Of a stretch of DNA of 64,000 nt, positions 1 to 64,000 are shown one piece after another. The notes under the pieces are model-generated. The model saw nothing but the letters and a program-made list of their open reading frames with translations. It was not told the origin of the DNA and did not search any database. How positions within the stretch are numbered: the first letter of the stretch is position 1; the number at the start of each line of letters is the position of its first letter. Origin of the DNA: Squalus acanthias (taxonomy: Eukaryota); contig CM059432.1 in NCBI GenBank assembly GCA_030390025.1, forward strand, positions 74,216,001 to 74,280,000, given 5' to 3'. The translations under genes were made by a program, and so were the position numbers.

Positions 1-46
1 CCTAAAAAGGAGTCCAAACAGCTAGATGCACAAGGTTAAAAGCTTT

Positions 47-726
47 CTTCTTAGGCAGTCCCTCAGAACCGAGGATGACTTGCTTACACATTAAAAATGA
101 GTTCTCAGGTGACTGATGAGTCCAATGCGGGACCTACAGTCTCTGTCACAGGTGGGGCAGACGGTGGTTGAAGGGGCGGGTGGGTGGAGTGGTTGGGTTG
201 ACGTGCGCTCCTTCCGCTGCCTGCACTTCGCTTCCGCTTGCTCCCGACGAAGAGACTCGAGGTGTTCGGCGCCTTCCCGGATGCTTCTCCTCCACTTTGT
301 GGGGTCTTGGGCCAGGGATTCCCAGGTGTCGGTGGGGATGTTACACTTTTTCAAGGAGGCTTTGAGGGTGTCCTTGAAGCGTTTCCTCTGCCCACCTGGG
401 GCTCTCTTGCCGTGTCGGAACTCTGAGTAGAGCGCTTGTTTTGGGAGTCTCGTATCGGGCATGCGGACAATGTGACCCGTCCATCGGAGCTGATCGAGCG
501 TGGTCAAAGCTTCGATGCTGGGGATGTTGGCCTGAGCGAGAACACAGACGTTGGTGCGCCTATCCTGCCAATGGATTTGCAGGATCTTGCGGAGGGCAGC
601 GTTGGTGGTACCTCTCCAGTGCTTTGAGGTGCCTGCTGTACATGGTCCATGTCTCTGAGGCATACAGCAGGGCGGGTATCACTGCTGCTCTGTAAACCAT
701 GAGCTTAGTGCCGGGTTTGAGGTCCT
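47..726 (-). mobile_element. 5'-truncated RTE-clade LINE (ORF C-terminus + 3' UTR)
   Basis: Minus ORFs 560-754 and 91-663 give TKLMVYRAAVIPALLYASETWT, QLRWTGHIVRMPDTRLPKQALY and a terminal zinc finger CPTCDRDCRSRIGLISHLRTH. Short (AAG)n tail. 13-bp TSD GGTTAAAAGCTTT at 34-46 and 727-739. Confidence 0.9.
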
Positions 727-1091
727 GGTTAAAAGCTTTACTTGCAGTTAACACTCCAGTTGCTTATGAAGGTTGCACCGCACACAATCCATCCAGATTT
801 GGTTACCGTACAGTCATTTATAATTGAGAACTGCTGTGGTCAACATTGCACGACACTAACCAGGCAGCAGAACTGCTGCAGTGAATGTCCTAATTAGTGG
901 TCCATCGACAAGGGCGTTATGTTTTGTGTGGTTGGAACTCCCCTTTGGGCTAAAGTCTGGGGATCATGTTGAAGGTATCCTGTAATCTTAAAATTGTACA
1001 GCAAATCCTGTGGGCAGTTTCAAGGATGCTCCAAAAGGCCCAGATAGTGTCAGATTAGGCCAACAAAAAGCAGTTGCCCTTTCAGAGAAAT

Positions 1092-1832
1092 GGCCCAGAA
1101 ATTGATCTCGCTCTGTTCCCGCGGGGGTAAGCCTTCCCCGCGATGTCTCACCTCGCTTATGCTTTTTCTGATCCAGCTCGCACGAACTTGATGTTCCAGA
1201 CATCAGCTGTGCTGGGCTTGCGTATCCCAGCGGCGTAGTGAATTCGTGCGAGCTGTGGGATCACGTGACTCAGTTAGAGCCAATGGCAGCACACCATCTT
1301 CCATTCATAAGTCTCACAGCATGGCTGTGAGACTTATGAATCTTACACCCCCCCAAAATAACAGCTAAACCTCAATTAAATTTAAAAAAAAACCCATCAC
1401 ATTAATAAAATAAGTATAGTTAATTAAATTAACCATTTTAAATAAAAAATTAAATTTTTGAAAAAAATTAAAATCTTTTAAAAAGTTATAAAAATAAACT
1501 TACCTGTCTTTAAAGTCTATAAAAAAGATATACCTGTAAAAAAAAATTCAAAAAAATACTTAATTCACTACTTACCTTCTTAAAAGCGGGTCTTACTCCT
1601 TTTTACATTTCCAAAATCTTCCCTACTTACCTGCGCGTCCAAAGCATGAAGTGCACAGCGTGCGCGCAGCCTGTAGCGCGCACGCGATGCACCCAGGCCC
1701 CGCCCCCTTTTCGGAAGAGCAATTGCCGGTTTTCAGTGCATGCGCAGGGCATGCAGAAAACCGGCAATTGGAGTGGGAATACGCGAGAGTATGCAGTGCG
1801 TACTCTCGCGTCCCGGGATCAATTTTCGGCCC
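1092..1832. mobile_element. Non-autonomous DNA transposon (MITE), PIF/Harbinger-like termini
   Basis: Imperfect TIRs GGCCCAGAAATTGATCTC ... GGGATCAATTTTCGGCCC. AT-rich core, several internal hairpins, flanks AAT/ATT. Confidence 0.7.
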
Positions 1833-3495
1833 ATTAATTTCTCTGGAACTAGATACCTACAGCAGATAGGCTAGCAGGGACCCTGAAAAGAAACCTGCTT
1901 AACTCTTGTTTGCTCATCTGTCTGCAATCTGACCCCCTGCCGCCAAACTGTAGGAGAGGACTTGAGGGAGGGACTGTGCCAGTTGTTTCTCAGTGAATAG
2001 TTTTAGATCTCATGGGATGTGTGCGTATGTGGTGGAGCCTCAGCTCCGGCTTTCCCTTCACAGGTTCCCCCTCCCAAGATTCATGAAGCAGTTTACAATC
2101 TTTCACCAAGCATTATAGCTTTAACAGTTTAGAAAGAAGAGGTTTTCTCCATTGCTGTGCTCCAAGCTGCTTGAAGACGTTGGTTTTTAGAAACTATTTG
2201 GTGTATTTCCTATTTCTGCGGAGGGTGAACAAATGAGAGAATGGTGGACTTGATCATTGAATGAAATTCAGTCTCAATGTGCAAAGTCCCCATCCAGCCA
2301 TTCTTCTGACCTGGCGTAACTTGAAATCGATTTGCATGTTTGTAGTTCCGAGTTACCAATTTTATTTGTTGGTTTCTCTGTTCTCACTGCTGTCTCATTT
2401 ATGGATTAGGCAATCACTCTAGGTGAAGTAAGAACTCTTGTGTTTAAAGGAAACCTACCTACTTAACTATGAAATGATAAATTCCCCACCCACTCACACT
2501 TGCAGGTTTGGGGAAATAATGGTTCAAGGTAAGTTGTGAATTGGTACTAATTGGTCTTGTTTCAAAATGTGCAAGACTGAAGATTACTGCAAAGCTTTGC
2601 ATTCTCCTGTTGTCCTTCTCAGATGATTAAAAATGTGTAGTTTCCTTTTGGAGTAATTGACATTGCGCTTTTTAAAATATGTACTTGAACTGGTGCCATT
2701 AGATTTTATTTTATAGCTTCAAATTTAGAAATCTGAACGAACTGGATGATAAACTTACAAATATGGAATTTATCATAAGTGAGGACGAAACCAAATAACG
2801 CAACAGTGCAATGTTTTAGCAAATATGAAGAGTTTGTAGTCCTTAAATCACAATTTTTGGCAAATATGGCAATGGATTGTATTTGAACTATTGTCAGGAA
2901 GGATTTTAGTTGTGCCAGTATGAAGGGCTGTTGTATGTAAATAGAATAATAGTTGTCTCCAGCTGTTTGTGATGAATGGAGCTCTGTTATCGGCATGCAC
3001 TGCAGGCAAAAAAGAATAATCTAGTGTACAATTTTCCTTTCCCTTTCATTTTTGTAGAGTTGCTACCCAAATTCAGTGTTTTATTTTGTGAAATAACTCA
3101 AGAAATGGCGATACTTTTGTACTTTCTTAGATTGCTTTTAACTGTATTGTCGCTCTGTGAATTTTACCAAATTCCACTTCCCCTCCTAAAAATACTGACT
3201 CATGCTCGGGTATTGTTTCATGGGTGGCGGCGATTCACCAGTACTTTGCCCAAGTGGCCATTCTATGTGTGCCTTTTTGGTGGGTGTCAGCAGGCCATTT
3301 GACCACAGAGCCATTATAGCGGAGTCAATCTATACTCATCTGGTGTTCAGGGATTTTGCAGCAGGGATGACTGGATAGCAATTAGGAGCATAAATATTGG
3401 CTGATTACTCCCTTCCCTCTGGCTGAGAGGAAGCTAACTATTGTAATGCCGCTGAGGCTGTCCAGTTTAGATCAGTTGTCTCAGTCAAACACAAT

Positions 3496-3870
3496 GGGCT
3501 GGAATTTGCGGTTGGAGGCACACCTCCGCAGTACGCCTCCGACCCGATTTATAAAAAAAAATCTGCACCTACCTGCTGGCTCCCGGCCTTCGGAGTCTTC
3601 AGGTCCTGGGCCTGCAGGCGTACACCTGCGTAAAAGCCCACAGATCCCAGGGACGCAGGCGGTTCAGAAGCGTCCCTGGGATCACGTGGGCCAGCTCCTC
3701 CTATCAGAAAGGAGGATTCCTAATAAGCTTATGGGGATTCCATTTACAAACGGAATCCCTGTAAGCATATGAGGAATCTCTAAATAATTTACACAACGGG
3801 AATAAAAATAATGTTCCCATTTTCACATTTAATTAAAAGTGCCTTTAATGAAGCATTTACAAAAAATATT
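3496..3870. mobile_element. Truncated MITE of the GGGC(C)TGGAATTTGCG family
   Basis: Starts GGGCTGGAATTTGCGGTTGGAGGC, nearly the same as the copy at 42446, and shares a GGAATCCC...TAAGCAT segment. Right end not found. Confidence 0.6.
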
Positions 3871-4054
3871 TTGGCAAGAGAAAATGCAAAACCTCATTTT
3901 TATATTGTGCTCTCTAATAAACTGACTCTTTCATACTGTCCAGTACTCTAGGACATTAACGTGCTTTCTAATAATCTAACAAAGGATTAAGTTGTCAGTT
4001 TAAAGTTTTTTTTTAATTCACCTATTGTATTGGAAATGACAGTTCTGTTCATTA

Positions 4055-4745
4055 TTTATTTGTTTTGGGGATCAGCAAGGCTCATGTTTACTGCTCACGT
4101 TTAGTTGCTTTGAGGTGGTGGTGTTGGGCCTCCTCCTTGAAGCACTGCAGTCCTGCTCCCACAATGGTGTTAAGTCGAGAATTACAGGATATTGGCCTAG
4201 CGATGATGGAACAGCAGTATGTGTCCAGCTCAGGATGGTATGTAACTTGGAAGCAATGATGTTTCCCACAACTGCTGCTCTTCTCCATGGTAGAGGTTGA
4301 ATAGAGGGGAAGATACTGTTAAAGTAACCTGATGAATTGGTGCAGTGCACCCTATAGATGGTACATACTGCAACTGGGGATGGAAGGGCTGGATATTGAG
4401 TCCAGTGGCAGGGGCACCAATCAAGCCTATTGTGCTATCCTGGATGGCATTGAGCTTCTTGAGTGTTGCACCCATCCAGGTGAGTAAGTATTCCATCATA
4501 CTCCTCACACTTGATGTCGATGGCAGCTATTATTGGCTCTCCTTGCATTCTGCTCTTGCATCCAGGTTTTGGCATCTGGAGGTGTACAGTTCTGGCAGAA
4601 TCCAAACTGAGCTCAGTGAGGAGGTAAATTGATGCCACAGTTAATGACGCTATCCATCACTTTACTGATTGGGAGGACATTGATGGTGCATTAATTGGCT
4701 GGATTTGATTTGTCATGATTTTTGTGAGTGGAACATACCTGAGCA
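4055..4745 (-). mobile_element. Degenerate CR1-group LINE (HER1-like) 3' fragment
   Basis: Homologous to 19710-21020 (EY...WMGA...LKKL..IQD motif; same 3' end). Appears to continue at about 5905-6180. Confidence 0.65.
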
Positions 4746-4749
4746 ATCT

Positions 4750-5903
4750 TGCGCATTGACACGGTCAACCACACCATCCTTTTCCAACGCCTTTCCTCCG
4801 TTGTCCAGCTCATTGGGGCTTCCCTTGCTTGGTTCCACTCTTACCTATACAATCAGAGGCAGAGCATTTCCAGCAATCATTTTTCTTCCTGCCCCCATAC
4901 CATTACCTCTATCCTTGGGCCCCATCTTTTCCTTGTCTACATGCTACCTCATTGACAAGATCATACAAATGAGGTCAGGATCCACTCGTACGCTGTCAAC
5001 ACCCAGTTCTAGCTCTCCACCACCTCTCTTGATCCCTCCATTCACTCTGTTTTCAGCCTGCTTGTCTGACATCAAGTCCTGGGTGAGCCACAGTATCCTC
5101 CCAGTTAAACATTGGGCAGACCAATACCAGGACTAAAGTCTTCGGCCCCCACCACAAACTCTGTTCGCTATCTCGGGTTGGACCAGGCTGTTCACAATCT
5201 TGGTGTTCCATTTGACACTGAGCTGAGCTTCCAAACCGATATGCTCTCCATCACAAAGACTGCCTATTTCTAGCTCCACAACATCACTTATCTCTGCCCC
5301 TGCCCCTGCCTCAGCCCATCTGCTGCCAAAACCCCCCTCATGCCTTTGTCACATATAAACTTGACTATTCCACTGCTCTCCTGGCCACCCCCCACATCCT
5401 CCACCCTCCATCCCCCTCCACCCTCCATAAACTACAACTCATCCAAAACTCTGCTACCAACTCTGCTGCCTGTAACCAATCCCGCACCAAGTTCTGCTCA
5501 CCCATCACCCCTATGCTCGCTGACCTACATTGGCTTCCAGTTCCACACAATCTCAAATTTAACATTTTTATTCTCATGTTCAAATCCCTTCATGACCTGG
5601 CCCCTCCCAATCTCTGTGAACTTCTTCAGCCCTCAAAAAACTCTGCATTCCTCCAACTTTGGTCTCTTGTGCATCCCCCACTCCCGTCAACCAACCTAGG
5701 CCATAAGCAATGGAATTCCCTCCCTAAACCTCTCCCCCCGCTCCATCTCTCTCTCCTCCTTTAAGACCCTCCTTAAAACCCACAAAGCCTTTAGTCACCC
5801 CTCCTCCTTTGACTCTGTGTTGATTCATGTTTAAATACACTTCTGTGAAGCACCGTGGGAATTTTTTATACTTTTATAGCTGTATAAATGTAAGTTGCTG
5901 TTC
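4750..5903 (+). mobile_element. Degenerate L2-clade LINE 3' fragment
   Basis: DTVNHTILFQRL and LADLHWLPV..LKF.IFILMFK remnants. 3' tail ...TATAAATGTAAGTTGCTGTT as in other L2 copies. Confidence 0.8.
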
Positions 5904-8422
5904 TTGGCATTGTTGTCGGGCAGATGCCAGTGTCATAGCTATGCTGGAACCGCTTGGTTAAAGGGGCAGCTAGCACTGATACGCAGGTCTTCACGATAGC
6001 TGGAATGTTGTCGGTGTCCACAGCCTTTACTGTGTCCAGTCTATTCCGCCACTTCTTAGGTCATGTGGAGCAAATCATGTGACATTAAGTTGTGGCTGAG
6101 TGCACTTGACATTAGCATCTATGATGGTGGAGACCTCGGGAGGAGGCTGAGTAGGAGCATTCATAATGTGCTAAAGTGGTGTATGTTGAATAAGCAGACT
6201 ATTTGAAATTGTGGATTTTTAAAAATTCACGCGATGCACTTGTTATATTTTTGCTCGAATATTTGTGAAATTTTATTTGTATGGTCATCCTTCCGTCATG
6301 TTCCTTACCATACAGCAAAATGCTGTGCATGTACCCTTTTACTTTGGAGAGTGCACAAAACTATGTATTACCCCAAAGAATAGACTAAGATTATGATGTG
6401 GAGCAGATGCCACGTGATGCAATGATTCAGCCAGTTCTTTTGGGTGGGAGGGAAGAATTTTGTTTCGGAAGATCGAAAGACAAAATGAGAATGTGACTTG
6501 CACTGGAATATTTAGGGGAGAGGATATTAATACAAAATATTCTCTCAGAAAAAAGACCCATGGTACGCTGAGGAAAAAGAACATACTCTTTGCTCTGTAA
6601 CCAAATGGGACCGTGGCACCCTGTTACCAAGGAAACACTACTGGTTGGCTGGGTCTGCATTCTGTGTTTGGTAAAGGCATAAAGAAATGGAATTCTGAAA
6701 TCAAGAAATGTTTAAGTCTTGACTTATCTTATTAAACAAACAAGATGGTCAAATACTAGTTCTACTGAATGCCATATCAGCAGTATATCACGAGTTGACG
6801 ATAAAATAGCTATAATCTAATATTGATTACAAATTCGAGCTTTATAATGTGAGTGAAAGCATATTTTAAACGTTTTCTTGTGCATCATTTTTAAATGAAT
6901 GGCAGTGAAAAATCTTGACATTTGACTTGTGCTGTAAAGCTGATAGTAAACTGAAAATGTTGTGCCTGTCTTACTGTACAGGACCACCAATAGTAACTCA
7001 GTTTTGCTAAATATCAATTTTGTCTCAACTTTTAAAGCATTTTAGAGCTCACTTTCTCCTACTTTATGTTGTTGGTCAGTGTAGCCTTGGAACTGTAAAT
7101 TCAGTGCGATTTGGAAAGAAGAAGAATCAACTAGTACTTAGAATACATGGTTTTGGCAAGGGATCAAGCTGTTGGCCATTGTCTTTTTGATTTAAACAAA
7201 TTTGAGAAATGTGTAATGTTTTAGAACACCTTTTGCACTGATTTGATAAAAGAAACCGCAAAATGCTGCTGCGCAGGTGTTGAGAATGTTGATAGCTGAT
7301 TGAGGGAAGCAGATGGCTTTAGTCAGTGGCATCAAGCCAAAAGAGCAGGTGCTGGTCATGTGACTGCTGGTTACCAGGGTAATCTTATTGCTCTTGGCGT
7401 GCAGATGAAAGGAAAGGGGCCCCAGTGTTCAGCTGTAGTATTGTATAATTTGTGGCAGTTAGAGCGGAAATAAATGCTGGAAATGGAGTCTCATGGCAAG
7501 AGAAGCTGATGGCAGTGTTTAGTAAATACTAAAGTAATTGGTGTGGAAATTGTGCTGAAAATTAAGTGAAATGGGTTTTGGCTATGTAAGAGATTGGTGT
7601 ATGGTTTAGCATGCCTTTTTGTCAATCTTTTAGTCATTAGACTTTAGCACTACATAAAAATAAGAGAATGAGTTCCTTGAACATGGATATTGTTCCCTGC
7701 AGTTAATGATTTTTAAAAGCATATTTTCCAATAGGAAGCAGACCATTCCAATACAATGGGATAGACTGGTACATCTCAATTTGGACCCCAGCTTTGTTTT
7801 ATGATGCCGCCCATTTTTTCCTATTGAAGGTGGCATGTCCAGTTAACAGGAAAGAATGGTTAATCAGTAGAATTTTTCCTTTGGGTTCCACTTTGCCACG
7901 ATTACTAGAGTTATCTTGGTGAGTGTGCCAGGGGAAGTTCAGGTGGTCATTTTTGTAATGTATTATCACCTGGTTTGTCACATGGTTTAGTATGAGCATG
8001 CTCAGTTAGTTCTGGCCTATTAAACAAGCACCTTGACTAGCAACTCATCGTGTCTCTCCTTATTTTGTTCTACCCACATATATTGCAATTTTCACAGCTA
8101 ACTTCTAGAGTGTGTATCCCAGGGGATACAGAGAGGGGAATAAATTGCATCAAAATATAGAGGGGTCGTATCCTTCAGTGTAAATCAGCTTTGATTCTGC
8201 AGTTCCAATACCCAAAAGTGCTGTTATGGCCCACAAGTAATAGCTTATCCTACCATATAGTTTGCTAGTTTGATTTTAGTTTGAATAGTACCTATGTAAA
8301 TCATTTGAAGAGGGAAATATTAACCATGTGCCTTTTTTTATTCTTAATTCAGAAGTATAGCACGAATACCCAAATCAATTATTTGGGTGAATGGAATTAA
8401 TTCTTCAATTTTTCTTAAGTAT

Positions 8423-10304
8423 CCCCTCCAATAACTCCAATAACAAGTGCGAGGAGATCCTGGACTTCTTTGTCTCTTTAAGATTGAGACCATCCGATCA
8501 GCTGCCTCTGCCACTTCCCTTCCTTCCCCTAGCCCACCAGGGCCAAACTTCCTCTAAGGTTGCCCCCCTGCCCTAGAACTGAACTCTCATCTTTCTCCAG
8601 TTTCTCTCCGATCTCCCCTCATGAACTCTCTGCGCTCGTCTTGTCCATGAGACCCACTTCCTGCTCCCTCGAAACTATTCCCACTAAATTGCTGACCACC
8701 CAACTTCCTTTTCTGGCTCCTATGCTAGCTGACATTGTTAACAGTTCTCTCTCCTCAGGTACTGTCCCCCTCTCCCTCAAATCTGCCGTCATCACTCCTC
8801 TCCTCAAAAAACCAACCCTTGACCCCTCCGTCCTTGCAAACCGCTGCCTCATCTCCAACCTCCCTTTCCTCTCAAGTCCTTGAATGTGTTGTCGCCTCCC
8901 AAATCCGTGCCCATCTTTCCCGGAACTCCTTGTTTAAATCCCTCCAATCAGATTTCCGCCCCTGCCACAGTACAGAAACGGCTCTCATCAAAGTCGCAAA
9001 TGACATCTTTTGTGACTGACAAAGGTAAATGATTCCTCCTCTTCCTTCTTGACTTGCCTGCAGCCTTTGACACAGTTGACCACTCCATCCGCCTCCAACT
9101 CTTCTCACCGTCGTTCAGCAGGGTGGGACTGCACTCGCCTGGTACCATTCTTATCTATCTAATCATAGCCAGACAATCACCTACAATAACGTCTCTTCCT
9201 GCTCCCGTATCGTTACCTCTGGTGTCCCCCAAGGATATATCTTGGCCCCCTCCTATTTCCCACTACATGCTGCCCCTTGGCAACATCATCCGAAGACACA
9301 GCGTCAGTTTCCACATGTATGCTGATGACACCCAGCTCTACCTCACCACCACTTCTCTCGACCCCTCCACGGTCTCTAAATTGTCAGACTGCTTGTCCAA
9401 CATCCAGTACTAGATGAGCAGAAATTTTCTACAGTTAAATATTGGGAAGACCGAAGCCATTGTTTTCAGTCCTCGCCGCAAACTTCGTTCCCGAGCCACT
9501 GACTCCATCCCTCTCCCTAGCATTTGTCTGAGGCTGAACCAGACTGTCTGCAACCTTGGTGTCATATTTGATCCTGAAATGAGCTTCTGACCACATATCC
9601 GCGGTATAACCAAGACCGCCTATTTCCTCCTCCGTAACCTCGCCTGTCTCCGCCCTTGCCTCAGCTCCTCTGCTGCTGAAACCCTCATCCATGCCTTTGT
9701 TACCTCTAGACTTGACTATTCCAATGCACTCCTGGCTGGCCTCCCACGTTCTACCCTACGTAAACTTGAGGTCATCCGAAACTCTGCTGCCCGTGTCCTA
9801 ACTTGCACCAAGTCCCGTTCACCCATCACCCCTGTGGTCGCTGACCTACATTGGCTCCTGGTTAAGCAACGCCTCGATTTTAAAATTCTTATCCTTGTTT
9901 TCAAATCCCTCTATGGCCTCGCCCCTCCCTATCTCTGTAATCTCCTCCAGCCCCACAACCACCTCACCTCCCCGCCCCCCCAACCCCCAAGATATCTGCA
10001 CTCCTCTAATTCTGCCCTCTTGAGTATCCCTGATTATAATCACTCCAACATTGGTGGCAGTGCCTTCAGCTGCCTCGACCCTCAGCTCTGGAATTCCCTG
10101 CCTAAACCTCTCCGCCTCTCTACCTCTCTTTCCTCCTTTAAGACACTCCTTAAAACCTACCTCTTTGACCAAGCTTTTGGTCACCTGCCCTAATGTCTCC
10201 ATATGTGACTCGGTGTCAAATTTTTTGTCTTCTAACACTTCTGTGGAAGCGCCTTGGGACGTTTTACTACGTTAAAGGTGCTATATAAATACAAGTTGTT
10301 GTTG
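8423..10304 (+). mobile_element. L2-clade LINE, 5'-truncated, RT region with frameshifts and stops
   Basis: VITPLLKKPTLDPS, HSTETALIKV.NDI, AAFDTVDH, YADDTQLY and LHWL.VKQRLDFKIL motifs. Ends GCTATATAAATACAAGTTGTTGTTG. Confidence 0.92.
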
Positions 10305-10399
10305 AGTAACAAGAAAACTCTAACCCACTAAGTGCACTTTTCCACCGGTTCTGTTTAGTTTGCATACTCATGATTTGTCCCCAGTTTATTTAATCTACT

Positions 10400-11350
10400 T
10401 CAGAAAATTAAATTACCAATAAAATTCCAAGAAGAAAAAGCTCTGTAAAATTCCTGCCGGCTGTCTGAAGATCGAGTGAGAACTTGGAGATCTTCAATCT
10501 GTTGCTTAATAATGACCAGTTGCGAGCCACATTCCAATGGTGTAAACTGGATTAGATCCACAGTATTCCGTAGTGTTTGATTGTATTGAATTGTATAGCC
10601 TTCAGTCTCCTTTTTAACCACCTGATAGTCCAGTACTTTTCTAATGGAGTTCATTGATATTGGATTCACGGCTTTTGCTATCCTCTTGTGTATACGTGCT
10701 ACTTTGAGAACTCTGGTTTCTGAAGACAGTAGCTTTACAAATCCCAAATCTAAAGTGGGGGGTGGAGAGAGAGAGACTAGGTTTGCACTCCCAATGTTAA
10801 TTACAATGAAATGCAAACTTTATTGGAGCATTCCTTATAAGTTAAAACGTTTCAAGTCATTTTATCTATGGTAATGACCCATAGTACAAATCAAGTAGAA
10901 TTGGAAAGTGTTAGACTTGTCATAGTTTTCCATTATTTTTTTCAAATTTTGGAGATTATCCTCACAAATGTAACATGAGTAACAAAGTTCAAGAAATTCT
11001 AGTGAGCTCCCAAGCTGCAAGATATTGGTGAAGTCTGCTGAACTCCAACATCTAGTTGTGATCTGATTTATGAAACATGGCTGTAAAGACAACATAAAAT
11101 CCCCATCTTTTTGGGAGGTTTTAAATTCATAGTATTTTTTTCCCATTGTATATTTGTCATGGTTAATGAATATATTCAGAGGTATTGCACTGATGTTGTA
11201 GGCAGGTGATGAGATATAATTTGATGGGGGTTTCATTTTCAGCACATTGGTAGAACAATTATCTGCAGCAGTATCCAGCTTCTTCAAAGAAAACCAATGT
11301 GCATTTCTTCCGACAGAAGTATTTTTTAAAAATTGCTTTGATATTTTACT
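10400..11350 (+). mobile_element. Possible highly decayed L1/Tx1-like ORF2 remnant
   Basis: Only weak resemblance: PKSKVGGG...FALP...KLYW recalls the L1 post-RT GGL.LP...YYWA motif. Confidence 0.25.
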
Positions 11351-11379
11351 CTGACTGGAGCATTCCAAAGCAGATTGTC

Positions 11380-12203
11380 CTTGGGTACTGTTCCCCCTCC
11401 CCTTCAAATCTGCTGTCATCTCCCCCTCAAAAAACCCACTCTTGACCCCTCTGCTCTTGCAAACTACCGGCCCATCTCCAAACTACCTTTCCTCTCCAGT
11501 CCTTGAACGTGTTGTCGTCCCCCAAATCTGTGCCCATCTTTCTCGCAACTCCACGTTTGACCCCCCTCCAGTCAGGTTTCTGCCCCTGCTGCAGCACTGA
11601 AACAGCCCGCATCGAAGTCACAAATTACATCCTATGTGACTTTAATCATGGTAATCTATCCCTCCTCATGCTTCTTGACCAGTCTGCAGCCTTCAACACA
11701 GTTGACCACACCATCCTCCTCCAATGCCTCTCTTCCATTGTCGAGCTGGGTGGGACTGCCCTCTTCTGGCTCCATTCCTATCTAGCCAGAGAATCACCTG
11801 CAGTGGCTTCTCTCCCTGCTCCCGGCTTCTCTATCCTTGGCCTACTCCTATTTCTCATTTACATGCCTCTTGGCAACATCATCTGAAAACGCAACAGGTT
11901 CCACATGTACGCTGTCGACACCCAGCTCTACTTCGCAACCTCTTTCGACCCCTCCACTGTCTCTGATTTGTCACGCTGCTTGTCAGACAGCTAGTATTGG
12001 ATAAGCAGAAATTTCCTCCAATTAAGTATTGAGAAGACCAAAGCCATTGTCGTCTTCTCCCTGGTCACTGTCCGAGGCTGGCTGAACCAGACTGTTTGGA
12101 ACCTTGGCATAATATTTGGCCCTGATCTGAGCTTCCGACCCCATATCTTTTTCACCACTACGTTAAAGGCGCCATATAAATGCAAATAAAAGTTGTTGTT
12201 GTT
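11380..12203 (+). mobile_element. L2-clade LINE fragment with internal deletions
   Basis: LQSGFCPCCSTETARIEV and AAFNTVDHTILLQCL. Ends with a (TTG)n tail at about 12192-12203. Confidence 0.85.
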
Positions 12204-12394
12204 GAATAAATCTTCTAAAATCTATCCTCCAGCTGTCATACTTTTTTTTTAAAAACTGAGCAAAAACAAGTGTCCACCTGCATGTGCATCTTGGTTGCCA
12301 CTTCAGACCCAAGCCCCTCTTTTTTTTGTTTTTTTCTTCCTCTGGATCTTTATGCTTTCCTCTTCTTTCTCTCTCTAATTATGTGATCTTTCAC

Positions 12395-12805
12395 CTTTTT
12401 TAAGGAGCATCTTAAAGTAGGAAAGCGAGGCGGAGAGGTTTAGGGAGGGAATTCCAGACTTAGGGCCTTGGCAGCTGAAGGTACGGCCGCCAATGGTGGC
12501 GTGATTAAAATCGGGGATGCTCAAGAGGCTAGAACTGGAGGGGCGCAGATATCTTGGAAAGTTGTAGGATTGGAGGAGATTACAGAGATCAAGAGGGGCG
12601 AGGCCATTGAAAACGAGGATGAGAATTTTAAAATTGAGGTGTTGCGTAACCAAGGGCCAATGTAGGTCAGCTAGCACAGGGGTGATGGGTGAACGGGACT
12701 TGAGGGTTTCAGCAGCAGACGCACAGAGGCAGGGGGCGGAGTCGAGCAATGTTAGAGGTGGAAATGGGGGGTGATGGCACGGATATGTGGTCGGAAACTC
12801 ATCTC
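12395..12805 (-). mobile_element. L2-clade LINE fragment, opposite orientation
   Basis: Minus ORF SPITPVLADLHWPLV.QHLNFKILILVF; homologous to about 9580-10150. Confidence 0.85.
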
Positions 12806-14596
12806 ATGATTCAGGTGAAGTTTATATTGAGTTCTCAAAGCAAAAGGTCTATGAAATAATGAGTTTGGTTCTGTGTTCTATTTGCTTTCGAAAGCATATT
12901 AAGTTCTAAGCGTGTCTTATCCTAATTCTAGTCCATCTTTCAAAAAAAGTTGACTTTTGAAGCAAATAGCCTCTAATGAACTCATTGACGGTTAAAAAAT
13001 ATAAACTTTCTAATTGTTGATATCTGTAAGACCAAGCATAAGCGACAGAGGCAGACAGTGTCTTTCCTCATCCTAATTTGATATCCTCTTTTTAAAATTT
13101 TATTTGAAAGCAAATAATGCCTTTTTAAGATAAATAGATCGGAGAGAGGCAAGGAGAGGAAAAAGGGACATGAGAGCAAGGAAGTAGGGGGCAAGCATGA
13201 GTGATGAGGAAGAGGATGGAAAGGGAGCCACTGAGGGCCACATTTTCCCCCACTAGCCTCATCAGAAAATGCAGCCTGGACCTGTCAGGGGCTCCTCTCC
13301 CTGCAACGCCACACTACAAGGCCCACTACCTCTCATCTGACAGAAAAGATGACAGCTAGAAATTGAAGCAGACAGAAGGAATAGCAAAAAGAATATTGGT
13401 ACAGCATTGATCTGCTAATAGGATATAATTTCTGCTAAATGCACTTAGGAATGAATATGATAGACTTCCAGGTGCATAAAATCATTGCTCTGACTTTTTC
13501 TACGGTTTATCATATTTCATGAAAATTGGATGTGGTAGTCTAATTGGGCACCTAGTTTCATAATCCTCGTGATAGTGCATTGCAGCTTCTTAGTTAATAT
13601 AATGAATGATTTGAAATGATAAAATGTAGGAGTGCTTAATCACTTTTTCTTGGGGACCCGAGAAGCTGCTGATTATGTTTGTGAATATTTATAAAAACAG
13701 GCCAATAGTCCAGATATCATCATTTTGTAAATCTTACTAGATTTATTTCTAGAATTTTTAACCTTATGTATAACCCAATTAGAGCTCGCAGTAGAGTTGC
13801 CTCTTAATCTGTAAAGTTCTTTCAACCCTCGGAAATGGAATATTATGCATTAAAGCTGATGTACAAATACTGCATTCTCAATTCCAGTGCTAAAGAAATG
13901 TTTTTATTTTGAAGGAGGAATGATAATTATGGTTTGATGGCAGGAACACTTCATCTTCACTCTCATGATTTATCTCTCTTTTTTCTCCATCTTTCATCCT
14001 TTGGCTCCTTTATGCCCATTTCTGTGTCCATAACAGGCTTTTTGCACTCTACAATGTTTATAAGCTGACTTTAAATATGGTGTCTCCCATTACTAGAAAA
14101 GATATATTTAAACTGTGCTATGACTAGAATTAAATATAAATTGCAGTTATTACTATTGGGTGCTGTTTGTTAATTTTGTTCATTAAAAACTCCCTTTTTC
14201 TGGTAATGGTAGGCACTGGATTCAAGGTGAGGCTTGCTTAGAAGTTGGAGCTAGCCTGAAGAGATGGCCAGGGACAGAGAAGAAGCGTCTAGGTCAGATC
14301 AGGAGGAACTGAGATAAGCATGAGAGCCTAGAAGGATTTCCATCAGGTAGACAGAAATAACGTGAGGGATGCCAAACCACAGAGAAGTAGAAGAATTGTG
14401 TAAACCGTGTCATCAATGTGTTCACAAATGTGCACTAATGCCAGTCCTATTACATTGATTCTCATTGATCAAATAGGTGTAGTCTATATATGTTGAGTGT
14501 ATTCACTTCTCTGAAAGGAGTGTGATCTCCACATAAAAATGTAATGCTCTGTAAACATTTAATACGTACGTACTTCTCTCCATCTCCCCTTTCCCT

Positions 14597-14697
14597 ATCA
14601 CACACACTCTCTCTCACTCTCTCACACACTCACACTCACACTCTCACACTCTCACACACTCACTCTCACACACTCTCTCTCACACACTCTCACTCTC
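14597..14697. repeat. Compound (CA)/(CT) microsatellite
   Basis: Mixed CACACT/CTCT runs. Confidence 0.9.
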
Positions 14698-14809
14698 CTC
14701 TAAGGCACATTCTTAGTTTTGAATGGAGGAGGCAGCAGATGCACAAACTGGCAGCACAGCATGTTCTTGAATTTCCCTGCCTTTCACCAGTTTTCTTCCC
14801 CCTCCCCCC

Positions 14810-15180
14810 TTTCTAAAGGCGTTCATTCATGATAGAATTTGGTTCCAGAGTACCAGCTACCCTCTGGTACATTTCACAAGTTGTCGATCTTAAGCAGTGA
14901 GTGTCAGCAAGCTATTTGAATGAGTCCAGTTATGCTCAAGTCATCTGATGTCCACACCCGCACACACGGTTTGCAGCAAAAGCTGTTGGATAGTGACCAT
15001 CAATGGGAACTCGAGTGGAAGTTTTTTTCAATCCATCTGTAGTCAAAGGACGCTAAAGCCAGTTTCAGCACTCCAGTTGCTGTACTGGCTGTGTCAATAC
15101 AGACCAGGAATTGGACATGGGAACTTTAGGTTATTACAGCTTAGTACTGCACCCAAGTGACGTCTTTACCCGCAAGGTTG
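14810..15180 (-). mobile_element. Degenerate SINE, probably tRNA-derived; related copies at about 3235-3490, 47050-47335, 47440-47815 and (opposite strand) 42985-43310
   Basis: Shared CTGGATAG(C/T)(G/A)ATCAGG..., GATCAGCTAACTCA and GAACC.GGGACCTT-like segments across copies. Family not named. Confidence 0.5.
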
Positions 15181-15487
15181 TTGGGAAGCTCTCTGCTCCT
15201 TTCTTGAAGATATTAACTTATACGGTGTGCAATTCCACGAGTGCCGGTAGCCTTTTGGTACCTTGTCAAAGTGATGTTTATTTGTATGAGCCTAGGCAGG
15301 CTAATTGACCATAGAGGGGGAGTTTTGCAGAGGTGGGTGGGGTGGGGGGGGGGGGGGGGCGCGTGGAAGGGAAGAAAGAGAGAGAAGGCAAGTAATACCA
15401 GCCAAACCGAGAAACTGTGACAATCCTGATCTGAAAGGCTCAGTTCTACAGTGGCTTGTACATTTACTATCCACCAATGAAAGCAAG

Positions 15488-15812
15488 GCTTGCATTTATA
15501 TAGCGCCTTTCATGACCTCATGACGTCCCAAAGTGCTTTACAGCCAATTAAGTACTTTTGAAGTGTAGTCACTGTTGTAATGTAGGAAACGTGGCTGCCA
15601 ATTTGCGCACAGCAAGCTCCCACAAACAGCAATGTGATAATGAGCAGATAATCTGTTTTTTGTAATGTTAATTGAGGGATAAATATTGACCAGGACACCA
15701 GGGATAACTCCCCTGCTCTTCTTCGAAATAGTGCCATGGGATCTTTTACATCCACCTGAGAGCGCAGACGGGGCCTCGGTTTAACGTCTCATCCAAAAAA
15801 CAGCACCTCCAA
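15488..15812 (-). mobile_element. DeuSINE (SacSINE1/AmnSINE1-like Deu domain with L2-type tail)
   Basis: Reverse complement reads GAGACGTTAAACCGAGGCCCCGTCTG...AAAAGATCCCATGGCACTATTTCGAAGAAGAGCAGGGGAGTT...GGCGCTATATAAATGCAAG. The tail is shared with the L2 copies. Confidence 0.8.
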
Positions 15813-16194
15813 CAGGAGGGAGCTTTGTGCTTGTTTTTGACGTCTTAGCCGTTCCATTCAACAGGTCAGACAGATGGGTAGTTGGGGAGCCTTGTATGTG
15901 AAAATTGTGCTGAATTGTGTAGGCTACACCTATTGTGAGTAATCTAAACTATGTTTGAGAGTCTCCATGTTTAAGTCGGAGTAAAGTGAAAACAATAGAA
16001 ATGCAAGTGCCTATTTACCTATTTTCACCACCTGATCGTGTTGTTGTTGCGTGTTTAGGATTAGATTTTTTTCTTCTGTGGGGCAAAATACTATTTCAAA
16101 AAAAGATAATGGAATCTTAAAGTATTATTTGGAATATTATGAATGGTTTTGGTTACTGTTCTGCTTTATACTAACAAATGTTAATATTTTGTAG

Positions 16195-16330
16195 CAACAA
16201 GAAAAATGCGCCAGAATCAACTGTTGGAAAGAAAAAAGGCAAAAGGAAACATGAATCTTCTCCTGAAAATTCAGATATGGACAAAACGCCACCTCCATCT
16301 CCACAGGAAGAGGATGAATTGGGGGTACAG
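16195..16330 (+). CDS. CHD7: CHD7 internal coding exon (approx. human exon 4): (S)NKKNAPES...ENSDMDKTPPPSPQEEDELGVQ
   Basis: tttgtAG acceptor, CAG|GTGAAT donor, 136 nt (phase 2 to 0). ENSD.DKTPPPSP...E..GVQ matches recalled CHD7 sequence. Confidence 0.9.
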
Positions 16331-16614
16331 GTGAATGCAATCTCTAACTTAAACAAATATAAATTTAAAATTGAGGTTTACGAGAACCATGCATACAGAA
16401 TACGCAATTACATCAATATTATGACCTCCATGGGCTGTATTTTTTTAATGAAATGATTAGCGCACTGCTTTATGTTGCAATCGGTTTTAACTTCTGTTAT
16501 GTTCATCAGGTAAAAACATTTTGCTACTAGCAGTGATGGGCTACTGTGGGTGGTCTGTGATAATAAGTGGAGAACCTTGGTGAAGTTGGTGTTATAAACC
16601 CCTATATTTTGAGA

Positions 16615-16745
16615 AACAAAAAGCAAAATACTGCGGATGCTGGAAATCTGAAATAAAAACAGAAAATGCTGGAAACACTCAGCAGGTCGGGCAGCATCTG
16701 TGGAGAGAGGAAGTTAACATTTCTGGTGGATGATCTTTCATTCTT
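16615..16745 (-). mobile_element. Penelope-like pseudo-LTR fragment
   Basis: GCGGATGCTGGAAATCTGAAATAAAAACAGAAAATGCTGG...CAGCATCTGTGGAGAGAG; same sequence family as 28565-28665, which adjoins a Penelope ORF end. Confidence 0.65.
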
Positions 16746-17444
16746 TTAAGAAATGCTGGTCAAGGAAATCAGAGGGTTTCCATTAACTACACTTGTGTGT
16801 GTGCCTGCAGTGTCCTTCTGTTTTTTTAAAAGATCCATCCACAAGAAGGGCAGGATTACCTCTGTCTGTTTTACATAGCATAAGTAATATACTCTACTTG
16901 TTATAAGTTGTTTGTCCATTTGTCGAGACAGTTGAGTAAACCAGGCAAAAATCATTTCCCCAACCAAATGTATTAAAAGTAATGAGTGTTTCATTGGTTA
17001 TAGTGGACAGGAATATCCTTTTCCAGGTTTTTTTTAAATGTGCTTGCAGGAAATATAGGTAAATTAGCCACAATTTGATTATCTGAAATAATTTGCTTTT
17101 GGCTGTGCTAATGAAGCAATGCTACATCTAGGGTTTGACTTCAACTTCAGAATTTAAGCATTTACTTTGAGTGCACTTCAAAGGCATTTTTTTTTTTTTA
17201 AAGATTCAGAATATCCATCATTGGGTGGTCCCTTCCCTGGGTTATCACATGCATGAGTTAAACCAAACAAATCAAATAAGTCCACTATAAGAGGCTTGTA
17301 CTATGTAGAAGAAAAGCTCATTTGGCCCATCAAGCCTGTTTGTACATGGTATATCGAAGAATGTGCTCTATCATGGACTTTGTCCAACCTACTCCATTTT
17401 CTAAGGAGGGCAACCAACTAAAAATAAATCCTGTCCGCAAGCAT

Positions 17445-17655
17445 CGGTTTGGCTCGGTGGTTGGACCGTCCTTTGAGACAGAAGGTTGCGGGCTAAAGCC
17501 CCACTCCAGAAAATGAGCACATCATTTAGTTTGACATTTCAGTGCATTTCTGAGGGAGTGCTACGTTGTTAGTGCCATGTTTTGGATGAAAAGTAAAAAT
17601 GAGGCGCTCTCTGCCGGTTCAGGTGGATGGAAAAGGCTCTTTTTCCAAGAAGAGG
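17445..17655 (+). mobile_element. DeuSINE 5' part (tRNA-like head, degenerate)
   Basis: TGGCTCGGTGG box-A-like motif, then a degenerate GGATGA...GAGGC...CAGGTGGATG Deu segment. Confidence 0.55.
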
Positions 17656-17656
17656 T

Positions 17657-18860
17657 GTTCACACAAATTCCTGTCTCACATAGGACTCTTTAGGGACCTG
17701 AACAATGTTGTAGAAAGAGATAAATGAAAAGGTGTTGTATCTGCTACAGTTGCATGGATAAGTCAGTGATGTGGAAGAATGCACAAGTGTATCTAGAAGG
17801 AAAGCAGAGAGGCAAGCAGAAGCCGGGCTTGGTGGTGGGAACGTGTTCGTAGCAGAAAATGATTTGAATAGAACAGAATGTGTTGACAAATATATTGCTA
17901 TCCTAAGAGGAGCAAGAGGGGTGGAGGGCCAAGTTATGGGACGCAAGGTGGACGCGGTAAAGGATTCTGTCCAGTTATCATCATCTTTGACACTTTCACA
18001 TATAACCAAAGCAGGTACAACACTTACTCATCTTCCCACATCATTATCCAGTGCCCCAGACACTCCTTTCATATAAGACAGTAATTTACATGTGCTTCCT
18101 CCAACCTCACGTACTGTGTTGTTTATAGGTCAGTCTGTTCTACATTGGGGAGACCAAATGCAGATTGGGTGACTGCTGAACACTGCTGTTCTGTTCGCCA
18201 ATATGATCCTTACCTTCCTGTGGCTTTCCATTTCAACTCCCATTCCCACTCTGATGTCTCTGGCTTTTCCCTCCTATAATGTTCCAAACAAATCCAACAC
18301 AAACTTCAAGAACAGTTCCTCATCTTTCACCTGGGCACCCTTCAGCCCTCTACCATGCACATTAAATTTAGAAACTTGGGATCTTGGCTTTCTCTCTCAT
18401 TTTCTCAGTGGTAAGCAGTGCTGGAAATATACAGGGATGGGAGATGGGTTGCCATTGCAGATGTGGATCCTTTGTCAGAACACATTTATAGTGTGAGGTG
18501 GGGGGGTTGCACCCAGAGTGTTAGTTTCTCCTCTTGTGTTGGGTGCTGCTGAGTCTGCTAGCTATTTCCAGCATTTTCTGTTTGTATTTCACTACCTTTT
18601 GTTCTTCTAATGACTATTAACTGCTTAGATGATTCCACCAGTTTTCATCTCTTTGTAGTTTTTCCAAAAGCCTGTTTGTTTATTCTACCTATTATGCCTC
18701 TTCCTCTCCCCACCCTTTTGTTCAGTTCCACTAGAAGACTTGCCCATCTTCCAGTTCCCAGTTCTGACAGGTTTTACACCCAAAATCCTGACCAATCCTT
18801 TCTCTATACAGATGAGGATTGACCTGTATTTCCAGTATTTTCTATTTATCCTATTCATCA
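17657..18860. mobile_element. Degenerate Penelope-like element with GIY-YIG endonuclease remnants in both orientations
   Basis: Plus strand 18085-18375 reads FTCASSNL.YC...YIGETKCRLGD..EH..SV...PVAFHFN...LGTLQP. Minus strand 17660-17830 has the adjoining LVHS...PCN.SRYNT segment. Confidence 0.7.
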
Positions 18861-19079
18861 CCAAGACCACTTCCACCTGCACAACCTGAGAAAACCCTGC
18901 CCACTTGGTCATTGGTACAGTCTCGCACGCTGTTTACTCATTTTATACCAATAGGAGAGGCAAAAAAAAAGCCCAATTCAGGAAAATCTCTGGGATATTC
19001 CTCTTCAACTCCCTAATGCAATCAAGCAAACTCCTGCAGACCGTAGTTGCCCATGACCCATCACAATTTCAACTAACTA

Positions 19080-19690
19080 GCAATTATCTCCTATAACTGG
19101 AAATGTTCTCTTCTCTCAGGAACTTCTCAAATTCCCTTTTAAAGGACTGCAGTAATCCCATTCTCACCAGGTGCTGAAGCAATTTTGGTGATCACACTCT
19201 TTTAAAATAAATACTTCCTGGCATTAAACTCAACTCTTTGCCTACTGATTTTTATAGGTGTGACCTCCTGCCCTGCCATCTCTATCCATTTCAAATAATC
19301 TATCCAACCATACAGTATTCTATTCCTTCATCCTGAAAACTTCAAAAGTATCCCCTCTAAAACAGTATTGCTTGAAGGTAAATAACCTAATTTAAGAGCT
19401 GTAGGATTTGGTATCGTTTTGGTCGCCTTCCTCTGCACCCTCTCCTTGTTATCCTTCACTACATGCAGTGAGGGCACAGTACTCCCAAGTACATTTGTAC
19501 TAGAGCTTTTTTTATAGGCTAAATGTAGTACTATTAGTTTCGTACTCGATGGTCGTACCAATATAATCTAAAACCTGGCTTCCCTGTTTTACCTCACATT
19601 GTTTATGCACAGTTAACGATCGAGCAGCTACGATACGCAGATTGTTTTTCTGATCCATTTCCTTTAATGAGTGCACCTGTACTGTATAAA
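19080..19690 (-). mobile_element. Very degenerate CR1 3' fragment
   Basis: ERVQRKATK.IP remnant on the minus strand. Confidence 0.55.
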
Positions 19691-19709
19691 TGTGCATGAA
19701 GTTTTTTTT

Positions 19710-21020
19710 AAATGTATTAATTCACGGGATGTGGGTGTTCCTGGCAAAGCCAGCATTTATTGTCCATCCCTAGTTGCCCTTGAGAAGGTGATGGTGAGCC
19801 GATCTCTTGAGCCGCTGCAGTCCGTGTGGTGAAGCTACTCCCACAGTGCTGTTAGGTCGGGAATTCCAAGATTTTGACCCAGCGATAATAAAGGAACGGC
19901 GATATGTTCCAAGTCAGGATGGTGTGTGACTTGGAAGTTAACTTGCAGGTGGTCCACGCGCCTGCTGCCCTTGTCCTAAGTTGATGGAGGCTGCGGGTTT
20001 GGGAGGTGCTTTCAAAGAAGTCTTGGCGAGCTGCTGCAGTGCATCTTGTAGATGATGCACACTGCGGCCATGGTGCGCCGGTGGTGGAGGGAGTGAATGG
20101 TTATGGTAGTGGATGGGATGCCGATCAAATGGACTGCTTTGTCCTGGATGGTGTCGAGCTTCGAGTGTTGTTGGAACTGCACTCATCCAGGCAAGTGGAG
20201 AGTATTCCATCACACTCCTAAAGTACCTTGTTTGTGGTGGAAAGGCTTTGGAATACCCAACCTTTGACCTACTCTTGTAGCCACATTATTGATGTGGCTG
20301 GTCCAGTTAAAGTTCTGGTCAGTGGTGACCCCCAGGATGTTGATGGTGGGGGATTCGGCAATGGTCATACCATTGAATGTCATGGGGAGGTGGTTAGACT
20401 CTCTTGTCGGAGATGATAATTACCTGGCACTTGTGTGGCGTGAATGTTAATTGCCACGTATCAGCTCAAGCCTGGATGTTGTCCAGGTCTTGCTGCATGT
20501 GGACACAGACTGCTTCATTATCTGAGGAATTGCGAATGAAACTAAACACTGCAAACATCCCCACTTCTGACCTTATGATGGAGGAAAGGTCATTGATGAA
20601 ACAACTGAAGATGGTTGGGCCTAGGACACTGCTGTAAGGAGCACCTGCAGCGATGTCCTGGGGCTGAGGAGATTGGCCTCCAACAACCACAACCATCTTC
20701 CTTTGTGCTCGATACAACGTCAGCCAGTGGAGAGGTTTACCCCTGATCCCCATTGACTTCAATTTTACAAAGGCTCTTTGGTGCCACACTTGGTCAAGAA
20801 CAGTTACTCTGTCCTCGCATTTGGAATTCAGCTCTTTTGTCTATGTTTGGACCAAGGCTGTAATGAGGTTTGGAGCTGAGTGGTCTTGGCGGAACCCAAA
20901 CTGAGTATCAGTGAGCAGGTTACTGGTGAGTACATGCCTCTTGAGAGCACTGTCAAGGATACCTTCCATCACTTTGCTGATGATTGAGAGTAAGCTGATG
21001 GGGCGGTAATTGGCCAGATT
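19710..21020 (-). mobile_element. CR1-group LINE (HER1-like), RT and 3' end, internally deleted
   Basis: ANYRPISLLSIISKVMEGI, QFGFRQDHSAP.LIT.LVQ, SVLGPTIFSCFINDL and MEYSPLAWMSA. 3' end GGGCAACTAGGGATGGACAATAAATGCTGGC...CCCACATCCCGTGAA. Confidence 0.85.
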
Positions 21021-21224
21021 AGAGTTTGCTAAACTATATTTACATGATTGTGCACTAGTCCACTTTAACTGAAATCTGTCGCATATGAGCTCATTCACTC
21101 AACTTATCTAAGTCAGCCTGCAACTTATTTATTTATTCTAAATTACCAATTCTATTGAACATTTTTGTAACATTGGCAAATATGAGTGGTTCCATTTAAT
21201 CCCTTCTCTAGATCGCCCACGTCT

Positions 21225-21460
21225 AACCCATCTCAGCACCCACCGCCATTGCTGAAATGTTTATTCCCACTTTCATCACTCTGGATATCCTTGCCTGTCC
21301 CCTATCTTCAACCCTCCTTAAACACCAACATTTCCAAAACTCAACTAGCCATATCATGTCTTGCATCTATGTTGGGTCCCTTTCCTCCATTACATTGAAT
21401 TTAAAATCTTCATTATTAGCACATCCCTGTGTGTGTGTGTGTGTGTATAAATCTGTATCT

Positions 21461-21500
<40 letters not shown>

Positions 21501-21640
21501 TATATATATTCCCCACACTTGCTGTTCTTTTCAACCAAGCTTTTGGTTACCTCCCTAAACTGTACTGCCATGGTTCAACACCTCTTTATTTATTTCTGTC
21601 CTGTAAAGCATATACTCATGCTGCTATATAAACCCAAGTT
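21225..21640 (+). mobile_element. Degenerate L2 3' fragment interrupted by (TG)n/(TA)n microsatellite (21428-21510)
   Basis: CAAGCTTTTGGT.ACC and GCTATATAAA..CAAGTTGTT tail. Confidence 0.55.
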
Positions 21641-22371
21641 GTTTGATTTCCAACATTTACTGTTTCTTTTCTAGGAAATGTTTTATTGTTTTGCCTTGTG
21701 TAGTAGGGATGGATTATGGAGCAGCATGTGGTTAGTGCTGTAATTTTGTGTGCAGCATCATTAACCTTTCAATTTATCTTGGGTGCTTTGCATACCCTCG
21801 TAAAGGGACTACATTTTTATTAAACTGTCATAATAATTGTTTTATGATTATCAAACAGGCGGTAACACAAGGTTTTTGCGTGTTCTACTGTACCCCACTA
21901 TTCCACTTTGAGGATACCTATTACATATATGCCCTACTATAAGTGTCTGACTTGCCCCATGCAATTATGTTCAGATTGGTTAAGTAAAAAGTCGGGAACA
22001 AGGATGATTTTAAAAGTGCAGTTTTCCATAGATGGAGCGACAGTCATATCACCACCTTATGCATCTTCTAGCAGATGGCCATAAATTGTATTGGTTGCGG
22101 GGGGTGTGGTGGTGGGAGGAGGAGACAGATAGCAGGTCATCCTGTCAGCTAGGAACTGTATGTGGCAAGGTGAGAAAAGTAGAATAGGAGAGAATAGAAG
22201 GTAAGGAATAACTGATCCAAATTTAAATTTTTGTTTCAGCAGCCCGAGTGAGTTTGCACCACTGTTCACTTTAATCTTGTGTCTAGCATGAATCTTACCC
22301 CTCTGTCTGCTGTAAAGATGTTGCGTCGACCCAGTTCCTATTGGCTGACTCCACAGCATAAAAGGCTGATT

Positions 22372-22650
22372 ACATAGAATTTACAGCACAGAAACAGATC
22401 ATTCAGCTCAACTGGTCTATGCCGGTGTTTATGCTCCACACAAGCCCCCTCATGCCCCTCTTCATCTTAACCCTATCAGCATAACCTTCTATTCCTTTCT
22501 CCCTCATGTGTTTATCTAGCTTCCTTTTAAATGCATCTATGCTATTCTTCTCAACTGCGCCTTGTGGTATCGAGTTCCACATTCTAACCACTCTCTGGGT
22601 AAAGAAGTTCCTCCTGAATTCCCTATTGGATTTATTGGTGACCATCTTGT
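22372..22650 (-). mobile_element. CR1 3' end
   Basis: REFRRNFFTQRVVRMWNS; same subfamily as the 3' part of 29538-30819. Confidence 0.85.
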
Positions 22651-23033
22651 ATTAATTCAAAGCTTGTTGATAACCACTTAAGAGAGAAACAATAGGATTA
22701 ATTGGCACGGTAAATTTTTTTAAAAACTAGTCCAGTAAGAGATGTTCTAGGGTTGGTATTAAGGTGCATTTATACTGCACATAACCAGTGTTGTAACTAC
22801 CGTGTAATTGCCTGACACAGAAAGTAGGTGAAAATCTGGCCCATCAGCAACATCTTAAGCATACAATTTATACGCAAAACAACTTCTTTTAATACCTGTT
22901 TTAACTTTTGTAAATTCCAGATTGCCCCATTGGAATCAATGAAAACTTGATGTTGACAGCCAAACGTTGCTAATTTTCCAGAATGTATTATAACTCGACT
23001 TTTGTTGACAAATTCCGTTCTGTCACTTTTCAG

Positions 23034-23153
23034 AAGCGCCGCTCGAGTCGACAAGTGAAAAGAAAGCGATATACGGAGGACCTAGAGTTTAAAATATCTG
23101 ATGATGATGATGCAGGAAAAGATTCTCCATTAAACACTTCGCAGTCAGAACAG
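23034..23153 (+). CDS. CHD7: CHD7 coding exon (approx. exon 5): [40 protein letters not shown]
   Basis: ttttcAG acceptor, CAG|GTATCG donor, 120 nt, phase 0-0. [23 protein letters not shown] and NTSQSEQ are CHD7-type. Confidence 0.95.
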
Positions 23154-25711
23154 GTATCGGCAGTAATTCGTTAACTATTAACAATTTAGATTCATTTAAT
23201 CCAAGTTGGAAGAATTTAAGCTTTGTGTTTCATAAGTGAGATATAAATATGACCATGACCAATTAGATATTTCAATTTTTTTCCCCTTAGCTTGGGGCAA
23301 ACTGATATATGAACAATTGTATTCATATTAATCGAGCTGTTTTTACGATAGAAATTTTGTTGCGTTTTAGAACTTTAAATACACATTTTGTTTACTCCAA
23401 TTACAAAAATGTACAATGTTAAACCCTTTGAGTATTTTGTAGCATACTGAGCTAACTTTGGTTAAATGGTGTTCAATACCTAATATTATGCACAGTCAAA
23501 ACCTGATGAATTCACATTCTAACAACTGGTTATGCACTGTTGGAGGAAAACCATTATCTTGCTTTCATCATTGTTACAATTACCAATTACATTTAAAACA
23601 AACCACTGCATTGCAAACATGAAATAATTTTTATCGGATTCCTGCATTCAATACATTATTACCCTCACTTTATTACTTCTCCGTCCTTTTCATTTTAATT
23701 AAAAACTAAGTACTTAATAGTTTCATTTACCTATAACATGGCTGCTGGTTGAGACAAACTAACGGTGCTCTACAGTGACACTCGGTGGTCAGCACCTGAA
23801 ACTGCAAAAAGAGACAATCCTTCTTGATATTAAGTTTCAATATACTATATAGCTGTTGTTGTTTTAGCATCTAATGTTTTGTAACTTTGAAAATCCTTAT
23901 CAGCTAACCATGTACTAGTGTCGCAAATACTGCATCCAAATTGACACTTCTAACCTCTATCTATGCATTGACGAGCCTGAGATATGAGCTTTCATGCATT
24001 TTGAAATGGAATGTTGTGACTCACTCACCAATTTAATATGCAACAGATAGTGACAAAAGCCTTTCTCAAAAATCATGACATGGGAAGTAAGGGTAATGCG
24101 CACAGAAAGTTCGCACCAAACACCATACTTTGAAAGTTATATACTAGTGGATCTCCTGTGGCGACACTTACAATAAGACAGAGCATACATTCTCTCATAC
24201 TGTCTGTATACTGCAGCTTCTCTTCCTTATCTTCTGATCGTATCCTTTTTTCTGGTTCTCTTTCCCTTTTGTTTTTTTCCCCTTCTTTCTCACTTTAACT
24301 ATCCAGTCTTTTTCAGCTTTTTTTCCCTTTTCTGTTCCTTTTGGATGGGTGGTGGTAAGTGGTATGCTGAGGAAGGTAGCACTTAAGAGCTGGTGGCTGC
24401 ACAGCACCAATTGGAGGAGACATCAGCTACTGGTATGGGCTGGCAAGTAAATAATGGTGGGAAGCAATGGGTACTCGGGTGGGGGGTGATGGGAGGAAGA
24501 TGAAAAGGACAAGGAGCACCAGGTGGAGGAGAGATCTGGGTAGTGCTGCAGATCAGCGGGTTGCGAATGCCTTTTAGGTCATTGTTTGTGGGCGAGAGGA
24601 GGAATGTAGGCCACATGTTGTATTTACTGGTGGTGAATGCAGGCCATTGGTTGAAAAGGGATGCAGCCAGAGGCAGGAACTGGGAGGTGGTAGGAGGGAG
24701 AGCAAAAAGATGAGAGAAGGGGCTGAATGGGAACCTATGTTGGAAGAGGCACATTTGGGGAAGGCCCTGTCATTCTAGTGGGTAAGCAAATTCCTTTTTT
24801 GTAATACCAAAGCTTATTAGTGAGTGAGCATAGATATTGAAGCCTAGATTATCGAATTGGTGTTGACCAATTTGAAATAAATGGGATAATGTTTGGAAAA
24901 TCTAAGCCTAAATATCGGTAGTGTGTTTGAACAAAGATTGCATTATAGCTAACATCAATTCCTGGCTAATCTTGTTCTCTTCCTCTTTTTCTCGCTTCCC
25001 TGCCCCCAATATTTTTTTCTAGTCTCCTACTGAGATCAGCTCGCTCGGCTGAAACTAGCGATTGTATCTAGAACCTTCCTGGCCTTGCGATTGCCAACTG
25101 AGCCATCAGAGGAGCATTGTATTCTGACTTTACTTTCCCCCCTCTGTCATAAATTCATAGTGGAACAGATCTGGAACCTTTATGGACAGTTGAAAATATT
25201 AGCATTTGGTTTTCTGTGAGAACCAGATTCTGGGTCAGCCAATCTCGAAGGAATGGTTGGATGCCGTACCTATCAGGAAAGGTTAATGTATTTGCTAGCT
25301 TGGAAATGTAGCATTACAAAGTAAGGCAACACTGAGCATAACTTTAGCAAGCGATTTTCTAAGTTTCACTGTGCACCTGTAGTTTTGTCATTACTTCTGG
25401 TGAGATGAATCTCCTTCCTTCTGAAGCTACTACAGTACTTTGGAAAAACAATTTATCTACCTTCAATAATTCTTCCCCAAAGTAATAAATGAGTGAAGAA
25501 AGTTAATTTTCCAAATTAGTTTATTTAGTGGGACGAGGAGAGAGAAAACTCTTCTGTCCTTGTATTGTCCTGCAAAATTACAAATATAGAGCTCCGCCAA
25601 ATGAAGGCAGAGGTCAGGATGATCTTCTGAAACAGCAGACAATCCTTGGGATTAAAATGCTGTCCATACACCACCTTTCCTCTCGGGTGTAAACCATCAT
25701 GTGACACTATT

Positions 25712-25945
25712 TTGGAAGAGGAGAGGAATTCTCCCAGTGTCCTGGTTAACATGTATTCCTCAACCAACATCACTAAAACAGATTATCTGGTCATTATCTT
25801 ATTGCTGTAAATGGGAGCTTGCTGTGGGAGCATGTTAGCTGCCATATTTCCTACATTACAACAGTTACTACCCTTCGTTGGCAGTAAAGCACTTTGGGAT
25901 GTTCAGAGGTTGTGAAAGGCACTATATAAAATGCAAGTTTGTTCT
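25712..25945 (+). mobile_element. DeuSINE 3' part
   Basis: CAACCAACATCACTAAAACAGATTATCTGGTCATT...GGCACTATATAAAATGCAAG; homologous to 15488-15720. Confidence 0.8.
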
Positions 25946-27090
25946 TTCTTTCCTACCTTCTGAACTTAAAACCTGACTGAGTTTTGTTTTGTGTTTCCGC
26001 TGCTCCTGTTTGCATCTGTATTGAGTGTCTGGGAAAAGACCCGATCCTAGCTGTGGCGCTCAGGAGCAGAACTGAATTCAGTCTGCCCATTCTGTGAGCT
26101 TTTTGTGTCCTTCTTTCCCCTTAAGTCTTGGATACTCCCAAAATCAATATATTACAACAAAAAAAATCTATTTGAGTGAAACCTCAATTTTTTTTCACTC
26201 TCCCCTCAAACAAAAATAGATATGAAAAACTTGCAAATATGATTCCTGTAAACAAAATTGAATGAATATTTGATCTATCTCTGTATTGATGGGTCAAAGG
26301 CCTGAGCCATAATTTCTTACCCACGTGGACACATTTCACTGCATAGTGCTTGCTTCAGAAAAGAAACAAGCTGGAATTGATTGCTAATTAATGCTAGTTC
26401 ATTTTTGCTCAGTCTGGTATTCTGTGGTGGGATAGCATTGTGCAACCTTGTGGCATTTGCTCAAAGAAGCATTGTTGGGATTTGTTGCCATTGTTTAGAC
26501 TGTTTTATGCAGGACTTTGAAAATCTCAAACAATAAGGACTACACCTATAGTAAGTTACTTTGATGGCATTTCATTAAAATATATCCCATAGATGCTTTA
26601 CGGTGTCTTGATATAGTACTGAACAAGTTTACAAGATACTCCGTATTTTGATTGCAAACCACTTCCTCCATAAGAACTACTGCAATATGCAAATTATACA
26701 AGGAAACCATCTAAATAGCTAGGGCTAAAGAGTGAAGCAAACTGACAGTGTGATAAAGATTACTGGTTTTAAACAGATAACTAATTTGTACATGCAGTAG
26801 TTTAGATTTTGACTGCTCACTTGATTTAGACCTAATTAGAAAATCAGTGTGAAAATTATGTTCTGTTCCCATTTTCTACATTTTTAATGCCCTTTCCCTC
26901 AGTTCCACTGCATTATTCCCTTGCAGGAGAGTACATAGGTCAACTTGTCCCGATCTTCAGTCAGTGGTGCTGCTAAGGCACCTGTGAAGTTGTTTGTGAG
27001 GAGTATGCGATTATAAGCATGCATGTATGTATGTCTGTCTATAATATATTCAGATTTGCAGCAGTGTTTGTTATTAAAACATTTTTTTAG

Positions 27091-27150
27091 GAGCCTGCAG
27101 CTGGTCCAGTTACCGAGAAGATCATGAGCATGCGACTAGTAAAGAAAACT
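27091..27150 (+). CDS. CHD7: CHD7 coding exon (approx. exon 6), start of chromodomain 1: EPAAGPVTEKIMSMRLVKKT
   Basis: ttttttAG acceptor, GTAAGT donor, 60 nt, phase 0-0. GPV.EKIMS.R.VKK motif. Confidence 0.9.
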
Positions 27151-27946
27151 GTAAGTATTAAAATGTTCTTGTTTTAAAGTGTAGCGTATGGGGAATAATT
27201 GACTAACTGGTCTTTTCATAATTCTCAATTTTCAGTCTGAAGTACAGATATTTGATCTGTCAGTAACAGCTGGCAGCCATGTAACAGTAGCAATACAGAA
27301 TTTGAGCGTATTTAAATCCTTTTAGCGGCTGTTGATTATATGGAGTGACTGCAATTTAGTATTCTGAATGGCTGGCCATATACTGAAAATGCATCAATGT
27401 AAAATGTACTTGTACTACAACAATAATATATAATTCTGGGTTTACTAGCTTCTGTTTGAATTAAAAATTTTCACTGGTAAAGTAGGGGCCAAATTTTAAA
27501 TTGTAACACTTTTTGAGATTAGTTTTTAAGATTGCCAACAATAATACATGTGGCTTCCAGTAGTGCAGCTGCAAACTGGCTGCTGCCTCAGGAAATGGTA
27601 CATTTGGCATCTGCTTAACGCTGTGGGTTTGGCAGGAAGCCAGGTCGAGGTCAGGTTATTGTGAATGGAGTAGCTGGTGGTTAAGGAGGAGATAAAATGA
27701 TTCATGAGTTGGTTGACACAGTAAGCAGAGTAGTTGGAATTGATAGCTTTTTGTAGGGGTATTGCAGGGGAAAAAAGTAATCCCCGCCAAAGGAAACTTT
27801 TGGTGTTCTTTTCTTTCTAATTCTACTTAAGCACATTACAACTGTGTCCCTAACCACTTCATAGTAGTGAAGTGCCTGGAGATTTAAATGACAGTGACAA
27901 ATGATTTGTGTTCGCATCAGATTCTAAAATGTGCTTGTGATTTCAG

Positions 27947-28002
27947 ACCGAGTCTGGAGAAGAGGTGGAAGTAGAAGAATTATTTGTCAAATACAAAAAC
28001 TA
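27947..28002 (+). CDS. CHD7: CHD7 coding exon (approx. exon 7), chromodomain 1: TESGEEVEVEELFVKYKN(Y)
   Basis: tttcAG acceptor, GTAAGT donor, 56 nt (phase 0 to 2). ESGEEVE.EE..VKYKN motif. Confidence 0.93.
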
Positions 28003-28564
28003 GTAAGTATTTTTGTAGGTTAAGTTTAAAGCTGAAATGCTACATTGGTATTCTTTCCCCACATTAGTGACACTGTACCATAAAGTAGATTAATGAAAAT
28101 TATGTCCTTGTGAAGCTCATAAGGGTTCCTGCCCTGAGCATGATTTTGGGAGGTACTGAGTGGAAAAAATAAGTACCCTCAGGCTCAATTTGTGTGCCTC
28201 TCAATGTTCTCATGAAAGCCTTGGTGGCTACCTCATATTAATTGAGAAACTTACTACATGTTTTGCACCTACGTATCTCTTATAATTATCTCCAATATCA
28301 TTTTCATAAACATTTAACAAATTGCAAATGAACAGGTAGGAAACATACCAATGAGCAAGTAACAAAAATAAACAAAAACTGCCCATCAAGAAGCACCAAA
28401 GAGATAGGAAATAAACAATAAAATAGCAGCAGCAAACGGCAATAAAATTAACAAGGAGCAGAAGGGAGATTAATTAAATCACTCCCAAAAAAAAACACTT
28501 TTTGGCTGCCATCTTCTGTCAATAACCAGCAGTTTTCGTATTAAAAATAAGGTCTCTAACATAT

Positions 28565-28950
28565 GTGAAATATAAATAGAAAATGCTGGAAGTACTCAGC
28601 CGGTCAGGCAGCATCTGTGGAGAGAGAAACAGAGTTAACATTTCAGGTCTGTGACCTTCAGAACTGGAAAATGTTACAGATGTAACAGGTTTTAAGCAAG
28701 TACAGAGGCAGGGAAAGGGGTGAGGGAGGGGAGGAAAGAACAAAAGGGAAGGTCTGTGATAGGGTGGAAGGCTGGAGAGATTTAATGAACTGCAGAATCA
28801 TTACCAGCATCTGGTGTCTGGAAAAAAATGGGAGCAGTGGTTATGATCTGAAATGGTTGAACTCAATGTTGCGCCCGGAAGGCTGTAAAGTGGCTCCACT
28901 GTAGTTGACCGGAATTAAAGGTAGATTTCCAGCATCTGCATTATTTTGCC
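28565..28950 (-). mobile_element. Penelope-like element 3' end with short inverted pseudo-LTR piece
   Basis: Minus strand encodes TLQPSGRNIEFNHFRS* (Penelope ORF C-terminus) and a degenerate hammerhead-like CTGAAGGTCACAGACCTGAAATGTT. Right end GATTTCCAGCATCTGCATTATTTTGC is pLTR sequence in the opposite orientation. Confidence 0.7.
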
Positions 28951-29537
28951 TTTAATGATGTGAATTGTGTAATTTTTTAAACTTGCCTATAGAGTGTGTT
29001 TTGTGCATGTGAAACTTTTACATAAATGTTTCCATTCAGAGCTTTTTCACTGTCTTGGAAGCATGGTGTTTCATCATGTTGAGTTCCTTGGGTCCCCGAG
29101 TAAAGGGGTTTGGGCAAGTAGCAGACTCTCAAAATGTGCCAGTGTCACACTGCATGTCACACCAATGGACTACAAATGCACCAGTGCACATGTGCATGTC
29201 GCTCTGAGACGCATCCCTCCCCAGAATGCAGACTAAGGCTGCCTTTTTCTTCAGTCTAAAACAGTAATGTGCAGGTGGGTGAGGCTTACAAACCTGGAGA
29301 ATTTGAACATGGGTCTAACAGGTGGTGTTAAACATGGTGTCAAGCCCAGTTCTTGCTCCTTCCCAAATTATTTTTGATAATGGTGTTGGCTATTTGACAA
29401 CCCCTTTCCTTGTAAAGGGTGTGTTGGAAAATAGTAAGTGTTCCTTTTAACATTGAATAATTGAGGTTTTCCTTATCTTGTTTTTCTAAGCAAAATAGCT
29501 CAAATGTTTGCATTTATATGTATATAAACAAGTATAA

Positions 29538-30819
29538 TAATGAATAGTCAGCATGGATTTCAAAAGGGAAAATCTTGGCTTGACCAAACTTATTGAATTT
29601 TTTGAAGAGGTAAGAGAGAGAGTAGACAATGGTAATGCAGTAGATGTCATTTATCTAGATATTCAAAATGCCTTCGGTAAGGTACCCCATAATAGACTAA
29701 TGAATGAGGTCAGAGAATGCGGAGTCAGGGGACAAGTAGCAGAATGGATTGCTAGCTGGCTTCAAGACAGAAAGCAGAGAGTGGGAGTAAAGGGTAGCTA
29801 TTCACAGTGGCAGAAGGTGGGTAGTGGTGTTCCGCAAGGACCAGTGCTGTTCACAATTTACATTAACAATTTAGACTTTGGAATCAAAAACACAATTTCT
29901 AAATTTGCGGATACCACCAAATTGGGGGGGATAGTCAATACTGAGGAGGACTGCAACAAATTACAGGAGGACATTAATAAACTTGCAGAATGGGCAAATA
30001 ATTGGCAAATGAAGTTCAACACAGACAAATGTGAGGTATTACATTTTGGTAGGAAGAATAGGGAAGTCACTTATTACTTGGAGGGTGGGAGTCTAGGTGG
30101 GGTAGAGGAATAAAGGGATCTCGGAGTACAAATACACAAATCACTAAAAGTTGTGCCACAGGTTAGCAAGGCCATTAAAAATGCAAACCAAGCACTAGAG
30201 GGATAGAATTGAAAAGTAGGGAAGTTATGCTAAACCTGTATTGAACCTTGGTTAGACCACACTTGGGGTACTACGTGCAGTTCTGGTCACCATATTCTAA
30301 AAAGGATATAGAGACACTGGAGAGGGTGCAGAGAAGATTTCCAAGGATGATACCAGAAATACGAGGGTATACATATCAGGAAAGGATGGGACAGGTTGGG
30401 TCTCTTTTCTCTTGAAAAAAGGCTGAGGGGGTGACCTAACAGAGGTCTTTAAAATTTTGAAAGGTTTTGATAGAGTGGATACAGTTAGAATGTTTGCACT
30501 TGTGGGGAAGAGCATAACTAGAGGCCATCAATATAAGATAGTCACCAAGAAATCCAATAGGGAATTCAGAAGAAACTTCTTTACCCAAAGAGTGGTGAGA
30601 ATGTGGAACTCGCTACCACAGGGAGTGTTGAAGCAAATAGTATAGATGCATTTAAGGGGAGGCTGGACAAACATGAGGGAGAAGGGAATAGAGGGTTACG
30701 CTGATAGATTTAGATGAGGAAAGACGGGAGGAGGCTCGAGTGGAGCATAAACGCCGGCATGGACTGGTTGGGCCAAATGGCCTGTTTCTGTGGTGTATAC
30801 CCTATGTATTCCTATGTAA
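29538..30819 (+). mobile_element. CR1 LINE, 5'-truncated
   Basis: VDVIYLDIQNAFGKVPHNRL, SGVPQG, SKFADTTKLG and RNFFTQRVV. (CCTATGTA)2 tail. Confidence 0.92.
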
Positions 30820-32250
30820 TATGCTATCTTTTCAAATATCTTGAAGTGCTTGAGAAAATATATTACTTTTGAAGTGCAGTGATTTGCTTATAAAAAATCT
30901 ATGGCTGGCTTTAAAAACTCTTTAAAGTGTTAGCAGCGGTTTTTGGTTTCACTCCACATGACATTTTACACCACAAGCCTGCCACATATAATAATGGCCT
31001 CCTGTCTCAGGCGATCCAAGATCAATATTGCTTACTTAGGGATGACGGTGCTAATATGAGTAAGTTTAGGGAAACCAGTAAGTTAGTGTAATTGGAATCT
31101 GCACTGATAGAATCATAGAAATTTCAGTTGAAGGCATTTTGCCTTTTGTGCTGTGATCGTGATCTGCCATACTTGTACTGGGTTCTGTCCAGACCAGCTG
31201 ATCTATGTCCATCAGTTCATAGAGCGAGGTATCAGTGCTGCCCACTACTGGCCACAGGTTATCTTCCTCTACTTCCTCCTACTGTTTTGCGCTTCGTATC
31301 AAAGGGCAAGGCATTGAAGGTAGAATTCTGCCCATCAATTAGCTAACACAGCACAGATCAGATATTGAACCAAGGATTTGTTGGTCTACATGCCTTAGTA
31401 CATGTACAGTACATGTGTGCAAAGTGTCTTTTTCATTAAGGATGCTGAAATGCAATGGCAGAATAATAAAGTTGCTCAGCATTTAGATACTTCTATGTAA
31501 AATAGCTTGGAGTGGAGCAATCCTAATTTTACTAAGTATGAAGGAGCCTTTTCATGCACATAAGTAGATTTACTTGAACGTAAAGGGCAGAGAATTATTC
31601 CTGTAAGAGATATTAATCTAGCTTTATCTGAGGCAGTCTACCCATGTTCTGAATCTGCAGCTACCTGAATCAGGTTTTTTGATTTTTTTTTGGAGCCTTT
31701 ATTTGTCATGGAGGCCACTGAGCTTTAATTGTTGGTTATAGATTTCTCACGATAATACTAAAAATGAGATCCATTATTATAAATCAATAATTTAACAATT
31801 TTAAGATTTACCTTCCTCTAAGAAAATGTGTTAACAGACTTATGAGTAACAGGTTGGCAACTACCATATATTAGGTTATTTCCCCTGTTTTGTGATTGAA
31901 AGCCCCTTATTTGGAGAACCGGTATTTCCCTTTTTATGTTTATTTGCCTTTGACTACATAACTAGTTGTGGCGTTCTGAAAAATAATTCCCTCTGTGAAG
32001 ACTGAGACGTTGCATTAATATGATTAGGCATGTATGAATGCTTATTTCTGTACCCTTTTATTTGTTCTAATACATTCTAGAGGAATTAAAACATTCTCCC
32101 CACCCCCAGGAAAGTACAATTAAGCTGTTATTGCTTCTAGCATCAAATTATAAATGAGATCCATTGTATGTAATAATGGAATATTTCATAGTTTTGCTTG
32201 GTGATGTGGACTCACTCAATCCTAGTTATTTTTTTCCCCCCTCTGTTCAG

Positions 32251-32368
32251 TTCTTACCTTCATTGTCAGTGGACCACAGTGGAGCAGCTGGCAAAGGACA
32301 AGAGAATTCATCAGAAGATTAAACGCTTCAAAGCAAAGCAGGCACAAATGAATAAATTTCTCACTGAG
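32251..32368 (+). CDS. CHD7: CHD7 coding exon (approx. exon 8): [39 protein letters not shown]
   Basis: Pyrimidine tract + ttcAG, GAG|GTCAGC donor, 118 nt (phase 2 to 0). Joins the previous exon as TA|T = Tyr. Confidence 0.95.
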
Positions 32369-32774
32369 GTCAGCAATTGCTCCATTTTTATAGAAGATCG
32401 GTTGATCTACCAGGGTGTTGCTCAGAGATAAAACATTTTATAAAACTCATTTTTAACTTGTTTTCCATTGTTACGTTCTTTGTCTTCCATACACTCATAC
32501 ATTTTCCTTTGTCAGTATCTTTATCCCTAATTTTCTATTTATCTTTCCTGCCTCTTTCTGTAAGTCTCTCCTTTGTTATATCTCCTCTCTACCTGTTGTC
32601 TGTTATCTTCCCTGTTTGTTTTACTTGCCCTTTGCTCACATGTCCACACTTGCTCTCTCGTGCGATCACTTATGCCCTCCCTCTGTCTTTCATTCCCTCT
32701 CTCTATCTCTCTCTCTCTCCCTCTGCCTGCATCTCTCCTCCTTCCATCTGCTTGCATCTCTCCTCCCTCCCTCT

Positions 32775-34255
32775 CATAAGAACAAAAGAAATAGGAGCAG
32801 GAGTAGGCCATGTGGCCTCTCGAGCCTGCTCCGCCATTTAATAAGATCATGGCTAAACTTCTACATCAACTCCACTTTCCCGCCCCATCCCCATATCCCT
32901 CGATTCCCTTAGTGTCCAAAAATCTATCGATCTCAGTCTTGAATATACTCATTGACTGAGCATCCGCAGCCCTCTGGGGTAGAGAATTCCAAAGATTCAC
33001 AACACTGAGTGAAGAAATTTCTCCTCATCTCAGTCCTAAATGTCCAACCCATTATCCTGAGACTATGACCCCTAGTTCTAGACTCTCCAGCCAGGGGAAA
33101 CAGCCTCTCAGCATCTATCCTGTCAAGCCCTCTAAGAATGTTATATGTTGCAGTGAGATCACCTCTCATTCTTCTAAATTCCAGAGAGTATAGGCCCATT
33201 CTACTCAATCTCTCTTCCTCTCATCCAATCCAGTGGACCTTCATTGCATCCCCTCCAAGGCAAGTATATCTTTCCTTGGGTAAGGAGACCAAAACTGTGC
33301 ACAGTACTCAAGGTGTAGTCTCACCAAAGCCCTATATAATTACAGCAAGAGTTCCTTACTGTTGCACTCCAACCCCCTTGCAATAAAGATTAACATACCA
33401 TTTGCTTTCCTATTTGCTTGCTGTACCTGCATGTTAACTTTCTGTGATTCATGTACAAGGACACCCAAATCCCTCTGAATACCAACATTTACTGGTCTCT
33501 CACCATTTAAAAAATATTCTGCTTTTCCATTCTTCCTAACAAAGGGGATAATTTCACACTTCCCCACATTATACTCCATCTGCACCCTTCTTGCCCAATC
33601 ACTTAACCGGTCTATAACCTATTGCAACCTCTTTACATCCTCCTCACAGCTTACTTTCCCACCTAGCTTTGTATCATCAGCAAACTTGGATACATTACAC
33701 TCGGTCCCCTCATCTAAGTCATTGGTATAGTCTGTAAATAGCTGAGACTCAAGCACTGATCCTTGTGGCACTCCCTGTCATGCCAAATATGACCTGTTTA
33801 TTCATACTCTCTGTTGTCTGTCCATAAACCAATCCTCAATCCATGCTAATCATCCTATGAGCCGTAATCTCGTCTAACAACCTCTTGAGTGGCACCTTAT
33901 CGAATGCCTTCTAAAAATACAAATATACTACATTCACTGGTTCCTTCTTATCTACCCTACTAGTTACACCCTCAAAATACTCCAATAGATTTGTCAAAGA
34001 TGATTTCTCTTTCATAAAACCATGTTGACTCTGCCTAATCATATTGTGATTTTTTCCAAGTGCCCTGTTACCACGTCCCTAATAGTGGATTCCAGCATTT
34101 TCCCTACTAATGATGTCAGGCTAACTGGCCTGTAGTTCCCCGTTTTCTTTTTCCCTCCTTTCTTGAATAGCGGTGTTATATTTGCTACCTTCCAATCTAC
34201 AGGGACCTTTCTAGAATCTAGCCACCTCTTTTAAAACCCTAGGGTGTAAGCCATC
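32775..34255 (-). mobile_element. CR1 LINE, 5'-truncated, internally deleted
   Basis: GLYSLEFRRMRGDL and QRDLGVLVHESQKV; CR1 3' UTR with TTCTTATG tail. Same subfamily as 60051-63268. Confidence 0.92.
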
Positions 34256-36677
34256 ATCTCCTCCCTCCCTCCCTCCCTCTGCCTGCCCCTCTCCTCCCCC
34301 CCTCCTCTCCCTCCCTCCCTTTGCCTGGCTCTCTCCTCACCCCTCCTCCCTCCCTCTGCCTCCCTCCCTCCCTCCCTCCCTCCCTCTCCCTCCCTCCCTC
34401 CCTCCCTCTGCCTGCCTCCCTCCCTCCCTCCCTCCCTCCCTCTGCCTGCCTCCCTCCCTCCCTCTGCCTGCCTCCCTCCCTCCCTCTGCCTGCCTCCCTC
34501 CCTCCCTCCCTCCCTCCCTCTGCCTGCCTCTCCTCCCTCCCTCCCTCTACCTGCCTCTATTCTCTCCTCTCCCTCCCTTTGCCTGGCTCTCTCCTCACCC
34601 CTCCTCCCTCCCTCTGCCTCCCTCCCTCCCTCTGCCTCCCTCCCTCCCTCTGCCTCCCTCCCTCCCTCTGCCTCCCTCCCTCCCTCTGCCTCCCTCCCTC
34701 CCTCTGCCTCCCTCCCTCCCTCTGCCTCCCTCCCTCCCTCCGCCTCCCTCCCTCCCTCCCTCCCTCCCTCCCTCCCTCCCTCCCTCCCTCCCTCCCTCCC
34801 TCCCTCCCTCTGCCTGCCTCTCTCCCTCTGCCTCTGCCTGGCTCTCTCCTCACACCTCCTCCCTCCCTCTGCCTGGCTCTCTCCTCACACCTCCTCCCTC
34901 CCTCTGCCTGCCCCTCTCCTTCCCCCTCCCTCTGCCTGTCTCTCTTCCCTCTCCCCCTCCCTCCGCCAGCCTCTCTCCTCCCTCCCTCTGTCTGCCCCCT
35001 CCTCCCTCCCTCTGTCTGCCCCCTCCTCCCTCCCTCTGTCTGCCCCCTCCTCCCTCCCTCCCCCATCTCCCTCCCTCCCTCCCTCCCTCCTCCCCCTCCC
35101 TCCCTCCCTCCTCCCCCTCCCTCCCTCCCTCCTCCCCCTCCCTCCCTCCCTCCTCCCCCTCCCTCCCTCCCTCCTCCCCCTCCCTCCCTCCCTCCTCCCC
35201 CTCCCTCCCTCCCTCCTCCCCCCTCCCCCTCCCTCCCTCCCTCCCTCCTCCCTCTCCCTCCCTCCCTCCTCCCTCTCCCTCCCTCCCTCCTCCCCCTCCC
35301 TCCCTCCCTCCTCCCCCTCCCTCCCTCCCTCCTCCCCCTCCCTCCCTCCCTCCTCCCCCTCCCTCCCTCCCTCCTCCCCCTCCCTCCCTCCCTCCTCCCC
35401 CTCCCTCCCTCCCTCCTCCCCCTCCCTCCCTCCTCCCCCTCCCTCCCTCCTCCCCCTCCCTCCCTCCTCCCCCTCCCTCCCTCCTCCCCCTCCCTCCCTC
35501 CCTCCTCCCCCTCCCTCCCCCCTCCCCCTCCCTCCCTCCCTCCCTCCCCCCCCCTTTCCTCCCCTTCCTCCCTCTGCCTGGCTCTCTCCTCACCCCTCCA
35601 TTCCTCCCTCTGCCTGTCTCTCTTCTCACCCCTCCATTCCTCCCTCTGCCTGTCTCTCTTCTCACCCCTCCATTCCTCCCTCTGCCTGTCTCTCTTCCTT
35701 CTCCCCCTCCCTTTGCCGGCCTCTCTTCTCCCTCCCTCTGCCTGCCTCTATCCTCTCCCCCCCCCCCCCCCTTCCTCCCTCTGCCTGGCTCTCTCCTCAC
35801 CCCTCCATCCCCCCCTCTGCCTGCCCCCCCCCCTCCCTCTGCCTGCCTCTATCCTCCCCCTCCTCCCCTTCCTCCCTCTGCCTGCCTCTATCCTCCTCCT
35901 CCCCCCCCTCCTCCTCCCCTTCCTCCCTCTGCCTGCCCCCCTCTGCCTGCCCCCCTCCTCCCTCCCTCTGCCTGCCTCTATCCTCCCCTTCCTCCCTCTG
36001 CCTGCCTCTATCCTCCCCCTCCCTCCGCCTGCCCCCTCCTCCCTCCCTCTGCCTGCCTCTATCCTCCCCCTCCCTCTGCCTGCCCCCCTCCTCCCTCCCT
36101 CTGCCTGCCTCTATCCTCCCCCTCCCTCCCCCCTCCCTCCTCCCCTCCCTCCCTCTGCCTGCCCCCCTCCTCCCTCCCTCTGCCTGCCTCTATCCTCCCC
36201 CTCCCTCCCTCCTCCTCCCCTTCCTCCTCCTCCCCTTCCTCCCTCTGCCTGCCCCCCTCCTCCCTCCCTCTGCCTGCCTCTATCCTCCCCCTTCCTGCCT
36301 CTGCCTGCCCCCCCCTCCCTCTGCCTGCCCCCCCCCCCTCTGCCTGCCCCCCCCCCCCCCCTCTGCCTGCCCCCCCCCCCCCTCTGCCTGCCCCCCCCCC
36401 CCCTCTGCCTGCCCCCCCCCCTCCCTCTGCCTGCCCCCCTCCTCCCTCCATCTGCCTGCCTCTCTCCTCACCCCTCCCCCTGCATGGCTCTCTCCTCACC
36501 CCTCCTCCCTCCCTCTGCGTGGCTCTCTCCTCACCCCTCCATCCCTCCCTCTGCCTGGCTCTCGCCTCACCCCTCCCTCTGCCTAACACTCTCCTCACCC
36601 CTCCATCCCTCCCTCTGCCTGACACTCTCCCCTCCTTCCCTCTGTCTGCCTGCCTCTCTCCTTGCTCCTCCCCCCCA
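34256..36677. repeat. ~2.4-kb polypyrimidine low-complexity/minisatellite tract (CCCT, CCCTCTGCCT, CTCCCC units)
   Basis: Almost entirely C/T on the + strand with sub-arrays of ~18-33-bp units. Confidence 0.95.
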
Positions 36678-36819
36678 GTGGCAGGAGTGTGACTCGCCTA
36701 GGAAGGAGAAAATGTGGATGTGTAACACACGCAGCAGTAATGTGCCATGCACTCCCATCGTCCCCATCCTATCTTGAGTACAGATTGAACCAATAAGTCC
36801 TTGAATGCATTCTCACCTC

Positions 36820-38135
36820 CCATTTTTCCCACAGCTTCAGTGTCTCCAATCAGGTTACTGCCCCTGCCACAGCATTGAAACAACCCGAATCAAAGTCATA
36901 AATGAACATCCTCTGTGACTGTGGCCATGTTGCACTATTTGTTCTCGACCGTTCTACAGCCTTTGACATGGTCAGACACACTTTTCTCCTCCAATGTCTT
37001 TCCTCCATTGAACCGAGCCCTATCTTGGTTCCACTCACCTGTACAATCAGTGCCTGAGCTTCTCCAGCAATGGTTATTTTTCCCATCCCCACACTGTTAC
37101 CTTTAGAGTACCCCCAAGGATTTATCCTTGGCCCTCTTCTTTTCGTCATCTACTTGCTGCATCTTGCCGGTGTCATCCAAAGACATGGAGTCAGGTTTCA
37201 CGTGTAGGTGGACAGCATCCAGTTCGATCACTGCACCACCTGCCGCGACCCTTCCACTGCCTCTATGTTGTCAGATTGTTTGTCTGACATCAAGTCTCTG
37301 ATGAGCCTCAGTTTTCTGGAGTTAAATATTCAGAAACCTAAAGTCGTCGTCTTGGGTGCACGCTACATACTCCGTACCCTTGCCACCGATTCTATCCCCA
37401 TCTCCAACCAACCACTGTCTCTGGTGAAATCAGACAGTTTGTAACCTCGGTGTCCTATTCGACCCCAACCTGAGCTGCTTAACCTCATCTTCTTCATCAC
37501 AAAGGCCGCCCATTTCCATAATATCGCCCGCCTCCATCCCTAACTCAGCCCATCTGCTGCTGAAACACTCATTCATGCCGTTGTTACCTCGACTCAATTG
37601 TTCCAATAATCCCCTCACTGACCCTCCCATCCTCCGCCCTCCATCAGCCTCAGCTCAGCCAAAACTCTGTCGCCCATATCCTATTCCAACACCAAGTCCC
37701 CCCTCACCCCTGTCCTTCCTAACCTACATTAGCTCCCAATCCCCAACGCCTGCAATTTAAAATTCTCTTCCTGGTGTTTAAAGCCAGGCCCTCACCTCTC
37801 CCTATCTCTGTAACCTTCTCCAGCCCTACAACCTCCCCCCACCCAACCCTCAGAACACTACGTTTGTCCATCTCTAGCCTTTTGTGTGTGTCCCCACTCA
37901 TGGTGGCTGTGGCTTCAAACTGCTTGGCTCTATGATCTGGTATTCCCTCCCTAAACCTCCATGCCTCTCCACCTCTCTTCCTTTAAGACCTGCTTAAAAC
38001 CCACCTCTTTGCCCAAGCTTTTGGTCACCCCTCTTCTATCTCCTTCAGCTCAGATTTTTGTCTGCACTTCTGTGACTCACCTTGGGGAGTTTTTCTACTT
38101 TAAAGGCACTACATAAATGCAAGTTGTATTGTAAA
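36820..38135 (+). mobile_element. Degenerate L2-clade LINE fragment
   Basis: LSDCLSDIKS..S.SFLELNI.K motif; GGCACTACATAAATGCAAGTTG tail. Confidence 0.8.
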
Positions 38136-39120
38136 AGCTACAGCAATCCTGTGAGTTTACTATCTGCGCTGTCTCCAGGCTGCGGTGCATGCTATCAAAT
38201 CACTTTTATTAAATGCATCTATACTGCATATTTTGTAATGATACCAGTGTTCTGGTTTTACTCTATATCCACAAGAGTGCACTTTGCCACTGTCCCTGCA
38301 TGCTTCTGTAACCATAGCAATGACTGCTGGTGGCGGGGCTCAGAGCCTGGAGTGTGCCAAGTTATAGCAATAAAAAAAGGTGTAGCGAAAAAGATATGTC
38401 ACTGTGATTATATACCTCTGAATCTTTCTGTCGAACATAATTGGTCATTTTGTGAATAAACCGATCAGAATGGACAAGTTTCTGGGGTCTATCCGATTCC
38501 TAGTTACATCGGCCCGGATTTTGAGGGGTAATGACGGTGAACTATCAGCGTTCAACGTCATTACCCCTCTGAAACTGATCGTAACTTCAGGATGTAACAG
38601 ATGTGCAGACAAACACAGAAATCCTGAAGTTGCTGTCAGTCATTTCCTGCTCCCCCACGGGCTGCGCTGTGCAACTCCCAATAGCCAACAATCCGTGAAA
38701 TCAGTAGAACTGACGAAAACTTTCGCTTTTCCGATCTAATTACGCTGTTAAACACCCCACTAAAAATTAAGCCTTGTTGGAAGGTGTAACTGGGGTTTTG
38801 ATGGCATATTGATTGCTGAACAACTGTTCTGGCCCTGAAAAGTTTTATGTTTGTGGATTGTCAAATTTCATCATTGTGATAGAAAATTACTAGATTTTTA
38901 AAATAATAAAACATTGTTAAAGTTTGTTTGACATTTCAGAGGGAGGAGCTCTGGGGAAGGAAGGTCGGGAGGGAAGGTCAGGAGTTCGGGGTGGGGCGGG
39001 GGGGGAGGCATAAGAGCACGGAGAGAACAATGGGGATGGGGGAAGAACGTGATCCAGGTCGAAAGGTGGGGGATGAGAGTGAGAACTTGATCCAGATGGG
39101 AAGACTGATCACCATCTCCC

Positions 39121-39841
39121 CCCTCTGTTAGACGTGGATCACCTTCTCCCCCCCCCCCCCCTCTGTTAGACGTGGATCACCTTCTCCCCCCCCCCCCCCC
39201 CCCCCCTCTGTTAGACGTGGATCACCTCCCCCCCCCACCCCCCTGTTAGACGTGGATCACCTCTCCCCCCCCCCCCCCCCCCTGTTAGACGTGGATCACC
39301 TTCTCTCCCCCCCCCCCCCGTTAGACGTGGATTACCCCCCCCCCCCCCCCTCTGTTAGATGTGGATCACCTTCTCCCCCCCCCCCCCCCCCCCCCCCCCT
39401 CTGTTAGACGTGGATCACCCCCCCCCCCTCTGTTAGACGTGGATCACCCCCCCCCTCTGTTAGACGTGGATCACCCCCCCCCTCTGTTAGACGTGGATCA
39501 CCCCCCCCCCCCCCCCTCTGTTAGACGTGGATCACCCCCCCCCCCCTCTGTTAGACGTGGATCACCTTCTCCCCCCTCTGTTAGACGTTGATCACCTCCC
39601 CCCCCCCCCTCTGTTAGATGTGGATCACCTTCCCCCCCCCCCCCTCTGTTAGACGTGGATCACTTTCTCCCCCCTCTGTTAGATGTGGATCACCTTCTCC
39701 CCCCTCTGTTAGACGTGGATCACCTTCTCCCCCCCCCCTCTGTTAGACGTGGATCACCTTCTCCCCCCCCCCCCCCCCCTCTGTTAGACGTGGATCACCT
39801 TCTCCCCCCCCCCCCCCCCCCCTCTGTTAGACGTGGATCAC
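39121..39841. repeat. Minisatellite, 21 copies of a TCTGTTAGACGTGGATCACC core separated by variable (TTCT)C-runs (basic unit ~30 bp)
   Basis: Units counted directly from the sequence. Confidence 0.95.
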
Positions 39842-39854
39842 ATACTTGCAACCG

Positions 39855-39935
39855 GATGAATTAGTGAATTCCTTCCTACACACAGAGCAGGTGAACGGCC
39901 TCTCCCCAGTGTCAACTTGCTGGTGTGTCAGTGGT
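39855..39935 (-). pseudogene. C2H2 zinc-finger gene fragment (LTHQQVDTGERPFTCSVCRKEFTNSS)
   Basis: TGERPF linker + CxxC; second His of the preceding finger replaced by Asp; no complete finger. Confidence 0.65.
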
Positions 39936-40864
39936 TGGATACACACACAGACTCCACACACAGACCCTTCATTCAGAAGTAAAGAATTTTTATCATTTCC
40001 AGCAAAAAACAAACCATAAAACTCCAAAGAATGAACTAACCCACTAATTAGAGTCTTAAAGTCTTTTATTTTACCAGCCAAGGACAACTATAATTACAAT
40101 TGCAGAATACTAGGTAACAGAGGATCTTCATAAAGCTAACTATACTTCCACTTTCTGTAGGCTCACTGGCAAGACTGGATCAAATTACAGGGTTGTCTGC
40201 AGCAGACAGGATCAAATTATACATTCCAGACAAACTGTTGGGTGTGTCTTGTCCTCAAAGGGAACCAATCAGAAATCTGGTGTTGCAAATAGACAGCCCA
40301 ATTTTTAAAAAGTTAATTGAATCAGTGCCTTTTATTTCCTGGTTTGCTGTCCGAGAATTCTTCAATGCGATTGGCTGCTTAGACAGCTTGATGACAGCAC
40401 TACTGCTCTGCACTAGGGATACCCTTTTGACAGTGTGACAATCAATTTAACGTCGAGAAACCTAAAGTTTTAGCCACAGAGATCTTGAGATCTTTGTGGG
40501 CAGCTTTATTCGAAGTCAGCGGCGATCACTGTCGCTTCGTCGCTGACTGGAAATTCCAGGCCATCGTTTCTTAGATTTTGTCTTGTTACAAGCGTTCACA
40601 CTATTGAAGAAACAATGAAAATGCCTACATTTGTGAAGTGCAATGTGAAAAGCTGTAAAAATGCTTGACTAATCAGGAGTGACTATTTGCTGTCTGAGCA
40701 GACACCGTTATGAAGTTTCTAAAAATACTCTGGACTAGCTAATATTTTTGAAAGGGCGCAACATTGTTTTTGTTTTTCACTGGGTTGGTTTCCATAAAAT
40801 CGTTTGAAATCCCTCTATTCATAGTGTGGTTGTGTCATATCATCTTGGGTTAAGAAAAATATAT

Positions 40865-40945
40865 GGGCCTGGAATTTGCGGTCAGTGACGAAGTGACACC
40901 GATCGCTGCTGACCTCAAAGAAAGCTGCCCGCAAAGACTTTAGTA
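40865..40945. mobile_element. Isolated MITE terminus, inverted homologue of 40489-40562
   Basis: GGGCCTGGAATTTGCGGTCAGTGACGAAGTGACAC...AAAGCTGCCCGCAAAGA matches the reverse complement of 40489-40562. Confidence 0.65.
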
Positions 40946-41583
40946 CACCACTTCGAGAAGCCTACTCGTGAAATATCTATTGTATTTCATGCTTATCGGA
41001 AGTTTTCGCCATAGTTACTATCTGTATCGTCAGTTATAGTAATTATGCTTCTTCTCCCCCCCCCCCCCTTTCCTGTTGCAAGTAAATTTTATATGCTTCA
41101 TTATGAAATTTAATGGAGACATTAGACTTGATGTTGTAAGGAATTAATTTTCAGATGTGAAAATTTGTTCTGTGTAGTGACATTTAAACAATTAACTCTT
41201 TATTACCTCTCCAGTCATATAATCACTCATCAGTTTTTTTGGATTTGATGTTAGTGGCACTGATTTCTCATAGCTTATGCCTTTTTAAAGAATGCTGAAT
41301 AGTCAAATGCATAACTTCATCTCAAATGTTGCTCATTAGTGAGTTGTAATTTCACACCATTTAAAATATTCTTAACATTCTGTGTTTAGAAGGTTTCACA
41401 CAGTAATTAACGGGGCTGGTTAATAAAGCCTGAGGAATTTCTTTCCTCATGGGGAGTGGTCCTTCTGAATTGTAGCAGTTTAATTAACATGTTAGCAACA
41501 CCCTAACTGTTGAAGCCTAATGGAGATAGCATAATGAGAAGCAAGAGGTCAACTGTGCTTTTTGTTCCCCCAATTTTTTGCAG

Positions 41584-41670
41584 GTTGAAGATGAGCCTTT
41601 TAATCCAGATTATGTAGAAGTAGATCGGATACTTGATGTTTCACATAGCATTGATAAAGATAGCGGAGAG
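41584..41670 (+). CDS. CHD7: CHD7 coding exon (approx. exon 9), start of chromodomain 2: VEDEPFNPDYVEVDRILDVSHSIDKDSGE
   Basis: tttttgcAG acceptor, GTAAGA donor, 87 nt, phase 0-0. FNPDYVEVDR is conserved in CHD6-9. Confidence 0.95.
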
Positions 41671-42445
41671 GTAAGAAACATTTTTTCTCTGTGCTTCCTG
41701 ACCTGCTTATTTTGTAAGAAAACTACAATTAAAGGTACTTTAAAATGTCATATACAATATCACTTTATGCATGTTTCTTTGCCCCCAGTTATTAAATGAT
41801 TTGTATCGGGTGCAATTTATGGAGTTTCATTGAAATGGCAGCTGTAGAATAAGGACGCAGTTTACCCAATAAGTAGGGTGAACCAAATTCTGCATTAATA
41901 ATGAGGTACTAAAGTACAAATGGCAATTGATTTGACTTAAATTTTTAAATAATAATTTTGAGCCATGGCCAATTTTGAATAAGCTCCTCTCTCACCCACC
42001 CCAAAAATTAAGTTTAAATTCATTGCTTCTGTTCTTTTCATAGTTTCCACCTAAGCATCTTTAAAATTCTTAGATGACTAAGATGAGAATAATTCCTATC
42101 TACTATCCTATTCAGAGATTGAATATTGATACTTATTTTGGCATCCTGTACATTGGTTCTTATTTCATCAATTTTAGCCATACTCCATTCTTTCTCAAGA
42201 TTCTGCTGATTACTGGAAGCACTCATGTATTGAAGTATTATTCAAATTCATCCTGTAAATGTGATTGGCAGTCATCAGCATCCCTAGTCTGGGTTTACTA
42301 CTTGAGTTGTGTGAATAGCAGCCTGTTTTCCAATAACAATTCAGTGACCCAAACTGCTACACGAATAAATTGAGACAGTTGTATGTCTCGAGTTGTTGCT
42401 GTATAGAGATCATTCTCTAAATATTACATTGCACGCTGAAATACT

Positions 42446-42852
42446 GGGCCTGAATTTGCGGTTGGAGGCTTCCCGCAGGGTAGTGCGTACGGAATCCCCA
42501 TAAGCATGAATGGGGTTCTCTCAAAAAACACATTTACATACCAAATAAATAAAAAAACAATTAAATATTTAAAATTAATTGAAATACTATTTAATTAAAC
42601 TTTTAAAACAAAAATTTTACTTTTTGAAAAATAAATATAACTGTTTTAAAGGGGCTAAAAATAACCGTAACTTATTTTACAGGTGTTTAATGTTTAAATA
42701 ATTGAAAAAAATTATTTTTATATTCATTTAAACACTCATGCATTTACCAGGCATTAGAATTTCACAGGCATTCACTGGGCAGCAGTTGGGCAAATAGCCC
42801 AACTCTCCACCTGCGGAGGTCCTTTTCCCGTGATCACCGGAAAATACGGGCC
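42446..42852. mobile_element. MITE with 3-bp TSD (ACT), same family as 3496
   Basis: ACT|GGGCCTGAATTTGCGG ... CCGGAAAATACGGGCC|ACT; AT-rich core. Confidence 0.7.
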
Positions 42853-43411
42853 ACTGTATAACTGAAAAAAATCACAATTGTGGTAATTGGAAAACTAACG
42901 TTTAATTTTACCCACCTTGTTCAGTGGATAACTACACCACATGGTTTAACATTAGCTCCATATAAAATAGGAAGATCTTGTGTTTGGTCACTTGTGCTGA
43001 GTTCAGATGATTTCACCTGGACAAGAGTAGGTTTGTTACTTTCGGCTTCAATGCCTTCATTTCTAGGGATAGGAAAAAATTGGACAGGGTTGCTGCTTCT
43101 GATTGCTTACCAATGAGCTTGGTTGGAAGTGCATACATACGCGTCCCAAAAGAAGCAATGATCTGGTGGAGCTGTGATTGACTCGAGATCAAACTTTGGT
43201 ATCCATGATCATGCATGAGGAATCGGCACTCGGACCAGGTGCTCGAGGTTGCTGTGGAGCACAATATGCAGCCTTCAGGATGAGTAGTGGGAGGAATTCA
43301 GGGGAAGGTAAATTCTAAAATTTTATATTACTAAAACAAAAGGGGCATTGGGTATAGATACACAAATAGGTGAAATTAACAAGTAGACTTGTATGCAAAG
43401 AAATGCAAATA

Positions 43412-45260
43412 CAGGAAACTCTTTGGTATCCGGCACCGACGGGACCGGGGTGGTGCCGGTTGAATAAAAATTCCGGATGACGGAGAGGGTTATCTACCGA
43501 GGCTATTTTTAACAAACAAAAATAAAAAAATCAAGAAATGTGAAGTGTACAGTAATTGGGTACTCACCTACAGAATGTTGTGTTAAATGGATGATGGAAG
43601 ATGCTTGATTAAGTACAGTACTGCCAGTTGAGGGTAATCCATAACTCTTTAATTACTTAACAGTAAAACAAAACTTATAAACGACTGTATTGTAGTTGAC
43701 TGTACACTTATTCCAAGTCAGCTGGTTCATCAGGAATATCCATGCCAGCTGGGTCATCAGCATCATGCACTTCCACAGATTCTTCAGGCACTTCCGCTGC
43801 TTCGACTCTTTTGGAAGCTTTCTTAAACATGTCCCGGATGTCTGCTTGCTTAGTGGACTCTTGCCTTTTCTGTAGAAAGGTGGAATGCAGAATATGGAGG
43901 TGCATAACTTCTTGGGCAGAGTAGCAAGGCTGCCTTTCAGCAAATTGGAGGATTGAAGCAAATCCTTCTGCAGCTTTAGCCCAAGAAATCTTCTTCTCTT
44001 CAGAAATCTCATCCTCTTCACTTTCCATCTCACTTTCCTTTTCTTTCTTTGGATTCAAAACATTCTCAATTATTTCATCATCACTTAACATATGCACAAC
44101 ACCAACTTCTCTATCTGCATCAACCCACTGCTCGATATCACTTTCACTGAGGTGACGTAGAGGGTTTGCTGGGCCTACATTTTTCACCATGCCAGCCATT
44201 TCCATTATTGTACTCTTCTTGGGACGAACATTGAACCCATGAAATTCCTCCTCGATCTTTATTACACGATCTTTATTTTTCTTGTAACCTGAAGCATTAG
44301 CCTCACTAGCCCCAGCAAGCGTTGATTCTGGCAAAAACCTCCAAAATAAGCCAGTTTCATCGGCATTATATATCTGTGCTGGTGACAAATCATGTTGCTG
44401 CACAATCCGATTCAAATAATCGCAGTATTCTTCTGCGGCGTCGTGATCAGCTGATTTCTTCTCCTCGGAAATATCGAGTCGTCGTATCCCGTGCCATAAC
44501 TTGAAGCACGTTAGCCATCCCTCGGAGAAAGCACACTTGTCAGTGAGCTCCATCCTTACGTAGAAATCCTTCGCTTCCTCGATTAGCATGGGTCCGGAAA
44601 GTGGAACACCCTCTGAACGCTTAAGAGAAAACCACTCATAAAGCACGGTATCCAGCTCTTCAAGCTTAGGCTTACGAAGCATACACCATTTCTCTACATT
44701 CTTAGATGTCTCCGAGCTTGAATAAAACTTGAGCAGCTTATCCTTCTGCGATTTGATGTCGTAGATTGTTGACGAACCGATTTTGAATTCATTCATAATG
44801 TTGATACGCTTCTCTCCCCTTTCTAGTCATTGGCATATCTCGATTTTCTGTTTTAAAGTTAACACCATTCTCTTCCTTTTGCTTGGACCAACTTTTGGGA
44901 GTTCCATAATGCAAGATGGGGGAGATAATTCACGATAAAGATGGAGAGAGACACAGAAAAATGGTGGCTCGGAAGAGACTACCAGCAGCGCGGGAGACAC
45001 ACAGTAAAATGGCGGATCAGAAGAGACTACCGGCAGCGCGGGAGAATCAGACTCCTGTTATTGCGGTGTTCGGACTTCTGACAGCGCCAGGAAGCCGAGT
45101 AGTGGCACTTTGGAGAACTACCCCCACTGACTAACTCGGCGTTCGCGGGAGACTTGGACTCAGCAACATTGCCGGTTATGGAGTTGTTTTCAGAGTATGA
45201 TTTTTGCCGGTTAATAGAGAATTCCGGATATTTAGGTGCCGTTTAAACAAGAGTTTCCTG
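43412..45260 (-). mobile_element. Tigger/pogo-family DNA transposon, internally deleted
   Basis: TA TSDs at 43410-11 and 45261-62. ~26-bp TIRs CAGGAAACTCTT......CGGCACC. Contains a transposase-derived ORF. Confidence 0.93.
43708..44907 (-). pseudogene. Tigger/Jerky-like transposase: CENP-B-type HTH domains, first catalytic Asp ([12 protein letters not shown]), rest of DDE domain missing
   Basis: ATG at 44907 (MELPKVGPSKRKRMVLTLKQKIEICQ), in-frame TGA at 44829-44827, then a 362-aa open frame with FSEGWL..FK..HGIR and NADETG. Confidence 0.88.
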
Positions 45261-46069
45261 TATAAGATTCCATGAGGGAGGGCATAAATGGCGTGAAGCT
45301 AAAACTTGAGAGAAACTTAAAATCACAAGTACATGCAAATAAAGATTGAAAACCAAGATCAGAAAGGTACATTATAAAGTTGAGAGCAGTTACATTGCAA
45401 CGTGGTTTCTTAACCACACCTGAAAAAGGCACTTCTGCTGAGAAATCTGATTGCAAAACTTAATCTTCAAACAAAAACTCATAACAGAACGGTGTGAAAT
45501 CAATCTCGAAACTTTAATTCATTCACTCATTCAATCCCCGTGGATAGATGACTAAGCTCTCATATCGAAACAGTCGTAAAAGGACAAGACACTAAAAATT
45601 TGTCTGGTACTTTTAAAAAGAAAATGATGGTAAATTAGCTAGCTGGTTTGAAAGCTGGCTTGGTAATGGGGAGCAAAAGATGATAATTGGGAAAGGTTTG
45701 TGGGGTTGGGGGAATAAAGAAAGAGCAATTAGTAGAGTTCCACAGTCATTTATTCTGGAGCCCTTGTTGTTAACACTATGCCAAGCTCTGTGACCAAGTA
45801 AGAAATCCAAAGGGTATAAAACAATCAAAAATATCCAGACCATTTAACTGGATGGGCTAAGAAAGGGCGGATGTAGAAAGGTCTGAGGGAAGACTTGACC
45901 CAATACTTTGAAGTTCGGAGAGCACAGGTATAATCAATCCAATTGACTCAGACTGTGAGTATTGAGCTAGCGGACAGGTTGAAAATGCTCAAGCAAGAGT
46001 AGTAATGGCTTAGTGGATGAAGAAAAATGTTAGATTATCTACCTTCATTGTGGTTTGTCTTCTTTATAG

Positions 46070-46760
46070 AATAATAGAAATTAAAGCACAGAAGAAGGCT
46101 ATTTGATCCATCATGCTAGTACTGGCTCTTAAGTTGGAGCTATCCCCTCTAATCCTATTTCCCTGTTCTTTTCCCTTATCCTTTCATATTATTCCTTTTC
46201 AAATACTTACCCAGTTCTCTCTCAAACGATGTTACAGTCTCTGCATTAATAGCCATTCCATATTCTAATAAGTTGTGTGGGGAAAGGAATTTTCCAACTT
46301 CTCCGTCGTTCTAGTACCAATTCATGAATCTGTACCCCGTCTTACTGATTTGCTAATCATTGGGAACAATCTTTCACTGTTTAACCTCTCAAAATATTTA
46401 ACAATTTGAAAACCATTGTTAGATCCCTATAATCTTTTTCAATGAAAAGCTTCAATTTTTCACACCTTTCTTCATAAATATAACCTCATTCGTGCTTTAA
46501 TGTTAGTGAATCTACGCTGTTTCCTTTCAATGGGACTAATCTCCTTCCTGTAGTGAGGGGCCCAGAACTGCATGTATTATTCCAAATATAGCTAACTAAC
46601 GTCCTGTGCAAATTTAACATCACTCCTTTGCTTTTATATTCAATATTTCTGTCAATCACAGAATCCCATTTGCCTTTCTCATGGCCATTTCGACCTGCAC
46701 TTTTACCTTAAAAGATCGATGTGTCTGCACCCGAGATCTCTCTGTTCTTCCATTCGGTTA
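46070..46760 (-). mobile_element. Degenerate CR1 3' fragment
   Basis: Minus strand GGAATAATACATGCAGTTCTGGGCCCC (LEY..QFW.P) and a CR1-type 3' UTR. Confidence 0.65.
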
Positions 46761-49700
46761 AGAGTCTTCTAGTTTAGGATGTATTTCCTTTTTGCTGTTC
46801 TTCTCCCAAGATGTAAGACTTGAAAAGAGGGTGCCCATGAATTTCCCCTGTTTAGGTAATGGCATATTTATTTCGGTCATGGTTATTTTATAACGAAATT
46901 CAAAGAACATGATGGTTATTCCAACAGTGAGGTTTTTTTTGTTGCCACTTTTTCTCCCTCTGCTCCGCAAGGTATTGACTTTTGCTAGGATATGGATCTC
47001 TGGTTTCTTGCAGCCTTCCAGTGCATCATTCCTTGTGTGTGACCATACATTGTCAGCAGACTATTCTACCATGGAGAGCATTACAGCTGAGCCTGCTTTT
47101 GTCCTTGGCTGATGACTATGCAAGCACACTTTCAAATAGGGGTCATTGGATAGTGATCAGGAATTATATTCCTGGCTGATTTCTCACCTCCCTAACCCAG
47201 AGGCATTAATGCCAGTTGTAGCTGCTCTGACTGAAATCACCTAACTCAACATAAACTGGGAATCAAATCAGGGACCTTCTGGTCTGGATGGTTCATTGCT
47301 ACAGTAAAGGTGGAACCTTTACTCACTAGGCTATGGGGGAAAGATGGGTAAATGTAATACTTTTTCTCATCAACTTCCATTTAGGACAGGAAAATGGCAT
47401 CAATTTGTTTTTAATTCGCATCTACTTGTGAAGATGGTGACACCTGTGGGGTTGAATTCAGTGATTGGAGGCAGCCCTCTGGTACTTGCATAAGTGGTTA
47501 TTTAAATGTGCTTTATTGAGCCAAATGGCCTTTTCTTGTTTTGTGCTTTACGTTGTAATGTGAGAGTCTAGATGATCAGTATCGGCAGTTTATTGGACTA
47601 TTGGAGGATTGATGCGCTTTGTAGCGGAGCTCAGTACAACCCCAACATTCACACAGGTGTGAGTTCCACTGGATAGCAATCAGCCAGTGGAACCTTGAAT
47701 GATTTTATTCTCCTCAAGCCCTTTGGGAATCCTACTGACATCAGCTAACTCACACACTGAGATCAAACCAAGGATCTTCCTGAACTCTATGCCTGTGGTG
47801 CTCTCACCCTCTTGGCAATTTTGAAATTCATCTTGTTGTGTAACACAATAACTTACTCTTCCTTACCTCTTTTTTTCCTCTCACCAAAATGCATACCTGT
47901 TCTTCATCTAAGGTGCATTTAATGTTGAAAGCAGATCCAAAAGAGTGTTGTAAAGCAATATTGTCAACGTTGATTATGCCACTGAAATTGCTCAGTTTCT
48001 TTTTGGAAATCATGCAACATTCAAGCTGAAACACTATTTTAAAACATCAGTTTTGTTCACTGAAAATCATCTTTATATAACCATATATTCTGACCGTGTT
48101 GTATAGTATAACATATTAATTTACAATTTGTGCTAGTTAAAACTGACCAATGCAGGTAGCCTAGCCTGCTGCAATTAATGAGACCTATTTCTTGACAGTT
48201 CATATTTGCTGACATTCAGTCCCAGTATTCAATTTGCCTGCTATAGTGTCATCTCGGACCCATACATTGCAGCTATACAAAGTTGACAATCTGGGTTCAA
48301 ATGCAGCAGCTTTTTACTGAGTAATCTAGGCAGTGGATTTGAGTCATTGGATCTTGACTTTAGGGAAATTTCAATCCACTAGCATTATTCTGTCTCTGAT
48401 AATGGGTATAAAGCTGTGGGTTTTCCAACTTTGCTGTATGGGGACCCGTTGCAATTATAATTAAGTTGTCAGGGACCCCTAAATTTACCTTACCCCCCTC
48501 ATCATAACTGACAAAAGAGTGAGAGTAAGAAAGCCATGCTGTTGTTGCAAAAGTATTTATATCTGTTCATATATTAAACATAATGCATATGACACACACT
48601 CATTGCACACAGCTTCTTGTATCATTTTTATAATGGCAAATCTGGTCAATATGTCACTATCAACATTTCTGAACATGGTTAGTTGAATCGTTGAATAAGC
48701 TTTGTGGAAAAAATTCAACAAATTATGTATTTTGCAATAACATGATTAAATTTAAGCAATGAAATGCTTATTATTTGTAATGCCTACATTAAAGTCTTTA
48801 CTTGAAGGTCTTACCCTCTCCCAAAAGTTTGGGCTTAAAATTTTTGCCCAAAGTGGTAGATCCTGCAGTCTAAGTACGTAGCATGCATAATTTCCCAGGA
48901 TGCAGCAGTAGCGTTTAAGCTAGCCAAAAATAAAATACTTCTCTCGGGCTCTATTGTACTGATTGCACACCTGTTGGTTTTGAATTATAAATACTGTAAA
49001 GAGAGTATATTAAGCTGAGAATGAGACACACAGCATCAAAAAACACACATGGGTTGAATTTTGAAAGCAAGCAAAATCAATAATTACTATCTGAATTTTG
49101 TTGATGGTTAGAAAATGTATACCATCTAATTACTGACACCAATAAGAGCCAAATAGAAAGGTGGATACAAAAAGTAAGAGAAGGAGAAAGGTATAGATAG
49201 AGACAGTTACAGACATACAGAACTGTACTTCCAGAAACAAATCACAAAACACCTAATTTAATGTTTGCAGACATCTCTTGGAAGGTGACAAACCAGTGGT
49301 GTCAGATTTTGGGCACCCTCCCTATGCGCCCGGTCACTGCTGACTGACACCAGGAATGCACCAGTGAGCCAAACCTTGTATTCCACCCCACGCTCCCATA
49401 TTCTATCAAACCTCAATGCCTTTTACACAGTTCTGTTAAATCCCAGGTCACCCCTCAATAATGATCTTAGACCAAGGAATCCTCCCCATGCTGCCAGGTA
49501 CAGCAGCCCCATCATAGTGCTGCCAAACTCCAGTACCCCCCTATCAGTTATGCCAAAGTCCAGGAATATTCTTTATGCTAGCAAAGCACAGGCGCACCCC
49601 CAGTGCTGCTAAACCCCACTTCTTCTGTTCCCCACTGCTGAATACCAGATATCTAATACTTTTTGGATGCAATATTTGCATTTTCTCAGCTTTAAAACTG

Positions 49701-50158
49701 GTGAGGGATAAAAATTAAATACATAGGTAAAGGAATATGGCACTCCTTTATGGTTTTTGCAGAATAATGGGTCATGACAGAATTTGATCCCCAAAGCACT
49801 GAGAATATAATTTAATACAAAGAGAATTTGATTTATTTAGTTACTGTAAATCAGTGGCCCTGATGATGACGTAAACACCCCTGCTGTTCTAAAACAGCAT
49901 CCTCTGACTCACCTGGGCAATGCCATTGGAGATCTGCTAGAAATATAGTACAAGTATTGCGTACAATATGGACTTTCTGTAAGTTCCCTTTTTACTTTCT
50001 GTAACACTTTCCAATCATACCTATTTGTATCATGCCCAACTATCATGCTTTTCAGTCAATTAAACTTGGCTGTTGATTTTACTTAACCACTGAGTCCTCC
50101 AAGATAGGTGGCACCATTTTCTGCAGCATAATAGGTTAGTCAAACGTATTACCAAGTA

Positions 50159-50981
50159 TAGTCCCCACCGTTTATGAAGCCTCCTCACTACTCATGAAAG
50201 TGTCCCTGGAGTAAATTTAACAGCATTGCCTGTGTCTCGTTGATTCAGAGACAGATTCTAGTCTGTCCATCACGGGGCTGATCTGAACTTGATTCCTGAT
50301 CCAAACAGTGTTGGTGTGTTTTGGAGATGACGAGAAAGAATGGGAACCGGGAAGGAAACAAATGGCTGACAGGATTTAAATTCCGTCCTTGTGGTGGTTA
50401 TTCTAGTTCAGAACAGGCAATTGTTAACAATGAGAGAGACTGTGGGCTCAAAACAGGGGCCATCTTTTCCATTCCCTCCAAATTTAGTTTTGCTTTATGA
50501 AGAGGAGGTGTAGGAATTAGCTTTAACAGAAAATTGTGCAGACTTGGTGCAGCTCTGAAAACAAGGTTGGTTTGGGACTATTACTTTTGCTTTGGGAAAA
50601 ACAAAAGTCAGACTCCTTGATCAATGAACCAATTGGAGCAAACGTAGTGTAGCATCGTCTTCTCTAATTTATGTTTTCGAACAGACATAGACAGAATGAA
50701 CCGGGAATATCAGCACACCCCTTTTAAACAGACAATGATCCGGGATTGATAGCACACCCCTTTTAAACAGACACTGAATGATCCATGGAGGGATTTAAAC
50801 ACAAATATGATAACGAGGTGCAAACAACTTAATGAACTGCTCAAACTAGCTGGCGCACTTAACATGTTATAAGCAGTGCCTTTGTAATTGTCTCCTACAG
50901 TACTGGCAAATTGTTGGAACTATTTTCCCGATATAGGCAGCTGCCCGTGATGAGGGTTGATGTTATAAGTGGTGCGGACTG
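50159..50981. mobile_element. Possible Tc1/mariner-type (Tigger-like) non-autonomous element
   Basis: TA|TAGTCCCCACCGTTTATGA ... TTATAAGTGGTGCGGACTG|TA imperfect TIRs. Internal ~38-bp tandem duplication at about 50695-50775. Confidence 0.45.
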
Positions 50982-52522
50982 TACAACATTTTGCACTAGA
51001 CTAGTTAAAACGCATCAACCTGCTGACAATATTGGGAAAGTCCTGACAGCTTCAAAGAGACAAGGAGGGGTACAGCAGTGCCATTGAGGGGTATGGACCA
51101 TCTAATATTCCTAAAAGGGCTGGTGGACATGCCACAGTCCCCTCAGTTCCCCACCCCCACAATCCTCCTATATCCCCCCTCAGTGCTGGCAGATTATAAT
51201 GGTACACATCCCATACTCCCTAACCCCCGTGACAGCTTCCCCACTCCTTAGCATCAAGACCTCGATTACTCCCTCCTCCCTCATACTCCCAATAGTCCAG
51301 GACAACCCGCATTCCAAAAACTCTCCTAATCTGCATTACCCCTCCCACTACTGAAACATATTAGAGATTCCAAGGACACCCACTACTCCCACAGTCTCCC
51401 ATTCTCCCAGACCCAGTGGAGAGTGAGATGATATTGCCTACATAATTCAATGAACATATATTAATAAAACTACTGATTTAGTTTCCAAGTAAGTATTGAT
51501 ATAATCATGGTCTTTGATCCTAAAAATACCACCAACACTCCCACAATTATCTGTCTAATAAAAATGCTGTTTCAATTAAGTCAATTATCATAAATCAATG
51601 GTCTTATAATATAATACGTTACATGGAATAAAACAGCATATCCTCTGATTCACTGTGATCAGTGTTATAAACAAATACAGAAAAACGAAGAAATCTGGTT
51701 TTGAACAGAGAACTCTGACATCGGGGACCCCAGAAAACTTATGGTTTTGAGTGGTACAGAATGGCAGCATGCAATGCTCCCTAAAGGAGTGGTGTTCATT
51801 CAAGGAAAAGTAGGATGGGGAAATTTTCAGGCTGATAAATAAAGAAGGAAAATAAAATAGCTTTGCGCAAGAGCTGCATGACCTCCCATACTTATTTAGG
51901 TGCCCAAGGTGTGCTGATGCCTGCTACTGTCATACCTTGCATGCTTTAAAATATTTCCCCCATTCAATCAGTAATTCAGTAGTGTTGAGTTTTCTGCTGG
52001 GATAGGGGCGAGGAGAGAGCTTTCCTATTCATCTATTGTAGCTACTGTTGTTGTGATCTGGTTATATTCTGCAGTTGAGTTGATTGAGTAAATCGAGGTT
52101 GATCCTGCACTCTTGCTCTGTGATTGGCAGAAACTAGCAGTGCAAAGTGGAATTCGGCACCATTTGTCCATGAAATGCACAATTCAGGATATCTATCTCT
52201 TTAGATTTTTTATATCAAACTGGTCATGTTGAAGAGCTTAATTGAATATATATTTTAAAACATCTGTTTTAAAAAGTAAAATGGGTTGTAAGGAAGTGTG
52301 TTATTAGTATGGTTTCTTTGAACTTTGAGCTTAGAATTTCTGAAGGCAACATATTTATTGCATCTGTTGTCCAAAAATGTATTCTCTGATCTTTACTGCA
52401 GTATTTAGAAAACCCATGTGCTGATATCTTGTGTACAGAAGTCTCAGAATATTGGCAAATTAAGTGTCTGCAAATTAGTTGGATAATCCCAACTGGATTA
52501 ATTCTGTTGGTTTTCAAAACAG

Positions 52523-52660
52523 CCAATAACCCATTATTTGGTGAAGTGGTGTTCTCTTCCATATGAAGAAAGCACTTGGGAACTGAAAGCAGACACAGAC
52601 CAAGTCAAGATTGAAGAATTTCAGCAACTACAGGCCATGAAACCAAGAACAGAGCATACG
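52523..52660 (+). CDS. CHD7: CHD7 coding exon (approx. exon 10), chromodomain 2: [46 protein letters not shown]
   Basis: aacAG acceptor, GTAAGA donor, 138 nt, phase 0-0. [15 protein letters not shown] chromodomain motif; not in the ORF track. Confidence 0.95.
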
Positions 52661-53799
52661 GTAAGATTACAATTTTGTACTTGAGTTTCAGACTGAGAAA
52701 CTGCAAAAGTAAAAAGGGTAGATTAGGATGACTAACTGGGAACATGAAAGAAGGCCAACAGTCAACATAATGGGAAATAGGCTTTTACACGCAAATAAGA
52801 GTAAAGGTTAGTCAAAGAATCAATGGTACCACAGAGACACAGGTGGCCATCTTGTATTGAGTGAGGGAAAGGTAGAAATGCTGAACCACTACTGGAGACA
52901 AATATTCAAAAGGACACTACTAAAAAAGTTAATGGGATTAAAAGAAAAGCCATGAGGCCTAGATGGTATGCATCCCATTCAGAAGGAGGCTGGGGAAGAG
53001 ATAGCAGAGGCACTCACCATAACTTTCATGCCAGAGGACTCTAGGATCGTAAATATTATACCATTATTCAAAAAGGGGAAAGGAATAATTCAGGAAATTA
53101 TATGCCAATTAGTCTTGCCTTCATTGGGAGCACAATGTGTGGGTGGGATTGTAAACACAATTTTGCGTAGCATCACTCTGATAAAATGCACCTGGGCTAC
53201 AGCATATAGTTAGTACCATGCTCTGGCTGATAAACATGCCACCTACAGTTCACATATCTTATAACTTACCTTCTGTCTCAGGAAGAGATTTCAGGAGCTG
53301 CTGCATCCAAGCATTTTTTCAGTTGCAGACTGCTTCAATCTCCGCCAACTGCTGTGCTCTCAATCTTACTGGTATTTTATAACTGCATACGTCCCACTAG
53401 AGTGGCATAGGGACATGATGCTATACAGAACAACACAGCAACAGGATGAATCATGCTGCTGTTCATGCTGATTCACTCTGGAGTTCAAATATAAATCACC
53501 TCCACTAGAAGATTTGTTATATTCTCTAAGTTCTGCAAGAGTCCAAAACAATAAGAGCATTTTGTAAATTTAGTAAACTGCAGCAGAGTTCCTAGTATTG
53601 TTTCGGGGTGGACAGTAGAATATATAATGTGGCATCTTGTATACTGTGGAGACAATTTGTCTTTATTCAATCAACCATTAATTCCTAAAGATCTGTATTT
53701 TTGAGCACTACCCAGGGTGTTTTCATGGTGGCCCTCCAATGAGGAGCCACCTGTTCTGAGAGGCCACTTTTTCTTGGCAGAATAGATGATCATAAAAGA

Positions 53800-54960
53800 C
53801 ACCTTCCAATGTACATTTTAGGGGGGAAACAGCAATAAAAAAAAATTAAACCAGTGGTAAGATTTTAAGAGTGGAGAAACAAAGAAATATAGGGGTGTAG
53901 ATAATTAAGAAGTGCAGTTAAAAAAGGCCTTTTAAAAAGGAAGCAAAGTGGATTCTGAGTTATATTTTTAGGGAAATTGAGTATAAAACCAGGAAGTGAT
54001 GTTGAATCTGTACAAGGCATTGGTTAGGCCACCATTGGAATATTGCATGCAGTTCTGGGTACCCCATTAATGGGAGGGATATTAAACCCATGGGAAGGAT
54101 ATAGCAAAGATTCACTGGAATACTAGGAAATAAGAGGTTATGGAAAAAGACATTCAAAATTGGGACTTTCTTGGGACAGAAAAATTATGGGTGGGGATCT
54201 AATGAGGTTTTCAAAATTAGAAATTTTGAGGGTAAATGGTGAAAAATTGTTGCCACGTATTGGCAAATTGGTAGCAAGGGAGCATAAACTGAAGATTCTC
54301 ACTAGAAGAATGAAGAGGGTTATTAAAACATGGAATGCTTTATCACAAGTGGCTATTGAGATAAAGAATATTACTTTATTTTAAAAAGGAATTGGATAAG
54401 CCTTTCAAAAAGAACATTATAAAAGGATACAGAAAAATAGGATTAGTGTAGATAGCTCCAGTTGAATACCTAGCACAGACTTGATGGGTTATATACTGTA
54501 CTGTACTTCTATGGTTTTATGACACTGATGTTATATGCACAGTTCAAACTATATGGAGGCAAATAATGATTCGGGGTATCTGGAACTTAAATTATGAGGA
54601 AAGAGTGAAGAAGTTAGGTCAATTTTCTCTGGAAAATTGAACACTTTGAGGTGACCTAATTGAAGTTTTTCAAGGCGACGAAAGAAATTGACATAATCAC
54701 AGCAAGTTATTCACTTTTGTGAAGTGTTCAAATGCTGTAGGACAGAAGTTAAAATGTGAAAAATAAGAAGGAAGGGAAGTAGAGCAGAAATATTTCACCC
54801 GAAGGGTAATACAGTTGTAGAATAAGTTGCCAGGAAAGCATGCTGAAATAGGCAGCATTAGTGGGTTCAAGAGGCAATTGGATACATTTTTAGAGAATGA
54901 ATTGAGGAATATAGGTAGTATTGACTGACAAAAAAGGGACAAGCTTGTTGGACCTAAATG
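53800..54960 (+). mobile_element. Two adjacent degenerate CR1 3' fragments
   Basis: LYKALVRPPLEYCMQFW remnant near 54010-54060; second GGTGACCTAATTGAAG segment near 54650. Confidence 0.65.
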
Positions 54961-55035
54961 CCTTGCCCACTTAAAAAAAAAATTGTGTTTTTTTAAGTAA
55001 ATATGGCTTTGCTAATAGTGATTTGTATCCAAAAG

Positions 55036-55157
55036 GAGCGGCCGCTTGCAGAATTCTGGACAAAATTGGAACATTCAAGGGATTATAAAAATGGCAACCA
55101 ACTCAGGGAATACCAACTGGAGGGTGTAAACTGGCTACTCTTCAATTGGTACAACAG
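55036..55157 (+). CDS. CHD7: CHD7 coding exon (approx. exon 11), pre-ATPase/Q motif: [40 protein letters not shown]
   Basis: aaaAG acceptor, AG|GTGGGT donor, 122 nt (phase 0 to 2). [15 protein letters not shown]2 Q motif. Confidence 0.95.
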
Positions 55158-55434
55158 GTGGGTTATTGTGCTTTCAAAATAGTTTGCAGTAATGGACAAA
55201 ATAATTTCATCGAAAACCGTTTTTATACTAGTACTGTTTAAGTTCAGATTCCACAAGACTGGCATCTGAGCCGGCTCCCTTATGCAGCAGCAGGTTCATA
55301 GTCCCAGGAAAAACTAGTTTTGCAAGACTGCCATCTGGATTAGGGAGTCAGATTTAGTAGCTTCAATGCTAAAAGTTGACTCACAGATGTCGGCTCTAGA
55401 ATCTGAACTAAAGCAGTACCAGGATAGAAGCTTA

Positions 55435-55665
55435 ACAACTTGCACTTACATAGGACTTCCAACGTAGAAAAATGACCAAGGGCATTTCATAGGAGCGTAA
55501 TCGGACAATAATAACATTGACACCAAGCCAAAGAAGGAGATAATTGGGACTGGTGATTAAAAGCTTGGTCAATGAGTTGGCTTTGAAGAGGGTCTTAAAG
55601 GGGAAGAGAGGGGTAGATAGGCAGAGAGGTTTAGGGAGGGAATTCCAGAGCTTGGGGCCTAAACT
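55435..55665 (-). mobile_element. L2 3' end
   Basis: GAGGTTTAGGGAGGGAATTCCAGAG and CAACTTGCA tail, reverse complement of the L2 3' UTR. Confidence 0.7.
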
Positions 55666-56312
55666 GTAATAAAATAATTAAAATAATAAATATTGCTTTT
55701 TTTTTAAAAAATGCTGCTGTAAAAGTAATGCAGTGCAGATGGATGTTACTCCTTGCCATATTCACTGAGTGCAATAATTTGAGAGATTTGCCCAGGATGG
55801 GGAGAGAAAAGGGGAAGTGGTTTAATCACCAAAAATTGTAATATTTCAAAATTGTTCATGTAATTGCTTTTTTGGAGGATAGGGTGGTACCTGAATTACT
55901 TAGCCTGTAGAAGCTTTTAAAGTCCTACAAAAGTCAATCTTGGACAGTTTTTTTTTAAAGAATTCAAATAGTAAAACATACTAGTCTTAGTAAAAAAAAT
56001 CCAAATTTCTTGAAGTAGTATAACCTGGACTACATAGTGAAAAGGAATAGAGATATGTCAACAGAATGCATAGTCTGTAAGAAGGGCAATGTGTGGGATT
56101 CTAGTTTCCATTGCCTATATACCACAGATTGGAGATCAGCTTTTCTCGCGCTTTCCTGCTTCCCTCCATTCCAAAACTTTTGGAGTTACCTAGATCTCCT
56201 TTAGAGAGTATTTCAAAATTGAAATGATGTGGAGATGCTGGTATTGGACTAGGGTGGACAAATGTGAGAAGTTGCACAACACCAGGTTATAGTCCAACAG
56301 CTTTATTTGAAA

Positions 56313-56349
56313 TCACAAGCTTTCGGAGCGCTGCTCCTTCGTCAGGTGA
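56313..56349 (-). ncRNA. Minimal hammerhead ribozyme motif (Penelope type), core intact
   Basis: Minus strand UCAC-CUGACGA-A-GGAGC-AGC-GCUCC-GAA-AGCU-U-GUGA: CUGANGA/GAAA core, 5-bp stem II, palindromic AGCU stem III, UCAC/GUGA stem I. Confidence 0.75.
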
Positions 56350-56897
56350 AGTGAAGAGATGCATATAGTCACAGCATATATAGTCAGAGAACACTGCCAG
56401 ATGATTACAGTTAATCTTGCCAACTGCCCTTTATCACACCTCGGCAGAGAGATAATCACGGCAATCAAAGGTGTGGATGGTGTCCAAACAGGTCAGTCAG
56501 GAAAACATTACATCAAAGACAATGTGGCAGATGCTGGGGTCTGTATGGAAAACAAAAAACTTTTTTTGCTGGAAATCACAGCAGGTCCGGCCGCATCTGT
56601 GTAGCGAGAACAAGCCAACGACGACTCGAGTCTGGATGACTCTACGTCAGGTGGGGTTACATGTAGCGTGACTTCCAGCAAAAAAAGTTTTTTGTTTTCC
56701 ATACAGACCCCAGCATCTGCCACTTTGTCTTTGATGTAATGTTTTCCTGACTGACCCGTTTGGACACCATCCACACCTTTGATTGCCGTGATTATCTCTC
56801 TGCCGAGGTGTGATAAAGGGCAGTTGGAAAGATTAACTGTAATCATCTGGCAGTGTTCTCTGACTATATATGCTGTGACTATATGCATCTCTTCACT

Positions 56898-56934
56898 TCA
56901 CCTGACAAAGGAGCAGCGCTCTGAAAGCTTGTGA
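56898..56934 (+). ncRNA. Mutated copy of the hammerhead motif
   Basis: TCAC-CTGACAA-A-GGAGCAGCGCTCT-GAAAGCTT-GTGA: G8 to A in the core and C to T in stem II. Confidence 0.65.
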
Positions 56935-57243
56935 TTTCAAATAAAGCTGTTTGACTATAACCTGGTGTTGTGCAACTTCTCACATTTGTCAAAATTGAAA
57001 GATTAGTTTAGATACAGTAAGTACAATGCTTTTGATGGTGTACCGTTTGGTTTCTGTGTAGAAAATTAAATCACTGTTGCTGAGATTACATTTATTTGCA
57101 TTGGTATGTATTTCTATAATGTCTGTTGCACTGTAGTGGCATAGCTAAAACTATGAAAACAATTAAAGCTACTACCCTGGGGGGAAAATGTAAAATTACA
57201 GCTTTTATTATAAAGACTTGTAATCTTTTCTCTCTTTTTTCAG

Positions 57244-57487
57244 CCAAAACTGCATTTTGGCAGATGAAATGGGGTTAGGGAAGACTATCCAGTCTATTAC
57301 ATTTTTATATGAAATGTACTTGAAGGGAATTCATGGCCCCTTCCTGATTATTGCACCCCTTTCCACAATCACTAATTGGGAAAGGGAGTTCCACACTTGG
57401 ACAGCGATGAATGTGACTGTGTACCATGGCAGCCAGGCTAGTCGTCAAATGATTCAGGCGTATGAAATGTACTTCCGGGATGCTGAG
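57244..57487 (+). CDS. CHD7: CHD7 coding exon (approx. exon 12), SNF2 ATPase motifs I/Ia: [49 protein letters not shown]...YHGSQASR...YFRDAE
   Basis: Long pyrimidine tract + cAG, GAG|GTAAGA donor, 244 nt (phase 2 to 0). Walker [19 protein letters not shown] and YHGSQASR are CHD7-type. Confidence 0.97.
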
Positions 57488-59619
57488 GTAAGAATGGCAG
57501 GTTACGGGAAATTTTGGTTTATGTACATTGAAATCTGTAGTAAACACAGCAATACGGAAAAGGAAATAATATAAAGCAATTTTCCAGACTGTTTAATTTA
57601 CATTTCACATGGAAGGTTTGTTTTGTAAAATTCTTGAATAGTGAAGTATTTGCAATGGGAAAACTTTATTTGAACATAAATTCATTTTACTTTTTTTTAA
57701 TACATTTTATTGGTCCTAATTTCTGGTTAATCAACTATTGATCTTTACTTGGTAAATTTGTTGTAATTGTATCACAACTGTTGGTCCCTTTAGTGTGGAC
57801 AGGCTAATTGATATTGGTGACCAAAAAGGTCCATGTTACTGGCAAAGCTGACTGACATAAGTAGTACTCTGAATTTCTTTTTCTCCCAACTTAGTACCTC
57901 ATAATTCTATAAGGTCCTCTCTGATTCATCTGCTTTCAGAACTGAAGATTCTGTAACTCTCTAGCCTTTCTTCATTCAGCTCTCTGAACTAATGATCAAC
58001 CTCCTGGCTACTTCTCTGCACTGCCTCCAGGGCATGAATATTTCCCTGTTCTCATTGACCAAACTGATTTTAAGGAAGTTTATCTGATTGAGAGGTTAAG
58101 ATGACTACCTTGAAACCTCTGTTCTATCAATTTTTTTTTAACAGCATACAAATACTGTGAAGTTTGAGGGAACAACTTAATTCTGTATTGAGTTTGTTTT
58201 GCTGTTAGTAGGTGTCTAATTGTTTCTGCTAAAATAAACTCAAAACATCCCTAGACATACTATTTCCAAAAGGGAAAACTGCTTCGTGCAAGGGAGTAAT
58301 GAAATCTTGAAATTTTGTTATAATCCACTCAAACTTCAATCAGGGAGTTGGAAATGGCACATCTTTTTGATTTCATTCATTCCCTCCTATCTCACTGCCG
58401 GCCTTCTATTATCCTATATATTTTATATGTATGCATTTGCCATTGTAGGCTTGAAACTGCCAATGTCAGTTTGCAACCACTAAAAAAAAAAGTACCTTCA
58501 TCTACTGTTTTACCATTTTACTTGCATTTTGCTCTCGACCTTGATCTGTTGATGCTTCAAAAGAAATTTTCCAGAAGAGTCATTTCAGTGGGTTTAAACT
58601 GAACGTCATAAGTTTGTCCAAAACTTATTTGTTCTATCCTGTTTTTCACTTTCACTATTGGTACAGTACTTTTTTTGTACGGTGCATTTTTTTGAAACCT
58701 CAAAAGCGGGCATTTCCTACAAAAAAGCAAGTTCTGCTATAATCTTGCAGATCCTCAAGTTCAGAATGACAATTGCATTTCTGTCTTTTTTTCACATCGA
58801 CTACATTCTGAGTTAGTCCCAGAACTTTCCATGTTTTTGCAGGTGAATTTGTGCATACATTGAATTTCTAGTTTTAAAATTAAACATGTCTCTCTACTAG
58901 ATGGATTGCAAAATATTGGATTATATTCTTTTGCCTTTCTCAAGAAAACATTTTGCACAGCTGATTCCATAGAGTATGGTTTGGGCAATGAAGTTAGTTA
59001 ATACATGTATCATTTTATAATGAGCGTTCCATATGGAGTTTTTTGTACTTCGCAACATGAGGAACGTTGGTGCTGGGGATGAAACGTTTTCTGTTTCAGG
59101 TACCCAGTGTCTTATAAAGTACTCCCAGGTCAGGGTTAGCGCAGTTAGATGGAGCATCAACCTCAAATTCTACTGCACTAACTTTACAAATTCCTACATT
59201 AGCAGCTTCTAGCCACTTGATTCCAGTTGGCAAGTTAGTGACAATTTGTGCAGTGGGTTTATGGCTACTAGAAGCTGGCTTGAGACTGTCCAGACTCCAT
59301 TCACATGGGAGCCTTTTCATAATGAGATTTTCATCCCAGGTCCCTGAACTATTGAATTTAAACCCAGTGATGAAAGGCCAGTGTTGAATTCAGTGCACCA
59401 CCCAGCTTCCTCCCACCAAAATATATTTTTAAATATAAAATAACTGCATATAATCCATGCTTTTTATTGTAATGAAAACTGTAAATGTGACCCCACAAAT
59501 TAAGCAAAATTTATATTTTTAACATTTGATTTCCTGAAAGTGAATTAAGAACTAAGAAGGTGTCTACCACCTTTTAATATGAGTGGATCTTCCAGGGCAT
59601 TCAGTGCATGAGAGTTGAG

Positions 59620-60050
59620 ATCAACTGTGGTCTTCAGGTGAAATAGAATACAAAGGGGAGGAACTCGATACAAATGGGAAGAAGTTGTGCTGCAGTTGCA
59701 TAGAGCCTTGGTCAGACCCCATCTGGAGTAATGCATTCAGTTCTGGCACCACAGGAAGGATATATTGGCCTTGGAAGGAGTGCTGTGCAGATTCACCAAA
59801 ATGATACCAGGACTTAGAGGCTTAAATTCTAAGGACAGGTTGCATAAACTTGGTTTGTATTCCCTTGAATATAGAAGATTTGAGGGGTGATCTGATTGAA
59901 GTGTTTAAAATGTTAAATATGGTAAATACAGTGCAACTACTTCCTCTGGTGGAATCAAGAACGATGGGACATAATCTTAAAAATAGAGCTAGACCATTCA
60001 GGAATGAAATAAGAAAGCACTTTTTCACATAGTCGAAATCTGAAATTCTC
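59620..60050 (+). mobile_element. Older CR1 3' fragment; continues at 63269-63424 after a nested insertion
   Basis: LRGDLIEVFK and FRNEIRKHFFT; the 3' remainder (LPQKAIDAQ..GAFKTELDRFL) resumes after 63268. Confidence 0.75.
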
Positions 60051-63000
60051 GTGGCTGGAGAGATGGTGTAGGAGGGAGGGATTTAAATTCCTGAGGCATT
60101 GGGACCGATTCTGGGGAAGGTGGGACCTGTACAAGCTGGACGGGTTACACCTCGGCAGAACCGGGACCAATATCCTCACAGGGGGGGTTGCTAGTGCTGT
60201 TGGGAAGAATTTAACTTAGTCAGGGGGCTGGGAACCTAAGTGTGGGCCCAGGACAGAGAGAAACAAAGCTGGAAGTGCAAGTTAGAAAAGTAGTCAGCAA
60301 AACTAGTAGGGAGCAGAAACAAAGGCCAACAGTAAAGAGGGTCAAAGTGCAGAAAAATATTAAACAGGCAAAGTTGAAGGCACTTTATCTAAATGCACGT
60401 AGCATTCGCAACAAGGTGGATGAATTAATGGCACTAATAGAAGTAAATGGGTATGATGTAATTGCCATAACAGACATGGTTGCAAGGTAAACAAAGCTGG
60501 GAACTGAATGTTCCAGGGTACTCAACATTTAGGAAGGACCGACAAAAAGGAAAAGGAGGTGGCGTAGCGCTGTTAATAAGGGATGAGATCGGTATGGTAG
60601 AGATAAAAGATCTTGGCTTGGCAGATCGTGATGTAGAACTGGAATCAGTTTGGGTGGAGCTAAGAAACAGCAAAGGGCAGAAAACATTGGTGGGAGTTGT
60701 GTATAGGCCACCAAACAGTAGTGGTAATGTAGGGCACAGTATCAATCAAGAGATTAGAAGTGTATGTAACAAGGGCAATGCGGTAATCATGGGGGACTTT
60801 AATCTACATATTGACTGGGCAAATCAAATTACCACTAATGGTGTGGAGGACGAATTTTTGGAATGCATGTGAGATGGTTTCCAGGATCAGTATGTGGAGG
60901 AACCAACCAGGGAACAGGCTATTCTGGATCTGGTACTGTGTAATAAGAAAGGGCTAATCAAGAATCTTGTGATAAAGGGGCCTTTAGGGACAAGTGACCA
61001 TAATATGATTGAATTTTACATTAAGTTTGAGAGTGATGTAGTCCAATCTGAAACTAAGATCTTCAATCTAAACAGAGGAAACTACAAGGGTATGAGGGAC
61101 AGGTTGGCCATGGTAGATTGGGAGACTACACTAAAAGGTATGAAGGTGGACATGCAATGGCTAACATTCAAGGAAATAATGCATAATTTGCAACAAACAT
61201 ATATTCCTCTAGGGCATAAAAACCCAAAAGGAAAAGTGATCCAACCATGGCTAACAAAAGAAATTAAAGCTAGTATTAAGTCAAAGGAGGAAGCTTATAA
61301 AGTTGCCAGAAAAAGCCTGAAGATTGGGATCTTTTTAAAAAATCAGCAAAGGGGGACCAAGAAATTGATAAAGAAAGTGAAAATGGAATATGAGCACAAA
61401 CTAGCAAAAAATATCAAAACTGATTGTAAAAGCTTCTAAAGGTATGTGAAAAGGAAAAGACTGGCGAAGGTAAATGTAGGTCCTTTACAGTCAGAGATGG
61501 GAGAATTTATAATGGGGAATGAGGAAATGGCAGAGAAATTAAATAAATACTTTGTTTCTGTCTTCACGGAGGAAGACACAAAAAACCTCCCAGAAATATG
61601 AGAAAACCAAGGATGTGGTGAGAATGAGGAACTTAAAGAAATTATTATTAGTAAAAAAACAATACTAGCAAAATTAATGGGACTAAAAGTCGATAAATCT
61701 CAAGGACTGGATGACCTACATCCTAGGCTTTTGAAAGAGGTGGCCATTGGGATAGTGGACGCATTGGTTGTCATCTTCCAAGATTCTATAGATTCTGGAA
61801 CGATTCCTGCAGATTGAAGGATAGCAAATGTAACCCTGCTATTTAAGAAAGGAGGGAGAGAGAAAACAGGGAACTACAGACCTGTTAGCCTCACATCAGT
61901 AGTTGGGAAAATGCTGGAATCTATTAAAAAGGATGCAATAACTAGGCACTTAGAAACTAATAGTGAGATTGGGCAGAGTCAACATGGATATATGAAAGGG
62001 AAGTCCTGTTTGACAAACCTATTGGAGTTCTTTGAGGATGTAACTAGTGGAGTAGACAATGGGGAACTGATAGATGTGGTGTATTTGGATTTTCAGAAGG
62101 CCTTCGATAAGGTTCCACACAAGAGGTTGGTGAACAAAATTAGGGCACATGGAATTGGGGGTAATATACTAGCATGGATTGAGAATTGCTTAACAGACAG
62201 AAAACAAAGAGTAGGGATAAACTGGTCTTTTTCAGGATGGCAGGCTGTGACTAGTGGGGTACCGAAAGGATCGGTGCTTGGGCCCCAGCTATTCACAATC
62301 CATATCAATGATTTGGATGAGGGGACTAAATGTAACATTTCCAAATTTGCTGCTGATACAAAGCTAGGTGGCAGTGTCAGTTGCGAAGAGGATGTGAAGA
62401 GGCTTCAAGGGGATCTCGACAGGCTCAGTGAGTGGGCGAGAACATGGCAGATGGATTATAATGTGGATAAATGTGAAGTTATCCACTTTGGTAGAAAAAA
62501 CAGAAAGGCAGAGTATTTCCTAAATGGTGAAAGATTGGGCAATGCAGATGCTCAAAGGGACCTGGGTGTCCTTGTACATGAGTCACTGAAAGTGAATGTG
62601 CAGGTGCAGCAAGCCATTAGGAAGGCAAATGGCATGCTGGCCTTCATTACAAGAGGATTTGAGTACAGGTGTAAAGAAGTCTTACTCCAATTATATAGGG
62701 CCTTGGTGAAACCACACCTGGAGTACTGTGTACAATTTTGGTCTCCTTACCTAAGGAAGGATATACTTGCCATAGAGGGAGTGCAACGAAGGTTCACGAG
62801 ATTGATTCCTGGGATGGCGGGACTGTCGTATGAGAAGAGATTGAGTAAACTAGGTCTGTATTCTCTTGAATTCAGAAGAATGAGAGGGGATCTCATTGAA
62901 GCATACAAAATTATTACAGGGCTTGATAGGGTTGATGCTGGGAGAATGTTTCCCTTGGCTGGGGAGTCTAGAACCAGGGGCCACAGCCTCAGGATAAAGG

Positions 63001-63268
63001 GTAGGCCATTCATGACTGAGATGAGAAGAAATTTCTTCACACAGAGGGTGGTGAATCTTTGGAATTCTCTACCCCAGAGGGCTGTGGAGGCTCAGTCATT
63101 GGGTATATTCAAAACAGAAGTCGATAGATTTCTGACTAGTAAGGGCATCAAGGGATATGGCGATAAGGCCGGTGAATGGAGTTGAGGCAGAAGATCAGCC
63201 ATGATCTCATTGAATGGCGGAGCAGGCTCAAAGGGCCAAATGGTCTACTCCTGTTCCTATTTCTTATG
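60051..63268 (+). mobile_element. CR1 LINE: 3' end of ORF1 (SGNH esterase-like) and near-complete ORF2 (APE + RT) with several stops and frameshifts
   Basis: WGRWDLYKLDGLHLG (DxxH), LYLNARSIRNK, GVVYRPP, IMGDFN, LDLV, SDHN and a 424-aa RT frame (61911-63185). TTCTTATG tail. TTCTC duplicated at 60046-50 and 63269-73. Confidence 0.95.
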
Positions 63269-63712
63269 TTCTCTCCCCCAAAAAGCAATCGATGCTCAGG
63301 CAATTGGAGCTTTCAAGACTGAGCTCGATAGATTTTTGTTCGGTAAGGGTATCGAGGGATATGGAGTTACAAATCAGCCATGTTCTAATTGAATGGCCTG
63401 CACCTTTCCTAATGTTCTTATGTTAGCGGGCAAGGGATAATTGGAACAGGGTACGCAGATGTAATGCAGCCCTCATTTTAATCTCATACGTTATGTCCAT
63501 GTTTTATACTTAATATTTTTATTTTATATTATCATTTATACTTAAATAGCAAGACATCTGGCAATTTCCAAAGTAAAGTTGGTTGGTTAAAATCACTGCA
63601 GTACAGGCTGAGAAGCTGGGAGAGTCAAAACTGAAGTGCTATAGCATAACCACTGGTAGGGAGTTTAATTACAGCACGACCAGTTTACATAGGCAGCTTC
63701 CATTATAAATGT

Positions 63713-63990
63713 TCATAGAATGATACAACATAGAAGGAGGCCATTCCGTCCATCGACTCTGTGCCGGCTCTTTGAAAGAGCAATCCAATTAGTCCCATTC
63801 CCCTGCTTCACCTCATAGCCCTGCAAATTTTTCTCCTTCAAGTATTTATCCAATTCCGTTTTGAAAGTTATTATTGAATCTGCTTCCACCGCCCTTTTAG
63901 GCTGTACATTCCAGATCATCATAACTTGCTGCGTAAAAAAAAAAAAAAAAAATCTCATGTAGCCTCTGCACCTTTTGCCTCTCTGTCCTC
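63713..63990 (-). mobile_element. CR1 3' end
   Basis: FFTQQV..IWN..P..AVEA.SI..FK.ELDKYL plus a CR1-type 3' UTR. Confidence 0.8.
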
Positions 63991-64000
63991 TGGTTACTGA

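Follow-up and report, generated by a model that had tools for sequence, protein, structure and literature searches.

An intron of a gene of the CHD6-9 group holds a 780-base palindrome that is, in our judgement, probably the dead remnant of a 5'-truncated insertion by a high-copy Penelope-like retroelement, with a mirror half that would stem from a second priming within the same insertion. In the 64,000-nt stretch of DNA that we analysed (the window), the palindrome comprises two arms of 323 nt each (56257-56579 and 56668-56990), 98% complementary with 7 mismatches in 323 positions (2.2%), and an 88-nt spacer; the runner-up inverted pair within 5.5 kb measures only 33 nt. A 32-nt extension (56225-56256) is present on the left side only, and the direct repeat TCAAAATTGAAA brackets the insert, starting at 56213 and 56989. 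A preliminary description of this DNA had given the same arms and 88-bp spacer, the 7 mismatches, the one-sided 32-bp extension and the 12-bp flanking repeat, and inverted-repeat analysis and arm comparison bore all of these out. Because the first 2 nt of TCAAAATTGAAA also form part of the arm end, we put the duplication itself at 10-12 nt; the probability that its 10-nt core would occur by chance in a 60-nt zone beside the left end is about 5e-4. The insert and its intron are laid out as follows:

55158..57243, plus strand: host intron of 2086 nt (GT..AG) in a CHD6-9-group gene, placed by exon mapping
56213..56224, plus strand: left target-site duplication (10-12 nt, AT-rich, containing ATT), from the direct repeat and the point (56224) at which contigs of organisms B and C stop aligning
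56225..56256, minus strand: tail, a 32-nt 3' extension of the sense copy ending at the outer family terminus, from loose contig ends in run X5
56257..56579, minus strand: left arm, part of a 443-nt sense copy (56225-56667), the element's sense strand being the minus strand
56657..56672, no strand assigned: inner junction, from sequence reading
56668..56990, plus strand: right arm, inverted, shorter and lacking the tail, from inverted-repeat comparison
56989..57000, plus strand: right target-site duplication, from the direct repeat

The inner junction contains an 8-nt palindrome (56657-56664) and a 4-nt microhomology (56668-56671); microhomology at 4 of 5 nt within 56657..56672 would possibly account for the seventh mismatch between the arms. 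A search of nearby DNA (54500-59000) for the source of a templated junction insert returned just two 7-mers. The target site (56211-56224) is itself a short imperfect palindrome with 6-nt arms and a 2-nt centre. Of the seven arm mismatches, three affect the 12 CpG letters, leaving four for the remaining 311 (P=0.0013), and 3 of 6 CpGs have decayed between the arms overall; this CpG bias fits decay in a methylated genome rather than a chimeric read.

To follow the insertion beyond the window, we surveyed 24 sequencing runs, five of which, all from organism A, contain 73-75% of the words. Contigs of four of the 24 runs (X5, X6, X9 and X14) were aligned to 55700-56667, which spans the left flank, left arm and spacer; X5 represents sample S2 of organism A (55% of the run covered), X6 organism B and X9 organism C. 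A single-depth X5 contig crosses the left junction (55700-56273) with four other letters and two gap letters, and since it differs in this way yet has the junction, a different haplotype carries the insert. Single-depth contigs of 2016 nt from X6 and 3352 nt from X9 align to the flank, stop at 56224 and continue for a further 1469 and 2745 letters, respectively, so the site is apparently empty in organisms B and C. The flank diverges at 25 of 516 positions from organism B and at 20 of 519 from organism C, more than the arms do from each other (7/323), which fits an insertion after the splits from both. These two organisms also have 12 extra letters at 55946, pointing to a small flank deletion in organism A. 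The claim that this is a real, fairly recent, non-coding insertion of Penelope type thus gains support from the apparent empty site in two relatives, from the left junction in a second sample and from an anatomy that agrees with published Penelope-like insertions.

The 443-nt unit is multi-copy in organisms A, B and C. Depth was high in every element bin of X5, X6 and X9, and 10308, 33450 and 8246 of their contigs aligned, against a single-copy depth of 12-17 in the flank; these figures are not a copy number. Loose contig ends with unrelated flanks in X5 (agreement 0.41) gather at 56224 (at least 31 contigs) and at 56255 (at least 15), bracketing the tail. Among the X5 clusters listed, the one at 56265 (26 contigs) exceeds that at the inner terminus, 56255 (15), and the largest among those listed for X6 lies at 56275 (72); the clusters at 56265 and 56275 may reflect subfamily divergence. 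Strand-switch joints in X5 fall at 56308/56513, 56319/56356 and 56424/56463. Copies thus differ in their inversion points, and the earlier picture of a palindromic element moving as a unit is not supported. No run in the survey is catalogued as RNA; X14, which we guess to be an RNA run, covers the element and leaves the flank uncovered except for one T-rich bin; it is uninformative on expression.

The insertion ends 243 nt before the acceptor of the intron, where it would place a duplex of about 320 bp in the host pre-mRNA; the predicted fold of that pre-mRNA contains 317 arm-to-arm pairs. Host exons begin at 23031, 32252, 41587, 52520, 55036 and 57244 (23031-57487 in the window), and by sequence the gene belongs to the CHD6-9 group. 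Five of its exons (229 aa) are 71-79% identical to 12 well-covered CHD6, CHD7, CHD8-like and CHD9 rows, the best values being 79% for CHD7 and 76% for both CHD9 and CHD8-like; two further CHD rows, seemingly poorly covered, stand at 63% and 70%. For the upstream exon at 23031, matches were limited to two fish proteins, one bearing the label chd7. A 15-row tree (two rows poorly covered, one CHD8-like) sets the host protein outside the CHD7 group at 98/96, in an unresolved position beside the CHD8-like row. The gene had been called CHD7, a name we do not retain given this placement and the nearly equal closeness of the five exons to all paralogues; roughly equidistant from CHD6, 7, 8-like and 9, the gene could represent either an orthologue that has diverged or a paralogue of its own.

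We then turned to the ribozyme motifs and their arrangement on the element. Of the 10 raw matches that an exact CUGANGA..GAAA scan found in the window, a single one lies in the element, on the minus strand with C3 at 56345. A structural descriptor, written after the motif had been seen and allowing up to three core changes with a 5-bp stem II, stem I paired at 4 of 5 positions and a palindromic 15.2/16.2 segment, matched twice on both strands of the 64 kb, both times in the element (56345 and 56650). A check against hammerhead models had been proposed; no Rfam hammerhead family matched in 55500-57700 at E up to 5 or in the element region, 56290-56680, at E up to 10. With these motifs as landmarks, the parts of the unit and two older relics of the family in the window are:

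56313..56349, minus strand: hammerhead A, a candidate minimal type I hammerhead with intact core, from descriptor and folding
56350..56519, minus strand: non-coding middle segment, from frame reading and its multi-copy state in three organisms
56520..56655, minus strand: module B, a diverged second hammerhead-plus-tail module in direct tandem with module A, from alignment and shuffles
56898..56934, plus strand: copy of hammerhead A whose core is broken by a G8 to A change at 56907 and by G10.1-U11.1 at 56922
16615..16745, minus strand: older module-B relic, long form with tail, decayed and with its hammerhead partly deleted, from alignment
28563..28953, minus strand: older module-B relic, a tail-less long arm plus an inverted lone tail, from alignment

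Hammerhead A has a 4-bp stem I, a 5-bp stem II, the AGCU palindrome and a U at position 17, a residue that usually marks a slow hammerhead. Its cut site is predicted at 56317/56316, and its predicted fold contains stems I and II without stem III; in homodimer folding, an extended stem II duplex (-30.5 kcal/mol) is preferred over a double hammerhead (-20.7 kcal/mol). The preliminary description had placed such a motif in each arm, with a palindromic AGCU. The AGCU is present after GAA in both arms, and the left-arm motif is intact (C3 at 56345), whereas the right-arm motif has lost G8, reading CUGACAA, and carries a G-U pair (56922) in place of G10.1-C11.1. A change at G8 (G8C was the one tested) abolishes cleavage in an anole element (PMC11167929). 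The right-arm copy is the one that reads in sense in the host pre-mRNA, and we would not expect the ribozyme to cleave that transcript, because the sense copy lacks G8 and would lie within the duplex of about 320 bp. The idea that selection acted against a sense-oriented ribozyme in this transcript was set aside as unsupported, both right-arm lesions being CpG transitions at a locus where 3 of 6 CpGs have decayed. An in-cis dimer of the two arm motifs is ruled out by their opposite strands.

The third motif, hammerhead B (56615-56655; C3 at 56650, minus strand), lies in the spacer; it has a 5-bp stem II, pairs at 4 of 5 stem I positions and carries three core substitutions, leaving one intact core (hammerhead A in the left arm) among three motifs. 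When the 121-nt spacer region was shuffled 3000 times, no motif like it arose. A perfect 10-nt palindrome (56623-56632) overlaps its stem II and GAAA box, and a local template switch has possibly overwritten the core there.

On the minus strand, the 443-nt copy runs from module B (hammerhead plus about 100 nt) through the 170-nt middle to module A (hammerhead plus 92 nt). The two modules align end to end with a score of 63 (35 +/- 8 in shuffles, none of 1000 reaching that score) and share a terminal motif, and their cuts are predicted to fall 303 nt apart. Two of the three sense frames of the middle segment contain stops, and the third is open. The link from module B to the middle recurs in 9 contigs of X5, 18 of X9 and 5 of X14 (agreement 0.92-0.99); 56470-56610 is spanned by a single contig of X14, and joints in X6 cross the same place. 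Contigs that align to module B run uniformly through a linker of about 22 nt, absent from the copy at 56225-56667, into the start of the middle segment. This linker matches 12 of 13 letters directly upstream of hammerhead B, a likeness suggesting that the unit joins two related subfamilies in a partial tandem. The sense strand encodes S-R-Y-M-stop immediately ahead of stem I of hammerhead B, four codons and a stop that resemble the end of a Penelope ORF; if they are such an end, the template would reach 56672 and the seventh arm mismatch would be the junction itself. On the minus strand, a stretch of pyrimidines closed by AG lies shortly before the end of each module (56520-56547 and 56225-56250) and resembles a splice acceptor. 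Penelope end repeats can hold introns.

The relics at 16.6 and 28.6 kb both belong to the module-B family (0 of 500 shuffles each). At 28.6 kb, a 31-nt tail stands alone and inverted at the far end (28923-28953); it is identical to the tail of the 16.6-kb relic at 28 of 31 positions, with a 27-nt core at E 5e-6 in the window. The long arm of the same relic, in its present form, lacks this inverted tail and so was not the template for it. Candidate target-site duplications of the two relics were only 8-mers and unconvincing. On the sense strand of the 28.6-kb relic, an open stretch of 36 aa also runs to a stop (28844-28951) and looks like a Penelope ORF end; it matched only two repetitive proteins, gave Atlas matches below 0.9 and had no Pfam match, and a 47-aa frame of the 16.6-kb relic matched no protein. 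Elsewhere in the window, we noted a 372-aa open frame (43708-44826, minus strand), which resembles a Tigger/pogo-type transposase; LINE-like endonuclease and reverse-transcriptase frames at 60471-63272, 29544-30113 and 32779-34220, with a 1.5-kb pair 78% alike and presumably CR1-like; L2-like fragments at 4756-12810; and a long C/T-rich low-complexity tract at 34215-36777 and a degenerate tandem array at 39107-39841.

By its anatomy, on which the class assignment rests, the family is likely a new member of the Penelope-like class and ordinary in kind. Like endonuclease-bearing (EN+) Penelope elements, it shows a 443-nt 5'-truncated sense copy with an adjacent 323-nt inverted truncated copy, an optional tail in the 30-40-nt range (32 nt here, with long and short forms in the two relics), a short target-site duplication of 10-12 nt at an orthologous site inferred to be empty, a putative minimal hammerhead in the terminal repeat (the descriptor match at 56345, without an Rfam match) and dispersal in many copies, judged by contig depth in X5, X6 and X9. 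Insertion units of this kind, as set out in the accessible text of PMC3846280 and PMC8557442, share with it the head-to-head inverted truncated copy, a 31-32-nt tail at one end, the short duplication, the palindrome or microhomology at the junction and the partial tandem of end modules; the palindrome copy differs from them in lacking an ORF and in having direct end modules that are diverged and not near-identical. Searches with short window peptides and DNA motifs gave no link between modules A or B and an ORF with reverse transcriptase plus GIY-YIG. The DNA motif of the module-A core had no match among viral sequences or metagenome contigs, and that of module B had none in either set and one in a bacterial genome, which we take as chance. 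A trans-mobilised copy and a truncated autonomous copy would look alike.

Two known ribozyme-bearing systems offer further comparison. In the available part of PMC11167929, the Poseidon element PAc of Anolis resembles the family in its tail between two termini, its AT-rich target with ATT, a minimal hammerhead about 60-92 nt upstream of the ends and an inner terminus in a predicted stem-loop; the ORF of PAc starts at stem II, whereas here all three sense frames past the hammerhead A core close within about 60 nt. Minimal Penelope-like hammerheads, going by the accessible sections of PMC4209133, are likewise type I without helix III, with an extra nucleotide after A9, G10.1-C11.1 and a palindromic 15-16 segment, and dual minimal hammerheads 100-700 bp apart on opposite strands are already known from Schistosoma (PMC4209133). 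Hammerhead A differs from these in its U at 17 and in a predicted homodimer that prefers the extended stem II duplex.

How might one insertion yield two unequal, opposed copies? In the reading that we favour, a Penelope protein would have nicked both strands of an AT-rich target about 10-12 nt apart, a spacing taken from the duplication. cDNA primed at one nick would have begun at the outer start site of the element RNA and grown to about 443 nt; that primed at the other would have begun at the inner start site, some 31 nt inward, and grown to about 320 nt. The two cDNA ends would then have been joined via short microhomology. The template would have had a direct tandem of two diverged hammerhead-plus-tail modules, spaced about 300 nt apart, presumably as a family trait, and the insert would then have decayed, mostly at CpG. 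We infer all of these steps for this element. The palindrome arms do start at different termini, one outer and one inner, with the family inner end (56255) lying 2-4 nt off the arm end of this copy. Against this reading, an arm overlap of about 320 nt calls for two RNAs or for strand displacement, and in this it departs from classic L1 twin priming. Published accounts provide several of the parts: an inverted truncated adjacent copy and a 30-40-bp tail are usual for these elements (PMC8557442), a 31-bp tail on one inverted pLTR occurs together with 8-10-bp target-site duplications (PMC3846280), and for the anole element in vitro, both strands are cleaved and extended with a preference for ATT, the tail being the stretch between two reverse-transcriptase start sites (PMC11167929). 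Further background is found in the accessible portions of PMC6155905, PMC6765202, PMC8969392 and PMC3649969.

It is unlikely that the same Penelope stub instead acquired its mirror half by fold-back, with the first cDNA priming itself at the inner junction and an endonuclease resolving the hairpin at the tail boundary. A single RNA would be enough for this, and the 8-nt palindrome and 4-nt microhomology of the inner junction would suit it; in the text available, PMC3846280 favours self-priming given palindromes at inverted junctions, and PMC8557442 attributes the tail to endonuclease resolution. However, priming in vitro takes place on both strands at both start sites (PMC11167929), and the 28.6-kb relic, whose inverted piece is missing from its long arm, would need an extra trimming step. 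We favour two primings because simple fold-back cannot copy sequence that has no template in that long arm, although the inverted tail there could alternatively derive from trimming or from a separate stub insertion.

Readings that give the two hammerheads an active role fare worse. It is quite improbable that this is a high-copy non-autonomous Penelope-derived family, spread through at least three related species, in which a heterologous two-ribozyme retrozyme releases an RNA of about 325 nt and copies record two-ended priming at both reverse-transcriptase start sites. Very doubtful, too, is a two-module unit that constitutes a non-autonomous retrozyme-like family, in which the two different hammerheads excise an RNA of about 300-325 nt for mobilisation in trans. 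In its favour, modules A and B are homologous and share one orientation, 303 nt separate their predicted cuts, their link through the middle recurs in X5, X9 and X14 and in the X6 joints, and the chondrichthyan retrozyme consensus averages 363 bp in the accessible part of bioRxiv 10.64898/2026.07.22.740005. Non-LTR retrozymes (PMC7229834 and the same preprint, as far as their available text goes) are similarly non-coding and related to Penelope-like elements, with two same-strand motifs about 300 nt apart. Yet the ends of the palindrome copy are tail sites and not ribozyme cuts, lying 60 and 92 nt downstream of cut A and about 47 nt upstream of cut B, and the 443-nt unit is not a tandem of like units with complete hammerheads: its modules are diverged, hammerhead B has three core substitutions in this copy, and the other copy of A is inverted and broken. 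The stem III palindromes of A and B differ, co-folding of the two gives no double hammerhead, and the four codons and stop before B would be expected of a truncated autonomous copy. The retrozyme-like interpretation in the preliminary description is therefore not supported, as the locus lacks a head-to-tail array, only one of three cores is intact and the arm motifs lie on opposite strands. Finally, an assembly artefact, that is, a fold-back chimera of a read, is exceedingly improbable, for although neither the inner nor the right junction of the palindrome was among the contig rows listed from X5, X6, X9 and X14 (the alignment ended at 56667), the exact target-site duplication sits at the empty-site boundary, the arm differences are CpG-biased, the arm ends match family termini, the left junction is present in sample S2 and the flanking exons are consecutive.

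In the literature consulted, we found no account of this family or of Penelope twin priming; one may exist in Repbase or Dfam, in subscription journals or in the tables that supplement the preprint (one chondrichthyan genome). The single insertion matters little in itself, its pattern having already been published for Penelope-like elements, and that the family seems to be a tandem of two diverged end modules is of modest value. The insert also marks its lineage by presence or absence. Of similarly modest value, the palindrome and the 28.6-kb relic together suggest that a lone inverted tail is a countable genomic signature that could separate two-ended priming from fold-back, a step of the Penelope cycle that the accessible parts of the cited papers leave open.
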